Assembly (NCBI GenBank): GCA_014238965.1
Contig: JABAAC010000053.1
Coordinates: 8,284-72,283, forward strand
Origin: Phycisphaerales bacterium
GTDB lineage: Bacteria > Planctomycetota > Phycisphaerae > Phycisphaerales > SM1A02
DNA: 64,000 nt
Direction: 5' to 3'
Part shown: positions 1 through 64,000 of the stretch, piece by piece
How the letters are laid out: each line of letters starts with the position of its first letter
How positions within the stretch are numbered: the stretch's first letter is position 1
Translations under genes and position numbers: made by a program
The notes under the pieces: generated by a model
Databases searched by the model: none
What the model was told of the DNA's origin: nothing
The model's input: the letters and a program-made list of their open reading frames with translations, nothing else

Positions 1-2584
1 TGTCGATCGAACCCAAGACGGATGGAACTGAGCGTGTGACGAGACGATCTTTGTCAGGGGCGTCATAGGCGCCTCGCATCATCACGTAGCTTGGTCGAAT
101 GTCCTTGCGCTCTTGCATGACCATGGTGATTGGCAATGAAGCCTTCAGCGTGGTTAACTCGTCTTGCGCTTCGTCGATGCCTTCAGTCAATGCCAGCCAA
201 CGCGGTGAGTGGGTTGTGCGCCAGGCATCACGGGCACGATTGGCAAAGGCACTAGTCACTGACTCACTGGGCAACAACCAGGCGAGCATGTCTGGTGCCA
301 ATTGTCCCTCGGGAATTGTTTCACTGTAGTACATGGCCGCCGGCCCACCGGTGTTGACGATCTTGGTGACGTAGGTGTTGCGACCAGCCTGCAGGTTGAC
401 CGTTAAGGCATCTTGATCGGGGGCCACGCCACGGTTTACTCGATGCTCATGGATCAGATCACCATTGAGATAGACCAGAATGCCGTCATCGCTCCCGAGA
501 GACAAGTCGATAGAACGTGCCGTTGGTGCGAAGAATTCGCGTGCGACATACTCTGCGCCCACGCCCGCGGCGAGGGTCACACGTTGCCCTTCTAGTACAC
601 CCGGTGCATAGCGCCATTTCTGCCCTTCATAGGCAGTCGAAAAGTCAATGGGCGCCGCTTCGGGGCCAAATGCGGTGTCGTAGGCTTCTTGGGCAGTGCC
701 AGGCTTAAACGGGCCGACGATGTACCAATTGGTGTGTGCAGTAGGCAGCGCAGCCAACGTTTCGTCGCTTGCTGAGCCAACATGAAACCGTAGATTGCCA
801 AGACTGTGTCCTGCGTACTGCGAGTGAAAGTGCAGGGTTAGGATGAGGTCGCTGCCACCTTCGTATCCAAAGGGCTCTGCTGAGACGAACATCGCGACGC
901 GATCGTCAGGATTTTCGTGGGCGTTGAGTGCCCACATACGACCGTTGTCTGGTGTCAGGGCATTGACAATGCGAAAGTCCTCATTGGGTTGTTCATGATC
1001 GGCGAAGGCCCATATCAAATCAATGTCACTACGCTGCGTTGGGTCTTCACGCGACACTACTTCGGCACGGATTCCACTGAGAATCGCATTCCCGTTTGTT
1101 GCCCGTCCGACACGCCCATGGGGCATGGATTCGTGTTGCAGTACATCCATCACAATGGCACGTAGATCGGTCTGATCCGTTGAAAGCACAATGGTGTAGT
1201 CATCGTTCGTCGGTGGTGAGCTGGTGGCGAGCACGGAGTTGTCGTCTTGCAGTTCGAGCGTACTTCCAGAACTACTTACTGCTGTAATGACAGAGGGTGT
1301 AGACCAGGACCAGCCATCCTTTTGCAGCGATTGTTCAAACGCTTCTAGATGCACGGCCTCATCGGGGTCTGGTGCATCTCGCTCTTGGGTAAGTGTGGTC
1401 AGTGTCGCTTCAAGGGCCACCACCTGCTCGCTCGTTTCAGCAGTTGTAATGGTGTAGGTGGGTTCAAGCGCCCGTTGTGGATCTTGAGATTGGTTGTACA
1501 GCCCAGGTTCTTCGTTGTTGTTGAAGAAGCCCAACAACGCGTAGTACTCGGCTTGGGAAACAGGGTCGAACTTGTGGTCATGGCACTGGGCACAATTGAC
1601 GGTTAGGCCGAGAAAAACCGTACCAAGCGTATTTGTGCGTTCAACGGCGTAGTGGAAGAGCGCCTCATCGTTAATGGCACCGCCTTCATCGGTTGTGACA
1701 TGCAGTCGGTTGAAGCCGCTGGCCACCATTTGGCTGTTCGTTGGTTGTGGAAGTATGTCGCCTGCCAATTGTTCGATGACGAATTGGTCGTACGGCATGT
1801 TGTTACGCAACGATTCGAGAACCCAATCACGATATGGCCAAATGGTCCTGCCAGCATCCATGTGGATGCCGCTGGTGTCAGCGTATCGTGCCAAATCGAG
1901 CCATGGCACAGCCATGCGTTCGGCATGCCGTGTCACGTATGGCTCTTGCGTCAGTAATCGGTTCACCAGACGCTCGTAGGCGGCGGGTGCCTTGTCAGCG
2001 AGAAACGTGTCAAGTTCAGCGGTCGTGGGGGGCAAGCCGGTGACATCTAAAAACACCCGTCGGCACAGTGTGGCCGCGTCGGCATCAGTCGTTGGCGCAA
2101 TATCGTTTTGGGCGAGTTGCTGTAACACGAATCGATCGATGTCATTGCGGATCCACGGGTTGTCAATCTCTGGAGGCGTTGGCGAAGTGAGTGGTTGATA
2201 CGCCCAATGTGGTTCAAAGGCAGCGCCCTGCTTGATCCAGTTCCGGATCAGAGCTCGTTGTGGATCGCTCAATCGTTCCTTGCCACTATCGGGCGGTGGC
2301 ATTGCATCTTCCGCTCCATGGGCATTGATGCGTTGCCACAGCAGGGAGGCATCGGGGTCACCCGGGACGATGGGGAAGCCGCTTCGTCGTTCAGCCGTCG
2401 CGGCGTCAAAAGAATCAAGGCGTAGATCAGTGTCTTGTTTGTCTCGATCGGGTCCATGGCATTGGAAGCACTGATTCGACAGGATCGGGCGGATATCGCG
2501 ACTGAATCGTACGACATCCTCGCCGTGTGATGGATACACGATGAACGCGATGCTGGCGATGAGCGTTGCAGATGAAGTGGCCAT
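1..2584 (-). CDS. PSCyt1/DUF1549/DUF1553-family planctomycete cytochrome-c-domain protein (3' end runs off the window)
   Basis: Absent from the ORF track because no stop codon lies inside the window. ATG at 2584-2582. Hand translation reads MATSSATLIASIAFIVYPSHGEDVVRFSRDIRPILSNQCFQCHGPD (N-terminal CxxCH). I verified the last ~35 codons as in frame down to position 2 (RKDIRPSYVMMRGAYDAPDKDRLVTRSVPSVLGSID); the interior was read by eye and appeared continuous. The four listed minus-strand ORFs in 592-2517 are all in a different frame. Confidence 0.8.
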   Translation of the reverse strand, partial: MATSSATLIASIAFIVYPSHGEDVVRFSRDIRPILSNQCFQCHGPDRDKQDTDLRLDSFDAATAERRSGFPIVPGDPDASLLWQRINAHGAEDAMPPPDSGKERLSDPQRALIRNWIKQGAAFEPHWAYQPLTSPTPPEIDNPWIRNDIDRFVLQQLAQNDIAPTTDADAATLCRRVFLDVTGLPPTTAELDTFLADKAPAAYERLVNRLLTQEPYVTRHAERMAVPWLDLARYADTSGIHMDAGRTIWPYRDWVLESLRNNMPYDQFVIEQLAGDILPQPTNSQMVASGFNRLHVTTDEGGAINDEALFHYAVERTNTLGTVFLGLTVNCAQCHDHKFDPVSQAEYYALLGFFNNNEEPGLYNQSQDPQRALEPTYTITTAETSEQVVALEATLTTLTQERDAPDPDEAVHLEAFEQSLQKDGWSWSTPSVITAVSSSGSTLELQDDNSVLATSSPPTNDDYTIVLSTDQTDLRAIVMDVLQHESMPHGRVGRATNGNAILSGIRAEVVSREDPTQRSDIDLIWAFADHEQPNEDFRIVNALTPDNGRMWALNAHENPDDRVAMFVSAEPFGYEGGSDLILTLHFHSQYAGHSLGNLRFHVGSASDETLAALPTAHTNWYIVGPFKPGTAQEAYDTAFGPEAAPIDFSTAYEGQKWRYAPGVLEGQRVTLAAGVGAEYVAREFFAPTARSIDLSLGSDDGILVYLNGDLIHEHRVNRGVAPDQDALTVNLQAGRNTYVTKIVNTGGPAAMYYSETIPEGQLAPDMLAWLLPSESVTSAFANRARDAWRTTHSPRWLALTEGIDEAQDELTTLKASLPITMVMQERKDIRPSYVMMRGAYDAPDKDRLVTRSVPSVLGSID

Positions 2585-3037
2585 GGGTTTGAAGATAACA
2601 GGCTGAGCGGTGCGCTCGGGGCCTATTGCAGGACTTCAGTTCCAGAAGGCCAAGAGCACGAGCATTTGGTCGAAGTCGACGATGTTGTCGCCATAGATTG
2701 CATTTGAATGATCGCCAGTGAAGACCTATGCCACTAGGATTAATTCTGCTCAGGCACTATTCCTGATCATCATGTTTGGTCAGGGCGTTCGCCAAACCAA
2801 TCATGGCTCGCACACAAATCAATCAAGACTTGGCCAGTAGGGGCCTGTCCATAGGGTCATCAGTGTAACCATGGGGTACATCATGCCAGCTCCAGATTGT
2901 CTTTGGTACTTATCGGTTGGTCCACGTTGATTCAGGTGCTAACCTTGACCATGGAAAGCCAATGGTCCGCGTGCATTTCAGTTCCATGCTGAGGCGCACT
3001 GGTTTGCAGGGGCCAAACGGAGAGTGAGGACCAAACA

Positions 3038-5041
3038 ATGCTGTATGTCGTACTTGTGAGTTCGTCGCTCGTTGGGCCAGCGCCGTTTGACACAGATCAT
3101 CCCATGTTGCACGCCTGGTTCGAGGCGGGCGAGGGTGTCAATGATGGCACAGCCGTCGACGGTGATGCCGTTTTGAATTGGCTTGACATATCTGGCCATG
3201 AACGCCACCTCGTGCGGACCGATGCCCAGCCGGATCGCCATGCCACATGGTTCGGCGACGCAATGGAAGGTAACCCAGTTGTTTCCTTTGACGGCAATGA
3301 CTACATCTGGTGCGAACCAGACAGTACATGGGGCACGCTAGATGGCAACAAGACTATTTTTGTTGCACTGCGATGTGATGTAGCTGATGGGGGGTACGTT
3401 TTTGATTCCTACACTTATGCAGGTCGAAACGCACTCTTTACAGGGCAGAATGCAAATCCACAAGAGTGGTGTATGTACGACGGCACGAATGTCATGGGCT
3501 CGTCCATTGTCACGACTGATGCCGTTCGCGTGCATACCATCGAGATCTCTGACACAGGCATGCGGCATCGCATCGGCGGCGCACTGATTGACGAGAGTCC
3601 TTGCGACAATGGCTCCATGATCGGTGTCCTAGTAGGCAGCCGTTACAACCTTGCCAACGGTTTGAACGGTGACATCGGCACGTTCTTGGTGTTCAACGGC
3701 ACACTTCCTGACAGTGAGCGCCAAGCAATTGAGAGTTGGCTCAATGATCGCTATCCGGCCACTGAGGTTCCTGATCAGCCTGAGTTTGTAACGGTTTTCC
3801 AAAATGGCGAAGGTGGCTGGCCGCAGTATCGCATTCCATCACTGCTGACAACCCAGCAAGGCACCGTGCTAGCGTTTGCTGAGGGGCGTACCAGCCTCGG
3901 CGACAACGCGCAGAACGACATTGTTATGCGGCGGAGCACCGATGGGGGTCGGACTTGGGGTACCCATGTGCTGCTTGATGACGCTGGCGGCAATTGCGCC
4001 AACAATCCGACACTTGTGCAAGTTTCCGGCGGCCTCCATGCTGGGCGGATCATCATGATGTATCTGACCATTCCAGATGGCTGCCACTTGGGCTGTGTGA
4101 GTCCGGGATACGTTGGCGACTGGATCATTCGCATCATGAAGATGCACTCAGATGATGACGGATTGACCTGGTCTGCGCCGGTGGACGTTACACCTGGATG
4201 TAAACGCGAGACCACCGCCGATGTGATGATCGGCCCAGGACTTGGCATCGAGAAGCGTCGATCGCCGTTTACGGGCCGGTTGGTCATGCCCCTTGCCGAA
4301 CGCGTCGGTGGCCACTGGTATGCCTACGCGGCGTGGTCTGACGATGGCGGGAACACGTGGCAATTCGGACAGAACATCGATGACACACTTGTATCAGGCA
4401 TGATGAACGAGGATCAACTCGTCGAATTGACCGACGGTCGGCTGCTCATGAACACGCGGCACTACGGCGGCGATCCAAATCGGCTCGAGGCGCACAGCAC
4501 TGATGGCGGGGCAACGTGGGGGCCGGCTTATCTTTCCAATCTTCCTGGCACCGCGTGCATGGCCAGCATCATTCGTTTGACGGATCCTTTGGATGGCTTC
4601 ACAACGCCTCGCTTGCTCTATTCCGGGCACGCCAACAACGGCCGCGATGAAGGCACAATCTGGGTTTCCTATGATGAAGGTACTTCGTGGGGAAGCGGTC
4701 GGTTGCTCGAGCCCGGTGGCTTTGCCTACAGCGTGGCGCAGGTCATCGACTGTGAGACGATTGGTGTGCTCTACGAAACAACGAACTATGCGAGCATTCG
4801 TTTGGGAGTCTTCAGCCTAGAGTGGCAGAGTGCTGATGCCGACACTCTGGAAGGCGAAGGGCCCTGCGGATCATGTGTGACCGACATAAATGACAGTGGT
4901 GAAACCGATGTTGATGACCTTTTACAAGTCCTTGGAGCGTTCGGAACGACTTGTACAGACTGCCCCGCAGACATTGATGACTCCGGTGACGTCGCGGTGA
5001 ATGATCTGCTGCTGCTGATCTCAGGTTGGGGGCCGTGTTGA
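3038..5041 (+). CDS. exo-alpha-sialidase (GH33-like) with N-terminal LamG-like region and C-terminal dockerin-like module
   Basis: YRIPSL (FRIP-type) motif. Five Asp-boxes (STDGGRTW, SDDDGLTW, SDDGGNTW, STDGGATW, SYDEGTSW). C-terminal DINDSGETDVDDLL / DIDDSGDVAVNDLL repeat pair. SD-like GGAGAGTGAGGA upstream. Confidence 0.85.
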   Translation: MLYVVLVSSSLVGPAPFDTDHPMLHAWFEAGEGVNDGTAVDGDAVLNWLDISGHERHLVRTDAQPDRHATWFGDAMEGNPVVSFDGNDYIWCEPDSTWGTLDGNKTIFVALRCDVADGGYVFDSYTYAGRNALFTGQNANPQEWCMYDGTNVMGSSIVTTDAVRVHTIEISDTGMRHRIGGALIDESPCDNGSMIGVLVGSRYNLANGLNGDIGTFLVFNGTLPDSERQAIESWLNDRYPATEVPDQPEFVTVFQNGEGGWPQYRIPSLLTTQQGTVLAFAEGRTSLGDNAQNDIVMRRSTDGGRTWGTHVLLDDAGGNCANNPTLVQVSGGLHAGRIIMMYLTIPDGCHLGCVSPGYVGDWIIRIMKMHSDDDGLTWSAPVDVTPGCKRETTADVMIGPGLGIEKRRSPFTGRLVMPLAERVGGHWYAYAAWSDDGGNTWQFGQNIDDTLVSGMMNEDQLVELTDGRLLMNTRHYGGDPNRLEAHSTDGGATWGPAYLSNLPGTACMASIIRLTDPLDGFTTPRLLYSGHANNGRDEGTIWVSYDEGTSWGSGRLLEPGGFAYSVAQVIDCETIGVLYETTNYASIRLGVFSLEWQSADADTLEGEGPCGSCVTDINDSGETDVDDLLQVLGAFGTTCTDCPADIDDSGDVAVNDLLLLISGWGPC

Positions 5042-5054
5042 GGCCATCACCGTA

Positions 5055-5816
5055 ATGCGACACGTTCAGTACATGTTTGCGTTCGCCGCTGCTTCGATTG
5101 TCAGCACATCGGCCATACACGGCGACGTGGTTCACATCACATTTACTGGTACGGTGGAGTGGAACCAAGTAGGCACGCCGCCACTTGGGGATGTCAACGC
5201 CTCGGATGCAGTGACATGTTCGTTTCAGGTTGATACTGATTCATTTATAGACGGTGTTGCGTACCCAACCCGCGGATATGACATCGACTCGGCATCGTGG
5301 TTGCTCATGATGGGCACTACATCCATCGATATCCAGACACCATTTCAAGGCACACCGTTCTTCGTCTTACGCGATAACGACCCAGCAGTCGATGGTTTTA
5401 TGTTGAGCACTAACGAGGTGTACTTTCCTCTTGGCGTGCCGCTTGAACAAGTTGGAGCCTTTGGTGACTTTGTACATGTCGTATCAGTCACGTATGGAAG
5501 CGATGCGCTCTCATCACTAGATATTGCTGATGCGCAAGGTACGTACGACTTCACGGGTCTGAGTGTCTACAACTGGGTGATTGAAGATGGGCCGTATCTG
5601 CCATTAGGCGTGGAGTTTGAGCAACTCACAATCGAGGTCGTTTCGGATGAGTTGCTTGGCGACGTGAACGGTGACTGTGTCGTGAATCTCGATGACCTAC
5701 TGCTCGTCATCAGCCATTGGGGTGATGGATCAGGTGGTGGCGATGCCAATGGGGATGGCGCGACAGATGCTGTGGATGTGCTGGCGGTGATTGGGCAGTG
5801 GGATTCGGCCTGCTGA
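5055..5816 (+). CDS. secreted hypothetical protein with C-terminal dockerin-like module
   Basis: Signal-peptide-like N-terminus (MRHVQYMFAFAAASIVSTSAIHG). C-terminal DVNGDCVVNLDDLLLVISHWG / DANGDGATDAVDVLAVIGQW repeat pair. Lies 13 nt after the sialidase stop. Confidence 0.6.
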   Translation: MRHVQYMFAFAAASIVSTSAIHGDVVHITFTGTVEWNQVGTPPLGDVNASDAVTCSFQVDTDSFIDGVAYPTRGYDIDSASWLLMMGTTSIDIQTPFQGTPFFVLRDNDPAVDGFMLSTNEVYFPLGVPLEQVGAFGDFVHVVSVTYGSDALSSLDIADAQGTYDFTGLSVYNWVIEDGPYLPLGVEFEQLTIEVVSDELLGDVNGDCVVNLDDLLLVISHWGDGSGGGDANGDGATDAVDVLAVIGQWDSAC

Positions 5817-5861
5817 GCACTTCGCATACATAAGAGGGGTGGTTTCAACTAGGCTGCCGCA

Positions 5862-7421
5862 ATGACCGGCCCATTGCTGTATGTCCTTTTGGCCTTGATG
5901 GCGACCGTAGAAGCGCCTCTGGAACAAACGAAGCCCATTCGGCCCAACATTGTGTTGTTGTTCACTGACGATCAACGCGATGGAACATTTGGCGCTATGG
6001 GGCACCCGTTCCACACAACGCCGCACGTGGACGCACTGCTTGCCAAGTCGGTTCGATTCACGAACGCGTACACGGCGACGCCTGTTTGCTCGCCGAGTCG
6101 AGTGAGCATGCTTACAGGGCAAAGCGAACGCACGCATGGGGTTGGGTTCGGAACGTCCTATCAACTCAATGAGGAACAGTGGGCTGCGACATATCCTGCG
6201 CTATTGCAGGCCGCCGGGTACTTCACCGGTTTTATTGGAAAGTTCGGCGTGGAGTACTACACCTTTAAAGGTAAGGCTTCAGAGCGATTCGACTTTTGGT
6301 GGGGGCACGATGGTTGGACGAAATTCCACCCGAAGCAGCACGCATCGGCGTCATGCAGGCCATATCACCGCGCTGAGCATGATGAAATCACATTCATCAT
6401 GGGCGAGGCGATGGCTGCGTTTCTCGATGCAGCAGCATGTGACAGGCCGTTTTGTTTGTCGGTGAGTTTCAATGTGCCGCACGGGTCACAGGTCACCAGT
6501 ATGCATACGGAGTACAAAGACTGGCAATTGATGACGCGTCCTGCCAACGAAAATCCAAAACTCAAGGGCAGTGCGTTCTACGACGACTTGTATCGAGACA
6601 CGGCCATCGAGATTCCTGCAGCAACGGCTACCGATCCGTACCAGTACATTCCCGAAGCAATTCAGAATCAGGATAAGGGGCGTCGTACCCAGACCTATGC
6701 CTACAACTACTCTCGGCCAACGAACCTTGAACATCACGTGCGCTACGGACAGACGATTTCGGCGCTCGACCAGGTGATTGGAGATTTGGTTTGTGATCTA
6801 AGGCACCGTGGTTTACTTGACAACACAGTGATTATCTTTGCGTCAGATCACGGCGTCCTCATGGGTGAGTACGGCATGGGTGGGAAGGCGCTGCTATACG
6901 ACCTTGCAGCGAAGATCCCGTGTTTTGTGTATGACCCGCAGGTTGCAGTCACTCGTCGTGGGCAAGCAGTTGGAGAACTCGTGACCAGCATCGACATCAC
7001 CGCAACCATGCTTGACTATGCGCAGGTCGCTGCGCCGGAGTTCAGCGAAGGTGTAAGCCTTCGTCCGCTGATTGAAGGCGTTGAAGTGGACTGGCGTAAC
7101 GAACTCTTTCTTGAGAGTCTGTTCGTACTGCGCGATACGCCTTTCCAAGAGGGTATTCGTCGAGGGAATTGGAAGTACATTCGCATGTTCGACGGTGTGC
7201 AGGGTTGGCGTGAAGAAGACATCGCGTTCTCGGGTCGAACACCGGCCTTTGAAATGCTCTTCAATCTTGAGGAGGATCCCGGAGAGGAGCACAATCTTGT
7301 TGGGCAGATCGAATGTGAGTCGGTGCTCGTGGATCTGCGAGCTCGGTGTGCTGCACAATCGAACGCCGGAAACGTTCGACGTACCGCATTTCAGGATGCG
7401 GTGATTACGACGCCGCGTTAA
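5862..7421 (+). CDS. Cys-type sulfatase (arylsulfatase family)
   Basis: Formylglycine signature CSPSRVSMLTGQ after NIVLLFTDDQRD, signal-like N-terminus, FASDHG motif. Confidence 0.85.
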   Translation: MTGPLLYVLLALMATVEAPLEQTKPIRPNIVLLFTDDQRDGTFGAMGHPFHTTPHVDALLAKSVRFTNAYTATPVCSPSRVSMLTGQSERTHGVGFGTSYQLNEEQWAATYPALLQAAGYFTGFIGKFGVEYYTFKGKASERFDFWWGHDGWTKFHPKQHASASCRPYHRAEHDEITFIMGEAMAAFLDAAACDRPFCLSVSFNVPHGSQVTSMHTEYKDWQLMTRPANENPKLKGSAFYDDLYRDTAIEIPAATATDPYQYIPEAIQNQDKGRRTQTYAYNYSRPTNLEHHVRYGQTISALDQVIGDLVCDLRHRGLLDNTVIIFASDHGVLMGEYGMGGKALLYDLAAKIPCFVYDPQVAVTRRGQAVGELVTSIDITATMLDYAQVAAPEFSEGVSLRPLIEGVEVDWRNELFLESLFVLRDTPFQEGIRRGNWKYIRMFDGVQGWREEDIAFSGRTPAFEMLFNLEEDPGEEHNLVGQIECESVLVDLRARCAAQSNAGNVRRTAFQDAVITTPR

Positions 7422-8106
7422 GCCTGATTGCGTTTGCAACTTGCTCGGCCAGTGCTTGAGAACCCTTGGGCCTGAAGTGCACATTTGCAGGCTTCTGTAA
7501 TTCGTCCAGACGAGGCAGAGCGAATTCGTACAGGTCATTTACATTGATGTTTCGTTGACGCATGATGGCCAAAGCCTCTTGGTTGTATAGGGCTGCATCA
7601 TTCACATCGCGATACGGGCGCACCGGCCCTTCGGGCACAGGTGTTGTTGTGGCGAAGACAAGCACGGCGCCCGTGGATTGCATCTTGTCAATGATTGCAT
7701 CGAGTTGTCGGGTGTAGGTTGGCAGCGGAGCTTGGAGCGTGTGCGTGGGATCGCCGGAGCCTCGGCCTGTGTTGGGATTGACGTGCTTGATGTCATGCAG
7801 GCCAAAGTTGAAGTGAATGACGTCCCAGTTGCCGCCTTCTTGGGCGAGCCAACGGTCGATGTGTTTAATGCCTTTGTTGGTGCCTTCGCAGTTTTCAGAG
7901 CGGCCATCCGCTTTCGTTGGACGGATCACAACAGCAGATTCGCCAAGTAACGCGCGTACCCGCGGTGTGTAGTTCATCGAGATGGAGTCACCAATGATGA
8001 GCACTCGCAATGGTTCGGCGTGCTTCGGACTGGCCTTGTGGGCTGCTGAGCAACTTCCAAGGCATACGGTAACGATGAAGAGAGTCGCGAAAATGCGTAT
8101 GGTCAT
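7405..8106 (-). CDS. SGNH/GDSL-family hydrolase (possible carbohydrate or sialate O-acetylesterase)
   Basis: GDS block VLIIGDSISMNY. Lipoprotein-like N-terminus MTIRIFATLFIVTVCLGSCS when started at the internal ATG 8106. The longer track ORF (to 8397) has an implausible Cys/Arg-rich extension that overlaps the divergent sulfatase. Confidence 0.7.
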   Translation of the reverse strand: MTIRIFATLFIVTVCLGSCSAAHKASPKHAEPLRVLIIGDSISMNYTPRVRALLGESAVVIRPTKADGRSENCEGTNKGIKHIDRWLAQEGGNWDVIHFNFGLHDIKHVNPNTGRGSGDPTHTLQAPLPTYTRQLDAIIDKMQSTGAVLVFATTTPVPEGPVRPYRDVNDAALYNQEALAIMRQRNINVNDLYEFALPRLDELQKPANVHFRPKGSQALAEQVANAIRLNAAS

Positions 8107-9616
8107 TGCTGCAGCGTACAGTGCACAGATGCTGAGTTGGTTACTTGCCGCGTGTGCCTTGATACCCCAGCCAAAAAACGTCGTAGTCATATTGGCAGAC
8201 GACATGGGACTTGCCTCGCTGCATGCGGAGCATCCTGATTCGGGTCTGCCTACGCCAAATCTTGATGGACTGCATGCGCAGAGCATGTCATTTACCGATG
8301 CGCACAGCGGATCGGCAGTATGTTCACCAACGCGATACGGCCTGCTGACGGGTCGGTATGCGTGGCGTACGCACATGAAGCAAGGCATCGTGGCCAAGTG
8401 GGGGGCGCCGTTGATCGCTCAAGATCGCATGACCTTCGCTGATGTGGGGCGCGAAGCTCACCTGCACACTGCTTGCATTGGTAAGTGGCATTTGGGCTGG
8501 CATTGGCCAACTGCAGATGGCGGTACCACGACTAAGGCAGCAAATGTGGACTACAGCAAGCCCATCGGTGGCGGTCCACTCGAGGCTGGTTTCGATCACT
8601 ATTTCGGGGACGACGTGCCCAATTGGCCACCCTATGTTTGGATCGAAGACGATCTAGCCCTCAGTGTGCCCAGCAGCACGATGGACCAAGACGATGCAAA
8701 CGGTGTTCGTCGCGGTCCAATGACCCCAGGGTGGTCACTTGAAGCGGTATTGCCGGAACTGACTCGTCGCTGTGTCAACTACATCCACAAACGCGCTACT
8801 GCGAACGAGCCGTTTCTGCTGTACTTCTCCATGACCTCGCCGCACACACCCATCAGCCCATCGGAGACCTTTCTTGGGCAAAGCGGGGTTAGTCGGTACG
8901 CAGATTTCCTCTTGGAGACCGATTGGTCGGTCGGACAGGTACTTCTGGCGCTTGAGCAATGCGGCTTGGCAGACGACACGCTTGTCATTTTCACTGCAGA
9001 TAACGGTACGTCGCCTAAGTGCAACTTTTCCAGCCTTCAAGCGGGCGGTGTGAATCTACGAGCGCACTGGCGTGGTATGAAAGCTGATGTCTTTGAAGGT
9101 GGACATCGGGTTCCATTTTTGGTGCGCTGGCCTGGCGTGGTCGAGCCTGGAAGTTCATGCGATGAACCGATAGTGCTGACGGACATCATGGCGACGATTG
9201 CGGCTGCCCTGCAGGTGGCGCTTCCCGATGGCGCTGCTGAGGACAGCGTCAGTCTTTTGCCTCGTCTTGAACAGCAGCCCAATGTCGCGCCATTGCATGA
9301 CGTGATTGTCAATCATTCTTCACAGGGGCGATTTGCCGTGCGCAAGGGCAGCTGGAAGTTGTGCTGCTGTGCCAGCTCAGGTGGGTGGACGTCGCCCACC
9401 AGTGAACAGAAGGCACTGGCGTCGGGGCTGCCTTCGATGCAACTCTATGACTTGAGCGTCGATCCTAGTGAGACCACAAACCTTGTTGGCTCAAACCCCC
9501 GGCAGGCCACACACATGCTCGATTTGTTTCGGGCAGTCGTCGAGCGAGAGTCCAATGATGGTGGGAGTTGGTGGAAAAAGTTGCCATGGTCGGCGTCCGA
9601 AGCCGGTGGCTCCTGA
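8075..9616 (+). CDS. Cys-type sulfatase (arylsulfatase A-like)
   Basis: VVVILADDMG followed by CSPTRYGLLTGRY formylglycine motif, and TADNG. Start placed at ATG 8075 (MKRVAKMRMVIAAAYSAQMLSWLLAACA signal peptide). The track ORF begins at 7982. Confidence 0.85.
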   Translation: MKRVAKMRMVIAAAYSAQMLSWLLAACALIPQPKNVVVILADDMGLASLHAEHPDSGLPTPNLDGLHAQSMSFTDAHSGSAVCSPTRYGLLTGRYAWRTHMKQGIVAKWGAPLIAQDRMTFADVGREAHLHTACIGKWHLGWHWPTADGGTTTKAANVDYSKPIGGGPLEAGFDHYFGDDVPNWPPYVWIEDDLALSVPSSTMDQDDANGVRRGPMTPGWSLEAVLPELTRRCVNYIHKRATANEPFLLYFSMTSPHTPISPSETFLGQSGVSRYADFLLETDWSVGQVLLALEQCGLADDTLVIFTADNGTSPKCNFSSLQAGGVNLRAHWRGMKADVFEGGHRVPFLVRWPGVVEPGSSCDEPIVLTDIMATIAAALQVALPDGAAEDSVSLLPRLEQQPNVAPLHDVIVNHSSQGRFAVRKGSWKLCCCASSGGWTSPTSEQKALASGLPSMQLYDLSVDPSETTNLVGSNPRQATHMLDLFRAVVERESNDGGSWWKKLPWSASEAGGS

Positions 9617-10112
9617 GTCGATCTGGCGTTCTTGAATCAAGTGGGGGGAAGCTGCTCACTTGCATTAGTCGTGGTGCTTGGTTTGATCAATTCTCGCGAT
9701 CCCTCCGGATTGGGGGAATGGCCAGTTCAAAGGACAGCGGTCACCTTTGACCGGCCGTATCGAGGACCAGACCACTCACGCGGGCGAGGTTGAGAAGTTC
9801 TAGGTCATCCTTTTGCTGCCAGAAGGGGCGAGACGGGGGCGGAAAGTGAGGAACCGTTGCCTTTGGCATCAATTCCCGACTTGCCGCCCCCGCCTGTTTC
9901 CTTCTCGTCTCTTCTCTCACTAGGTAGTGGTGAGTCCCTTTCTAGTTGATACACACAAGTCAGAAAACTTACGTCCGATAGAAAACTTTGGACTTTCATG
10001 CATCACCGAGGGGCCCCTTGCCCTCGTTCTATCTGTAAAGCCACGATGCAGTCGGCCAAAGACGGCTGTGTGGGGTAAATCCAAGGAAAGAAACTTAGGA
10101 GAAGGTTTAGAA

Positions 10113-10778
10113 ATGAATAACGCAAGTATGAAACTAATTGGAAGTGTTGGGATTCTGGTATCTGCAGGTGCGGCCTCGACCGTGGCCTGTGCCAGCCCCT
10201 ATCTCGGTATTGTCGCGGACTACATCGATAACGGTGGGGCTATCGCTGGCGATACCTACCGTTTGTATGCCGAGCTCGAGGCTGGCGCTCGAGTTGATGC
10301 CGTGTATGGCAATAGCTCCCATGAATTGATGATTGATGTTGACGGGGGCTCATTTGTCCAAAGTTCATATGGCGGTAACACGTCACAGGACATTAACCCA
10401 GCGTTCTTCCCCATCGTGGGTTCCCTTCAATGGGAATCATTCGTGACGATCGGACTGCTGGATAACTCTGGTGGCAATGCCTTGAACAACGTAGGCATCG
10501 ACTGGTCTTCTTTCGAAGCTGGTGGCGCCTTGACTACGGATAACGGCACTTGGTTTGTGACCCCAAGCGATGCGCAGGGCGACGAAGTCGGTGGACGCGT
10601 CCTGTTGGGTCAGTTCACAATTACGGCTGGCGCCTCCCTTGTGGGGCAGATCAGCATGCAAGGCAAGGATGCTAATGGAGCGACCTGGCAGGCCAACAGT
10701 GTCAGCTGGGTTCCCGCACCAGGCGCACTGGCACTTATCACGCTGGCTGGCTTGGCTGGTTCACGACGTCGTCGATAA
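10113..10778 (+). CDS. PEP-CTERM sorting-domain secreted protein
   Basis: C-terminus VPAPGALALITLAGLAGSRRRR (PEP-like motif, TM helix, Arg cluster). Signal peptide from ATG 10113, preceded by AGGAGAAGG. Confidence 0.75.
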   Translation: MNNASMKLIGSVGILVSAGAASTVACASPYLGIVADYIDNGGAIAGDTYRLYAELEAGARVDAVYGNSSHELMIDVDGGSFVQSSYGGNTSQDINPAFFPIVGSLQWESFVTIGLLDNSGGNALNNVGIDWSSFEAGGALTTDNGTWFVTPSDAQGDEVGGRVLLGQFTITAGASLVGQISMQGKDANGATWQANSVSWVPAPGALALITLAGLAGSRRRR

Positions 10779-10843
10779 GCTTCACGTTCAGTTGGAGACT
10801 CAATGAGGCTTTGAGCACTCAAAGTCTCAAAGGCGCAAGAGAA

Positions 10844-10877
10844 CACCGCCCCGTCCTCTTCCACGGGGCGGTGTTTG
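10844..10877 (+). terminator. intrinsic terminator after the PEP-CTERM gene
   Basis: CACCGCCCCG-(10 nt loop)-CGGGGCGGTG followed by TTTGTGC. A second bulged hairpin GGCCCGGTATTACCGGCC plus TTTG lies at 10883-10903. Confidence 0.6.
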
Positions 10878-11117
10878 TGCGCGGCCCGGTATTACCGGCC
10901 TTTGCGGTGTGAACCGCATGATTCCAAATCGCTATAAAAGTCATACCGCGGCTATGGCAATACGCCATCTATCAATCGGCTGTATCAGACTTGGGTCTCA
11001 ACTCCTCCCATACTGAGGAGGAGCTGATTTAGGCATTTGGGCCAGCAAAGTTACCTTATGACTGACGACTTGAGATACGCTGAATTACCTATGGGATGCC
11101 GCACTCCAGTGGAGAAG

Positions 11118-11657
11118 ATGACAGACGTCCAGCTCATCGATGCCTGTCGCGATGGCTTGGAGCCAGCCTGGGGCGAATTCGTGAATCGATTTGGACGGCT
11201 TGTCTACGCCGCAGCTCGTCGGCGTGGCCTGCGTCATGCTGACGCTGAAGAGGTATTGCAGCGCACATTTGAATCAGCTTGGAAGCACATTGATCAGTTG
11301 CGTGACTCAAAGGCCGTGCGCGGCTGGTTGTTGACAACCGCCATGCGGCAATCTTGGCGTGTTGGTCGTGCGGCGACAAAGATGCCATCCTTTATCGATG
11401 CAATAGACGAACCCAGCGGAGATGACGCTGATCGCCTGCAGCAGTTGGAACGACAAGACTTGGTCAGGCGGGCATTGTCACTGTTGGGTGATCCTTGTAA
11501 AGCCCTGTTGATCGCGATCTTTCGTAGAGGGCCAGGCGATCGCTATGCAGAGGTTGCTGAGCAACTTGATATTCCAGTGGGCAGCATCGGTCCGACGCGT
11601 GGACGCTGCTTTCGAAAACTTGAAGACATTCTTGGACGGCTGGGATTCACACCCTGA
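11118..11657 (+). CDS. ECF-family RNA polymerase sigma factor (sigma-70 regions 2 and 4)
   Basis: N-terminus MTDVQLIDACRDGLEPAWGEFVNRFGRLVYAAARRRG with later AWKHIDQLRDSKAVRGWLLTTAMRQ (region 2) and YAEVAEQLDIPVGSIGPTRGRCFRKL (region 4 HTH). GGAGAAG sits directly upstream of ATG 11118. Alternative in-frame starts are TTG 11037 and ATG 11058. Confidence 0.85.
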   Translation: MTDVQLIDACRDGLEPAWGEFVNRFGRLVYAAARRRGLRHADAEEVLQRTFESAWKHIDQLRDSKAVRGWLLTTAMRQSWRVGRAATKMPSFIDAIDEPSGDDADRLQQLERQDLVRRALSLLGDPCKALLIAIFRRGPGDRYAEVAEQLDIPVGSIGPTRGRCFRKLEDILGRLGFTP

Positions 11658-11687
11658 CTGGTCCCTTTCTTGTAGAGCACATCACTT

Positions 11688-12350
11688 ATGAAACTCACTG
11701 ATGAAATGTATGATTTGACGCTTGCGTGGGCTTCCGGAGAACTTGACCCGGATCAGTCACAGGCGCTCGATGCAGCCCCGCAGGAACGTGTGGCAGAACT
11801 CGCTTCGCTTTGGCAGAGTATCGAAGCAATCGTTGTCGCCGATGAGGAGTTAGAGCCATCGACTCAAGCGCTTGCTCATGCAATGGCGATCCCCTCTGAA
11901 TCTCGGAGTAAACAGCCCTTGCATCAGACTGTTGCCGCGGCAGCCAAGGCAACGTTGCAAGACTTGCTTGATCAGTTTGACGGCGTGGTGGCCAGGTTGG
12001 TCCACGATGATCGTCTTACGCCCCTTGCGGTTCGAGGTGAGGCAGCGCAGGTCGTGCATCTTGCATGGGAGGCTGGCGAACTGGATATCGACCTAGTGGC
12101 TGAACCCTCCGCATTGGATCCTTTGACCGGTCAAACGTCGAGTTGGGTACTCCGCGGACAGGTTATGACTGATCTTCAGATCGGCGAGATTGACGCTGCG
12201 CTTGTGGACTCTACGACTCGATCGGTCGTGTCCTCTACGGTGGTCGATCGAGATGGTTGCTTCATACTTGCCGCAGATGCGGGATCGTGGTGTTTGCGCA
12301 TTGGCGCTAGGGATCGTGGCCTCCATCTGGAACCGGTAGAACTTGGGTGA
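11688..12350 (+). CDS. hypothetical soluble protein in the anti-sigma position
   Basis: Lies 30 nt after the sigma stop and shares a GTGA overlap with the next gene. No hydrophobic TM stretch and no HxxxCxxC motif seen. The C-terminal half looks beta-rich (VVDRDGCFILAADAGSWCLRI). Confidence 0.5.
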   Translation: MKLTDEMYDLTLAWASGELDPDQSQALDAAPQERVAELASLWQSIEAIVVADEELEPSTQALAHAMAIPSESRSKQPLHQTVAAAAKATLQDLLDQFDGVVARLVHDDRLTPLAVRGEAAQVVHLAWEAGELDIDLVAEPSALDPLTGQTSSWVLRGQVMTDLQIGEIDAALVDSTTRSVVSSTVVDRDGCFILAADAGSWCLRIGARDRGLHLEPVELG

Positions 12351-15163
12351 GCGCGACTGCTCATCAACGCGGCTTGCTTCAACATCTTGCGCAGTTGGAT
12401 GCTAAGGATGGTTTGGCGTCACTGGCAGCGGTTGGCCCGGTAGACGAACAGCTTCAAGTTGCTGTTGAGGCTGTTAGCGCAGTTGTTATGCAGGACATCC
12501 CAGCCGCGGTTGAAGGCGCGCGCGCCGTTGTGATGATTGCAGACTTGTGTGGCGTACCCATCGGCCGTGTGACTGCTCGTCGAGCGTTGAGTCGTGCCCT
12601 TGCTTGGGGAAGCGAATACACCGCAGCCCTATCAACTGCACAAGAGGCCGTGAAACTGGCGTTGAATGCAGGTCTTGAGGAAGAAGCAGGGCGAGCAAGG
12701 CTGGCATCTATGCATGCTTTGACCGAGATAGGTCGGCTTGACGATGCGGCGACTACAGGCCAGGAAGCTCGAGAGGCATTTGAGCAGATGGGCCTTGAAT
12801 CTATGGCTGCACGTGCGGACATTAATCTCGGCGTTGTGTACCAGCATCTGGATCGTCCAAAGCGGGCGGTTGAGTGCCTCAATCGTGCGCGTGCTGGGCT
12901 TGCGGGCGAGTCTGGCGTGCTGGGTCATCTTGAAAATAGCCTTGGTGAGTCGCTGCTGGCCATGGACGACATGGTCGGTGCAGAAGTCGCCTTTCTGGAT
13001 GCCCGCAAGGCCTTTGAGGCTGCTGACTCTGATCTCACGGCAGCCATCGCAGAGGGCAACCTTGCTGATCTGGCTGCGCGGCGTGGTCGTTTCGGCGAAG
13101 CATTGCATTGGTTTGAACAAGCTCGCCGGCGTCTGGTTCCAGTCGACGCGCCTGGGCATCTCGCACGGGTCTTAGCGGAGCGTGCCGAAGTGCTCGCTGC
13201 AGTGGGTATGTCCGCGGCGTCATGCAGGGCGTTCGAAGAAGCCCTTCCCATACTTGATGATGCGGGCTTGTTGGTAGAAGCAGCACGGGCACGTCGTGGT
13301 CTTGGCCGAGCCTATATGGCCGCTGGCCAATCGTCTCATGCGTCGACAATGCTTGCTGCTGCTGCGACGGCATTTGGTGATCTTGGGCAATTGGTTCCAA
13401 AGGCAGAGATTGATCTTGATCGAGCCAAGATTGCAATTGGGCGAGGTCGCACTGGACAGGCGTTTCGATTAACGCATGCTGCCATGTCAAGTTTCCGCGA
13501 TCGACCATTGCGTGAAACGGAGTGTCACCTTGTGCTGGCTGAAGCCAATCTTCCAGAGGATCCTCAGCAGGCAGAGTGTGAACTCAATGCAGCAGAATTA
13601 GGAGCACGGCGACTTGATGTGCCACCGCTTCTTGCCCAGGTACTTCATGTTCGAGGACGATTGCGTCGGTCTCAGCATCGGCTGGATCTTGCCGCGGCCG
13701 CCTTGTCCGAGGCAACAGACCAAGTTGAGCGATTGCGGGGCACTGTGCAGGCGGATCGATGTCGTGCGGGGCTTGGCTTAAGCAACCGTGCAATCTACGA
13801 GGATCATTTGAGTGTGTTGATTGAACGTGGGGACAGAGACAGCGTTGCAACCGCATTCTCCGTGGCCGATCGCATGCGTAGCCGGACGCTGCTCGATCAG
13901 GCGCGGCGTGGCCAGATGTCAGATCGTTCTATGGATTCAGTGGATCAGGATCCGTGCGAACAGCTCCGAGGTAAACTGAGCCTTCTATATAGTCGGCTTG
14001 CGGATGCGATGGATGGTGAAGAACTCGATGTTGGGTCGTGGAGGCAGGATCTACGTCGCACTGAAACGGAACTTGCCGATGCTGAAGTCCAGCTCGCTTC
14101 ATCCCATGGCATGGCTTCGCTTGACAACTCTCGGGTGGATCTTGCTGCAGTGCAGGCACAGCTTGCCAGCGGCGAGGTTCTGCTGCAGTACACCGTTCTG
14201 AGTGGTGAGGTCATGGCCTTTGTGGCGCATGCAGATGGATTGGAACTTGTAAGGGGCCTTGGGACTGTCAGCGACGTGGCCCAACAGCTCGAAGCGTTAC
14301 GTTTCCAGATTTCACGAGCGGTGGGGCACCGCGGTACATCACATCGGCGTCTCAATCGCATGATTTGTGAGACACGCGGACAAATGAACAAGTTGTATGC
14401 CACGTTAATGGCTCCGCTTCCCGACGTGGCCCATCAGGCTTCCCGATTAATTCTCGCATCACAAGGACTGCTGCATCTGGTTCCATTTCATGCGTTGCAC
14501 GATGAGTCGCAATGGGTGATTGAGCGTAGTGACGTGCAGTACGTGCCAAGTGTGTCCCTGTTGATGCACCTTCGTAGTCGTTTGCGGCAAACGCCCAAGG
14601 GGCCTGACTTGGTGGTTGCCGGTCGTACACAGGGGTTGCCTGGCGTACGCCGCGAAGCCGAAGCCGCAGCTGCCATGCTGGGTGAATCAACGGTACTGTT
14701 GTGTGATGGTCAGGCAACTGTTGCGGCTGTCCGCGATGCTGCTGAACATGCAAGGATCATTCACATCACTGGACACGGGCGTTTTATGCCGACACATGTC
14801 GGGGCCAGCGGCGTACGCCTTGATGACCGCTGGTTGTCATTGCATGAGATTCAGGATCTTTGCCTTAAAGCGAATCTCGTTGTACTCAGTTCGTGTGAGT
14901 CTGGCCCGGTTCAGGCATGCACAGATGATGAGCCCACAGGGTTGTTTCATGGCTTTCTAGCTAGTGGGGCAACCGGGCTGCTAGCTACACTGTGGCGGGT
15001 CTCGGATGCAACCTCACGTATTTCCCTTGCATTGTTCCATAAGCACCTCCAAACTGGCCTGACGTATGCAGGCGCCTTGCGGGAGGCTCAGCTCGAAACA
15101 ATGCAGTCAACCCCGCATCCGGCCCACTGGGCGCCTTTTATCTTTACAGGAGCGGAAGCATGA
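12347..15163 (+). CDS. TPR-repeat / CHAT-domain (caspase-fold) protease
   Basis: About 560 aa of TPR-like repeats (NLGVVYQHLDRPKRAVECLNRA, EGNLADLAARRGRFGEALHWFEQA). C-terminal CHAT signature with His (IIHITGHG, codon 14774-14776) and Cys (LVVLSSCESG, codon 14894-14896). No signal peptide. Confidence 0.8.
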   Translation: MSATAHQRGLLQHLAQLDAKDGLASLAAVGPVDEQLQVAVEAVSAVVMQDIPAAVEGARAVVMIADLCGVPIGRVTARRALSRALAWGSEYTAALSTAQEAVKLALNAGLEEEAGRARLASMHALTEIGRLDDAATTGQEAREAFEQMGLESMAARADINLGVVYQHLDRPKRAVECLNRARAGLAGESGVLGHLENSLGESLLAMDDMVGAEVAFLDARKAFEAADSDLTAAIAEGNLADLAARRGRFGEALHWFEQARRRLVPVDAPGHLARVLAERAEVLAAVGMSAASCRAFEEALPILDDAGLLVEAARARRGLGRAYMAAGQSSHASTMLAAAATAFGDLGQLVPKAEIDLDRAKIAIGRGRTGQAFRLTHAAMSSFRDRPLRETECHLVLAEANLPEDPQQAECELNAAELGARRLDVPPLLAQVLHVRGRLRRSQHRLDLAAAALSEATDQVERLRGTVQADRCRAGLGLSNRAIYEDHLSVLIERGDRDSVATAFSVADRMRSRTLLDQARRGQMSDRSMDSVDQDPCEQLRGKLSLLYSRLADAMDGEELDVGSWRQDLRRTETELADAEVQLASSHGMASLDNSRVDLAAVQAQLASGEVLLQYTVLSGEVMAFVAHADGLELVRGLGTVSDVAQQLEALRFQISRAVGHRGTSHRRLNRMICETRGQMNKLYATLMAPLPDVAHQASRLILASQGLLHLVPFHALHDESQWVIERSDVQYVPSVSLLMHLRSRLRQTPKGPDLVVAGRTQGLPGVRREAEAAAAMLGESTVLLCDGQATVAAVRDAAEHARIIHITGHGRFMPTHVGASGVRLDDRWLSLHEIQDLCLKANLVVLSSCESGPVQACTDDEPTGLFHGFLASGATGLLATLWRVSDATSRISLALFHKHLQTGLTYAGALREAQLETMQSTPHPAHWAPFIFTGAEA

Positions 15164-16668
15164 GTCACTTCGTTCAACAACTTTCTGCACGGTTCACAAT
15201 GCTGCTCGTATCTGCAGTGCTGTGTTGTGTTTCTGGCATCACACGTCCAGCCTCAGCAATTCCCTGTGATTTGCTCTCCGACGTTTCATTGGATCGGATG
15301 AACTTCCGTTTGGTCCCCGGCGCAACTGTGTCGCAGTTGTTGGATGCCATTCAAGTTGATTGGCCCGAAGTTGACTGGACTGTTGTGGGCGGGAAGCCGC
15401 TACGTGGCTACTACTGTGTGCATGTGGCAGCTCCTACATCTTGGACAGATGTCGAATGGGGCTTGTTTCATTCCGCCATGGCAGTTGGGTACCCGACAAT
15501 TGCCAATTGGATGGAATTCGTCAGTGATGACGAGGCACCCGAAGGCGGTACGGGAAGTACATTTGTCGATGGACTTGCCGATCTTGAGTCGTATCAAATT
15601 CAATATGCAGCACTGACTTTAGGTCTATCGGTATCACACATGCGTTCAACGGGTGTTGGTGTTGCCGTTGCCGTGCTTGATACCGGTGTTGACGCTGAAC
15701 ATGAATTGTTGGCAGGGCGGGTCCTTCAGGGCTGGGACTTTGTCGATGGCGATGCGTTTGCTGACGATGAAGCCTCAGGTCAAGACTTGGACGGTGATGG
15801 CCAGATTGATGAAATGACTGGGCACGGTACGTTTGTTAGTGGGCTGATCGCATTAGTTGCACCTGACGCTCGCATATTACCTGTTCGTGTACTTGACTCA
15901 GAGGGGCGTGGGGACTCATGGCGTTTAGCCAGTGGAATCTGGTATGCCATTGATCATGGCGTGGAAGTCATCAATCTCAGCCTAGGATCAACCGAAGATT
16001 CAATGATCGTTGAGGAAGCGTTGCTTGAGGCATATGAACTTGGAATCAGTGTCATTGCTGCGGGCGGCAATTGTGATCGCAATTGGCCGCGCGAGTTCCC
16101 AGCAATGACAGATTACGAAGTCATCGGTGTTGCGGGCGTGGATGATCTTGACAGTCGCGCGGGCTTTTCCAACTATCATTCAACACTCAAAATGTCGTCA
16201 CCTTCGACCTGTGCCGTTGACACTATGGGCGAACCTGTTATTGAACGATCGATCATTAGTGGCCTTCCAGGTGGACGCTTTGGCATCTGGGAAGGGACAA
16301 GTATGGGTACAGCATTTGTCTCAGGAACAGCCGCTCTCGTTCGGTCCCAGCACCCTGAGTGGGATGCCTCCAATTCGACTTCGCAATCAGTGGCCAATGC
16401 GATCATGTCTGGGGCGGTCAATATCGATAAGCTCAATGCAGATTTCATCGGACTCATTGGCGTGGGGCGACTCGATTCCGCTGCAAGTACGTCGCTTTCG
16501 CCAGCGGCCCCAATGCAGGGTGATCTCGATGGTAGCGGTGCCGTTACCGTGGACGACTTACTGCTCTTGCTGGGAGGTTGGGGAGAGGTTCACTCTTCCG
16601 CAGACTTTGATTGCAACGGCGCAGTCGATGTAGACGACATGTTGATTCTGCTTGGCAGTTGGGGATGA
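15160..16668 (+). CDS. secreted S8 subtilisin-like serine protease with C-terminal dockerin-like module
   Basis: Catalytic triad blocks VAVLDTGVD, GHGTFVSG and GTSMGTAFVSGTAALV. Signal peptide MLLVSAVLCCVSGITRPASA. C-terminal GDLDGSGAVTVDDLLLLLGGWG / DFDCNGAVDVDDMLILLGSWG. ATGA overlap with the CHAT gene. Confidence 0.85.
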   Translation: MSHFVQQLSARFTMLLVSAVLCCVSGITRPASAIPCDLLSDVSLDRMNFRLVPGATVSQLLDAIQVDWPEVDWTVVGGKPLRGYYCVHVAAPTSWTDVEWGLFHSAMAVGYPTIANWMEFVSDDEAPEGGTGSTFVDGLADLESYQIQYAALTLGLSVSHMRSTGVGVAVAVLDTGVDAEHELLAGRVLQGWDFVDGDAFADDEASGQDLDGDGQIDEMTGHGTFVSGLIALVAPDARILPVRVLDSEGRGDSWRLASGIWYAIDHGVEVINLSLGSTEDSMIVEEALLEAYELGISVIAAGGNCDRNWPREFPAMTDYEVIGVAGVDDLDSRAGFSNYHSTLKMSSPSTCAVDTMGEPVIERSIISGLPGGRFGIWEGTSMGTAFVSGTAALVRSQHPEWDASNSTSQSVANAIMSGAVNIDKLNADFIGLIGVGRLDSAASTSLSPAAPMQGDLDGSGAVTVDDLLLLLGGWGEVHSSADFDCNGAVDVDDMLILLGSWG

Positions 16669-16694
16669 TGATTGCCCATTGACTGTCCTGACGC

Positions 16695-16720
16695 GGAGAT
16701 GCACATCTTCGTTTATTTTC
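16695..16720 (+). terminator. weak candidate intrinsic terminator after the S8 gene
   Basis: GGAGAT-GCAC-ATCTTC (6 bp including one G-U pair) followed by GTTTATTTTC. Confidence 0.3.
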
Positions 16721-16923
16721 GTCTGCGTTGAGCGATGGAGACAGGGCAGCGAGTGAGGGGCGGAATCTACGAGGTCATCGATTGAAGGTTTGTTGGCATA
16801 CGGCGCGCGTGTGCGTGCACGTGTAGTGTTCAACCGTTGTGTAGTAACCAATCAGGATTCGTCAGACGCATGCGCTGTGTTTGAGATACTGCACTTGAAC
16901 GTAGCCAAGGTGCTGACACAAGA

Positions 16924-16947
16924 CAGGCCCGCCAAAGGCGGGCCTGT
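16924..16947 (-). terminator. hairpin terminator downstream of tRNA-Pro (possibly bidirectional)
   Basis: CAGGCCCGCC-TTTG-GCGGGCCTG on the minus strand, 5 nt after the tRNA 3' end, followed by TCTTGTGTC. Confidence 0.5.
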
Positions 16948-16952
16948 GTCAA

Positions 16953-17027
<75 letters not shown>

Positions 17028-17051
17028 GCGAGCGCATCATTGTAGCCAACC

Positions 17052-20000
17052 TCACGGTTCGCGGAGCCAATTGAGCAAGGTTCGAATTTCGCCTGGACGC
17101 AGCGTGTTGAGCAGCCCAGATGGCATTGTCGAAACATCAGAAGGTTCGATGGACAGGATGTCTGATCTCAGTATCGACATCGTTCGCACAGGGGCATATG
17201 GGTCCACATCTAGGACGATGCGACGGGCATCAATATCGATCAGCCGGCCCGTAAACAAGCCATCTTCAGTTTCCACCCATGTCGCGGCGTACTGATCAGA
17301 CACATTTCGGTTTGGTTCGAGCATGGCTCGAAGGAGGTCCGGTTCGCTCAATCTGCCACCCACGCCGCTCAAGTCGGGGCCTGCTGACCCGCCACGCCCG
17401 TGAAATCGGTGGCATTCCACACATCTTGCTGCAGTGAATAAGGCCTCGCCATCGCCTTCTGGCGTAGCGTCCACAAGTGCAGCATTGAGTTCACTGATCG
17501 TCCAATGAGCCACATGCGGCCTTTTCATGCTCGGTACGGTCGGGTTGTCATCGACATCAAGTTGCCCCAGGAGGGCATTGCGATGCGATGCTTCCATGTC
17601 TCGCATGAACCGAGTTTCGAATGCTTGGAGAAAGCCCGCAGCGCTGCGTCCACCAACAATGCCGCGCTGCCTCCGCAGCCACCGAACATAGTGAAGTTCC
17701 TGTGATGGGGTCCAGTGGCCTCGATGTAACCGAGCCAATAAGGCCCAATATAAAGCGTCATCGCGATGCACAGACTCCATCTTTGCAAGCAACCAAGCAT
17801 TGATATCGGCGTTCAGATGCACTAGGACTCGCGCAGCCTCGCGCTGTACTTGATGGTTGCTGTTCTGAAGCATTCGATGAAGCGTCTGCTCCAGTACATC
17901 ACGAGTAGCAGCGGTGGGGTCGCCATGCCGCGCCATCATGACCGCCATGGCACGCAGCAAGTCCGCCTGTACGCCAACATCGCCAGTGCGCGTCGTCGCT
18001 GCGGCCAATCGAAGTAATGCCTCATCGCGATCATCGCCCCCCCCGTGCTTTGCTAGGTGCAGCATTCCATCGACCATGATTGGGGGGTCTGTTTCTCGCA
18101 GTGCGCGGTCGCGGACCGTCTCTTGTGGAAGTGCGTGAAGGGCTGATCGCGCTGCAGTGGACATGGCTCGATCGCCTGTACCAAGGTGTCGCCATACTTC
18201 ATCAATCGAAAGGTTGCCCGCAACGCCGGCGCGTTCCAGTCTCATACGCTGCGTTATGGCTGGTGAGATGTCCACTTGAGGTTCAACCCACTGGGGTTCA
18301 TCTGCTGCTATGCGCCAGAGGCTCGATGTTGTGCCGCGGCCGCCGGTGATGATGTACAACGCTCCGTCGGGCTTGGGTGCAAATCGCATACAACTGACGT
18401 TGAATGGGCGGCCGTGGGCGAAGAGTTCTAGGGTACCCGTGAACGACGCTCCTTTAGCTTGTGGCTCAAGTGACCAGATGCGGCCATAGGACCAGTCTGC
18501 GAGCAACAGTACGCCTTCCCAGTCCGCGCCAAAGCCACCATCGCCAGCATGCACCACTGCAGTTGGACTCGCTGGCGGGGTGTCAGCGACCGCTGGCAGT
18601 GCATCGGGGTACCAATTCGCCCACTTGCCAGTGCCTCCACGCCAGCCATTGTCTGCGCCGGGCACAATGTGCACCACGCGGGGCGGCCGATACCACGGCA
18701 TGCCCATGTCCCACTCCATGTCACTGTCAAATGTGAAGCATGAATCGTCCGGCATGAATGCAAGATCACAAGCGTTGCGTAAACCGCCACTGACGACTTC
18801 GAACGACAAGGCATCCAAATCCGTTCGCAATACGACACCGCCGGGTGATGTGATACCAACGGCGTGGCCATTGGCATCCCACTGTCGCTCGAGCAGAAGA
18901 TCTTCGGCCCATGCACGAAAAGGACTGTCTTCTAGATTGGTACGTGGAGGCAGTGCTGTGTGGTTGCCCTGCACGATCCACAATTTTCCATCGGGGCCAA
19001 GTCGGATTGCATGCGGCCCGTGTTCTGAGCCATTGCCCCAGATTGCGAGGTGTTCGTGTGTGTCGTAGCGACCATCGCCGGTCGTGTCGCGCAATCGATG
19101 CAAGCCGCCCTTTGGTGGATTGCGTGAGACGATGACGTACAAGGCACCGTCTGAATACAGCATGCCCTGTGCATGGCCAATGTCAATGGCGATGGGTTCA
19201 CTTGTACCCTCTGCTAGGTTGAGTCGACGAATGCGACCATGCTGAGGCGATACGAGCAGCTCACCATCTGGTTCAAATGCCATGGATACCCATGAGCCTT
19301 GGTCGCTGGGTACATCCATTAGTTTTTGAGCATGAAAGCCATCGGGAACCTGCAACTGGTCAATACTGCTGATTGCTTCAATATGGCGCAAGTCAATCTG
19401 GCGAAGCGATACACGACTATTGCTACCTGGCTTAAGTCCAAACCCGATTCCACCGGTCATGTGTTGCGTACTGGGATCTTCATCCCACGTTTCGGAGACG
19501 AGTCGGCCATCAATATGGTGTGTGAGGTGTGGCCCTTTCGCTGTGACACGCAGCGTGTGCCAAGTGCCCACTGTGATATCAGCGAGCAGTGCATCCGCGT
19601 CGCCAACAACGCCGAGGTCTTGGCGATTGTCTTGAAATCCAAAGCGTCGCCGTGCGCCTGGTGGTGTCATCGGGCCACGGCCACCAATTTCATGGAGCGA
19701 TCCGGTGTCAGTGTTTGTCGCGTCGATCGATGCAAAGTAGCCGTGCAGTTGGTGTGTGTCGTCGAAGGTAGTTCGATAGGCAACCGCCGTCGTCCCTGCG
19801 TCAATTTGAAATGCCAGTGTCAGGACGAAGTCACCGGCGGTGCCGGGCCAGAGCAGCCAACTCGCTTGGGTCAATCCATCGCCTGAGCCCACAATGGATG
19901 TTTCGGAGTCCGTCGTTTCGACCGTCCAGACTGCAGGGCCCACAACGGTGAAGCCTTCAAGCGATTGGCCATCGAAGATTGGTGCAGTGCAGATTGTCAG

Positions 20001-20063
20001 CGCAAGGGCATGCAGCACCACGGCAGCATAGAGTGCCTGACTGATGTGTGACGAACCCGCCAT
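17052..20063 (-). CDS. PVC-type multidomain protein: DUF1080 (3-keto-disaccharide hydrolase-like), beta-propeller dehydrogenase-like region, HEAT repeats and C-terminal cytochrome c
   Basis: N-terminal signal (MAGSSHISQALYAAVVLHALALTICTA from ATG 20063). DUF1080-like FDGQSLEGF start. C-terminal CVECH heme motif (17409-17423). The overall order matches the membrane-bound-dehydrogenase / heme-binding family common in Planctomycetes. Confidence 0.7.
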   Translation of the reverse strand: MAGSSHISQALYAAVVLHALALTICTAPIFDGQSLEGFTVVGPAVWTVETTDSETSIVGSGDGLTQASWLLWPGTAGDFVLTLAFQIDAGTTAVAYRTTFDDTHQLHGYFASIDATNTDTGSLHEIGGRGPMTPPGARRRFGFQDNRQDLGVVGDADALLADITVGTWHTLRVTAKGPHLTHHIDGRLVSETWDEDPSTQHMTGGIGFGLKPGSNSRVSLRQIDLRHIEAISSIDQLQVPDGFHAQKLMDVPSDQGSWVSMAFEPDGELLVSPQHGRIRRLNLAEGTSEPIAIDIGHAQGMLYSDGALYVIVSRNPPKGGLHRLRDTTGDGRYDTHEHLAIWGNGSEHGPHAIRLGPDGKLWIVQGNHTALPPRTNLEDSPFRAWAEDLLLERQWDANGHAVGITSPGGVVLRTDLDALSFEVVSGGLRNACDLAFMPDDSCFTFDSDMEWDMGMPWYRPPRVVHIVPGADNGWRGGTGKWANWYPDALPAVADTPPASPTAVVHAGDGGFGADWEGVLLLADWSYGRIWSLEPQAKGASFTGTLELFAHGRPFNVSCMRFAPKPDGALYIITGGRGTTSSLWRIAADEPQWVEPQVDISPAITQRMRLERAGVAGNLSIDEVWRHLGTGDRAMSTAARSALHALPQETVRDRALRETDPPIMVDGMLHLAKHGGGDDRDEALLRLAAATTRTGDVGVQADLLRAMAVMMARHGDPTAATRDVLEQTLHRMLQNSNHQVQREAARVLVHLNADINAWLLAKMESVHRDDALYWALLARLHRGHWTPSQELHYVRWLRRQRGIVGGRSAAGFLQAFETRFMRDMEASHRNALLGQLDVDDNPTVPSMKRPHVAHWTISELNAALVDATPEGDGEALFTAARCVECHRFHGRGGSAGPDLSGVGGRLSEPDLLRAMLEPNRNVSDQYAATWVETEDGLFTGRLIDIDARRIVLDVDPYAPVRTMSILRSDILSIEPSDVSTMPSGLLNTLRPGEIRTLLNWLREP

Positions 20064-20709
20064 TTTACACGGTACAGCCGACTGGCTTGTAGTGGACAAA
20101 CCTGTGGGTTGGCACACGATCAGTGGGTCAGGCGCATCCGATCGGCCAGATCTTGAGGCGTGGTTGCGAGCACACGTCAACACAAGTGTTGATCTACATG
20201 AAGCTGGCTTGGTGCATCGACTGGACCTCTATACCGGAGGATGTGTGCTTGTGGCGACTAACGAACAAGCGAGACAAATGTTGCGTGAGGCCATGAGCGG
20301 GAGAGGCAACATTGCCGATGCAATTCGCAAGGTGTATCTCGCCCAAGCCACAAGCGATATTCCATCTCGTGGCGGATTTGAGTTGTCGTTTTCCAGTCGC
20401 TACAAGCGTTCCAAGAGAGTCACGGTGTCTGCGACGGGGCCACAAAAGTCGCTTGGCATTTGTCAGTGGCGAGGTGGATACGCGGGCGGTGGAAATGGTG
20501 TAATCGAAGTTGAGTTACAAGGCCCTGGTCGGCGACATCAGATTCGCGCTGGACTTGCGCATCTAGGGCATCCACTCGTTGGCGATGCACTTTATGGCAG
20601 CTCTGAAGTTGAAACAGCAGGTGATGTAGGCCCACGACTGCATGCATGGCGATTGTATATAGGAGATGACGTCGTCGAATCGCCGCCGCCTCACTGGGCA
20701 CATGCCTAA
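20044..20709 (+). CDS. RluA-family pseudouridine synthase
   Basis: WLVVDKPVGWHT, catalytic HRLDLYTGGCVLVA and RRHQIRAGLAHLGHPLVGDALYG motifs. Confidence 0.8.
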   Translation: MCDEPAILHGTADWLVVDKPVGWHTISGSGASDRPDLEAWLRAHVNTSVDLHEAGLVHRLDLYTGGCVLVATNEQARQMLREAMSGRGNIADAIRKVYLAQATSDIPSRGGFELSFSSRYKRSKRVTVSATGPQKSLGICQWRGGYAGGGNGVIEVELQGPGRRHQIRAGLAHLGHPLVGDALYGSSEVETAGDVGPRLHAWRLYIGDDVVESPPPHWAHA

Positions 20710-20799
20710 TCTTTTGCAGGATTGGTTTACGTAGTTGTTCGCTCTAGTGCGGCCTCGCCAGTGACGAGTTATGCCTGCCATGGAGGAGTCTGGGCTGCT

Positions 20800-21393
20800 T
20801 TACATGGGTTTGAGTGTGATGGCGCGAAAGCGCCCTTGGTCATCAAACGATCCAAACCCAATGCGCCCACCACGAAAGGGTGTGTCTGTGGCTTCCAGCA
20901 CCAGTTTGTCATCAAAGTAAGCGCGAGTGAAGCCGGAGTGAATGTTGCGTTCGATGCGGAGATCGTGCCAAGTATCGCGGCCCCAATCGACACCGTCGGT
21001 TCGAAAGCTTGTTGCGGGCTTTCTTGCTTCGCCATTTACGATTTGAATGTGATGGCTGTTTTGATCTGCTTGGGTTGCCATATGCACATAGCCAAAGTGG
21101 GCTGGATCTTGCCAGTCGAAAAAGATGCATAGATCGCGGTGGCCATAGTCATGGCCCGTCTGCATGGCTTGGCATTCGATAACGTAGGAATCGGTGATCT
21201 GTGTTTGGAACAACGCGATTGCTCGGGGCGAGGCGTGGGGGGGTTTGTATGTGGAGCCTTCGGTCAAGATGAGTTCGTTGTTGTCAACGGACCAGATGGC
21301 GGTGTCGAAGCACTCAAATTGATCGAGTGAGTCAAGGGGAATAGTGGCGGGGGTCTTTGTCGAGCAGCCCGCCAGCACGATGGCGGCGGCCAT
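20800..21393 (-). CDS. DUF1080 (3-keto-disaccharide hydrolase-like) lipoprotein
   Basis: Lipobox MAAAIVLAGCS from ATG 21393. Family-typical C-terminus GGRIGFGSFDDQGRFRAITLKPM. Confidence 0.65.
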   Translation of the reverse strand: MAAAIVLAGCSTKTPATIPLDSLDQFECFDTAIWSVDNNELILTEGSTYKPPHASPRAIALFQTQITDSYVIECQAMQTGHDYGHRDLCIFFDWQDPAHFGYVHMATQADQNSHHIQIVNGEARKPATSFRTDGVDWGRDTWHDLRIERNIHSGFTRAYFDDKLVLEATDTPFRGGRIGFGSFDDQGRFRAITLKPM

Positions 21394-21407
21394 GATTCCA
21401 AGTGGGC

Positions 21408-21800
21408 TCAGTCCCAACGAAAGACGCCCTTCTTCCAAGCGTAGATGTAGGCAATGATCGACATCAGAATGAAGAACAGAATTCGGCCGAGAAACAATGT
21501 TGCGTCGGGCGATCCGGGGTCCAGTTGGGCAAAGTCCAGTGCCCAGGGATACAGAAAGATGATCTCAATGTCGAAGACCAGAAATGTCATCGCGAGAATG
21601 TAGAAGCGGATGTTGAATCGCCGTCGGGCGGTACCAATTGGATTCATGCCCGATTCGTAGGTGTCACTCTTCTCGCCACCGGTGCGTTTGGGGCCGAGAA
21701 TGCTTGTGGCAACAAGGTTAACAACGCCAAAAATCACCGCCATACCGAGGATCACGGCGACAGGGAGGTAGTTGATGAGTTCGTTGGTGGCCAGCAGCAT
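21408..21800 (-). CDS. nuoA: NADH-quinone oxidoreductase subunit A
   Basis: YESGMNPIGTARRRFNIRFYILAMTFLVFDIEIIFLYPWA matches the NuoA/NdhC core. Start placed at ATG 21800 (MLLATNELINYLPVAVILG). The track ORF extends to 21938. Confidence 0.8.
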   Translation of the reverse strand: MLLATNELINYLPVAVILGMAVIFGVVNLVATSILGPKRTGGEKSDTYESGMNPIGTARRRFNIRFYILAMTFLVFDIEIIFLYPWALDFAQLDPGSPDATLFLGRILFFILMSIIAYIYAWKKGVFRWD

Positions 21801-22115
21801 GCAAGGGGCAGTGTAATGGGGAGGGTTGGCAAAAACCCCCGGAGCAGCGGTGGGCACTGCCCCGGGGGGGAGGGAAGAGCGAAGGAGCTTGTGCTCCTTC
21901 GAAAGTGCCGGAAGTACTGAGCAATGCTGGACAAGCACTGCTCGGGATCGGGGAAGGAATCAAACGTTGCAGACATCTCCTTCGTCTGCAGACAGGGTCG
22001 ACATCCATTCGTCCCTGTCAAATTCCTTCGGAAGGCCTCCTGCTCCGTTCCCTGATCCAAGCCCCGCGATGCGCTTCCGACGTCGCCTCGCGGGATAGGT
22101 TGTGATGCGGCTCGA

Positions 22116-25100
22116 TTAGCTGCAGCCCATCGAGTTTCCGCAGTTCATGCACTTGTAACACGTGCCGTTTCGGACAGTAATTGCGCCACACCCATCACAC
22201 GGTGGCGCATCACCCATCATTGCGGCTTGTGCCGCATTCAACTGAGATGTTGCCGTTTGGGTGCCATCAGCATTAACCAGCGAAGGCGATGGTGCTGCTG
22301 ATCGGTCTTTCGATTGTGTATTGGACTCTCGTCGATCACCTTCGATTGGTCGTGTGGACCGTGGTGCATCGGCAATGCGGTCGTCGTCGGTTATGCGGTC
22401 CGAAGCATCATCTTTGACTTCGATCGATGCAGTGCCGGGACGTGCCGGGGCATTGGCCACTCGGTAGCCCTCGACAAACTCCATGCCCATCCAACGGAAG
22501 ATGTAATCGACGAGCGACTTGGCAAACGGAATCTCCTTGTTCGTCGTCATGCCCTGAGGCTCAAATCGCTGGTGCGCAAACTTTGTGACTAGGCTTGAGA
22601 CGGGCACGCCGTACTGCAGGGCCACACTGATAGCCGTACCAAGGCTGTCCATCAGTCCGCCAATTGTGGACCCTTCCTTTGACATGGTGATGAACAGCTC
22701 GCCAGGCGACCCATCCTTGTACTTACCAACCGTCAAATAGCCCTCATGCCCTGCCACGTTGAAGTGGTGGGTGATGCTCTGACGCGTGTCAGGCAGTCGT
22801 TTTCGCATCGGTCGTTCGATGATCTTTTCAACGACGCGTTCGACGAAGGTCACTTCAGACGTTTCCGCGGTCAGCGCAGCGGCCGTTGTTACTTCATTGG
22901 CGACTTCGTTTCGAGCAGCCACAATGTCGTCTTCGTCTTCATCGGCATCCAGCACCGTCTCGTCCGAGGCTGTGTTCAGCGGCTGGCTCAACTTGCACCC
23001 ATCGCGATACAACGCATTAGCCTTGAGCGCCAATTCCCAACTCAGTCGGTAGCAATCGGCGATGTCTGCCTCAGTGGCTTCATTGGGCAAGTTGATGGTT
23101 TTTGAAATGGCACCAGAGATGAACGGCTGGGCAGCAGCCATCATCTTGATGTGCCCATGTGCATGAATGAGTCGCTTGCCTTCAGGGCCGCACTTGCTCG
23201 CACAGTCGAAGACGGGCAGGTGCTCATCTTTCAAGCCAGGTGCGCCTTCGATGGTCTGCATGCCACAGATCAATCGATTCAATGTTGCAGACTGTCGTGG
23301 TGTTAGTCCAAGGGCAGCAAGGCCGTCGAAGTCGCTATCGTTTCTCGCTGCATCAACATCGCTAACTCCGCACTTTCGGAGCACGGCTTCGGGCATTGAG
23401 AATGCGTTGAACGCCATGCCAAGCCCGAACACAGAGGGCAACTCATCCATTACTGCGGATAGCTCTTCAGCGGTATAGCCACGTTCTACAAGCAGATCTC
23501 GGAACGTATCACCGTTGCCTTCGCCTCCATCTTCCGATGGCATAGGAACGTCCAGATCAAGCGTGCCCATCACCCAGCGGATGATTGCCGTAGCGTCATC
23601 TTCGTGGTATCCAAGGGCCAGCAGGGCTGGATGCAGCGACTGATTGGCGATCTTGAAGTAGCCACCGCCGGCGAGCTTTTTGAACTTCGTCAAGGCAAAG
23701 TCTGGCTCGACGCCGGTTGTGTCGCAATCCATCAGCAGGCCAATCGTGCCCGTAGGTGCGATGACAGTGACCTGTGCATTTCTAAAGCCGTGTCGCTCGC
23801 CAAGTGAGACTGCACGGTCCCAGCACTCAATGGCAGCATTGAGCACGGTGTCTGCGTTGGTAATGAGCATTGACTGGCTTGAGGCCATAGCGTGATCGAT
23901 TGGAACTGGGCGGACATCGAGGCCTTCCCATTCCGTGCTATTGCGTGCAACGCCCATGGCGGCTCGCCGATGGTTTCGCATCACTCGCAACATGCTGTCG
24001 CGGTTTTGATCGAATGCAGCGAATGGGCCGTGCTCACCCGCGAGTTGTGCACTCATGGCATAGGCACGACCAGTAAGGATGGACGACATGCAGCCGCTGA
24101 TGTGTCGGCCCTCATCCGAGTCGTAGGGGATGCCTGCCTGCATCAACATGGCGCCGAGATTGGCGAAGCCCAAACCAAGGGTTCTATATGTCCAACTCTT
24201 GTCCGCAATTGCTTTGGAGGGGAATGCGGCCATGAGTACTGACACTTCCAGAACAATGGTCCAGATGTCGATGGCGTGGGTGTATCCATCAACGTCGAAG
24301 ACGCGCTGTTCGGAATCGTAGAATTTCATCAGGTTGATGGATGCCAGATTGCAAGCCGTGTCATCAAGGAACATGTATTCAGAACATGGATTCGATGCAT
24401 TGATTCGGCCGTCATCGGGGCATGTGTGCCACTCGTTGATGGTGCCGTCGAACTGAAGCCCAGGGTCAGCGCAGTGCCATGCGGCACGGCAAATCTGTCC
24501 CCAAAGGTCATCCGCTGGAAGCGTGCGTGCAACTTCACCGTCGGTGCGACGAATCAACTGCCAGTCGTCGCCAGCTTCCGCGGCATGCATGAAGTCGTGT
24601 GACAGACGTACCGAATTGTTGGAATTCTGGCCAGAGACCGTTTGGTAGGCCTCGCCGTTGAAGTCGTAGTCCAACTGCATGCCCATGTCTTTGGCAAGGG
24701 AGACCTTCGCGGGATCGAGCGATTTGAGACCCTCGACCATTGCCGCGACTTTGAGTTCTTCACGAACCTTCCAATTGACGAATGCTTCGATATCGGGATG
24801 GTCCGCGTCGAGGCAAACCATTTTGGCCGCGCGGCGTGTTGTTCCGCCAGATTTGATTGCACCAGCAGCGCGGTCGCCGATTTTTAGAAAGCTCATCAGT
24901 CCGCTGGATCGCCCACCGCCTGACAAGGGCTCTTCGTCACCGCGAATGCCAGAGAAGTTGGTGCCAGTTCCAGATCCGTACTTGAATAGTCGAGCTTCGC
25001 GTGTCCATAAGTCCATGATGCCGTTGTTGCCAACGAGGTCATCGTCGACCGACTGAATGAAACAGGCGTGTGGTTGTGGGTGTGAGTAGGCATCGTCGGC

Positions 25101-25610
25101 CAGCCGTGTGTGGCCAGATCGTGCGTCGGCGACCCAGTGCCCCTGTGGTGGTCCACTGATGCCGTACGCCCAGTTCAGTCCGGTGTTAAACCACTGTGGG
25201 CTATTGGGTGCAGCGACTTGGTTGAGCATCATCCAAACAAGTTCGTCGCAGAATGTCTCGGCATCATCAGGTGTGTCGAAATAGCCGTGTTTTTCACCCC
25301 ATGCACGCCAGCATCCTGCGAGTCGTCGAATGACTTGCCGTGCGCTGCGTTCGGGGCCGGTGACGGCATGTCCATTGTCATCAAGGACCGGGCGGCCATC
25401 ATCATCTACTTGAGGTACTCCCGCTTTACGGAAATACTTGCTCACCATGATGTCAGTAGCCAGCTGACTCCATGACTTTGGAATCCAGGCCTCCTTCATC
25501 TCAAAGACGATCGAGCCGTCAGCGTTGGTGATTTTGCTTGAGCGTTTCTCCCATTCAACTGTGGAATAAACGTCCTGTCCCTTTGTCGTAAATCGTCGCT
25601 TAATCTTCAT
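22116..25610 (-). CDS. nrdJ: adenosylcobalamin-dependent (class II) ribonucleotide reductase
   Basis: N-terminus MKIKRRFTTKGQDVYSTVEWEKRSSKITNADGSIVFEMKEAWIPKSWSQLATDIMVSKYFRKAG. NPCSEYMFLDDTACNLASINL active-site block. C-terminal CDGCGAITVRNGTCYKCMNCG cysteine tail. Confidence 0.9.
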   Translation of the reverse strand: MKIKRRFTTKGQDVYSTVEWEKRSSKITNADGSIVFEMKEAWIPKSWSQLATDIMVSKYFRKAGVPQVDDDGRPVLDDNGHAVTGPERSARQVIRRLAGCWRAWGEKHGYFDTPDDAETFCDELVWMMLNQVAAPNSPQWFNTGLNWAYGISGPPQGHWVADARSGHTRLADDAYSHPQPHACFIQSVDDDLVGNNGIMDLWTREARLFKYGSGTGTNFSGIRGDEEPLSGGGRSSGLMSFLKIGDRAAGAIKSGGTTRRAAKMVCLDADHPDIEAFVNWKVREELKVAAMVEGLKSLDPAKVSLAKDMGMQLDYDFNGEAYQTVSGQNSNNSVRLSHDFMHAAEAGDDWQLIRRTDGEVARTLPADDLWGQICRAAWHCADPGLQFDGTINEWHTCPDDGRINASNPCSEYMFLDDTACNLASINLMKFYDSEQRVFDVDGYTHAIDIWTIVLEVSVLMAAFPSKAIADKSWTYRTLGLGFANLGAMLMQAGIPYDSDEGRHISGCMSSILTGRAYAMSAQLAGEHGPFAAFDQNRDSMLRVMRNHRRAAMGVARNSTEWEGLDVRPVPIDHAMASSQSMLITNADTVLNAAIECWDRAVSLGERHGFRNAQVTVIAPTGTIGLLMDCDTTGVEPDFALTKFKKLAGGGYFKIANQSLHPALLALGYHEDDATAIIRWVMGTLDLDVPMPSEDGGEGNGDTFRDLLVERGYTAEELSAVMDELPSVFGLGMAFNAFSMPEAVLRKCGVSDVDAARNDSDFDGLAALGLTPRQSATLNRLICGMQTIEGAPGLKDEHLPVFDCASKCGPEGKRLIHAHGHIKMMAAAQPFISGAISKTINLPNEATEADIADCYRLSWELALKANALYRDGCKLSQPLNTASDETVLDADEDEDDIVAARNEVANEVTTAAALTAETSEVTFVERVVEKIIERPMRKRLPDTRQSITHHFNVAGHEGYLTVGKYKDGSPGELFITMSKEGSTIGGLMDSLGTAISVALQYGVPVSSLVTKFAHQRFEPQGMTTNKEIPFAKSLVDYIFRWMGMEFVEGYRVANAPARPGTASIEVKDDASDRITDDDRIADAPRSTRPIEGDRRESNTQSKDRSAAPSPSLVNADGTQTATSQLNAAQAAMMGDAPPCDGCGAITVRNGTCYKCMNCGNSMGCS

Positions 25611-26259
25611 CCGTTTGCCTTTGTCCGTCCGTGGTCCATGTGCCTGTCTTGTTGTCGTCCCTGACTACGTATTGATCTGTCCTTGCGTAACTGATTGTGT
25701 TGATTGTTCTGAAGCGTCCGTGCGAGGCTGTAGCAGCCTGAACATGACAGCCATAACTCGGGTCGCCATAGGAGATGCAATTGGAACGTTGTTCACCATC
25801 CCTCAGTGGGGCAATGCCCACAGTGGTACGGATTTCGTCTTCAACGAGTACGGCCATGGCCGCATTCCCTCCAAGGCTGTCGGTTGATGCAACCACATAC
25901 GTGTTGCCCTGTGCAGTGCCTTTGACACTTCACCAACCGAGATGTCCATCCCAGTGGTGCTAGCTGACGGAGTGTCAGGCAGCTTCACTGAGTCTCCCAC
26001 TGGCTCGACACCCCACCGGCGTCGCAACCCACCTTTCACTGAAGAACCCAGGCATCAGCCAGATGGGCCCCAGTGACGAACTTTGCCACGGGCACTTATT
26101 CGTGCTCGTGAACTCCACTTCAACCCCTTCTTCGATGCCGGACGTTCAGTCCAATGGCCGGCCTAGGTCTCATGGGTCCGTCCCGTGAAATCGGCCTTTG
26201 CGTAGCAATGAAAGCCGGTCGTTGGGGAAAGGCCCGTAGAGGGCGAAGAGGCGGGGGGC

Positions 26260-26287
26260 ATAATACCCCTACATGTTGTGGTATCAA
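26260..26287 (-). promoter_or_regulatory. sigma70-like promoter for nrdJ
   Basis: Minus strand reads TTGATA (26287-26282), a 16-nt spacer, then TATTAT (26265-26260). The spacer coincides exactly with NrdR-like box A. Confidence 0.5.
26266..26281 (-). promoter_or_regulatory. NrdR-like box A
   Basis: Plus strand cccCtAcATgTtGtgg against my recalled NrdR consensus acaCwAtATaTwGtgt (11/16). Palindromic core ACATGT. Confidence 0.5.
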
Positions 26288-26296
26288 GGTCTTCGG

Positions 26297-26312
26297 CCAC
26301 TGAATCTAGTAT
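26297..26312 (-). promoter_or_regulatory. NrdR-like box B
   Basis: Plus strand ccaCtGaATcTaGtat (11/16 to the consensus). Its centre is exactly 31 bp from the box A centre. Confidence 0.45.
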
Positions 26313-26327
26313 CACTTTAGTAAAATC

Positions 26328-26343
26328 ACGCAAGATCTACTAC
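26328..26343 (-). promoter_or_regulatory. NrdR-like box C
   Basis: Plus strand acgCaAgATcTaCtac (10/16). Core AGATCT. Its centre is exactly 31 bp from the box B centre. Confidence 0.35.
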
Positions 26344-26440
26344 TGGCCCTAGTTATCAGCCTCTAGCAACACTGTGGAACTGGTGGACAAGTTGTTGCTC
26401 ATCCAAGAAATGGGGCCCTCGCACCACCTAGGATCCGCTC

Positions 26441-28660
26441 ATGCACGGATGCGCACAACTCCTTGAGGGCCTCACCGCCGCCCAAATTGAGGCTGTCAAT
26501 GCGGCCCCTGGTCCCATGCTGGTCTTGGCAGGGCCCGGTTCAGGAAAGACCACTGTCGTGACACGTCGCATTGCGTCATTGCTTGAGCAAGGTGTGCCGC
26601 CATGGTCTGTCCTTGCGTTGACGTTTACAAACAAGGCAGCTGGGGCCATGCGCGAACGCGTGCGAGCATTACTTGGCGGCCGCGCAACTAACGGTTTGAC
26701 CATTGCAACATTTCATGCGTTTGCAGCAGCGCAACTTCGGCAACTTGGCGAACGCGCGCACGTGCATGAAGATTTTTCTATCTGGGACACTGCCGATCAA
26801 CGATCAGCTATGAAGCAAGCGATTGTGGATGCAGGTCTGTCGACAGGTAATTGGACGCCCGCTTCTGTGTTGTCGGCAATCAGTGACTGGAAGCACCGCC
26901 TGCGCACAGTTGGAGATATGGAAGCTGCTGGAACGGACTTCTATACGCGCAATCTTTCACGGGCATGGCGCGCGTACGAACGAATTTTAGCGAATGGTCG
27001 TGCACTTGATTTTGATGATTTGTTGCTCAAGCTCGCCGTTGCATTGCGAGATGACGAAAGTGTCCGTGAACAGTTCACGAGCCGTTGGACGAATCTACTC
27101 GTTGACGAATATCAGGACACAAACCATGCACAGTTCGTGATTGCGTCATCAATTGCCTCAGGGCACGGAAACATCTGTGTAGTAGGTGATCCGGACCAGT
27201 CTATTTACGCATGGCGTGGCGCAGATATTGGCAACATTCTCGAGTTCGAAAAACGATATACGGGCGCTCGTGTGGTCAATTTGGGAACAAATTTCCGAAG
27301 CACCGGCCGCATCGTGTCAGCTTCGGCGAGCTTAATACAACATAACGCGACACATCGCGAACGAGAGCATGTTGCTGCGGGTGATGAAGGTGAGCCAGTG
27401 GTCCTCATGACAAGCGTTGATGAGCATGAAGAAGCGCGCGAGCTTGTTGAGCGGCTTCGTGAACATCACGAACAAGATGATGTGCCATGGTGCGAAATGG
27501 CAGTGCTCTATCGTATGAACGCGATGAGCCGTGTGCTGGAAGAAGCGTTTCGTGATGCAGACATTCCACATGTGGTGGCTCGCGGGACGGCTTTCTATGA
27601 TCGAAAGGAAGTTCGCGATGCGTTAGCGATGATTCGGCTCATTTTGAATACTCGTGATGATGTTGCATTTCGTCGCATTGTGAACGTGCCACCACGCGGC
27701 CTCGGCGCGACCACACTCGACAAGGTTGAGCGCATGGCTGCACGTGAACAGTTGAGTATGCTCCAAGCCATGCAACGGCTTGCAGCGACGGGCACGCTTG
27801 CAGCACGGGCGAGCAAGGCTGTGCAGGCCTTTCTATCCATGCTCGATGGCTGGTGCATTGCATTGGCACAGGGGCTAGCTGAGACGGACTTAGCGGCCTT
27901 TGTGGCAACGGTCATCGCCGAATCTGGGCTGGAGGCCCACTTCAAGGCTGGAGGCGATGAGGAGCAGGAGCGTCTTGAGAACCTAGAAGAGCTTATTAGC
28001 GCAGCGGCTGATCGCGAGGCCGATGTAATGCAGGCAATGGATGCCCATGACATTCCGCCGCTTAGGCAGCGTGTTGCTGCCTGGCTTGAGTCTATTGCGC
28101 TGGTGAGTGATGCCGATGCGATCGATCCTGAGCAAGGCGCTGTGACACTTATGACATTACACGCTGCCAAGGGACTGGAGTTTGACGTGGTTGTGATTGC
28201 GGCGCTTGAGCAAGGTGTTTTGCCGCATGCACGCAGTGCTCAGGATCCGACGCAGCTTGAAGAAGAGCGTCGCCTGTGTTACGTGGGCATGACGCGTGCA
28301 CGGCATCACCTCATGTTGACACGTGCACGGTTGCGAACACTTCGGGGAATTCGTGAGCGAACTGCTGGCAGCGCCTTTCTTGAAGAGATTTCCGCAGAAC
28401 ACGTTCGGCACATAGAGTCCGAACCACCGTGGGGAAGTTCAGCACAAGACACACCAGTGTTTCAGGCATCCCCTAGCGATTCGGGTGTTGCCCCTGGCGT
28501 GCGGGTGCGCCATCTGCGCTTTGGGGACGGTCTTGTGCGGCGCGTGCTACAGCGTCCCCAAGGAACGACAGCGACCATTGACTTCGATGACTGGGGGCCA
28601 CGGACGTTGTATTTGTCACGCACGAGTTTGGAAGTGCTCAGCAAAGACGACTTGTTTTGA
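26441..28660 (+). CDS. uvrD: UvrD/PcrA/Rep-family ATP-dependent DNA helicase
   Basis: Walker A LAGPGSGKTTVV, DEYQDTN, helicase motifs TFRS and LMTLHAAKGLEFDVV, and CYVGMTRAR. Confidence 0.85.
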   Translation: MHGCAQLLEGLTAAQIEAVNAAPGPMLVLAGPGSGKTTVVTRRIASLLEQGVPPWSVLALTFTNKAAGAMRERVRALLGGRATNGLTIATFHAFAAAQLRQLGERAHVHEDFSIWDTADQRSAMKQAIVDAGLSTGNWTPASVLSAISDWKHRLRTVGDMEAAGTDFYTRNLSRAWRAYERILANGRALDFDDLLLKLAVALRDDESVREQFTSRWTNLLVDEYQDTNHAQFVIASSIASGHGNICVVGDPDQSIYAWRGADIGNILEFEKRYTGARVVNLGTNFRSTGRIVSASASLIQHNATHREREHVAAGDEGEPVVLMTSVDEHEEARELVERLREHHEQDDVPWCEMAVLYRMNAMSRVLEEAFRDADIPHVVARGTAFYDRKEVRDALAMIRLILNTRDDVAFRRIVNVPPRGLGATTLDKVERMAAREQLSMLQAMQRLAATGTLAARASKAVQAFLSMLDGWCIALAQGLAETDLAAFVATVIAESGLEAHFKAGGDEEQERLENLEELISAAADREADVMQAMDAHDIPPLRQRVAAWLESIALVSDADAIDPEQGAVTLMTLHAAKGLEFDVVVIAALEQGVLPHARSAQDPTQLEEERRLCYVGMTRARHHLMLTRARLRTLRGIRERTAGSAFLEEISAEHVRHIESEPPWGSSAQDTPVFQASPSDSGVAPGVRVRHLRFGDGLVRRVLQRPQGTTATIDFDDWGPRTLYLSRTSLEVLSKDDLF

Positions 28661-29697
28661 CGGATCCTTCTGCACGACACTCCGGTCCATTTGTGGAGGC
28701 GTGTATAAGGGCTGGATTTGTGTCTGCTGGCGTTGCGCCAGCGGGCCGTGCTGCTCGGGCAGATTTTTTTGAGGCGTGGCTGGCACAAGGGCATCACGGA
28801 ACGATGGCCTGGATGGCGGCGCACGATTTGGTTCGTGTGGATTCCACGCAACTGCTTCCAGGAGCTCAAAGCGTCTTATGTGTGGCCGATCGATATCCCG
28901 CCGAGCCTGAGTGGGCATTGGAGCCTGGTAAGGGCCGCATTGCTCGCTATGCGAGAGGTCGTGATTACCACAAGCTCATGAAACGACGATTGCACGGGTT
29001 GTGCGATGCGTTTAGAGAACAGCACCCAGGCGAGTCATTTCGGGCGTGCGTGGATACTGCACCATTACTCGAACGCGAGGCGGCCGCCGCCGCTGGCCTT
29101 GGTGCCATTGGGAAGAACACCATGCTCATTGAGCAGGGCACAGGGTCGTGGCTGCTGCTTGGTGCGATTGTTACAACCGTGGACATTGCCTCGACACCGT
29201 CTTACGCCGAGGATCCCTGCGGGACGTGCACCCGGTGTATTGACGCTTGCCCAACTGACGCGTTGACACCATTTGCCATGGATGCGACACGCTGCGTGTC
29301 ATACCTGACAATCGAGCATCGGGATGTCATTGACGCATCGTTGCACGAGGGTCTTCAAGACTGGGTCTTTGGCTGCGATATTTGCCAAGAGGTGTGCCCG
29401 CATAATCAGCCCACCCATCGCACGCGCAGTGCGACTGTCAACGAGGCGTACGGTACGCATGACGGAAGCGTCGATCTACTTTCAGTTCTACGTTGGTCAG
29501 ATGAGGATCGAGTTAAAGCTGTCGGTGGCACTTCGGCGACGCGGGCCAAACTCGACATGTGGCGACGCAACGCCGCCATTGTGGCGAGAAACCAACTTAT
29601 GACAACGCCTGATGCGGCGCTATCTCAAGTGCTTGATGGCATTGCAGTGGACCCTGACGAGCCTGACATGGTGCGTCAAGCGGCGAGTCCACGCTGA
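28657..29697 (+). CDS. queG: tRNA epoxyqueuosine(34) reductase
   Basis: CGTCTRCIDACPTDAL and CDICQEVCPHN 4Fe-4S motifs, YLTIEH block, N-terminal DUF1730-like region. 4-nt overlap with the helicase stop. Confidence 0.8.
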   Translation: MTDPSARHSGPFVEACIRAGFVSAGVAPAGRAARADFFEAWLAQGHHGTMAWMAAHDLVRVDSTQLLPGAQSVLCVADRYPAEPEWALEPGKGRIARYARGRDYHKLMKRRLHGLCDAFREQHPGESFRACVDTAPLLEREAAAAAGLGAIGKNTMLIEQGTGSWLLLGAIVTTVDIASTPSYAEDPCGTCTRCIDACPTDALTPFAMDATRCVSYLTIEHRDVIDASLHEGLQDWVFGCDICQEVCPHNQPTHRTRSATVNEAYGTHDGSVDLLSVLRWSDEDRVKAVGGTSATRAKLDMWRRNAAIVARNQLMTTPDAALSQVLDGIAVDPDEPDMVRQAASPR

Positions 29698-29701
29698 GGG
29701 G

Positions 29702-31663
29702 TCACTCGAGTGTCTGGAGCTGGTCAGCAATGGCTCCGAACTGCTTCAAGTATGCCTCTGCAGAATCAACTTGGCCCGACTCGAGGTGGCTCTTGAGCAG
29801 TTCAAGCTCGGCAAGCATTTTGCGGAGGAGAGCAATCGTAGAAGCGCCCCCTAGGTTTGGGCCGAAATCTCGAGTCCCCGCGATGACAAGCCATGCACCA
29901 TCTTTCAGTGTGAGCGTGACGTTGAAGGTCTCGCCTAGGGCACTGTTTATCGCGACTGTCGCGGTGTTACTGTCGATGGTGGACTTCGTTGGTGCGAGCG
30001 AGTCGAGCATCGGGGCGAGCATGTCTCGCATGGTCTTGACGTCAAGCATGTTTTGGGCCATCTGAATGCCGATGGCATCGGGACCGGTGAAGGTCTTTCC
30101 GGCAACGGAGTTGACACTTGCAAGCGCCACTCGCAGTTGAACTGCCATGTCGAGAAATTCGCAGATCGCCGGGGCAGTTGTGCAGTCACTTGCCGACTTG
30201 GCTTGGGTTACCCCCGAGGGGTCACCCACCATGGCAAGGGACATGCCTTTGATGAATCGGATTGCTGCGGCAGCGGGTGCTCCATCTGCAGCATCTCCAG
30301 AGGGCACGGGTTGGCTGGGTGCTGGTGCTGGTGTCACTACGACGGTCTCAGCTACGGCAATGGGTTTGCCATCAAGCAGGTCCTGCATGGAGCCCAGCCG
30401 TGCGCGAATGGCCTCGGCCGTTACGCCCTCGCCGAGTTGGTCTGCAATCCCTACGGCCGCCTGGGCGGCTGTTCGGGCTGTTTCCATTGCGTCATCACGC
30501 CGTGTTGCAAGCGAGCGGGCCTGGTCTCTCAACGCGGCCGTATCGTCCATATCACCTTGGCTTGCAAGTCGATCCAGCAGAAACGCGTTTCGATTGAGCG
30601 ACATGAATCGGCTGACCGATGTCGTCAATGCAGATTGACGTGCAGCGAGTTCCAAGGCCCGGTCAGCCATAGCATTTGACCCGGTTTGGCGAGCCGCCCG
30701 TTTTGCATTCGATGCAGCAGCGTCGAAGTGTCCCATGGCGGCGGTTGCCTTGTCGTGCAATACGCCTGTTTCAGCAGTGGCCAGTGCAGAGGCATCTGTC
30801 AGCAGGTCTCGACGAAGGGTCTGGATTCGGTTCTGCATGGCATCGACTTGTCCACTTCTAGCGGAGATAAACCCGCGTAGATCGGCCGACTCAGTTTCAA
30901 TGGCCTCAATAGTGGAGGTGTCACCGTCTACCACCAATTGCAGTTGTCGTTGCTGGTCCTTAAGTGCCGCGATGCTCATGCCCAACAATTCGAGACGTGT
31001 TTCCAGCGGTGCCAAACTCGCAAGCGATGCACCAGCATGTTCAATGTCTGGAATTGATGAGGTATTGCCCGTTTGCAATGCCAAGGCGCGTTGCTCATGT
31101 GAGATATATCTCGATTCAGCAATAGCGCGGGCATCTTGATCACGTTGCAACGAGAGTTTGTCGATTTCCTGTTGGAGCGTGTCGATCTGCACTTTGCCTT
31201 GCCGGCGTCGTGCGTTTCGGTCATCGAGGCCACGCTCAAGTGCATCGGCGCCAAGTTGCCGTGGCGTGAAGGGTACATTTTCAGCAAATGATTGCAGTCT
31301 CTGTAGTGAGAGCAGTCTTGCCTCGATGCGGCCACCAAGCAGAGCGACTTCCCGGCGAGCTACGCGGCTTTGGGTAAGCGATGCTGTGCCAAGTATGAGC
31401 TCCGCCTTGGCTGACAATGCGCTACGCACTCCTTCAAGGGAGCCAGATTGCACGTCGATGGAACGAAGTGTGTTCAGGACACGCTGCGCGCCTTGCGCAG
31501 CCGTATCGCTGTCGGGCGAAAGCATGCTTAGTTCAATGGCGGCGTTGTTGATTGCTTGGGCTGCATCGGCATGCTGCCGTGCAGCATCGTCTGTGCATCC
31601 CCCAAGTGACACACAGCCAAGGGTGGTGACCCCTACGAGCACAATTGATCCAATCCGCATCAT
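29702..31663 (-). CDS. hypothetical lipoprotein, long alpha-helical or coiled-coil
   Basis: Lipobox MMRIGSIVLVGVTTLGCVSLGGC. Ala/Gln/Leu/Arg-rich heptad-like sequence throughout. No recognisable catalytic motif. Confidence 0.55.
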   Translation of the reverse strand: MMRIGSIVLVGVTTLGCVSLGGCTDDAARQHADAAQAINNAAIELSMLSPDSDTAAQGAQRVLNTLRSIDVQSGSLEGVRSALSAKAELILGTASLTQSRVARREVALLGGRIEARLLSLQRLQSFAENVPFTPRQLGADALERGLDDRNARRRQGKVQIDTLQQEIDKLSLQRDQDARAIAESRYISHEQRALALQTGNTSSIPDIEHAGASLASLAPLETRLELLGMSIAALKDQQRQLQLVVDGDTSTIEAIETESADLRGFISARSGQVDAMQNRIQTLRRDLLTDASALATAETGVLHDKATAAMGHFDAAASNAKRAARQTGSNAMADRALELAARQSALTTSVSRFMSLNRNAFLLDRLASQGDMDDTAALRDQARSLATRRDDAMETARTAAQAAVGIADQLGEGVTAEAIRARLGSMQDLLDGKPIAVAETVVVTPAPAPSQPVPSGDAADGAPAAAAIRFIKGMSLAMVGDPSGVTQAKSASDCTTAPAICEFLDMAVQLRVALASVNSVAGKTFTGPDAIGIQMAQNMLDVKTMRDMLAPMLDSLAPTKSTIDSNTATVAINSALGETFNVTLTLKDGAWLVIAGTRDFGPNLGGASTIALLRKMLAELELLKSHLESGQVDSAEAYLKQFGAIADQLQTLE

Positions 31664-31770
31664 CTAGGTACGCTCCAGCAACTAAAGGCCAGCAATGTAA
31701 AGCTCGTGCGTTGCATGGTTAGGCAGTCCAACCGTGGCGGCACGAGGCCTTAATTCAGTTTAGCAGGCCG

Positions 31771-33126
31771 CTACGCTCCAGAAGGCGTCGCAAGATCACC
31801 TGATGGCTCCGTTGGGTGGGATTCTTCGGCGGGGGCCTCAGGTGGCCAGGGGACAGTGGGACGAGGTTGCCGCATTGACCGAATCCACTGCAGAATTGCA
31901 TCGAGCCGCTTGTTGTCCAGTGCTGGGCGCCATCCGGGCACTCGGGGGTGTGGCTTGTTTGCCTGATCTCGTGGCAAGGCGTACTGAATCAGAAGTGAAT
32001 CAGCAGGGGTTGTCCAATTCAAAAGTGGTTGATTGTCGATGCTTGTCCGTTCCAATTGCAGGAGATTCGCTGTTCGGACGCGATCGTCAACGCTGCTTCG
32101 GCGAATCAGACGGAATCGACCACTATCTACGCCGCCATGGCACGCTCGGGTGCCGCACTTGGTGACGAGCCAGCCGTCATGCACGGCTGCTTTGAATTGC
32201 TTGAGGCTATCGGGTGGTTCCAGTACTTCAATTTCACTGTACAGGGGCCTTGCGCGAACGTCGAACATCAGTTGGAGGACCTGTGCGTCCGTCATGGCGA
32301 GCAACGTTCTAAGCCCTTGGTCGTTGGCGGAAAGGAGTCGGTTGCCGCCCCAGCCTAGGTGGAGTCGTTTTCGTGTTGCCTCACTGATGCGCACTGGCGG
32401 GGGGTTGATCGCATCAAGTTCAAGGACTCGCACCAAGTGCACGATGTTGTCGGGAGGGAGTGTGAGCTGATGCGCTCGTGATTCCTCCGTTGGCATTGCC
32501 TCTGGCGACAATGTAGGGGCGTTGCTGTCTTCTTGGGCAGGATTTGAGGACGGCGCATCGGGCGCTGATTCCAAGGCGGCGAATGCTCTGGCACGTTGTA
32601 CAAGACGGCCAGCTTCGAACGAGTTGAACCGTGTTGCGATTTGGTCCAATTCAGTTGCAGCCAACATCCATGACTTGTTCTCCATCAGCCACTTTGCCAG
32701 CTGAAGTCTGCCAGCTTCATCATCATCATTGAGCAGTGCGCGCTCTCGGCGAAAAATGGACTCGATGTCGGGATCCAGATGCAACGCAGCCACGTCGCTG
32801 CGTGGAATCGTCATGTCAACACCTTGCACGCGCATGTGGATCGACGTCCAGTCATCAGCCAGCAGCATGCCTCGAATGATGCGTCCAGTGCGCAATTGCA
32901 CTCGGGCACGTTGAGGTGTGTCGACTTCAATGAGTTCCATCACACCCATCACTGTGTCAGGGTCGATGAGCACTTCTTCGCCATCAGTAGATTGCACGCG
33001 AAAATGGCCATCGATATGCTCGATGATGGTGCCGTTAATAAACGTGTCGTGCCCCAACTGCACGATTACTCGTGGTCCAGCGGGCGTGAGCAGCACCATG
33101 GCCGCAACTAGCAAGGGGACGATCAA
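31771..33126 (-). CDS. hypothetical secreted protein
   Basis: TTG start with a TTGA overlap onto the upstream GDH stop. Hydrophobic N-terminus MIVPLLVAAMVLLTPAG. Single CGTRACH (CX4CH-like) string at 32137-32157. Confidence 0.5.
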   Translation of the reverse strand: MIVPLLVAAMVLLTPAGPRVIVQLGHDTFINGTIIEHIDGHFRVQSTDGEEVLIDPDTVMGVMELIEVDTPQRARVQLRTGRIIRGMLLADDWTSIHMRVQGVDMTIPRSDVAALHLDPDIESIFRRERALLNDDDEAGRLQLAKWLMENKSWMLAATELDQIATRFNSFEAGRLVQRARAFAALESAPDAPSSNPAQEDSNAPTLSPEAMPTEESRAHQLTLPPDNIVHLVRVLELDAINPPPVRISEATRKRLHLGWGGNRLLSANDQGLRTLLAMTDAQVLQLMFDVRARPLYSEIEVLEPPDSLKQFKAAVHDGWLVTKCGTRACHGGVDSGRFRLIRRSSVDDRVRTANLLQLERTSIDNQPLLNWTTPADSLLIQYALPRDQANKPHPRVPGWRPALDNKRLDAILQWIRSMRQPRPTVPWPPEAPAEESHPTEPSGDLATPSGA

Positions 33127-36086
33127 GCGCTGTCCCCGTCGCCTGCCTGCATCGTCGGAAGAATGGCAGATCGTCTCAAGAGCCCAGCAATTTCGTCTCG
33201 ATTCTCTAGGTCCGTGGCAGCGACCGTATCGGCCAACTCATCTCGGCGTCGTTCACGTTTCAGGAAGCCAATGGCAAGCGATGCCACCGACTTTACATCA
33301 ATGGTCTCAACGGCCTCCATGCCTTCGCGGTACACAATGCGTGCAGCCAACGCCTTGGCCACGAGCCAGTTTCGATATGTCTCGGGCAATCGTTCGGGAA
33401 TGCGATCACCAGCAATCTCCAGCAGAATCGGCGGAAGATGGTCATTGATTACCGGTTCCAACATGTTTCGATCTGCCGTGGTCATGTCGCCCATGGCTGC
33501 TTGGAGCGCATCGGCGGTTCGAATGACCGCTCGACTCAGTCGCACGCTGGCCACTGGCAAGTGCAGCCCGGGTTGTTGTCGAAGCATTCTTGCGAGTTGT
33601 TGGGCTTCAAGCGATGCAAGTTGTCGAAGTTTGTCAAGGACCTCTCCAACGAATTGTTCCTTCACTTCCAAGAACTCATCCGGCGACAACAACATGCTGG
33701 CAATGATCTCGTAAGACGAGCAGATCACACCGCACTTGTTCGCTGAGGAGTCCTTAAATATGACTACGCCAAGATCTGCCAAGGACGACCGCACGTCAGG
33801 GGTTAGGAATAAGTTCGCGCCTTCCACGATGAGCGGGCTCGATGGGGCACCGTCATGTACGAAGTCACGCCAATTCCCTGTGTGCATGGTCGACGGGCGG
33901 CCACCACATGGGAGGAATGCATCAGCCGTGAGTCTGGTGTGCAGCGAATTTCGGCGACGCACGCCGTCGGCGTCATCGATCGCATGGACGCTTCCGGTAG
34001 TGCTTAATGACTCGGGATTGAATTCGGCAATCGGAGCTTCAGCTTCAACCAATCGCATCAATTCGGTGTGGTCGAGGCCCTCGGGGTCTTCCGCGCATCC
34101 GCTGCCGTCAGCAATACCCACGATGCACGTGTTGTCACCGAACTCCCGAAGCATGATGCGAATGGCGTTTCCGCCGACATCTCCATCGGGGCCGCCTGTC
34201 ATCTTCACGCTGAATTTCTGCTGTCGTGGATCAATGCCCAGACATCGGAGGCCGACCTCTAGGAACACAATGACACCTTCGCTGGTGACACCGTAAGCCT
34301 TATGGTTGATGCCTGCGCCGGGTTTGGAACTCATCAACGCTGTGGGAACTGGATACCGACGCTGGGCAGCTCGACTAACGATCCAATCGATCAAAGAGGG
34401 TGTGATGTTCTCATCGGGGCCGAGATAGAGCAATTCTGGTTCGCCCAGGCGATCGACAATGCGACTGCGGACGCTTTCATCAGGCGTGATGAGATCGAGC
34501 AGGCTGTCAACGAATGCCTTGACAGACCTATTGGCTCTTTCATCCGGGTGGATGAGAATGGCTGCTTTGGCGCCGCCCTCTGGAATGTCTTTGTTCTTGA
34601 GCTGCTGTGCGGCCGCCAATCCATAGGCCTCATCAAACAATCGTTCACTCTCTCGACCGAATTGTGCGCCGCTTCGAGGCACGATTGCGCGCACACCGCC
34701 ACGGGCGATATCACGAAACCGTACGTGGAATCCATTGAACCCACGGCCGTGTACGTGGAACACGCCATATGGCAGGTCGGGGCGATCTTCGCACTGCAGC
34801 AGGCTTGGATCTAGCCTAAACGCCAGAGCGTATCGGTCTTCAAGGTAGACATTTGTCCGAAGCACAGCCGACACGGCATCGACCATGCAATGCAGGACCA
34901 TGCGTGCATCTTCAAGGTCGACGTCCGCTTCAATGCGTTCCCGAACGGATGCAGCACGCGCATTGTAGACATCATCTGCAAGTGGATGGTCCGGCTGAAA
35001 TCGATCCAACAGCAAGTCGCAGATGGCCAGAGTCAGGGCAACGTTCTCCACCGCCAGCCTGCGAATGCGGTCGGACGTGAAGGCATATCGATTTCGTTTG
35101 CACAGCACTTGATGCACGAGGTCACCCAAGGCGGTGACCAGTTCGGCGTGCGTGAGATCGATCGTTTCGCTTCGCTGACTGAGGTTGATTGCGCGACGGT
35201 CGACCCATTTGCTTCGTTTGAGATCGTGGCGAACTCGCGCCCACAGGCGTCCATCAGGTTCAATGGGGCCTCCGTCGGGCGAGGTGACAACGAATCCAAG
35301 GAATGAGACAGAGCCGTTTTCACCATCGTCCACAGTGTCAAGGTGCGCTCGATGAATGTTGATGCCCGCATGACTCAACCGTTCGGCAATGCGCTCCAGC
35401 ATGACGCGGCGCGTTGAGTTAGCGACCGCAACTGAAATGCGGCTTCGATTCGGGTCGAGTTCAGGTTCGAGCATGATAGTCGTGCTGTCAGTGCCCGAGA
35501 TCAACTGGAACATTGTCCAGTGCTTACTCATGCGCAGTGGTGTGATCGTGAGGACGTAGTCTGCTGCGCATCGTGTGAAGTAGTCGCGAACAGCATCTGG
35601 CGACCAATCCGGCATCTCGCTTGTTGCGTACGCGATGACATCGTCCAATTTGGCAGCTTGATCTGGGTCGTTCAGATCGCAACGGGGCGCATCGCCAAAT
35701 TCAAACGTATCGATAACTAGGGTGCCGTCGGCAGCGGTATGAATTTTCGCACTTCGAAGTAGAAGATCGATGGGAAGTTCTGCAGCGAGTTCAGCCAGTA
35801 CACCTGGATAGTCCAAGGGTCGCATGCTGGTCCATTGTGAGCCGTCTTCGCTGCGGAGCGTCAACTCCAATGGGCGGCCCGAGGCACGAGCGGCGACAAT
35901 AGCCCGCAGATGCGAAAGTCGAGTGGCTTCGTCGGTATCCTGAAAGTACACGGGCGGCATTTGCTCCAGAAACCAAGGGACGACTTCGTCCGAGGTTCGA
36001 CGGAGGCTTTCTAGGAGGCTGTCGACGACTGCTCGCTCACGGGGTTCGTCGGCTTTAGATGTCGATTCAGGATGGCTGGTTGACAT
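33123..36086 (-). CDS. large NAD-specific glutamate dehydrogenase (Bac_GDH-like, about 988 aa)
   Basis: DIARGGVRAI, KNKDIPEGGAKAAILIHP and VKMTGGPDGDVGGNAIRIM blocks are typical of large bacterial NAD-GDHs. Start placed at ATG 36086 (MSTSHPESTSK). The longer track ORF runs antisense through ribF. Confidence 0.7.
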   Translation of the reverse strand: MSTSHPESTSKADEPRERAVVDSLLESLRRTSDEVVPWFLEQMPPVYFQDTDEATRLSHLRAIVAARASGRPLELTLRSEDGSQWTSMRPLDYPGVLAELAAELPIDLLLRSAKIHTAADGTLVIDTFEFGDAPRCDLNDPDQAAKLDDVIAYATSEMPDWSPDAVRDYFTRCAADYVLTITPLRMSKHWTMFQLISGTDSTTIMLEPELDPNRSRISVAVANSTRRVMLERIAERLSHAGINIHRAHLDTVDDGENGSVSFLGFVVTSPDGGPIEPDGRLWARVRHDLKRSKWVDRRAINLSQRSETIDLTHAELVTALGDLVHQVLCKRNRYAFTSDRIRRLAVENVALTLAICDLLLDRFQPDHPLADDVYNARAASVRERIEADVDLEDARMVLHCMVDAVSAVLRTNVYLEDRYALAFRLDPSLLQCEDRPDLPYGVFHVHGRGFNGFHVRFRDIARGGVRAIVPRSGAQFGRESERLFDEAYGLAAAQQLKNKDIPEGGAKAAILIHPDERANRSVKAFVDSLLDLITPDESVRSRIVDRLGEPELLYLGPDENITPSLIDWIVSRAAQRRYPVPTALMSSKPGAGINHKAYGVTSEGVIVFLEVGLRCLGIDPRQQKFSVKMTGGPDGDVGGNAIRIMLREFGDNTCIVGIADGSGCAEDPEGLDHTELMRLVEAEAPIAEFNPESLSTTGSVHAIDDADGVRRRNSLHTRLTADAFLPCGGRPSTMHTGNWRDFVHDGAPSSPLIVEGANLFLTPDVRSSLADLGVVIFKDSSANKCGVICSSYEIIASMLLSPDEFLEVKEQFVGEVLDKLRQLASLEAQQLARMLRQQPGLHLPVASVRLSRAVIRTADALQAAMGDMTTADRNMLEPVINDHLPPILLEIAGDRIPERLPETYRNWLVAKALAARIVYREGMEAVETIDVKSVASLAIGFLKRERRRDELADTVAATDLENRDEIAGLLRRSAILPTMQAGDGDSA

Positions 36087-36140
36087 CCCCGTAAAATACA
36101 CGGCAGCGACCCATTTCGACAGGGGGGATTGGCTTGAACC

Positions 36141-37094
36141 ATGACAGCGACTGAGACCAATTTGTTTCCAGGGGGCACAGCCCTCACCATTGGAGCCTTT
36201 GACGGGGTCCATCGTGGCCATCAGGCATTGATTCAGGCATGCCGTAGGGCGGTAGGGCCCTCTGGTCGGGTCGAGGTCCTGACATTTGATCCACCACCAA
36301 GCCGAATCTTGCACGGCCCCAACGTGGAGCCCAACGCACTGGCTAGCGTTCTGAGTCGTCAGGCCCTGCTCAAGGCTGCTGGAGCTGATGCCGTGACCAT
36401 TATTCCAGTGGATGGCGAATTTCTTCGCCTTGAGCCAGAAGCATTCATCGAGGCATGGGTTGCACCACGGGGGGCATCGTGCATCGTTGAAGGGCCGGAC
36501 TTTCGATTTGGACGCCGCCGCAGAGGTGATCTTGCCATGCTTGGTGCATTGGGTGTGATCTCCGGGGGCATCACGCAGGTGTTGGAAGAACAGCACGCTG
36601 CGCTCAGTGATGGCACCCTCGTACCTCTTCGTAGTGGCATGATTCGATGGCTGTTGGGGGCTGGTCGGGTTCAAGAAGCGGCATCGCTGCTGGGGCGTGG
36701 GTATGCAATTGAAGGACCTGTTGTGATGGGGGAGCAGCGTGGCCGGACCATAGGTGTGCCAACGGCAAATATGGAGACTGGTGCAATGCTTGTACCTATG
36801 GATGGTGTTTATGCGGGTATCGGTTGCCTGCCTGACGGAACGAGAGTGCCTGCCGCTGTAAGTATTGGGTCAAATCGGACCTTCGGTGATGGGCCTCGAA
36901 CAGTGGAGACGCATCTGCTGGGCTTTGAGGGCACCATCGGCGACTACGGATGGACGCTGTCCATAGAGTTCATCGGGTGGATTCGAGACCAGGTCACATG
37001 CGATGGCCTAGCTGCCTTGAAGGCTTTGATTGAACGAGATCTTGACATTGTTCGCGCCGCAGCGGCTGCGCAGGACTACGCTGTCGCCCCATGA
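36141..37094 (+). CDS. ribF: bifunctional riboflavin kinase / FMN adenylyltransferase
   Basis: GAFDGVHRGHQALI nucleotidyltransferase motif and GRTIGVPTANM riboflavin-kinase motif. Confidence 0.85.
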   Translation: MTATETNLFPGGTALTIGAFDGVHRGHQALIQACRRAVGPSGRVEVLTFDPPPSRILHGPNVEPNALASVLSRQALLKAAGADAVTIIPVDGEFLRLEPEAFIEAWVAPRGASCIVEGPDFRFGRRRRGDLAMLGALGVISGGITQVLEEQHAALSDGTLVPLRSGMIRWLLGAGRVQEAASLLGRGYAIEGPVVMGEQRGRTIGVPTANMETGAMLVPMDGVYAGIGCLPDGTRVPAAVSIGSNRTFGDGPRTVETHLLGFEGTIGDYGWTLSIEFIGWIRDQVTCDGLAALKALIERDLDIVRAAAAAQDYAVAP

Positions 37095-38125
37095 CTTGGG
37101 CAAGCACTGCATCTGTTGACGACATTGCCGCACGCATTGGCTCTGCACATCGCGTGGTCTGCACAACCCACGCTCGCCCAGATGGTGACGCCATCGGCAG
37201 CGTGCTCGCACTTGTGCGAGGCATCTCTGCCATGGGCAAGGAGGCAAGTGGTTTGCTCATGGGCCCGGTGCCCCCAGCGTTGGAGCAACTTGTCGGTGCC
37301 ACAGAAGTTCGCTCGATTGAGTCCACGGATGAAATTGGGGACATCGATTGCGATCTCGTGATCGTTGTCGATACCGGCGCATGGTCACAAGTGCACCTGT
37401 TAGAAGCGTGGCTTCGTGCACGTACTAACCAGATTATTGTCATCGATCATCATGCCAGCGGCGATGAAGACCTCTCGCCAGTTCGGTTAGTCGATGCATC
37501 CGCTGCTTCTGCCACAGTTCTTGTATTGCAACTGTTCGAACACATGGGGTTGGAACTCGGCAACGGCGACGAGTCAGTTGCAGAGGCATTGTTTGCAGGG
37601 CTTGCTACTGATACGGGCTGGTTTCGCCAGGCCAATGCCGATGCAGCAGCGTTCAATGCTGCAGCAAGACTGCTCAACTGCGACGTTGACAAGAATCGGT
37701 TGTACCGCTTGATTGAAGAAACCGCGCGCCCTGAGCGATTGGCCCTTCAGGCCTGCCTCCTAGGATCGGTCGAGTGGATTGCCGCGGGACGTGGAGCCTT
37801 AATGCGCGTCACTGCAGAGGATTTCCATCAAACCGGTGGCCGGCGAGATGAGCTGACTGGCTTGGTAAACGAGCCTTTGGTTGTTGGTGGTGTCGAGTTC
37901 AGCGTGCTTATGGTTGAGGACAAGCCTGGAATAGTCAAAGTATCGATGCGTTCCAAGCCACCACGCGTTCGCGGCGGTGCATTTGTTGATGTGCGTGAAG
38001 TCACCGGGTACCTCGGTGGTGGTGGGCATGTGCACGCATCTGGCGCACGCATCGAGAGTGACCTGCCACAAGCACGCATGCGCGTGCTTGAAGCCCTCGC
38101 CAGCGCGGGCGTTCTGGACTCGTGA
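37091..38125 (+). CDS. DHH/DHHA1 phosphoesterase (NrnA-like oligoribonuclease / pAp phosphatase)
   Basis: HARPDGDAIGS, VIVIDHHASGD (DHH) and GGGGHVHASGA (DHHA1 GGGH) motifs. ATGA overlap with ribF. Confidence 0.75.
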   Translation: MTWASTASVDDIAARIGSAHRVVCTTHARPDGDAIGSVLALVRGISAMGKEASGLLMGPVPPALEQLVGATEVRSIESTDEIGDIDCDLVIVVDTGAWSQVHLLEAWLRARTNQIIVIDHHASGDEDLSPVRLVDASAASATVLVLQLFEHMGLELGNGDESVAEALFAGLATDTGWFRQANADAAAFNAAARLLNCDVDKNRLYRLIEETARPERLALQACLLGSVEWIAAGRGALMRVTAEDFHQTGGRRDELTGLVNEPLVVGGVEFSVLMVEDKPGIVKVSMRSKPPRVRGGAFVDVREVTGYLGGGGHVHASGARIESDLPQARMRVLEALASAGVLDS

Positions 38126-38676
38126 ACAAGCGGCTTTTCTCGCTCGCATGCGTATTGCTGTTGCTGGCGGTGGGTTCCGTGCTGCTTGGATTTGTCATGT
38201 CGTTGCGGTCCGTAACGCTTCAGCATGTAGAGGTGCCACCAGGAGCAACAGTGCACATTGATCAGCCAGGAACGTGGCTGTTGTGGCAGTCAGCACCAGC
38301 TGTGACATCGTCAAGTGCTCGAAAGCTGCCACATGCCTATCCGACACTCACGGCACAAACCGGTGCCGTCTTAGAGATGGCGCCTACGATTCGAACGATT
38401 GAATTCACCCACGGCGATGCATCGCTCATTGTCGTTGGCCGCTTTGAGGTTCAGTCTGCTGGCCTGTGGGAGTTGGGCCTCATCTCCAGCGAAGATGAGG
38501 TGAGACGCTCCTGGGCAATAGGCCTCGATCCGCTGCCCAACGTCAAGTTGTGGAGTCTGTTGACAGTTTCGGCGGCGATTATCTTGCTCGGCGCAGCGGC
38601 TTGCACTGGCTGGATTGCGATTCGTAGGCCCTCAAACCAAGCTTTGCCCTCAGTCAAAGGGTCCTCACGCGGGTAG
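38122..38676 (+). CDS. hypothetical membrane protein with a TM helix at each end
   Basis: GTGA overlap with the upstream stop. N-terminal LFSLACVLLLLAVGSVLLGFV and C-terminal LWSLLTVSAAIILLGAAACTGWIAI hydrophobic segments. Confidence 0.5.
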   Translation: MNKRLFSLACVLLLLAVGSVLLGFVMSLRSVTLQHVEVPPGATVHIDQPGTWLLWQSAPAVTSSSARKLPHAYPTLTAQTGAVLEMAPTIRTIEFTHGDASLIVVGRFEVQSAGLWELGLISSEDEVRRSWAIGLDPLPNVKLWSLLTVSAAIILLGAAACTGWIAIRRPSNQALPSVKGSSRG

Positions 38677-38701
38677 ACTGAGGGTGCTGGAGGACCTTGC
38701 C

Positions 38702-40219
38702 GTGGCCGCAGAATTTCGCACAGCACTTCGTGCCGGACGACTTCGACTACACCTTGTTTCGCTCGTTCGAGCTGGCCTGTGGTGGGTGCTGCCCTTCGCA
38801 TCCGCGGCGCTGTTGCTGGCAACGCTTCAGCGACTGGGTGTGTTGGATATTGCGTGGGGGTGGATCTCGATCGCCCTTGGAGGAGCCTGGGCGATTACCG
38901 CCATCGTGCGGGGCGGCGATTGGACAATGTCAGATGCCGATGTGGCGTTGGCCCTTGACGAGGGTCTTGGCTTAGACGATCGCTTATGCACCGCATTGGC
39001 GGCCCAAGAGAGCGATGGTGTAATGGCGGCTCGAGCTATCGACCAAGCGAGGCAGACCGTTGCAGGCAAAGTCACACGGCGCACACTGTCTGCTGCGATG
39101 CCTTGGCAGTGGCCTGGTTCTACGCCCTGGTCGGCGGGTGTGATCCTGCTGGCGGTATTCGTGGCAGGAACACCCGCATCGAGTGCTCTGGCGCATCAGG
39201 CTCGCGCACAGGCTGACGTGGCCTTAGCTCAGGCGGCTGAGTTGGCCCAGCCGCTTGCGTCGCATGATGAAGCCATTGCAGAGGCGCTCGCTGACATGCA
39301 ACTGCCGCTTCCAGAACTCGAGACACGCGAAGCGGTCGAACTTGAGGCGCTGCGACGATTGACAACGTTGCAAACGGCGATCGAGGCACTGAAATCGACC
39401 GATGCGCAGCAGGCCGCTGCTAATGCGGTCGAAGCACTTCGGGCGTTACCAGCGCGCGACACACATGCACAAGATATAGAAGCCATTCGCGAGGCTCTGC
39501 GGCGTGGTGATTTCAAGAAGGCCGGGAATGAGCTCAATGCACTTGCCCAATCAACGCGGGAGAACAAGCCACAGGGCGATCGTAAAGAAGCGATGGAAGC
39601 ACTCGCACAGGATCTTGAGGCTGCAGCTGAGCGGGCCGAGGCCATGGAACAACAACGAGGCGCAGAAGAGGGCAGCGATGCGGAGTCATCTGCCTCGGAC
39701 GCTCTTGAAGCCATGGCTCAGGACTTGCGTGAGTGCAGCGAGGGCGAATGCGACAAGCCATCGGAGGCGTGTGAAGAGATGAGTGAATGCAGTGAAGCTG
39801 CCCAAAGTGCAAAGCAAGCATCCGAGGCATGCGCGCAGGCTGCGGGGCAATGTTCCCAAAGCACTGGCGGTCCAGGCTCTGGTGCGCAACCTGCCAGTGG
39901 AGGCGGGCAATCGCCATCACCTTCCCAGGGCGATGCCACGGCGAACGTCTCGTTGCAGCCTCAGGCGCCGTCTGATGCAGCAGCAACCATCATCGACATC
40001 CAGTCGGTCGATGGAGGCCCCCGGGATCTCTCGGGTGTGCCCGTTGGCCCTGTCCCCGTGGGCGGCGCATCGGAGGTTGCCGAGCACAGAGGGCCATCGC
40101 CTGAGTCACTTCGCCGTTTGCCATCTCGTTATCAAGGGGCCGTTCGTCGCTTCTTTGGCTCAGGCGAACCTGCGGCTCCAGCAGCAGTACCACCTACCGA
40201 TGACGCAGGCGACACGTGA
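38702..40219 (+). CDS. hypothetical membrane-anchored acidic coiled-coil protein (DUF4175-like neighbour of Bat/MoxR operons)
   Basis: Hydrophobic segments near the N-terminus, a long Ala/Glu/Gln helical region, a Cys/Glu cluster (CSEGECDKPSEACEEMSECSEAAQ) and C-terminal LPSRYQGAVRRFF. The start is uncertain. GTG 38702 is preferred because GGAGGA lies 7 nt upstream. The track ORF starts at ATG 38615, inside the previous gene. Confidence 0.5.
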   Translation: MAAEFRTALRAGRLRLHLVSLVRAGLWWVLPFASAALLLATLQRLGVLDIAWGWISIALGGAWAITAIVRGGDWTMSDADVALALDEGLGLDDRLCTALAAQESDGVMAARAIDQARQTVAGKVTRRTLSAAMPWQWPGSTPWSAGVILLAVFVAGTPASSALAHQARAQADVALAQAAELAQPLASHDEAIAEALADMQLPLPELETREAVELEALRRLTTLQTAIEALKSTDAQQAAANAVEALRALPARDTHAQDIEAIREALRRGDFKKAGNELNALAQSTRENKPQGDRKEAMEALAQDLEAAAERAEAMEQQRGAEEGSDAESSASDALEAMAQDLRECSEGECDKPSEACEEMSECSEAAQSAKQASEACAQAAGQCSQSTGGPGSGAQPASGGGQSPSPSQGDATANVSLQPQAPSDAAATIIDIQSVDGGPRDLSGVPVGPVPVGGASEVAEHRGPSPESLRRLPSRYQGAVRRFFGSGEPAAPAAVPPTDDAGDT

Positions 40220-41313
40220 TACCGTTTCGATGTGGAAACAACGTGCGCGTGTGCTGGGCGATGGCACCTGCACTAGCCTTGCCACTTGTTGCGGTTAGTT
40301 GTTCGTCGGAATCAAGCGACACCGCCACATCTTCGAAGATTCCAACACTTGTGGTCTATGTGTCCGCAGATGGCGCGCTTGCTAAGACGGTGCTCGACGC
40401 ATTCATTGCGGACACCGGTGTCGAAGTGAACATCGTTGGTGATACCGAAGCATTTAAGTCGACGGGACTGGCCAGGCGCATTGACGCAGAGCGAGATCGT
40501 CCGGTGGCAGATGTGTTCTGGTCATCCGAGACGGCGCAGGTTGCCAAGCTGGCCGAGATGGGGTTGCTTGAGCCGATTCTCACGCCGATTACGAAAGCGT
40601 GGCCCGAGCAGTGGCGTGACAGCGACCATCGCTGGCACGGCTTTTCACCGCGGCCACGAGTCGCCGTGTGGGATCCTCAGCGCATTGGAGATGTACGGCC
40701 GCCTACCACTTGGCATGAAGCGATTGATGGTCGATTCGGGGACGCTGTCGTGATGGCAGATCCTCGGTTTGGTACCACTGGCGGTCACTTGGCGTCCATG
40801 CGGCAGTGGTGGGTTACTCGTGGACAATCCAGCCGGTGGGATTCGTTCTTGCAGGGGCTTCGCGAGGGCAGAGTGCAGGTGCTTCCCGGGGGGAATGCAG
40901 CAACAGTCGATGCGGTGATCCGCGGTGAGGCATTGCTGGGCATGACCGACCTCGACGATGCCCTGGCTGCCAAACACCGAGGCAACGCTATTGAAATTGG
41001 GATGCTTCGTCACGATGAGATCGCAGCGGGCGGCGCGATGCTCACACCCAACGCGGTTGCTCGAGTGCGTGGTGGTCCACATGGTGACGATGCGATTCAG
41101 CTTATTGAGTGGCTGCTGAGTCCACGGTGCGCCATACTGCTGGCCGCGTCAAGCTCCGCCAATATGCCATTGCAGCGTGATGTGCAGGAGCAGTTTCCAT
41201 TGTTGGTTGTGGAGGACCCACTAGGTGTTGATCACACAGCAGCTGCATTGCAACTTGACGTGACTTTGGCGGAGGTGCTCGAGGCCCTGCGCATCGCTCG
41301 CGAGGCGTCCTAA
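40216..41313 (+). CDS. ABC transporter periplasmic substrate-binding protein, FbpA/AfuA (ferric iron)-like
   Basis: LVVYVSADGALAKTVLDAFIADTGVEVNIV ... PVADVFWSSETAQVAKLAEMGLLEPI parallels the FbpA fold pattern. Lipobox LVAVSCSS. GTG 40216 gives a GTGA overlap with the upstream stop; the alternative start is ATG 40261. Confidence 0.65.
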   Translation: MIPFRCGNNVRVCWAMAPALALPLVAVSCSSESSDTATSSKIPTLVVYVSADGALAKTVLDAFIADTGVEVNIVGDTEAFKSTGLARRIDAERDRPVADVFWSSETAQVAKLAEMGLLEPILTPITKAWPEQWRDSDHRWHGFSPRPRVAVWDPQRIGDVRPPTTWHEAIDGRFGDAVVMADPRFGTTGGHLASMRQWWVTRGQSSRWDSFLQGLREGRVQVLPGGNAATVDAVIRGEALLGMTDLDDALAAKHRGNAIEIGMLRHDEIAAGGAMLTPNAVARVRGGPHGDDAIQLIEWLLSPRCAILLAASSSANMPLQRDVQEQFPLLVVEDPLGVDHTAAALQLDVTLAEVLEALRIAREAS

Positions 41314-41317
41314 TCGC

Positions 41318-43747
41318 ATGCGTGCGGGTCGGGTGTTCGTGGTGTGGCCGTCGGTGTTGCACACAGGCCTTTGGGCACTGCTCGTTCTGGCACCAGCGCT
41401 GGGTGTGATGCTGTCTCAAGGCGCAGTTGCCGGCCCAGTTGATCTGCATGCCGCTTCGTCCTTAGTGCTTCCTAGTTGTGCATGGGCCCTTGGCGTGGGC
41501 GTTGTGTCGACTGTCATTGGGCGACTTGGAGCACCGGCGATCATGCGCAATCCAAGGCGATGGATTGCGTGGGTATTGCCCGCAGCCCTTATGCCCGCAG
41601 CGGGTGTGTTCTATGCGTGGTACTCCATGGCTGCACCCGACAGTGTCATCGGCCGCGCTGCCATGGAGGGCGGATGGATGCCACTGCTGCGGCAGACATT
41701 GCTTGCTGGGGCACTTGTTTCCACAACGTGGCCGCTTGCGGCAATGCTCCTGACGCAACTGCCATTGCACAGGGCACCCTCCGAGCGTGCGCTGCAACGT
41801 TTGGACGGCGTTACGCCTTGGCAGGGTTTCTGCCGCCGTGCTCACGTGGAATGGCCTGGATTACTGGCAGCCGTTGGTCTTGTGGCAGCACTCACGATGC
41901 TATCCACGACAGTATTCGATCTTGCAGGAGAAGCGACGGCGAGCACCGAACTGCGCTCGCGGCTAGCGTTAGGGGCCGGGGCGATGCAGATCGCCGGGCC
42001 ACTGGCCATCACGCTTGTGCCCGCCGCAGCAGGCGGCTGCGCACTTTGGTGGGTGCTCTGTCGTGATCAATCGCCCACCTGGTCCTTCTCACGGGGCGCA
42101 ACGTGTGTGTCGGCAGACGTGTGGGTCGGTTTCATTGTCTTGGTCACCTGGATTGGACCGCTCATTGCGTTGTTGGTGTTGTCAGGTGTGCCTGAGTCAT
42201 CTTTCGCAGGGCTGGTCAGTGCAACGGTGCGCGCCGTGGGACGAGGATTGCTCGTAGGTGTCTTGGCAGCGGTCAGTGTGCTGGTCTTCGTGGCAGTGGG
42301 GCGTAAAAGTGTGTCGCCATCAAGTATTGCTTCTACAGCTTTCAGACACAGCATGTCACTGACTTGGCTTATTGCAGCGATGTTGCCAGCTGCATTTGTT
42401 GCAGCAGGGTGGGGGGCGCTGCAGATGCTGATGCCTACTTGGATGCAACGGGCCGGTGTTGGCCGTGTCTTTGCGTTGTTGCTTCCTGCGACCGCCATCG
42501 CCTTGCTCGTCGCACGCCTGATTGTGCGCGGCGAGGTTCGTGCCGAGGCAGAGTTACGACGTTTAGATGGTCCCCCCTGGTGGCGCGTGTCCCCTTTGAC
42601 GCGACGGGGCATGTGGATCGTGGCAGGACTGGCCGCGGCCTGGAGTATGTTTGTCCCGGCAATCGAGAGCATGCTTGCGCCTCCATCAGCGGGACCGCCA
42701 TTGGTGGTTCAACTGGTTGACGCCATGCATTACCAGCGTCCAGAGTCTGTCATTTTGGTGTTGTGGGTTATTGCGGTGATGGCTTTCGCTGCCGGACTCA
42801 TTACGGCCCTTCGACTTCCTCGAAGCATTAGGACCGCAGCATCTGTGATGCTCGTTGCAATGCTGGTGATATTGCCCGCATGTGAGTCGCCCACAGTATC
42901 TGAATCCGCAATCCCGCCACTGCCGGTGCATCGCGTGGTGGGCGGGCCAGGCACGGCACCGGGGCGATTCGTTTCGCCGCGTGCCGCATCTGCAAACAAT
43001 GGTGTGCTTGTTGTGATCGACCGAAGTGGCCGCCTCCAACGCATTGGCGACAAAGTCGAGGAAGTCGACTTGCCGTTGCTTGGCACGGGCTTTCCAACGG
43101 GCGTGTACTTATGTGACGACGGTCTTGCGCTTGTGGCTGATACACATGGCTCACGAGTGCTTGGTGTGTCTGATACTGGATTGGTGCAAACGATCATCGG
43201 GTCCGGTGTGGACCATGCGCCATCGCTCGTCAATCCCACCGACGTCGTGCGCGGCCCTGATGGGTTGGTATACGTCAGTGAGTACGGTGAGGTGGATCGC
43301 ATCGTTGTGTGTACGTCAGATGGTCGGCTGGTTCGTGTGTTGGGTGAAAGTGGAAGTGCTCCGGGCCAGTTTCGGCGACCGCAGGCCATGGCATTCGATG
43401 CTGAAGATCGCCTTTGGGTTGCCGATGCGTGCAATCATCGACTGCAGTTGCTTGACCCGATGTCAGGCGACGCCATTGCCGTGATCGAGGGGCTTGTGCG
43501 GTACCCATACGGCATCGATGTGCTGGCTAATGGCGACTTGCTGGTGGCCGAATACGGGGGAAACGTCCTTCGTCGGATCGAGCCAGTAACAGGCAAGAGC
43601 CAAGTCTGGGGCGGATGGGGTGATGCCCCAGGGCAACTTCGCACACCTTGGTCAGTGTCAATCGATCACAATGCTTCAGTGGCATGGGTGGTGGACACCG
43701 GCCATGATCGGGTACTCGCCGTCGATCTGGAGACCTTGGCATGGTGA
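41318..43747 (+). CDS. FbpB-like double-domain ABC permease fused to a C-terminal six-bladed NHL-repeat domain
   Basis: About 500 aa of TM segments with two degenerate EAA-like loops (ERALQRLDGVTPWQGF; EAELRRLDGPPWWRV). From about 42875 there are six NHL-like blades (for example FRRPQAMAFDAEDRLWVADACNHRLQLLDP and YPYGIDVLANGDLLVAEYGGNVLRRIEP). Confidence 0.6.
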   Translation: MRAGRVFVVWPSVLHTGLWALLVLAPALGVMLSQGAVAGPVDLHAASSLVLPSCAWALGVGVVSTVIGRLGAPAIMRNPRRWIAWVLPAALMPAAGVFYAWYSMAAPDSVIGRAAMEGGWMPLLRQTLLAGALVSTTWPLAAMLLTQLPLHRAPSERALQRLDGVTPWQGFCRRAHVEWPGLLAAVGLVAALTMLSTTVFDLAGEATASTELRSRLALGAGAMQIAGPLAITLVPAAAGGCALWWVLCRDQSPTWSFSRGATCVSADVWVGFIVLVTWIGPLIALLVLSGVPESSFAGLVSATVRAVGRGLLVGVLAAVSVLVFVAVGRKSVSPSSIASTAFRHSMSLTWLIAAMLPAAFVAAGWGALQMLMPTWMQRAGVGRVFALLLPATAIALLVARLIVRGEVRAEAELRRLDGPPWWRVSPLTRRGMWIVAGLAAAWSMFVPAIESMLAPPSAGPPLVVQLVDAMHYQRPESVILVLWVIAVMAFAAGLITALRLPRSIRTAASVMLVAMLVILPACESPTVSESAIPPLPVHRVVGGPGTAPGRFVSPRAASANNGVLVVIDRSGRLQRIGDKVEEVDLPLLGTGFPTGVYLCDDGLALVADTHGSRVLGVSDTGLVQTIIGSGVDHAPSLVNPTDVVRGPDGLVYVSEYGEVDRIVVCTSDGRLVRVLGESGSAPGQFRRPQAMAFDAEDRLWVADACNHRLQLLDPMSGDAIAVIEGLVRYPYGIDVLANGDLLVAEYGGNVLRRIEPVTGKSQVWGGWGDAPGQLRTPWSVSIDHNASVAWVVDTGHDRVLAVDLETLAW

Positions 43748-46575
43748 TCCTGCAATATCCCCTAGCGTTGTTGGCCTTGGTGCTCGTTCCAGTGCTGGCC
43801 ATCAGTGCAAGGCGTTTGGCGCCGCGCATTGGCCTCGTTCGAGCGTGGTCGTCCTGGGGAATTCGAAGTGTGATCATCGCGTTGTTGGCGTTGGCACTGT
43901 CGCAACCACTGTTCCCACGTGGCACCTATGACGTCACCGTAGCAGTGATTATGGATCGCAGTCGAAGTGTCTCGGATGCTGGTCGTGAGGCTGCTGTTGA
44001 ATGGTTGTCTACTGCGCTGCATGGTGATGAACGAACGACTGGAGATCGTGTGGCGCTCGTGCATGTTGCAGCGCAGGCAGTCCCCGGTGCGATGCCAGAC
44101 CCAGCGTCAGAAGTGTCCTTGTCGGTGTTGCCAGGGCCGCGTGATGGAAGCGATCTGTATCGAGGCATTGAATTGGCTCGAGCCATGCTTCCCCAAGACA
44201 CGCGTAATCGTCTTGTGTTGGTGTCAGACGGACTTGATACAGAGGGAACATTGTCAGCAGCCCAGTCGACAGACAGTCCAATTGACGTGTTGGTGCTGCC
44301 CGTCGATCGGGCGCGTGATGTGCGCATCGAACGAATTGCTGCGCCAGGTCGTGCAGAGGCTGGTTCGATCGTTGACATGGACGTTGTGCTGCATGCTGCA
44401 GCGGCCGCTTCGGGCCGCATTGTGGTACGACGCAACGGTATACCCGTGGCGGTCGGTGAAGGTGGCAGTGCATCAGGCTTGCCGGTTCGATTGTCTCAAG
44501 GCACCACTGCGTTGAATTTGCAAGTTGTCGCGGGCAATGATTTGACGCGACTCGAGGCGACGTGGATCCCAGACAATCGCACGGGCGATGCTCCCGAAAA
44601 CGACCAAGGCCGCGCGGTTGTGCTGTCGGCAAGAACCGGCACAGTCATGTTGGTCAGTGAGCGACCCGAATCGCTCAGCGGGCTGTTGTCGATGCTTCAA
44701 AGCGGCGGGGTCAACGTACGCACTGGTACGCCATCGGATTTGGCACAAGGCAGTGCGGTACTTGCGTCGATCGATGGTCTTGTGCTGGTGGATGTTCCAA
44801 GGTGGGCGCTTCCCTCGCGTTTCGACACACTGCTAGCAACCTGGGTGGAATCGACAGGTGGAGGGCTGCTGATGACGGGTGGGGCATCAGCGCTTGGTGC
44901 TGGTGGGTGGATAGGATCAGAGGTAGAACGGGTGTTGCCCGTCAAACTAGACCCGCCCGCGCAGCGACAAATCCAACGCGGTGCCTTGGTGCTGGTCATG
45001 CATGCATGCGAAATGGAACGTGGCAACTACTGGGGTCGCGTCATATGCGAAACGGCCATTGAAGCGTTGACCGCGCAGGACCTCGTGGGCATCGTCGAGT
45101 TCAATCATGCGTCAGGGGATGTTGAGTGGGCGCTGCCATTGCAACCTGCCGGTGATAAGGTCAATGCCCTGCGAGCAGCCCGTCGGCTTGCGTATGGCGA
45201 CATGCCTGACTTTGCGCCATCCATGCATTTGGCAGTAGAGGCGCTCGCCGAGGCCGATGCAGGCCAGCGACACATTGTGATCATTTCCGATGGTGACCCC
45301 CAGCCCCCGACAGTTGCTCTGTTGGAGCGGATGTATGCACTAGATATTCCAGCATCGACAGTTTTAGTCGGTGGACATGGCCGCCCTGAAGATCAACGTC
45401 GGATGGAATACATCGCTTCGGCAACGGGTGGTGATTTTCATCGAGTAACCGACCCAGACCAACTGCCCCGCATCATGATTGAGGCAGCCCAATTAGCCTC
45501 GCGCAGCTTTGTGCAAGAGGGTGAAGCGTTCGTTGCTGAAACGAATGCAGCATCAGGGCCGCTTGCAGGGTGCAGTGTGCCACCGCCAGTAGACGCATAT
45601 GTCTTGTCCGCCGTACGTGAGGCGCCCGCATCGACGCCTTGGGTGTTGTCGGGTGATGAAGGCACGGATCCACTTGTCGCGTGGTGGTATCAGGGCAATG
45701 GGCGAGCGGCGGTTATCACTGTGCCACCAGACGAGGGATGGACCCCGCAATGGAATCAGTGGCCCGATCGTGATCGGTTATGGATTCAACTGGCTCGATG
45801 GTTGCGGCCATCGCCCGATGATGGTGCGTGGGCGTTGCAACTGCGCGAAGGCCAGGGAGGTCGTGTGGAAGTTGCCATCGAAGCTGCTACGGCCACGACA
45901 CGGGACGTACTGCCCACGGCCAGTGCGGTCGTGCTTGCCCCAGATGGTTCCACTAAGAAAATGGCTTTGGAGCCAACGGGCCCAGGGCGTGCCGTTGGTG
46001 TCTTCACCATGGATATGCCCGGCGAGTGGCTCGCTGTTGCAGCCGTGAGCGTGCCCGATTCCGACGCACCCATGTTTTTGCGAAGTGCGATAGCGCAAGC
46101 ATGGCCGGATGAAGATCGCGCCGAGCATGCCGATGTGGCGGCGCTTGAGCGACTTGCACAGGCCACTGGGGGTCGGGTGCATCGATTGTCTGATCAGCCT
46201 GACCGTGCAGGACTCTTTGACCGTGCAGGGCTCAAACTGCTCGTAGCGCCCGCACCAATTTGGCCATGGCTTGTGATTGTCGCTGCCATCATGCTGCCCA
46301 TCGATGTCGCTATTCGCCGATTGGTACTTCGACGTGAGTCAACGGGCGTTCAGATTTCGACACCCACAGGACATCGAGTTTCCCCGCGGCGTGTCACCAA
46401 AGATGCTCGAGGGTCCAAGCCCGCGCAGCACGTACAGGCCCCCTCATCTCAACAAGCTGCACCAAAGTCAGGCGACAAAGGCAAGGATGATGCCTTAGTT
46501 GAGGGGTCTGATGCGATGGATCGCTTGCGACGTGCTCGGCGCCAAGGCCGTGGTGAGTCAGAGGATCTGTCATGA
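43741..46575 (+). CDS. large membrane-anchored VWA-domain protein (BatA-N-like TM pair, VWA, GATase1-like, second VWA-like region)
   Basis: N-terminal double-TM region, VAVIMDRSRSVS MIDAS-like block, VLVDVPRWALP ... GGGLLMTGG, IVIISDGDPQPP, C-terminal TM IWPWLVIVAAIMLPIDVAI. ATGGTGA overlap with the upstream gene. Confidence 0.6.
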   Translation: MVILQYPLALLALVLVPVLAISARRLAPRIGLVRAWSSWGIRSVIIALLALALSQPLFPRGTYDVTVAVIMDRSRSVSDAGREAAVEWLSTALHGDERTTGDRVALVHVAAQAVPGAMPDPASEVSLSVLPGPRDGSDLYRGIELARAMLPQDTRNRLVLVSDGLDTEGTLSAAQSTDSPIDVLVLPVDRARDVRIERIAAPGRAEAGSIVDMDVVLHAAAAASGRIVVRRNGIPVAVGEGGSASGLPVRLSQGTTALNLQVVAGNDLTRLEATWIPDNRTGDAPENDQGRAVVLSARTGTVMLVSERPESLSGLLSMLQSGGVNVRTGTPSDLAQGSAVLASIDGLVLVDVPRWALPSRFDTLLATWVESTGGGLLMTGGASALGAGGWIGSEVERVLPVKLDPPAQRQIQRGALVLVMHACEMERGNYWGRVICETAIEALTAQDLVGIVEFNHASGDVEWALPLQPAGDKVNALRAARRLAYGDMPDFAPSMHLAVEALAEADAGQRHIVIISDGDPQPPTVALLERMYALDIPASTVLVGGHGRPEDQRRMEYIASATGGDFHRVTDPDQLPRIMIEAAQLASRSFVQEGEAFVAETNAASGPLAGCSVPPPVDAYVLSAVREAPASTPWVLSGDEGTDPLVAWWYQGNGRAAVITVPPDEGWTPQWNQWPDRDRLWIQLARWLRPSPDDGAWALQLREGQGGRVEVAIEAATATTRDVLPTASAVVLAPDGSTKKMALEPTGPGRAVGVFTMDMPGEWLAVAAVSVPDSDAPMFLRSAIAQAWPDEDRAEHADVAALERLAQATGGRVHRLSDQPDRAGLFDRAGLKLLVAPAPIWPWLVIVAAIMLPIDVAIRRLVLRRESTGVQISTPTGHRVSPRRVTKDARGSKPAQHVQAPSSQQAAPKSGDKGKDDALVEGSDAMDRLRRARRQGRGESEDLS

Positions 46576-47627
46576 CAGTTCCAGCTCTGATATCAGCCCC
46601 GAATTCGGATCCATCGGATCAGGCAGCGTTGGATCGCTCAGCAGCTGCATTTCGAGCTGGTCTTTCGGCATTGCGAGAAGAGATTGGGCTGCACATGGTT
46701 GGGCAGTCCCACGTCGTCGCCGCCGTGCTTGGGGCAATGCTTGTTGAGGGGCACGTGCTGCTTGAGGGCCCACCGGGGCTCGGTAAGACTTTGCTAGCCC
46801 GCACCATTGCCGCGGCAACTGGGTTGCAATTCGACCGCGTGCAGTGCACACCCGACTTGATGCCTGCTGACGTTACCGGCACTAGGGTGCTCGTACAAGA
46901 TGGTGAGGGCCATCGACAATTGGTCTTTCGAGCCGGTCCGATCTTTGCACAAATCGTGTTGGTGGATGAGATCAATCGGGCAGTCCCACGCACGCAGTCG
47001 GCAATGCTTGAGGCGATGCAAGAGCGGACAGTCACAGTCGGAACCACCACACACCAGTTGCCACGGCCATTTGTAGTCTTGGCAACACAGAATCCCATAG
47101 GCGATGAGGGTACGTATCGATTGCCCGAGGCGCAGCGGGATCGTTTTCTCGTACAGGTGGACATCGGGCAGCCACCAGCGAAGGAACTACAGACCATGCT
47201 GGATCGAACCACTGGTGTGACTCTGCCGCCACCACGATGCAGATTGGCTCCAGACTTTCTCATGCACGCTGCGATGTTGGTGCGACACGTATTCGTGTCG
47301 GCACACCTTCGTCGTTGGGTTGCAGATTTGATTGTTGCATGCGACCAATATGGCCAGCGACCACTGAAAGGGGTCGCGGATCAACTCGATCTTGCACCTG
47401 GTCCACGGGCCGGCCAGGCATTGCTGGCCATGGCTCGGGTCGGGGCGTTGTCTGAAGGCCGTGCGGCCATTGGTCGCAAGCACATTCGGCAGGTTGCGGC
47501 CGTGTGTTTGAGACATCGCATGCAGGTTTCGCCGGGGGCCACAGCTGCAGGACTCGATACCAACGAACTTGTGCGTCGACTTGTCGATGGTGTTGCGGTG
47601 CCCACGCCCACGGAGGTGGCTCAATGA
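46572..47627 (+). CDS. MoxR-family AAA+ ATPase
   Basis: Walker A LLEGPPGLGKTLLA, Walker B VLVDEINRA, and LATQNPIGDEGTYRLPEAQRDRF. ATGA overlap upstream. Confidence 0.85.
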   Translation: MTVPALISAPNSDPSDQAALDRSAAAFRAGLSALREEIGLHMVGQSHVVAAVLGAMLVEGHVLLEGPPGLGKTLLARTIAAATGLQFDRVQCTPDLMPADVTGTRVLVQDGEGHRQLVFRAGPIFAQIVLVDEINRAVPRTQSAMLEAMQERTVTVGTTTHQLPRPFVVLATQNPIGDEGTYRLPEAQRDRFLVQVDIGQPPAKELQTMLDRTTGVTLPPPRCRLAPDFLMHAAMLVRHVFVSAHLRRWVADLIVACDQYGQRPLKGVADQLDLAPGPRAGQALLAMARVGALSEGRAAIGRKHIRQVAAVCLRHRMQVSPGATAAGLDTNELVRRLVDGVAVPTPTEVAQ

Positions 47628-48553
47628 GCAACTGGGGCCAGGATGCAACTCCACGACCGAGGTCGGTGGATGAGTTACTTGATCCATCGCTGCGAGCAGC
47701 GCTTGCGGGATTGGACATTGAGGCAAGGCGATTGCTTGCGAGTCCGCGGCATGGTGAGCGTCGCAGCACCCGCCGTGGCAGTAGCGTGGAATTCGCCGAT
47801 TTTCGGCCATATGTACCCGGTGATGATCTTCGTCGCGTGGACTGGAATGTGTACGCTCGACTCGACGCGCTCGTTGTGAAGTTATTCCAAGATGAAGAGG
47901 ATTTGCTCGTTGTGTTGGCGGTCGATGACACTGCATCAATGGACTTCGGGGCTCCTTCGAAGCATGTCATGGCACGGAAGGTAGCCCTCGCGGTAGGTAT
48001 CACGGCATTGGCAGCGTCACATCGTGTGCAACTGCACGCCATTGGGTCGACTGCTGCGCCAAGTCCACTGCTTCGGGGGCGCAGTGGCATTGGTGGACTC
48101 GGGCGATGGTTGTTAGACCTCAATGCCGATGGAGGGGGCGACTTGGCCGCGGATCTTCGCGTGCTGGGCGATCGAGTGGCGGGCCGCGCGAAATTGGTGG
48201 TGCTCTCAGATGGACTGCAGCGTGGCGATGCGCTTCCAGCTGCACTTGCGCATGTGGCGGGTCGTGGGCACGATCTACATATGGTGCAGGTGCTGTCACC
48301 CCAGGCATTCTCGCCAATAGCAACTGGCCTCAATGGGGATCGGCAGTTGGTGGATGCAGAGACAGGCCATGGGCCAGCAGTCACTGTGACATCGAGTGTT
48401 GAATCAGCCTATCTCGTGCGGCTGGAAGCGCATATTGAGATGTTGCGTGAGGCTTCCCGCCGGTGCGGTGCGCACCACTTGTTGGTTCGGAGTGATGAGC
48501 CACTGGAAGACGTGTTGCGGCGACGGCTGCGGCAGGGTGGTTTGCTTCGATGA
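47624..48553 (+). CDS. DUF58-family protein (MoxR partner)
   Basis: GSSVEFADFRPYVPGDDLRRVDWNVYARLD signature. Start placed at ATG 47624 (ATGA overlap with the MoxR stop). The track ORF begins upstream at 47504, inside moxR. Confidence 0.8.
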   Translation: MSNWGQDATPRPRSVDELLDPSLRAALAGLDIEARRLLASPRHGERRSTRRGSSVEFADFRPYVPGDDLRRVDWNVYARLDALVVKLFQDEEDLLVVLAVDDTASMDFGAPSKHVMARKVALAVGITALAASHRVQLHAIGSTAAPSPLLRGRSGIGGLGRWLLDLNADGGGDLAADLRVLGDRVAGRAKLVVLSDGLQRGDALPAALAHVAGRGHDLHMVQVLSPQAFSPIATGLNGDRQLVDAETGHGPAVTVTSSVESAYLVRLEAHIEMLREASRRCGAHHLLVRSDEPLEDVLRRRLRQGGLLR

Positions 48554-50457
48554 TGCTCGGTGCACCCTGGCTGGCATTGATCCTGCTGTGCACGTTGGTG
48601 CCGTTGTTGCTGCTGCTTTGGATTTTGCGTCTACGGCGCGCTCGAGTTCGAGTACCAGCAGCATGGTTGTGGGTCGAGGCAACAGATGACTTGCGAGCAG
48701 AGATTCCGTTCAAACGACTTCGTTGGTCCGTGTTGCTGCTTCTGCAGTGCATCGCTTTGGCGCTTTTGATTCTTGCAGCAGCGCGGCCGAGGGTGACGAC
48801 CAATGATGGCCGCGGGGGACGAACCGTGTTGCTCATCGATGTCTCGGCATCCATGCATACGCGTGATGATCCTGGTGGCGATCGGCGCTTTGAACAAGCA
48901 ATCGATGCGGCAAGGGCTGCGGTTGATCGATTGCATCCGGGTGGACTGCTCGATGCGGCCAATGGTCGAACGATGATCATTGCAGTTGGAGCAACCCCTC
49001 GTGTTGTGCAACCATTCACTGCGTCACGGCAAGTACTGCTGCAGGCATTGCAGACAGTAGAACCTGTCGATGAGCCCGGAAATCTTGCTGAAGCATTGCG
49101 ATTGGCTCAAGCGTGGGCAGCCGTGCCCGATCCAGATGCAGTTGAGACTGTTGAAACGTCCGGCGACCTTCAGCTGGAACTCTTTAGCGATGGCGGACTG
49201 GGCGACCTTGATGCGGCGCTTGACACGTTGCAACAGAATCTTGTGTTGCACCATGTTGGCAAACGTGACACATCGAACAGTGCCATTGTGTTGGTTGGGG
49301 CGGAACGCCGGAGCGATGACCCCACTGAACTGCATCCATTTGTCTCCCTGATGCACTTTGGCGATCAGGAGGCAACGGTGGATGTTCGGTTGGCGATCGA
49401 TGGTTTACCTGTGGCGGTGCGACGCGTTGCATTGCCAGCAGGGAGTGAATCGGATGGGACTTTGGAACCTGGGCGAGTCGATGTGCTGTTCCCTCCTGTG
49501 CAGTGCAGTGACGAGGCCATTGTGCAGGCGCAGTTGGTTCCCGGCGATGGCATGTCTCGCGACGATGTGGCGTGGTCGATCGTGCCATCGGCCTTTGGCG
49601 GTCGCGTGCACATTGCCGGATCACTGTCATCCGTGGCGCTACGGGCAATCGAAGCAATTGGGTTGCAGGCGGTAGATGCCCAAGCGGATTTGCTTGTGGG
49701 TTCGTTCGATGCGCCAGCATCGTTGCCGCGGTTGCCATCATTGACGTTTGGTGTTCCAGGTACATCAACCATGGTCCAGAGCGTTGGCGCTCATGGATCG
49801 GATCGCGTGATTGATGTGGATGGGCGACATCCTGTCATGCGAGGCAGTGGTCTTTCTGGACTTCGCATCGATAAGACAGTGGAGCTGGTCATTGAACCGG
49901 GAGTTCGAGTGCTTGCCCATGGCACGCAGGGGCCGTTGATTGTGGCGTGGCGGGAGGCTGGCGTGCCTCGAGTTCACGTGGCCTTTCGGCCTAACGACAG
50001 CGCCTGGCCCTATCGGGAAGACTTCATCACGTTTCTCGTTGACGCAGAAGCATGGCTTTCGGGACGCAGCGACGAGCGAACGCGTGTACTCGCTGGCGAC
50101 ACAATCATGGCTCAACTGCCCTCCGATGTTGAAACTGTTTCCATCATGTTTGGCGGTAAATCATTGGCAACCTTGTCTCCGCCTGATCCATCACGCACCG
50201 TGTGGGGTCCAGCAAAGCATGCGGGCATCTATACCATGCAGTGGTCATCTCCACGTGGTTCTGGCGAGCATCGTGTTGCTGTTGGGATGCCGGTGTTGGC
50301 TGAAGGCAATGTGCGTGTTGCCTCGCCGGCTCGAGATGCAGCGTTGGTTCAGGTGCAGCGAGCTAATCGACGAAGTATGCCGCTGTGGCCATTCGCGGTG
50401 ATCGCCGCATTGCTTACCTTGCTCGTAGAGTGGTGGGTGTGGACGCGGCGGCAATAG
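48550..50457 (+). CDS. BatA-like protein: aerotolerance-regulator N-terminal double-TM domain, VWA domain and C-terminal TM
   Basis: MMLGAPWLALILLCTLVPLLLLLWILRLRR, VLLIDVSASMHTRD MIDAS block, C-terminal LWPFAVIAALLTLLVEWWVW. ATGA overlap upstream. Confidence 0.7.
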   Translation: MMLGAPWLALILLCTLVPLLLLLWILRLRRARVRVPAAWLWVEATDDLRAEIPFKRLRWSVLLLLQCIALALLILAAARPRVTTNDGRGGRTVLLIDVSASMHTRDDPGGDRRFEQAIDAARAAVDRLHPGGLLDAANGRTMIIAVGATPRVVQPFTASRQVLLQALQTVEPVDEPGNLAEALRLAQAWAAVPDPDAVETVETSGDLQLELFSDGGLGDLDAALDTLQQNLVLHHVGKRDTSNSAIVLVGAERRSDDPTELHPFVSLMHFGDQEATVDVRLAIDGLPVAVRRVALPAGSESDGTLEPGRVDVLFPPVQCSDEAIVQAQLVPGDGMSRDDVAWSIVPSAFGGRVHIAGSLSSVALRAIEAIGLQAVDAQADLLVGSFDAPASLPRLPSLTFGVPGTSTMVQSVGAHGSDRVIDVDGRHPVMRGSGLSGLRIDKTVELVIEPGVRVLAHGTQGPLIVAWREAGVPRVHVAFRPNDSAWPYREDFITFLVDAEAWLSGRSDERTRVLAGDTIMAQLPSDVETVSIMFGGKSLATLSPPDPSRTVWGPAKHAGIYTMQWSSPRGSGEHRVAVGMPVLAEGNVRVASPARDAALVQVQRANRRSMPLWPFAVIAALLTLLVEWWVWTRRQ

Positions 50458-50469
50458 CGCCGTGCTAGT

Positions 50470-51072
50470 TCACACGGTCATGCCAAGAAACTCTTGCATG
50501 TGTTCGTCGTAGGTGGCGCTGTCTTCATCGCGTGACAAGTCCAGCCGCAACTCATTGATCACTTTCGTGCCTTGGTCGATCCAATCTTGCCACGTTTCTT
50601 GGCTGATGTTTGCGGCGATCCATTCGCCCTGGGGACCCTTGAACGGTGGTCCGTCAAGTTTTGTGCCCGCGCGGCCCGTTCGTTGACACACAAAATCGCC
50701 GCCTTGGGAAGATGCCCCGCTTGCTACTGCGGTCTGTTCTACTACGGGGCACTCGCGACCGAGGGCCTTGAGCGATTCGCCCATGGCCTCCTGGGGCATG
50801 CGATCACCCCGAGCGGCTGCCAGTGTGTAGCCTTCTTGGAGCACAGCGACGGCCTTGTCGCTCCAGCCAGCCATCACCATGGCTTCGCCACAGAGTTGCC
50901 AGGCCTTGCTCATGTCACGATTCAGTTCGATGCAGCGTTCGAATGAATGTGCTGCTTCAGCCCCTCGGCCAGCTTGCAAATAGGCCGAACCAAGGCTGAA
51001 GTGGGCCATTTCGTTGTCCGGGTCGGCCGAAGCCATATGTTCAAAGCGTTCAATGCGTTCATCAGTTGACAT
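50470..51072 (-). CDS. TPR-repeat / YggX-like (Fe2+-trafficking, oxidative-damage protection) fusion protein
   Basis: N-terminal TPR-like helices (HFSLGSAYLQAGRGAEAAHSFERCIELN). The C-terminal 75 aa, CQRTGRAGTKLDGPPFKGPQGEWIAANISQETWQDWIDQGTKVINELRL ... MQEFL, parallel the E. coli YggX pattern. Confidence 0.6.
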   Translation of the reverse strand: MSTDERIERFEHMASADPDNEMAHFSLGSAYLQAGRGAEAAHSFERCIELNRDMSKAWQLCGEAMVMAGWSDKAVAVLQEGYTLAAARGDRMPQEAMGESLKALGRECPVVEQTAVASGASSQGGDFVCQRTGRAGTKLDGPPFKGPQGEWIAANISQETWQDWIDQGTKVINELRLDLSRDEDSATYDEHMQEFLGMTV

Positions 51073-51098
51073 CGAACCATGATATCCGCTGTCGTATC

Positions 51099-52013
51099 AT
51101 GTTGACCATGCTTGGCCCTTTGCAGTTGCATAAACCCATCGTTGCCGCGGCCGGAACCGCTGGAACCGGCTGGGAGCTTGGTGAGGTGCTTGATCTTCAG
51201 CACCTCGGTGGCGTAACGACCAAATCGATCACTCGGGAACCGCGTTTGGGCAACCCACCTATGCGTGTTGCGGAACTGCCCACTGGCATGGTCAACGCCA
51301 TTGGCCTTGCCAACCCCGGGATAGCAGTCTTTCTCAAAGAGCACCGACCGAAATTGGACGTACTTGGATGCAAAGTGATTGGATCTGTCGCAGGCGCGGA
51401 CATCGATGACTATGTCTTCGTTGCCGAGGCACTGGCGGCAAGTGGGCTCGACGCGGTGGAGTGCAATGTGTCGTGCCCTAATACGGCTGACGGAAGGCTG
51501 TTTTCAGATGATCCGACTCGGCTGCGTGATCTCGTTGCCGCTGTGCGGGCCGCAATTGGCACAACACCATTGCTTGTCAAATTACCGTTGGACTTTCAGC
51601 GCATCTCTTGCGCGGCCCAGTCAGCCATCGATGGTGGGGCGGACATCTTGACACTGACAAATACCGTGCCCGGGCTTGCTATTGACCCTGACACACGCAA
51701 GCCTGTACTGGGCAACGGCGCCGGTGGTGTCAGCGGCCCTGGCATTCACCCTCTCGTGGTGCGGATGGTGCACGATGTGTACATCCATGTGGCCAAACCA
51801 GCGGGCATTCCAATTCTCGGGCTTGGTGGCATCATGCAGTGGCGTGATGCTGCAGCCATGATGCTTGCTGGGGCTTCAGCAGTAGGGGTGGGCACGGCAC
51901 TCTTTGCCGATCCGCGTCGCGTGATCAAGATCAACAAGGGACTGGAGCGGTGGGTGCTCAGCCAAGGTGTGGAGTCCGTGCAGGAGCTTGTCGGGGCAGC
52001 ACTGATGGACTAA
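51099..52013 (+). CDS. pyrD: dihydroorotate dehydrogenase, class 1
   Basis: NAIGLANPG, ECNVSCPNT (active-site Cys), NTVPGL, GGVSGPGIHP and GLGGI blocks. ATG 51099 is preferred over the track TTG 51066. Confidence 0.8.
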   Translation: MLTMLGPLQLHKPIVAAAGTAGTGWELGEVLDLQHLGGVTTKSITREPRLGNPPMRVAELPTGMVNAIGLANPGIAVFLKEHRPKLDVLGCKVIGSVAGADIDDYVFVAEALAASGLDAVECNVSCPNTADGRLFSDDPTRLRDLVAAVRAAIGTTPLLVKLPLDFQRISCAAQSAIDGGADILTLTNTVPGLAIDPDTRKPVLGNGAGGVSGPGIHPLVVRMVHDVYIHVAKPAGIPILGLGGIMQWRDAAAMMLAGASAVGVGTALFADPRRVIKINKGLERWVLSQGVESVQELVGAALMD

Positions 52014-52020
52014 CGGGGCA

Positions 52021-53334
52021 TCAGCAGGCTGCGAGATATCCCTGGATGAACTCCACAAACCGTTCGCCACGTGCACGAAAGTCTGTGAATTGGTCCCACG
52101 ATGCGCATGCGGGGCTCAAGAGCAACACGCCATCGTCACCGAGGTTGTCCATGGCCTTGCCAACGGCGACTTCTAGTGTTCCACAGTCAACGACACGGCC
52201 GCCTCCCTCGCGAGCCATACGGGCGAGTTCCGGCCCCGTCGCACCGATGCAATACAGCCCTGCTAGTGACGGCGCAACCTCTGCAATGGTGTTCAACGAG
52301 ACGCCTTTGTCATAGCCACCGACAATCAAGTGAATGTGATTGAGACGATCACCAAACGAACTGAGGGCGAGCAAGGTGGCTTCGGGCGTTGATGACTTGG
52401 CATCGTTCCAGATCCGCGGCGAGCCATCGGTATCCAAGCCATCGACTGGCTGGAGCCTGTGTTCCAGCCCACCAAAAGTCATTAAGGTTGCAGCGAGATC
52501 ACCGAAGGGCTTACCCGTCGCTGTAACGGCGCCCGCTACGGCAAGGCGAGCGTTCGCCTGATTGTGCGCACCGGGCAATCGCAGTTCAATGGTGCCTGCA
52601 TCGTTACATGAGGCACTATCAATGCGCACGTCGCCTTCTTGCTGGAACTGGTGAATGACGGCTTTGGCTGCTCGGTAGGCTGCTTCATCACCATGCCAGT
52701 CAATGTGGTTGGCCGCAATGTTGGTTGTTAGGGCGATGTGTGGAGACCACCCAGGCCAATCGTCAACGTCATCACCAAGCCAATGTAATTGGGCGCTTGA
52801 GACCTCTAGGACAATCCACGTTTGGGGTGTCAACGTATGGAGGTCAGGCAAGAGGCTCCCCCCGATGTTGCCACCGAGGCGTGCATCGAGCCCCATCGCA
52901 CAAAGCACATGGTGCAGCATTGAAGCCGTGGTGGATTTGCCCACGGTGCCCGTGACACCAATGATGCGCTCTCGTTGGGGCAGTCGCTCTAGCAGTAGCC
53001 GCATGGCCGTCGTGCATGGGACAGCACTGTCCCGGGCGGCTTTGAGAAACGAATTCGACCAAGGCTGCGCCACTGCGGGGTTTACAACCACCAGATCCGT
53101 GTTTGTGAAGTCACGCACGTCATGGGGGCCCGCATGTACCAAGGGTCGCCGGTGGGCAGCTGCTTCAATGCGATCTAGTGCGGGCTGGAGCGTTGCCTCA
53201 TCGGCGAGATCCGCCACGAGTACGTGGGCACCTTCGCTCAGGAGCCATTGCACAAGGCCTTCGCCTCCACCAAAGCGGCCTAGGCCCATGACTGTAATGC
53301 GCTGATCTGCGAGGCTCGTTGGCATGGACGTCAT
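52021..53334 (-). CDS. murD: UDP-N-acetylmuramoyl-L-alanine--D-glutamate ligase
   Basis: VMGLGRFGGG N-terminal Rossmann motif, GVTGTVGKSTTASML P-loop, Mur-ligase C-terminal LLLSPACASWDQF. Confidence 0.8.
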   Translation of the reverse strand: MTSMPTSLADQRITVMGLGRFGGGEGLVQWLLSEGAHVLVADLADEATLQPALDRIEAAAHRRPLVHAGPHDVRDFTNTDLVVVNPAVAQPWSNSFLKAARDSAVPCTTAMRLLLERLPQRERIIGVTGTVGKSTTASMLHHVLCAMGLDARLGGNIGGSLLPDLHTLTPQTWIVLEVSSAQLHWLGDDVDDWPGWSPHIALTTNIAANHIDWHGDEAAYRAAKAVIHQFQQEGDVRIDSASCNDAGTIELRLPGAHNQANARLAVAGAVTATGKPFGDLAATLMTFGGLEHRLQPVDGLDTDGSPRIWNDAKSSTPEATLLALSSFGDRLNHIHLIVGGYDKGVSLNTIAEVAPSLAGLYCIGATGPELARMAREGGGRVVDCGTLEVAVGKAMDNLGDDGVLLLSPACASWDQFTDFRARGERFVEFIQGYLAAC

Positions 53335-53392
53335 GGTAGACGAGCCGCTTCATTGTCCTTGATCCCGGGCAACAGGTAGGATTCACGTACGT

Positions 53393-54109
53393 ATGTCAAA
53401 TCGCCAACTGCATACTGCCGTGCAACTACCTCGGGTCGCGCCGCTTGCGATCGTGGCCTTGCTTCTGGCAGTGATCCCACTTTGCCCACCTCTGAACGTG
53501 CTAAGCGTGCTGCTTGGAATGATTGCGCTGCGGCAGATGGCTCGGGCTCGGATTGCCGGGAGGCACCTGCGTGGTCGCGGGGCAGCGATTGCCGCGATTC
53601 TGCTTGGGCTGATCGTCGGTGCGGGGAGTTGGTGGGCATGGGGCGACACGGCACGGTGGTTGGATGGCAACATCCGGGCCGAGGTAGTCCATGTCTCCGA
53701 CGTGTTCTTCAACGAGATTGGCAAGGAGGAGGCTGCATCGTCGACGTCACTGATGGCGCTGTGGGCTGCGGGTACTGCACCAGATCCAGAAGCGATAGCA
53801 ACATTTGGGACCGCACTGCACGCTGCTGGGCCTGTCACTGGCGTGCAAGTAGAACCGCCAAAGCCTGTTCAAGGGCTTTCCAGCGACATGCAAGCATGGG
53901 TGTTGCTTGAAACGCCCTCTGGCACGCTCAACGGTGGTGTTGTGATGTCTGTGGAGTTCATCGGGAGCGGCCTTCCGTCGCTGGTCGTTCGATTGAAGTC
54001 AGTCCGTGTCCACTTGCCTGAAGGCGATATTGCACTGCCAGTGGATACTGCTGCAATCGATGATGCAGTGGACCTACGTAACGACGATGAATACAAGGGG
54101 GATTCATGA
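53393..54109 (+). CDS. hypothetical membrane protein (DUF4190-like N-terminal TM pair plus soluble domain)
   Basis: Two hydrophobic segments separated by an Arg-rich loop (LGMIALRQMARARIAGRHLRGRGAAIAAILLG). Same architecture as the next gene. Confidence 0.5.
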   Translation: MSNRQLHTAVQLPRVAPLAIVALLLAVIPLCPPLNVLSVLLGMIALRQMARARIAGRHLRGRGAAIAAILLGLIVGAGSWWAWGDTARWLDGNIRAEVVHVSDVFFNEIGKEEAASSTSLMALWAAGTAPDPEAIATFGTALHAAGPVTGVQVEPPKPVQGLSSDMQAWVLLETPSGTLNGGVVMSVEFIGSGLPSLVVRLKSVRVHLPEGDIALPVDTAAIDDAVDLRNDDEYKGDS

Positions 54110-54756
54110 GTGCCTCTGGGCCCGCGCCGACGAAGGGCAGATGGAGCCCTTGGACATTGCTCTCGCTTGCCTTGAGCGTAGGGCTGTGTCCACTTATCAC
54201 CATCTGTGCGATTCCTGTGGCCCTTATTGGCCTTCGAGATGTACGCCTATCCGGTCGCCGTGGCCGCGCAGTGGCGATTGCAGCGTTGTGGATCGCATGC
54301 ATCCTGACCCCCGTGACCACAGTGTTCGCCATCTGGTGGAATGCCAATGTGAGGGTCAAACTGATCGATGGGCCCATTGAGGCGCTCAGAGCGGGACAGA
54401 ATGGTGACATTAAAGCGTTCATGGAGGGCCTTGGCGGGGCTCAGGCCGCCGGTGATGCCAAGGCTGCAGGGGCGTTTCTCGATGCCGTGACGAGCCGGTG
54501 GGGGGCCGTGGTGTCCATGCGGCAGTCTGAGTCTGCTTCTGAAGTTGAGGCACCCAGTGGCGCCTGGTGGGTAGGCTACGACGTCATGTTTGAACACGGC
54601 GCAACACCTGGTCGAGCTTTCTATGTGGGGCAGGCACCCGGAGGGGAGTTTGTCCTGGGATTCCAAGCCCTAGTGCTTGGCGATGCTTCAGTGCAACTTC
54701 GATGGCCTCCCAAGGGCAACGCCTCTGGGACTGAAGCGGAGTCCATTGCCAAGTGA
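54106..54756 (+). CDS. hypothetical membrane protein, paralogue-like of 53393-54109
   Basis: The N-terminal pattern is repeated (ALIGLRDVRLSGRRGRAVAIAALW). ATGA overlap upstream and GTGA overlap downstream. Confidence 0.5.
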   Translation: MSASGPAPTKGRWSPWTLLSLALSVGLCPLITICAIPVALIGLRDVRLSGRRGRAVAIAALWIACILTPVTTVFAIWWNANVRVKLIDGPIEALRAGQNGDIKAFMEGLGGAQAAGDAKAAGAFLDAVTSRWGAVVSMRQSESASEVEAPSGAWWVGYDVMFEHGATPGRAFYVGQAPGGEFVLGFQALVLGDASVQLRWPPKGNASGTEAESIAK

Positions 54757-55712
54757 AGTCCAGCGACGTTGTCATCGAGATTACCGATCTGGTGAAGCGC
54801 TTTGGCGACCAGACGGTGCTTGATGGTGTCAACATGGAAGTGCACCAGGGGGAAGTAGTCGTGGTCATGGGCGGCTCGGGATGCGGGAAGTCCACGCTGC
54901 TGCGCCATATGGTTGGATCGCTGCAGCCCAACGCTGGCAGCGTTCATATTCTTGGCCAAGACCTTTCGCTGCTCGACGAGTCGCAGTTGAATGAAGTTCG
55001 CAAGCAATTTGGCATTCTGTTTCAGTCTGGAGCACTGTTCAACTCGATGAGCGTTGCAGACAACGTGGCACTTATTCTTGAAGAACACACCAGCCTTGAT
55101 GGGTCAATTATCGAGATGATGGTCAAGATCAAGTTGGAACTGGTTGGGCTACGTGAAGCGGCCGACAAATTCCCATCACAAATCAGTGGTGGTATGAAAA
55201 AACGAGCGGGTTTGGCTCGGGCGCTTGCGCTCGATCCAAAGATCTTGTTTTACGACGAGCCCAGCGCAGGTCTTGACCCAGTGACGTCAGCATCGATTGA
55301 TCGATTGATGATTGACTTGACGCAGAAACTGGGCGTTGCGAGTGTTGTGGTGACGCACGAAATGGATTCCGCATTTACCATCGCGGATCGAATGGTGATG
55401 TTGCATCAGGGTCGTGTGTTGATGAACGACACACGCCAAGCGTTTGAGAAGCTTCGCGATCATCCTCTCGAAAGGCTTGATGAATTAGATGAATCAAAGC
55501 GACTGATTCGTCAGTTTCTGCGAGGCGATGCCGAGGGACCAATGACCGAATCCAACGCTGTAGAAGGCGCGTACGCCGCCGACCTTCTTGGCGTTGACAA
55601 CAGCAAATTGACCGGCGGACGATCAATTCAGACGACGCGGGTCGTCCGGAACATGGATCGTCCAGGATTGATACGTCGTCTGTTCGGGCGGCGGGGAGCG
55701 AAACACTCATGA
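54753..55712 (+). CDS. ABC transporter ATP-binding protein (MlaF-like)
   Basis: Walker A GGSGCGKSTLL, signature SGGMKKRAGLARAL, Walker B ILFYDEPSAGLD. Confidence 0.8.
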   Translation: MKSSDVVIEITDLVKRFGDQTVLDGVNMEVHQGEVVVVMGGSGCGKSTLLRHMVGSLQPNAGSVHILGQDLSLLDESQLNEVRKQFGILFQSGALFNSMSVADNVALILEEHTSLDGSIIEMMVKIKLELVGLREAADKFPSQISGGMKKRAGLARALALDPKILFYDEPSAGLDPVTSASIDRLMIDLTQKLGVASVVVTHEMDSAFTIADRMVMLHQGRVLMNDTRQAFEKLRDHPLERLDELDESKRLIRQFLRGDAEGPMTESNAVEGAYAADLLGVDNSKLTGGRSIQTTRVVRNMDRPGLIRRLFGRRGAKHS

Positions 55713-56839
55713 GCCACACCGCAGCAAGCCAGAATCTCAAGGCCGGGTCCTTTGTCTTAATTGGTATTGCGTTGACAATCGCCGTGATCTTCATCTTGAG
55801 CAATGCTTGGGGGGCGATGTTCGGTGATCGAAAAGTCAGCTATACGGTGGTCTATCCGGTTGCTGATGGCGTCCATTATCTCTCGAAGGGTTCGGGAGTT
55901 CGGCTGGGCGGACTGCTCGTGGGAGGGATCGAAGCAGTTGTGCTTGATCACGAGCAGGATCCCGTGGAGCAAGTGAAGGTCACATTTTCGATTCCCGCGA
56001 ACCTAGAGCTCTACACGAATGCCCAAGTGATCGTGAGCAGCGCCTTGATCGGCAATATCAGCTATCTCAACATCGTGTCGGTGGGGTGGGGAAAGGGCAG
56101 CCAGCCCATGGGCGACAAGGGCACCGTGGGGACGCCTTTGATTGCAGGGGGCACACTGGCCGGAACCGTGTCTACGGGCATGATTGACATGATTTTGGGG
56201 ACTGCCGGTGCAGCAGATACGAACGCTACGTTGAGCAACATCGCGGCCATCACAGAAAAGTTGCGAGGTGATGGTGAGTTGTTGCCATGGGCAATCGGAG
56301 ACGTGCCAGCGCAGTCGTTCTCCCAAGGCATCAATGCAATGGGCAGAACGATGCAGAAGCTGGAATCAAATGGCGAAGTGCTCAAGTGGGCACTTGGCGA
56401 TTCGTCGGCGGCAAATGTTGGATCGTCGCTTACTGCTGTTCAACAGACGCTGACTTCACTTGAGGGGCACTGGCCTTTGTGGTCTTCAGCAGTGGGATCC
56501 ACGCTAGCAAACCTTGACTTGTCGGGGCAGCAACTCAATTTGATGATGAAGGAGTTGCGAACAAGTCCATGGCGGTTGCTGTATCGACCAACTCAAGCAG
56601 AGGCATCGAACGAGTTGTTGTTTGAAGCATCGCGGAACTTTGTTTTCGGCGCAGCAGATTTACGAAGTGCGGCCAAGAGCATGGACCGCTTGCTCGAAGC
56701 GCACGGCGATGCTGCAGAGAGCTCGCCTGCGTTTGCATTGCTTAAGGACAATTTGCTTCAAGCAGCTAGCCGCTACGAACACGCGCAGCAGCAACTTGAA
56801 CAGATTCTCAAGGCAACCAAGGCAAACGCGGCGCCGTGA
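55709..56839 (+). CDS. MlaD/MCE-family substrate-binding membrane protein
   Basis: N-terminal TM (GSFVLIGIALTIAVIFIL) followed by an MCE-like beta domain (VSYTVVYPVADGVHYLSKGSGVRLGGLLVGGI) and a helical tail. Confidence 0.65.
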   Translation: MSHTAASQNLKAGSFVLIGIALTIAVIFILSNAWGAMFGDRKVSYTVVYPVADGVHYLSKGSGVRLGGLLVGGIEAVVLDHEQDPVEQVKVTFSIPANLELYTNAQVIVSSALIGNISYLNIVSVGWGKGSQPMGDKGTVGTPLIAGGTLAGTVSTGMIDMILGTAGAADTNATLSNIAAITEKLRGDGELLPWAIGDVPAQSFSQGINAMGRTMQKLESNGEVLKWALGDSSAANVGSSLTAVQQTLTSLEGHWPLWSSAVGSTLANLDLSGQQLNLMMKELRTSPWRLLYRPTQAEASNELLFEASRNFVFGAADLRSAAKSMDRLLEAHGDAAESSPAFALLKDNLLQAASRYEHAQQQLEQILKATKANAAP

Positions 56840-57657
56840 ACGGGCCGCATGCGGTGGAATCGGACGACGATCCACGGATTGATGTCTTTCGTGATGTGCG
56901 AGACCGCGACCTGCGTGGGCGTGATGGCATATTCATGGCCGAGTCGGAGCTTGTCGTGCGGCGATTGCTACGCACGCCCGAGCGATTGCACAGCCTGTTG
57001 TTGTCACCGCCACGCTTGGAGGCCATGGGGGATGTGCTTTGTGACATTCCTGAATCGCTTCCCGTGTACGTGGCGCCGTTGTCCATCATGGAATCGATTG
57101 CGGGCTTTCACATTCACCGTGGGGTGTTGGCTGCCGGCGTGCGGCCATCAGCGAGCGATCTTGCAAGTACGCCGTTCATTGATGCCTTGCCAGCAACGGG
57201 GCCATGCCTTGTCCTTGCGGCTGCCGGAATCACCAATGTTGACAACATGGGTGGGCTTTTTAGGGTGGCTGCAGCCTTTGGTGCAGCGGGCGTGCTGCTC
57301 GATGGTGCCTGTTGCGACCCGCTGTATCGCAAGGCAATCCGAGTATCCATGGGGCACTCCTTGTCGGTGCGCTTTGCCGTGGCTGAGGACTTACCTAAGG
57401 CCATCTCGGGGCTTCAGGCAAGGGCCTTGCCTACCTGTGCCATGGAGTCCCACGTAGGGGCGGCAACGTTGTGCGATATCTCGCTTGGCGAGCGGGCAGT
57501 CATTCTTGTGGGCAATGAGGGCAAGGGCTTAAGCGATGCATTGCTTGAGGCTGCCGATTCGGTGGCTGAAATTCCCATGGCACCGGGCGTGCCCTCGGTA
57601 AACGTCGTTTGCGCAGCAAGCATCGCCTTGTGGGAACGCAGCCGGGGCCTTTCCTGA
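56836..57657 (+). CDS. SpoU/TrmH-family RNA 2'-O-methyltransferase
   Basis: NVDNMGGLFRVAAAFG, ILVGNEGKGLS and IPMAPGVPSVNVVCAASIALWE motifs. GTGA overlap upstream. Confidence 0.75.
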   Translation: MNGPHAVESDDDPRIDVFRDVRDRDLRGRDGIFMAESELVVRRLLRTPERLHSLLLSPPRLEAMGDVLCDIPESLPVYVAPLSIMESIAGFHIHRGVLAAGVRPSASDLASTPFIDALPATGPCLVLAAAGITNVDNMGGLFRVAAAFGAAGVLLDGACCDPLYRKAIRVSMGHSLSVRFAVAEDLPKAISGLQARALPTCAMESHVGAATLCDISLGERAVILVGNEGKGLSDALLEAADSVAEIPMAPGVPSVNVVCAASIALWERSRGLS

Positions 57658-57723
57658 CCCAAGGGTCGTAGGCCAATGGCAGAACAAACCCACGGCGCTA
57701 CGTAGCCCTTCGTGGTTGCCCTT

Positions 57724-59016
57724 TTAGGTTGGTCCGCCATCGAAGCGTTCGATGGCTGCGCCCAGTGAGGCAAGTTGCCGCTCAAGGCCGAGATAGCCTC
57801 TATCGAGGTGGTAGATTCGCCGAATGAGCGTTTCGCCACGGGCGGCGAGGCCCGCCAGCACAAGGGCTGCCGAGCCACGCAAGTCGCTTGCCATCACTGG
57901 TGCGCCGATGAGTTCGTCAACACCCTGCACCACAACAGTGGGCCCCTGGCGAATGAGTGTCGCGCCCATGCGGGTGAGTTCGGGCACGTGCAAAAAGCGA
58001 TCTGGGTAGATCTTCTCCGTCACGATGCTATTGCCATCAGCGAGGCACAACAGGCTCATGACCTGGGCTTGTAAGTCGGTTGGGAATCCAGGGTGCGGTT
58101 GGGTCGTGAACAGAATGGGTTTCAGTCGCCGATCCGTGGAAATAGTGACCGTGCATGCATCGGCGGGCTCGGATTCATCGCTTCGCTGGACATGTACGCC
58201 AGCCTCTGACAGCCTGTCAAGTGCTGCAACAAGGTGGTCGGCGGGGAATCGTTCAAGCGTGACATCACCGTTGGTAATTGCCGCTGCCACAGCAAGCGTG
58301 CCAGCGACGATACGGTCGGGCATGATTTCCATGTCAATGCCCGAAAGTGAATCGACGCCACGCACGTGGATGCGGGGTGTTCCTTCGCCGGAAATGTCTG
58401 CACCCATTGCCCGCAGCATCTTCGCAACAAACGCGACCTCAGGCTCGCACGCGGCGGATTCGATAATGGTCTCGCCCTCGGCACGAACCGCTGCACAAAG
58501 CACATTGGCTGTGCCAAGTACTGTTGAACCGAATGGGCCGCCCATGAAGACGGTTGTGCCTCGAAGCTTGTCTGCACGCACCACCATGTCGCCACTTTCC
58601 AAGGTGACAGTTGCGCCGAGCGCTTGGAGCCCCCGAAGGTGGAGGTCGACAGGGCGATCACCAATTGCGCAGCCGCCGGGCATGGCCACTCTGGCTTCGC
58701 CTCGTGCGGCAAGCAATGGTCCGAGTGTGCAGATACTTGCGCGCATCGTTCGGACAATGTCGTAGGGTGCGTGGATGCGTGAGGGATCGGTCGTTTCGAT
58801 CGTGACGGTTGCGCCGTCTACATCAACGGTGCAGCCCAACTCGCTGAGCAGCCGAGTCATGTTGATCGTGTCCTCGAGCATTGGTACACCACGAAGCGTT
58901 ACGGGCCCATCGGCAAGTAGCGCAGCGGCTAACGCCGGCAAGGCGGCATTTTTCGAGCCGTCAACTCGTAATGTGCCGGTGAGCCTTCGGCCTCCTCTGA
59001 TGCGCAGTGCGTCCAT
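57724..59016 (-). CDS. murA: UDP-N-acetylglucosamine 1-carboxyvinyltransferase
   Basis: MDALRIRGGRRLTGTLRVDGSKNAALPALAAALLADGPVTLRGVP N-terminus, the CAIGDRPVD loop with the active-site Cys, and FPTDLQAQ. Confidence 0.9.
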   Translation of the reverse strand: MDALRIRGGRRLTGTLRVDGSKNAALPALAAALLADGPVTLRGVPMLEDTINMTRLLSELGCTVDVDGATVTIETTDPSRIHAPYDIVRTMRASICTLGPLLAARGEARVAMPGGCAIGDRPVDLHLRGLQALGATVTLESGDMVVRADKLRGTTVFMGGPFGSTVLGTANVLCAAVRAEGETIIESAACEPEVAFVAKMLRAMGADISGEGTPRIHVRGVDSLSGIDMEIMPDRIVAGTLAVAAAITNGDVTLERFPADHLVAALDRLSEAGVHVQRSDESEPADACTVTISTDRRLKPILFTTQPHPGFPTDLQAQVMSLLCLADGNSIVTEKIYPDRFLHVPELTRMGATLIRQGPTVVVQGVDELIGAPVMASDLRGSAALVLAGLAARGETLIRRIYHLDRGYLGLERQLASLGAAIERFDGGPT

Positions 59017-59157
59017 GCTGCCAAACTCCTCGTGCCAAGTGGAACAGGTGGTGTGACCGGTCAGTCAAGGTGGCTTTCCGACACAGATACCTTTGTGGGT
59101 GCGAATGCGAATCGTACGGTCTCGGGGTCGGAGGCGGATTCCGACAGAGGTAAACTC

Positions 59158-60057
59158 ATGTTCAGTATTGCTCCGCGTACCACATTTCTCCTTTTACTCG
59201 CCGCTGGATTCAGCATGCCCGCTGGGGCGATGGGCCAGCAAGGGCCTGCCACAATTCAGCTCACCGGCACCGTTCGGGACTTCTACGAACGCACTGCAAG
59301 TCCACCGGGCTGCCTTCGGGCTCACCCTGACTTTGAGCAGGTCCCTGACCATGGATACGGTCTCTATTGCGGGAACATCGATATAGCCCTTGACAGCCAC
59401 GGGAAGCCGGTATTCAACGGCAATGGCTTTAAGGTTCTGCAACAAGCGACCGACTCACAAGGACGGCCCATTTGCTGGGCGCTCGTTGATTCGGCTCTCG
59501 GGGACACCGCAGAAGTTCGCGGTGACGAGGATGCTGGTGGCATTCTCAGTTGGCGGAGCTTTAAGCGATGGTTCCGCGATCGGCCGCGATGGAATCTCTC
59601 CCAGCCCTTAACGCTGACATTCAATCGTGAGTCCGATGGGTCGTATGTGTTCGATGACACCATTGATCCCAATTACCAGTCACTGGGGGGGTTCTTTCCC
59701 ATCGAAAATCAACTGTTTGGAAATCCTGGCGGATCTCCGGATCGGAATTTCCACTTCACATTCGAGTTACAAACTGAGTTCACCTATGACGATAGTGCCC
59801 AGAACACATTTGAGTTCATAGGCGACGATGATGTGTGGGTCTTCGTTGATGGCCAATTGGTCATCGATCTTGGTGGCGTTCATGGGGCAAGTAGCCAGTA
59901 CGCCGACTTGAATCGCCTTGGTCTTGAAGATGGTCAGACATACAGTCTGCACTTCTTCTTTGCGGAGCGGCACCGGACCCAATCCAACTTCCGCATCGTC
60001 ACCAACCTTCAGTTGGGCTGCCCGGATCCGCCGCCGATGACCGCGGCATTCGACTGA
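59158..60057 (+). CDS. fibro-slime / PA14-like domain secreted protein
   Basis: GGFFPIENQLFGN, FHFTFELQTEFTY, FEFIGDDDVWVFVDGQLVIDLGGVHG and FFFAERHRTQSNFRI match the fibro-slime domain pattern. Signal peptide from ATG 59158, preceded by AGAGG. Confidence 0.7.
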   Translation: MFSIAPRTTFLLLLAAGFSMPAGAMGQQGPATIQLTGTVRDFYERTASPPGCLRAHPDFEQVPDHGYGLYCGNIDIALDSHGKPVFNGNGFKVLQQATDSQGRPICWALVDSALGDTAEVRGDEDAGGILSWRSFKRWFRDRPRWNLSQPLTLTFNRESDGSYVFDDTIDPNYQSLGGFFPIENQLFGNPGGSPDRNFHFTFELQTEFTYDDSAQNTFEFIGDDDVWVFVDGQLVIDLGGVHGASSQYADLNRLGLEDGQTYSLHFFFAERHRTQSNFRIVTNLQLGCPDPPPMTAAFD

Positions 60058-60179
60058 GTGCTTTACGTTTCCCTACGGTCACGCCATCTTGAGAACATTG
60101 GACGCCGTGCTCCTGAACGAGTGCGGCGTTCAGTGTGTCTGAGACTGCCTGTAACGCGCCAGCCCGTTATGCTTCGGGC

Positions 60180-61106
60180 ATGCCCGACCCAACGCTTCCC
60201 GACGTTCAAATGAATCTTGTTCGCCCCAAGGAGCCGGTCATTGGTCGGCTCGTGGGTTCAGAGTCATGCATGAAAGGTCGCAGCGCCTCATTTGTGCGCC
60301 ACGTTGATATCGACGTTTCGGGCACACCGCTGGAAGGCAACTTCAGAGCCGGCCAAGCCTTCGGCGTCGTCCCCCCTGGCTGCACAGCACAGGGCAAGCC
60401 GCACTCGGTTCGACTGTATTCCATCGCATCACCCAGCTGGGGCGAAGACGGCGAAGGCAAGGTGCTTTCAACGACTGTCAAACGCGTTATCGATGAACGT
60501 GACACGGACGATGCACAGGTCCACGACCTGTTTCTAGGTGTCTGCAGCAATTGGCTGTGCGATATTGCTCTTGACGCAGAAGTCCCTGTCACTGGGCCAA
60601 GTGGTAAGCGATTCTTGTTGCCTGAGCGTCCCAACGATCACAACTACGTTTTTGTCGCAACGGGCACGGGCATTGCGCCGTTTCGCGGCATGGTGAAGGA
60701 ACTGCTCGAACACCCCGATGGCCCTTGCACTTCACAGATTCATCTCGCACTAGGCGTGCCCTACGGCACTGACCTTATGTACGACGATCTGTTTACAACA
60801 CTGGCTCAGTCGCACGATAACTTTCACTATCACACGGCAATCAGCCGGCCTGAAACGGGCAAGCGACGGTATGTGGACCGCGTCATCGTAGAGAGCGAAG
60901 CTATCACTGCGTTACTTGCCAACGAGCGTACGCTGCTGTACATCTGCGGTCTCAAAGGCATGGAAGATGGCATCTATCGACATTTACTCGAGCAGGGCAT
61001 CGTGGATCAGTACCTCAATTGGCCAGATGACATCCCACGCGAGCCAAGTAACGTCAGTGAGCGTAAGGTGCGAGCGGGAGCACGCTGTATGGTTGAGGTG
61101 TATTGA
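60180..61106 (+). CDS. plant-type ferredoxin--NADP+ reductase
   Basis: RLYSIASP FAD-binding motif, ATGTGIAPFRG NADP motif, C-terminal MVEVY. Start at ATG 60180; the track GTG is at 60135. Confidence 0.8.
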   Translation: MPDPTLPDVQMNLVRPKEPVIGRLVGSESCMKGRSASFVRHVDIDVSGTPLEGNFRAGQAFGVVPPGCTAQGKPHSVRLYSIASPSWGEDGEGKVLSTTVKRVIDERDTDDAQVHDLFLGVCSNWLCDIALDAEVPVTGPSGKRFLLPERPNDHNYVFVATGTGIAPFRGMVKELLEHPDGPCTSQIHLALGVPYGTDLMYDDLFTTLAQSHDNFHYHTAISRPETGKRRYVDRVIVESEAITALLANERTLLYICGLKGMEDGIYRHLLEQGIVDQYLNWPDDIPREPSNVSERKVRAGARCMVEVY

Positions 61107-61135
61107 CTAGGGGCTAGCGTCCCATGAGGTGACCG

Positions 61136-61243
61136 CTAGTCATCTGTCGGTGGTGTTGCATCGCCTTGGCCTTGTAAGAGGCGCCACACGAGCAGGCCAA
61201 CAGCCGCCATGCCCATCGTGATGACAATGCCCCAGAGGATCAT
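61136..61243 (-). CDS. candidate 35-aa single-TM micro-protein, translationally coupled to the S41 protease gene
   Basis: Below the ORF-track cutoff. Hand translation: MILWGIVITMGMAAVGLLVWRLLQGQGDATPPTDD then TAG. Its ATG overlaps the protease TGA (AAATGATCC, ATGA at 61243-61240). Confidence 0.35.
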   Translation of the reverse strand: MILWGIVITMGMAAVGLLVWRLLQGQGDATPPTDD

Positions 61244-64000
61244 TTGGCGGGCTTGGGCTGAACGCTCGTGGTAGGCCCAGGTACGTTACGCAACAGTGTT
61301 CGAACAGCCGCATCAAGTTGCGCATCTTCACCGGTTGCTTCATGCACAGGTGTTCGCTCGACAATGAGATCAGGCACTGCACCGCGACTTTCCATGTCCG
61401 TGCCATCAGGTAGGTACCAGCCCCGAAATGGCTCGCGTACGGTTGTTCCGTCGATCAATCTGAATGCACCCGTTGAAATGACACCCCCGAATGTTTCCTG
61501 TCCGATTAGGGTGCCGCGCTTTGCTGTTTGAATGGCATGGCTGAAGATCTCGGCGTTGGAGAATGAGTTTTCATTGCAAAGGACAACAATTGGGCGACTG
61601 TACGCATACAACAACCGGCGATCGCGAGGATACGTGTCGCTGCGAACCTTTGATACATCCGCGCCACGGGGGACGGTGTATGCATGCACCGGGGCTGTCA
61701 GACTCGAAAGCAGAATGTCGGTTGTGAATCCGCCGCCATTGTCGCGCACGTCAATGATCAGCCCATCTTTGTCATGGGCCGCTGCATACAGATCGCGTTC
61801 AAAGTCGTGTACCGATGGCATATTCATGCCGCGAATGTGCAAGTAGCCAAGTTGGCCATTGGATGCCTCGTCTACCTTGGTTTGCCGAGCAGCAATTTCA
61901 TCGCGATACCCCAAGTTCCGCCGCGCGGTGTAACTGACGGGTGTTAGCAACTCGATGCGATCGTCGCCATCACTGTTGCGAACATCAAGCACAGTTTCAA
62001 CGCCCGCGGTGTCACGCATCGCCTCACCAAGATCCACTTTGGGTAGCGAATCGTCACCATTGGCGAGGGGTTCATCATTAATCGCAATCAAGACATCGCC
62101 TGGCGACAAGCCGCCGTCCCGGCGGTCAGCAGGCCCGTCCGCGATCACGTTGAGCACTTCAAATCCGCCACGAACAGGCATGGTCTCGATGCCGAGGTAC
62201 CCAATGGACGTTCGGCCACCACCATCACTGAAGCCGCCATAGATGCCTGTATGTGACCCGTTTACTTCCCCGAAAAATTCGTTGACTACTCGGTTGAACG
62301 CCTGGCTCGTTCGGGTCTGCGCGGACAGATCACCGTACCGACTGGTTAACGCATTCCAGTCGAGTCCTTTCATGGTTGGGTGGTAGAAGCGACGCCCGAA
62401 CACTCTCGCAGTCTCGGCAAACTTTTGTCGCTGCTCTTTTGACACGTCAATGCGGGCACTGGCGTCAATGCCGCGGGTCTTTGCTGTGCCACCCGATGGC
62501 GACACGGTCTTGGCCTGGCTGCTGGACACCATGGACACTATTTTCCCAGTGGGGGTGCCTTGCACGCCGCTGACACTTCCTGTCAGGAGTTGCTTTCGGT
62601 CCTTGCCTTGCCAATCCGTTGCGTACAAGCCCTTTGTACCGTCAATGTCGGCACTAAAGACGACCTTCTTGCCATCGGGTGACAAGTACAAGTCGTCTTC
62701 GGATCCGTTGGCATCGCTGATTCGTTGCACGCGCTTCCAAGCGGTGTCCAAATCGGTGAACTCAAGCGGATCACGCGCTTCACGCGTATCGCCGTCCTCT
62801 AGTACGGCTAAGAGCTTCTTGCTCGATACAGCTTTGGCTGCATTGTCAAAGCGTTCGTCAAGTTCCCACGTAGGCAGGTCAAGTAGAGATGGGTCGAGCG
62901 CCATGGCATACACATCAAATTCGTAGTTGTGTCCAATGCGGCCCCGGTCGCTTAGAAATACAAGCAATGATCCATCGTCGCTGATGCGTGGTGCATGGTC
63001 GATGTCCGGGTGCTGCGTCAAGTTGACCGCCGTTGCGGGGCTTTCGACATCCATTAACCAGATATCACTGTTGAAGTCCAGATCATCAACGCTGTAGACA
63101 ATGTGGCGTCCGTCAGTGAGCCACTGCACATCGGGCTTGTTCCACGACTCAAGCAGCACGCGATCTTCGCCCGTTGCAAGATCTCGAAGCACAAGGTCGC
63201 CACGATCTCGCGTGTAGAGCAGCGATCGGCCATCTGGAGAGGGCTGTGGTCGGTACGCATCGAAGTCGCCCTCGATAAGCGTCTCATGATCGAAGCGCAG
63301 GCTTCCGCTCCATCGCTCGCCCGTCTTGTTTTTCTTCACGGGCTTCTTAGCATCCTTTGGGTCTTTCGCTTCTTCACCATCGGCATCATCTTCGGCAGGG
63401 TCATCACTCGTGGCAGGGGTGGTCTTCTGTAGCGGCTTAGCCTTGGCCTTGGGCTTGAGGATTGGCTTAGGTGTTACTTCCAAGCCATCTGGAGAGGCGC
63501 CTGCTTTGGGATTGGTTGTCACTTGTGTATCAGCGGTCGCATCCCCATCGCCAACGGGCTCGTTCTCAGTTGCCTCCTCTTCCTCTGGGGCAAGATCTTT
63601 TCGAGACAGGCGAACGGTTGCCATGCGAATGGTCTCGTGGCCGTCTTCATCTGTGCTGTAGTACAGCGTGTGGCCATCAGGTGACCATGCAATGTGCTGT
63701 TCGCGGGCGTGGCCACGCGTGACGCGCTGTGTGGGTGTGTCATCGCCCATCGAACGCACGAGCACTTCACCACGAGCAACGGTGGCCATTGCTTTGCCTG
63801 AGGGGTGCACGGTCGCCTCGCTGACCTTGCGATTGAGGGATTCTGTTCGCTTGGAGGCTGCTGCCATATCCGCTGAGGCATGTATTTCAATTGCCGTGGG
63901 GGCACTTCTGGCATTCAGGTCCATGTGTTGAAGGCCATCCCAGAGCACGAAGACTGCTGTTGAACCGTCAGCAGAGACGGCAAGGTCTCGCACGCCGTGG
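61240..64000 (-). CDS. tricorn-like S41 peptidase with beta-propeller and PDZ domains (5' end probably outside the window)
   Basis: TolB-like blades (IAWSPDGHTLYYSTDEDG; LYLSPDGKKVVFSADIDG), PDZ (GGLSPGDVLIAINDEPL) and S41 core (LIIDVRDNGGGFTTD; VVLCNENSFSNAEIFSHAIQ). The track start at 63993 is a GTG only 7 nt from the window edge, so it is probably internal. Confidence 0.75.
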   Translation of the reverse strand, partial: HGVRDLAVSADGSTAVFVLWDGLQHMDLNARSAPTAIEIHASADMAAASKRTESLNRKVSEATVHPSGKAMATVARGEVLVRSMGDDTPTQRVTRGHAREQHIAWSPDGHTLYYSTDEDGHETIRMATVRLSRKDLAPEEEEATENEPVGDGDATADTQVTTNPKAGASPDGLEVTPKPILKPKAKAKPLQKTTPATSDDPAEDDADGEEAKDPKDAKKPVKKNKTGERWSGSLRFDHETLIEGDFDAYRPQPSPDGRSLLYTRDRGDLVLRDLATGEDRVLLESWNKPDVQWLTDGRHIVYSVDDLDFNSDIWLMDVESPATAVNLTQHPDIDHAPRISDDGSLLVFLSDRGRIGHNYEFDVYAMALDPSLLDLPTWELDERFDNAAKAVSSKKLLAVLEDGDTREARDPLEFTDLDTAWKRVQRISDANGSEDDLYLSPDGKKVVFSADIDGTKGLYATDWQGKDRKQLLTGSVSGVQGTPTGKIVSMVSSSQAKTVSPSGGTAKTRGIDASARIDVSKEQRQKFAETARVFGRRFYHPTMKGLDWNALTSRYGDLSAQTRTSQAFNRVVNEFFGEVNGSHTGIYGGFSDGGGRTSIGYLGIETMPVRGGFEVLNVIADGPADRRDGGLSPGDVLIAINDEPLANGDDSLPKVDLGEAMRDTAGVETVLDVRNSDGDDRIELLTPVSYTARRNLGYRDEIAARQTKVDEASNGQLGYLHIRGMNMPSVHDFERDLYAAAHDKDGLIIDVRDNGGGFTTDILLSSLTAPVHAYTVPRGADVSKVRSDTYPRDRRLLYAYSRPIVVLCNENSFSNAEIFSHAIQTAKRGTLIGQETFGGVISTGAFRLIDGTTVREPFRGWYLPDGTDMESRGAVPDLIVERTPVHEATGEDAQLDAAVRTLLRNVPGPTTSVQPKPAK

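Follow-up and report, generated by a model that had tools for sequence, protein, structure and literature searches.

A translationally coupled ECF sigma factor, candidate anti-sigma factor, TPR-CHAT protease and subtilase cassette conserved in Planctomycetota and Chloroflexota

Introduction

Two systems that pair a TPR-CHAT protease with an ECF sigma factor have been studied experimentally, Craspase and DdvA, and both are linked to defence. In type III-E Craspase, the gene of a cytoplasmic TPR-CHAT protease, Csx29, lies beside those of an ECF-type sigma factor and a soluble sigma-binding inhibitor, and Csx29 cleaves Csx30 and thereby frees CASP-sigma (PMC10028731). The DdvS/DdvA system of Myxococcus xanthus (PDB 8rlz, 8rot, 8rw5) combines an ECF sigma factor with a class-I anti-sigma domain that is fused, in one polypeptide, to a separase/craspase-type TPR-CHAT region with a His/Cys dyad (PMC11506125). 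DdvA spans the membrane as one protein, with its TPR-CHAT region in the periplasm, and its anti-sigma domain binds zinc; it depends on intramembrane proteolysis by RseP and controls a CBASS/CRISPR island. Mutants of its dyad showed no phenotype under the conditions tested and its signal is unknown, and DdvA-like fusions are reported to be rare, being narrowly distributed in Myxococcota and one Comamonas (PMC11506125). Where the structure of a TPR-CHAT protease has been solved, namely for separase, Csx29 and DdvA, the enzyme is a specific, regulated switch with a single substrate (PMC11506125, PMC10028731); a pseudosubstrate inhibitor keeps separase in check (PMC11506125).

Other systems also release sigma factors by proteolysis. 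CalpL/CalpT/CalpS, as cited in 10.1101/2023.06.23.546230, is a precedent for a protease that frees an ECF sigma factor from its partner, and both this system and SAVED-CHAT/PCaspase/PCc-sigma comprise type III-B signalling proteases, linked to defence, that alter transcription by cutting a sigma factor or a partner resembling an anti-sigma factor (10.1101/2023.06.23.546230). In the canonical RseA/DegS/RseP and RsiW pathways, proteolysis removes the class-I anti-sigma domain to which an ECF sigma factor is bound.

Catalogues of ECF sigma factors are also relevant. According to the review PMC8999054, which cites Casas-Pastor 2021 and its ref. 47, one ECF group has conserved carboxypeptidase-like, subtilase and CHAT neighbours, and proteolytic regulation has been proposed for it. 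ECF58 is the planctomycete sister of the actinobacterial ECF54, and both groups are described as having no anti-sigma factor (PMC7826278, PMC8999054). The sources conflict on which group has which neighbours: Casas-Pastor 2021 (PMC7826278) ties ECF54 to a 4Fe-4S protein, whereas the review ties ECF54 to CHAT and subtilase and ECF58 to Fe-S (PMC8999054).

In this study we analysed a window of 64,000 nt, the whole stretch of DNA considered here, from a Phycisphaerales bacterium (GCA_014238965.1, JABAAC010000053.1, positions 8,284-72,283, forward strand), in which a preliminary description had proposed a Craspase-like module without CRISPR.

Results

The module consists of four genes on one strand, encoding an ECF-type sigma factor, ORF2, a TPR-CHAT protein (ORF3) and an S8 subtilase (ORF4) (Table 1). 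The sigma gene and ORF2 are separated by 30 nt, and the remaining genes are joined by 4-nt overlaps, GTGA between ORF2 and the CHAT gene, which begins at the GTG, and ATGA between the CHAT and S8 genes. These coordinates agree with the co-directional arrangement given in the preliminary description, and the closure of the block is likewise confirmed by terminator-like hairpins on both sides and a convergent tRNA gene. The Pfam searches suggested there matched Sigma70_r2, CHAT, TPR and Peptidase_S8 in the expected ORFs. Neighbouring genes in the window are housekeeping or catabolic and form no defence island; of the other ORFs, the ten largest either have housekeeping functions or could not be assigned.

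Table 1. Features of the four-gene module and its borders (window coordinates)
Feature	Position	Strand	Basis or remark
Terminator-like hairpin	10851..10871	+	stem-loop and T tract; ends upstream PEP-CTERM-like gene; left operon border
Candidate promoter/operator (low confidence)	10981..11007	+	octamer TGTATCAG (10981-10988) and CTC (11005-11007)
ECF-type sigma factor, 188 aa	11091..11657	+	PF04542, TIGR02937, sigma-E match
ORF2, candidate soluble class-I anti-sigma factor, 220 aa	11688..12350	+	family profile matches
TPR-CHAT caspase-fold protease (ORF3), 938 aa	12347..15163	+	PF12770, AF2 model, Foldseek
S8 subtilase (ORF4), predicted exported, 502 aa	15160..16668	+	PF00082, PDB matches
Terminator-like hairpin	16693..16712	+	25 nt past S8 stop; right operon border
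Extra hairpin	~16926-16950		read directly in sequence
tRNA-Pro(tgg)	16953..17026	-	convergent neighbour, outside module

About 80 genomes at species level share the order sigma-ORF2-CHAT-S8; they belong to Planctomycetota, mainly Phycisphaerae, and to Chloroflexota, and in nearly all of the 80 genome loci the four genes lie on a single strand, which bears out the co-conservation for which a check had been proposed. An iterated ORF2 profile matches the slot directly upstream of CHAT in 81 of 84 loci, the three exceptions being contig ends or an ORF-calling artefact; the sigma family is found by BLAST in 70 of the 80 genome loci and occupies the expected slot in nearly all loci whose upstream region is included. 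The 4-nt overlaps recur as well, in 46 loci between ORF2 and CHAT and in 61 between CHAT and S8. No other gene family is conserved around the locus, the flanks vary, and two copies of the cassette are sometimes found in one genome. The four genes are translationally coupled and tightly co-conserved, and in both phyla the cassette is inherited as one unit. When PLSDB was searched with tblastn, it yielded only generic CHAT-domain matches and no actinobacterial example of the published ECF54 context; the one actinobacterial match (Nonomuraea) lies in a LuxR/AAA-TPR context and not in a sigma-ORF2-CHAT-S8 cassette.

The first gene was correctly described earlier as an ECF sigma factor, although its start had been placed at 11118; an ATG at 11091 is invariant in the alignment of orthologues (A6) and is the conserved start. 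The protein matches Sigma70_r2 (PF04542, 5.8e-11) and the sigma70-ECF model TIGR02937 (57.3 bits, cut-off 42.9; model positions 2-163 of 165), and in a PDB search it aligns full length to E. coli sigma-E (1or7_A, 6e-8), with both sigma2 and sigma4 covered, as well as to SigE, SigH and SigL. With sigma2 and sigma4 only, a length within ~170-200 aa and the superfamily model passed, it is an ECF (group IV) sigma-70 factor. Upstream of it, the octamer TGTATCAG and the CTC form a GTATC-N17-xCTC pattern, whose columns are invariant in A6 and which is conserved within the clade of the window; the dyad GTATC/ACTC was observed in 9 upstream regions with 0 expected. We regard it with low confidence as a candidate promoter or operator. 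The pattern showed no enrichment over all 69 upstream regions, and neither spaced-dyad counts nor an EM motif search of the 69 non-redundant regions upstream of sigma found a family-wide ECF-type -35/-10 motif, so that autoregulation is unproven. A scan of the window gave intragenic matches at chance level only, with no informative second copy, and the regulon therefore cannot be defined from it.

ORF2 lies in the usual position of an anti-sigma factor, and the earlier observation that it has neither a TM segment nor an HxxxCxxC zinc motif was upheld by our analysis: it has no TM-like segment or export signal, and where HxxxCxxC aligns it reads A-A-P-Q-E-R-V, so that the zinc-binding motif of ZAS factors is missing. 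The motif is kept in orthologues from Chloroflexota; among the top 148 ORF2 representatives it is present in 29 and lost in 119. By itself the ORF2 of the window has no family match in Pfam or NCBIfam, and when it is aligned pairwise with zinc-motif orthologues the C-terminal half alone is aligned. Its family, which comprises 475 clusters (50% identity) at E<=1e-10, is more informative. The family profile (A2) matches the anti-sigma factors DdvA (8rlz_A, 1e-4), RslA (1.5e-4), ChrR (2e-3), RsiW (3e-3) and RseA (0.017), and a profile of the N-terminus of zinc-less members (A5) again places DdvA (1.9e-3), RslA (5e-3) and RseA (0.048) first, with noise appearing only above 0.2; in Pfam, 11 of 53 family members match zf-HC2 (PF13490) and 5 of 53 match CarboxypepD_reg.

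From these matches, ORF2 appears to have an N-terminal anti-sigma helical domain (residues ~1-66, zinc motif gone), at which AF2 places four helices, a linker modelled as disordered (~51-98) and a C-terminal CarboxypepD_reg/transthyretin-like beta-sandwich (103-219), whose profile matches the transthyretin-like NOMO2 at 6e-9. The motif A102-x-L-x-x-D107-x-R109...R116-G is conserved in the family, with R116 kept in 99% and D107 in 96% and R116-G117 near-invariant. A fold search with the AF2 model returned only generic Ig-like beta-sandwich matches, none at E<=0.001, and did not pick up the anti-sigma domain; because it missed this small domain, the anti-sigma assignment rests on sequence profiles. 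The family does have an N-terminal helical domain homologous to known anti-sigma domains, as in class-I anti-sigma factors, and we consider ORF2 a candidate cryptic anti-sigma factor, in which a beta-sandwich follows a class-I anti-sigma domain of degenerate zinc type, at moderate E-values of 1e-4 to 2e-2.

ORF3 had been described as a TPR-CHAT protein with an intact His/Cys dyad and no signal peptide, and all of this is borne out. It matches CHAT (PF12770) at 6.3e-52 as well as TPR_12 and TPR_1, and it has neither a signal peptide nor a TM segment. Residues 3-586 form a helical repeat superhelix and residues 610-935 the CHAT domain; the AF2 model (pLDDT 88.8, pTM 0.84) shows 30 helices followed by an alpha/beta domain, and by Foldseek its closest folds in the PDB are those of separase (4e-16), Csx29 (8eey_B, 9e-16) and DdvA (8rw5, 7e-13). 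The dyad residues H810 (codon 14774-14776) and C850 (codon 14894-14896) show no change in alignment A1, in alignment A4 or in any of 81 sequences, which excludes the dyad degeneracy in orthologues that the preliminary description had named as evidence against its proposal, and H806 and acidic residues near the dyad are invariant in the same 81. With a His and a Cys preceded by helical repeats, ORF3 belongs with the separase-like CHAT peptidases of clan CD.

ORF4 is, as proposed, a signal-peptide S8 subtilase with a dockerin-like tail. It matches Peptidase_S8 (PF00082) at 3.5e-36 and, in the PDB search, thermitase (1e-29) and subtilisin. A hydrophobic N-terminal signal (~1-33), of a kind that recurs in orthologues, is followed by a catalytic domain (~160-420) and a tail (~453-502). 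The triad D174, H222 and S381 is conserved in 74-75 of 75 sequences and, together with PF00082, its subtilisin order places the protein in MEROPS family S8. Model support for the tail is weak (NF041540, 17.9 bits, under the cut-off of 29), but two repeats of the form D-x-D/N-x-D/S-G...D-hLLxLLxxWG are visible in it, and dockerin-like loops recur in 47 of 74 S8 orthologues. We rejected an identification as mycosin, a subtilase associated with T7SS, since ORF4 reaches 151.6 bits against the TIGR03921 cut-off of 278.75 and a C-terminal TM-like anchor is absent among the 74 orthologues.

The reported absence of CRISPR from the 64 kb also stands. The window contains no tandem or spaced direct repeat and no CRISPR array; none of the ten largest remaining ORFs carries a cas domain; and across 80 related genomes neither an array nor a cas or defence gene is conserved in the +/-8 kb around the locus. 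PADLOC gave no convincing defence-system match, only weak ones to BovA and to a 'subtilase' model. The independence of the cassette from CRISPR is thus supported.

Discussion

The association of these genes is not new, and their logic, which resembles that of Craspase and DdvA, does not make a new category. Our leading reading, to which we give a probability of roughly 0.45, is that the cassette is a self-contained, proteolysis-gated ECF sigma switch. In the resting state the anti-sigma domain of ORF2 would sequester the sigma factor, and the TPR-CHAT protease would be latent, as are separase, Csx29 and DdvA. A cue, probably a protein or peptide ligand, might be read by the TPR superhelix, the ORF2 beta-sandwich or both, and would activate CHAT, which we infer to cleave ORF2; the site is a guess and could be either the linker or the R116-G117 motif, which is near-invariant. 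Loss of the leftover anti-sigma fragment would then free the sigma factor to transcribe its regulon, which probably includes its own operon, and more S8 would be exported. The S8 protease itself is unlikely to cut ORF2, since signal peptides and dockerin repeats of extracellular type are found on it and on its orthologues, whereas ORF2 lacks a signal for export; because it is exported, we take it as an extracytoplasmic output or accessory arm.

The earlier comparison with Craspase holds in part. The three-part set of an ECF sigma factor, a soluble partner and a TPR-CHAT protease with an intact dyad is present, the ORF3 model resembles Csx29 with a TM score of up to 0.63 (target-normalised), and the CHAT domain of Csx29 is its nearest solved sequence relative (1.8e-10). 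Nevertheless, ORF3 is not a member of the Csx29 family, as it reaches 37.7 bits with NF041237, a match confined to the CHAT core, where the cut-off is 300, and has no cas genes or array around it in the window; nor is ORF2 like Csx30, which its profile does not match in the PDB, but instead of the canonical anti-sigma-domain class. Unlike Craspase, moreover, the cassette has no Cas7-11, crRNA, CRISPR array or Csx31, adds an S8 protease and encodes a protease ~200 aa longer than Csx29. Since ORF2 combines a candidate degenerate class-I anti-sigma domain with a beta-sandwich, DdvS/DdvA is the nearer precedent: the ORF2 profile finds its best PDB match in the anti-sigma domain of DdvA, and DdvA also ranks near the top in the structural search with ORF3. 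ORF2 and ORF3 still do not amount to a DdvA-type protein: they are encoded apart, by two ORFs that overlap by 4 nt, and both lack TM segments and signal peptides. The zinc motif has disappeared, a beta-sandwich and an S8 protease are present in addition, and the cassette is not joined to a defence island. In contrast to the rare DdvA-like fusions, the split form is represented by the 475 clusters of the ORF2 family. CalpL and SAVED-CHAT differ from the cassette in being switched on by cyclic oligoadenylates through SAVED; the cassette has no SAVED domain, cyclase or CRISPR, and its candidate sensor is the TPR array. RseA and RsiW span the membrane and are cut by envelope site-1 and site-2 proteases, whereas ORF2 is soluble and its candidate protease is a cytoplasmic caspase-fold enzyme encoded in the same operon.

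A less likely alternative is that the sigma factor and ORF2 are an ordinary sigma/anti-sigma pair, in which ORF2 is inactivated by redox or zinc release in the forms with a zinc motif and by a partner or general proteolysis in the zinc-less forms, with CHAT and S8 as co-transcribed outputs for protein turnover, nutrient acquisition or programmed lysis. The redox-type motif kept in Chloroflexota fits this explanation; ECF operons often carry their own targets, and Casas-Pastor 2021 cautions that conserved neighbours may be targets and not regulators (PMC7826278); and export makes it very likely that S8 is an output. However, CHAT stays joined to ORF2 by the 4-nt overlap although most representatives have lost the motif, the solved TPR-CHAT proteases are single-substrate switches, and DdvA carries an anti-sigma domain and TPR-CHAT in one polypeptide. 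If both proteases prove to be outputs of the regulon only, the locus is an ordinary ECF operon.

It is distinctly unlikely, in our judgement, that the cassette is a CRISPR-independent anti-phage or abortive-infection module, whose TPR-CHAT protein would sense a phage protein and free the sigma factor, degrade host proteins or do both, with S8 as second effector. CHAT and subtilase domains do recur as defence effectors, as the weak PADLOC matches recall, DdvA/DdvS and Craspase are both defence-linked (PMC11506125, PMC10028731), and the variable flanks and occasional double copies point the same way; but no PADLOC family was matched convincingly, the surroundings hold no island in the window and no conserved defence or cas gene in the 80 genomes, an exported, dockerin-tailed protease would be an odd effector of abortive infection, and the broad distribution, largely in one class, looks more like that of a resident regulator. 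Least probable is a non-proteolytic partner switch, in which TPR-CHAT as scaffold or sensor would compete with the sigma factor for binding to ORF2, or bind ORF2 in the way securin binds separase, with the dyad reserved for self-processing or an unrelated substrate. In its favour, TPR arrays bind proteins, separase has a pseudosubstrate inhibitor, and docking could be the role of ORF2's conserved beta-sandwich and R116 motif, but the invariance of H806, H810, C850 and the nearby acidic residues in all 81 sequences argues for catalysis as the selected function.

The cassette resembles ECF54/ECF58 (Huang 2015; PMC7826278; PMC8999054), to which we liken it by neighbour domains, in having an ECF sigma factor without a recognised anti-sigma factor and the same three accessory domain types, CHAT, Peptidase_S8 and, through the CarboxypepD_reg and NOMO matches of the ORF2 family, a carboxypeptidase-like one. 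It differs in that this 'carboxypeptidase-like' protein appears to start with an anti-sigma domain, and in that its loci belong to Planctomycetota and Chloroflexota and not to Actinobacteria. We also speculate, though we consider it unlikely, that the cassette is a free-standing, ancestral-type pathway by which a caspase-like protease licenses an ECF sigma factor, later co-opted or fused by type III-E (Csx29/Csx30/CASP-sigma) and by DdvA; as a guide-RNA-independent switch, its TPR-CHAT protein would read an intracellular protein cue, phage-derived or proteotoxic, and cut the zinc-less anti-sigma factor at R116-G, coupling alarm to secretion of the dockerin-tailed subtilase.

In summary, this study describes the pairing of TPR-CHAT and an ECF sigma factor as a stand-alone operon that occurs in two phyla unaccompanied by CRISPR or CBASS, and makes the hypothesis of a protease-gated sigma factor concrete by naming a candidate for the substrate and one for the cleavage motif, with dyad mutants for comparison. 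As a cryptic anti-sigma factor, ORF2 would alter the view of an ECF group listed without one. If the switch is real, the cassette would provide an orthogonal protease-gated sigma switch for synthetic biology and a simple, soluble four-protein model of how bacterial caspase-fold proteases switch on.

Results

Organization of the cassette and its surroundings

The coordinates of the four genes of the cassette, namely the sigma gene, ORF2, ORF3 (encoding a TPR-CHAT protein) and ORF4 (encoding an S8 subtilase), and of the features around them are collected in the table.

Features of the cassette and of neighbouring DNA (window positions)
Feature	Position	Strand	Description
Upstream gene	9927-10778	+	directly upstream of the cassette
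Terminator-like hairpin	10851-10871		flanks the cassette on the left
GTATC-N17-xCTC element	10981-11007		candidate promoter or operator, about 100 nt upstream of sigma
Sigma ORF	11091-11657	+	ECF sigma, 188 aa; start probably ATG 11091
ORF2	11688-12350	+	220 aa; 30-nt gap after the sigma ORF
ORF3 (CHAT)	12347-15163	+	938 aa; GTG start overlaps the ORF2 TGA
ORF4 (S8)	15160-16668	+	502 aa; ATG start overlaps the ORF3 TGA
Terminator-like hairpin	16693-16712		flanks the cassette on the right
tRNA-Pro	16953-17026		convergent to the cassette
1043-aa ORF	17052-20183	-	CxxCH haem motif near the C-terminus
Gene run	36141-50457	+	long and co-directional

The placement of the four ORFs, the closing hairpins and the convergent tRNA agree with the preliminary description of this DNA, whose sigma start at ATG 11118 has to be revised. 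This codon is not conserved and is absent in two of the three relatives (58-67% ORF2 identity) with which we aligned positions 11037-11130. Since ATG 11091 is invariant in this alignment and the sigma genes of the three relatives are called at 188-190 aa, sigma translation probably starts at ATG 11091. The claim that CRISPR arrays and cas genes are missing also stands, as neither tandem nor spaced direct repeats were found in the 64-kb window and a domain scan of its ten largest other ORFs revealed no cas domain. These ten ORFs include a class II ribonucleotide reductase, UvrD, glutamate dehydrogenase, a sulfatase, BatA/VWA proteins, a tricorn-like protease and one ORF that has no Pfam match.

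The element upstream of sigma consists of the octamer TGTATCAG followed by CTC about 17 nt downstream. It is conserved in the clade of the window, also in L001, L006, L008, L063, L070 and L087-L089 (L numbers denote loci with related CHAT genes). It shows no enrichment family-wide and has no informative second copy in the window, and our attempt at a family-wide promoter definition upstream of the cassette yielded no family motif. We suggest that this clade-level element may be a promoter or operator. In the neighbouring DNA, the translated upstream gene has a PEP-CTERM-like sorting tail, VPAPGALALITLAGLAGSRRRR, at its end. The 1043-aa ORF encodes a secreted dehydrogenase/cytochrome-type protein of a kind typical of planctomycetes, and the product of the equivalent gene on a near-identical contig matches 3keto-disac_hyd. 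The long gene run, two ORFs of which were scanned, includes BatA and VWA-domain proteins and looks like an aerotolerance (Bat/MoxR-type) operon.

Conservation of the cassette

The ORF2 query alone returned only eight clusters at 90% identity, and the order sigma-ORF2-CHAT-S8 is kept even in a 48%-identical relative with different flanks. More than 160 full-length CHAT relatives, each of about 940-960 aa, were found; when each species was represented by a single genome, the scan gave 127 relatives, from which 80 loci were retained. Most of these belong to Phycisphaerae or other Planctomycetota, and seven are from Chloroflexota (Thermomicrobiales, Ardenticatenaceae, Sphaerobacteraceae and Chloroflexia). 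In ORF-level analysis, CHAT has sigma on its upstream side and S8 as its next downstream gene, all in one orientation, in almost all loci. An iterated ORF2 profile matches the position just before CHAT in 81 of 84 loci, and contig ends or an artefact of ORF calling account for the other three. When all ORFs of the 80 loci were clustered against one another, only four families proved conserved, with BLAST-level counts of 80 loci for CHAT, 76 for S8, 70 for sigma and 64 for ORF2; the next real family occurs in at most 13 loci. Start and stop codons overlap by 4 nt between ORF2 and CHAT in 46 loci and between CHAT and S8 in 61. The flanks of the related loci contained neither a CRISPR-like array nor a conserved gene of Cas7-11 size. 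The co-inheritance of the four genes is obligatory, and the cassette is a self-contained four-gene unit, far beyond chance.

Several loci deserve separate mention. Two cassette copies on different contigs occur in some single genomes (L032 and L047 in CAZGTH01, L053 and L059 in JAGQOO01, L068 and L074 in JBGAKK01), and L081 (9516-12924), L065 (3467-6680) and L087 (4715-7901) have two S8 genes in tandem. Split or wrong-strand calls of sigma, S8 or CHAT in L086 (4749-5349), L002-L004 (around 4630-6160) and L087 (2208-4502), which represent identical or closely similar sequences from other assemblies, are probably frameshift errors of metagenome assembly rather than biology. Downstream of the L032 cassette (12614-13029) the 18-mer ACGAACGGTAACACGAAC is repeated with irregular spacing, which points to a coding repeat and not to a CRISPR array. 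L085 (Nonomuraea gerenzanensis NZ_LT559118.1, 7209714-7224598; an almost unannotated 11.85-Mb 'plasmid' in PLSDB) has a different context: its CHAT protein, of 1149 aa, is immediately preceded by genes for an AAA-TPR-LuxR regulator and for a small protein of LuxR type.

Sigma factor and proteases

Pfam and NCBIfam searches identify the first gene as an ECF sigma factor (Sigma70_r2, 5.8e-11; TIGR02937, 57.3 bits against a cut-off of 42.9), and its alignment with E. coli sigma-E covers both domains. ORF3 matches CHAT (6.3e-52) and TPR models. Its predicted structure (pLDDT 88.8, pTM 0.84) comprises a repeat array of about 30 helices (3-586) followed by an alpha/beta CHAT domain (610-935), with human separase (4e-16), Csx29 from structures of Craspase complexes (9e-16; target-normalized TM of at most 0.63) and the Myxococcus anti-sigma/TPR-CHAT fusion DdvA (7e-13) as best structural matches. 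By this model, the architecture is of the separase/Csx29/DdvA class. Csx29 proteins are also the nearest solved sequence relatives of the CHAT domain (1.8e-10). Membership of ORF3 in the Csx29/Craspase family was rejected, the NCBIfam Csx29 model scoring 37.7 bits, far under its cut-off of 300, and cas context being lacking. H810 and C850 lie at the codons first assigned to them and, like H806, D827 and D887, show no or almost no variation among 81 sequences.

ORF4 is a thermitase/subtilisin-type S8 protease by its PDB sequence matches (Peptidase_S8, 3.5e-36) and carries the typical signal peptide already noted in the preliminary description, which predicts export. No fewer than 74 of 75 orthologues keep the Asp/His/Ser triad. 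N-termini resembling signal peptides and dockerin-like calcium loops are met repeatedly among the orthologues, and no C-terminal anchor was found in any of them. A mycosin assignment was discarded, as the likeness lies only below the model cut-off.

ORF2 as a predicted anti-sigma factor

Searched alone against Pfam and NCBIfam, ORF2 gave no match. Its family alignment displays an N-terminal motif, Y-E-x-L-x-A-Y-A-x-G-E-L-x-x-x-E-A, and in the Chloroflexota orthologues H-x3-C-x2-C comes after it, a pattern that marks zinc-binding anti-sigma factors. Most planctomycete members and ORF2 itself have lost the His and the two Cys of this pattern, and ORF2 had been described correctly as having neither the zinc motif nor a transmembrane segment; scanning of 19-residue windows found no transmembrane helix in ORF2 or ORF3, predicting both to be soluble. 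Individual Pfam scans detected zf-HC2 in 11 and CarboxypepD_reg in 5 of 53 family members. When the family profile was searched against sequences in the PDB, its N-terminal part matched the anti-sigma domains of DdvA (1e-4), RslA (1.5e-4), ChrR (2e-3), RsiW (3e-3) and RseA (0.017), and its C-terminal part a transthyretin-like domain of NOMO (6e-9). A second profile, built from the first 80 residues of zinc-less planctomycete members only, gave DdvA, RslA, full-length DdvA and RseA as its four best matches, with noise from E>0.2. Two caveats attach to the anti-sigma reading, namely the missing Pfam match of ORF2 itself and its pairwise alignment with zinc-motif orthologues, which is confined to the C-terminal half; the N-terminus of ORF2 is covered by full-length alignment to planctomycete members.

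AlphaFold2 (mean pLDDT 74) predicts four helices at the N-terminus, disorder from about residue 51 to 98 (pLDDT <50) and a confident beta-sandwich (103-219), for which Foldseek matched only a generic Ig-like sandwich. The most conserved positions, A102, L104, D107, R109 and R116 (99%), lie at the sandwich entry, followed in conservation by G157-Q158 and D187/G190/F192/G199. Among 1.84 billion representative proteins, the profile search returned 475 clusters at E<=1e-10, the best 150 of which are almost all full-length (about 200-220 aa). Based on the member Pfam matches, PDB profile matches, model and cluster search, ORF2 is assigned to a large, unannotated family of predicted soluble class-I anti-sigma factors with a C-terminal beta-sandwich.

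Discussion

We propose that ORF2 would hold the sigma factor until a latent TPR-CHAT protease, switched on by a ligand, cuts ORF2 in its disordered linker or at R116-G, which would release the sigma factor, and that the exported S8 protease may serve as output or accessory. We give this full model, with ORF2 holding sigma, CHAT cutting ORF2 and S8 as output, a probability of about 0.45. Three lines of evidence support this proposal: DdvA acts as a 'Rosetta stone', a single protein in which an anti-sigma domain is fused to TPR-CHAT (PMC11506125); cutting of Csx30 by Csx29 in Craspase relieves inhibition of CASP-sigma (PMC10028731); and the translational coupling of ORF2 and CHAT persists despite zinc-motif loss. 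The main rival, that the two proteases are merely the regulon and ORF2 is inactivated another way, is less probable. A defence or abortive-infection module is quite improbable, and a non-catalytic partner switch slightly more so.

The functional analogy to Craspase in the preliminary description is reasonable. The cassette resembles Craspase in its proposed logic, yet it has no Csx29 match at the cut-off and no cas context; it likewise resembles DdvA, yet is not one fused transmembrane protein. It is a variant of Craspase/DdvA-type logic and not a new category, with cutting of ORF2 by CHAT as its putative central step. According to Casas-Pastor et al., the actinobacterial ECF54 and the planctomycete ECF58 are sister groups with no known regulator (PMC7826278), and a review on non-canonical ECF sigma factors directly addresses such a gene association and voices the proteolytic hypothesis (PMC8999054). 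The two papers conflict over which group has the Fe-S (DUF3470/4Fe-4S) and which the CHAT/subtilase/carboxypeptidase neighbours: the 4Fe-4S protein is tied to ECF54 in the former and to ECF58 in the latter, and the group numbers were probably swapped in one of them. Whichever group applies, the association is already catalogued and the hypothesis already voiced.

The cassette is real and conserved. What this study adds is that the 'carboxypeptidase-like' neighbour is itself a predicted anti-sigma factor, that the genes form a strict four-gene unit across Planctomycetota and Chloroflexota, independent of CRISPR, that the predicted TPR-CHAT protein belongs to the separase/Csx29/DdvA architectural class, and that R116-G of ORF2 provides a concrete candidate cleavage motif.
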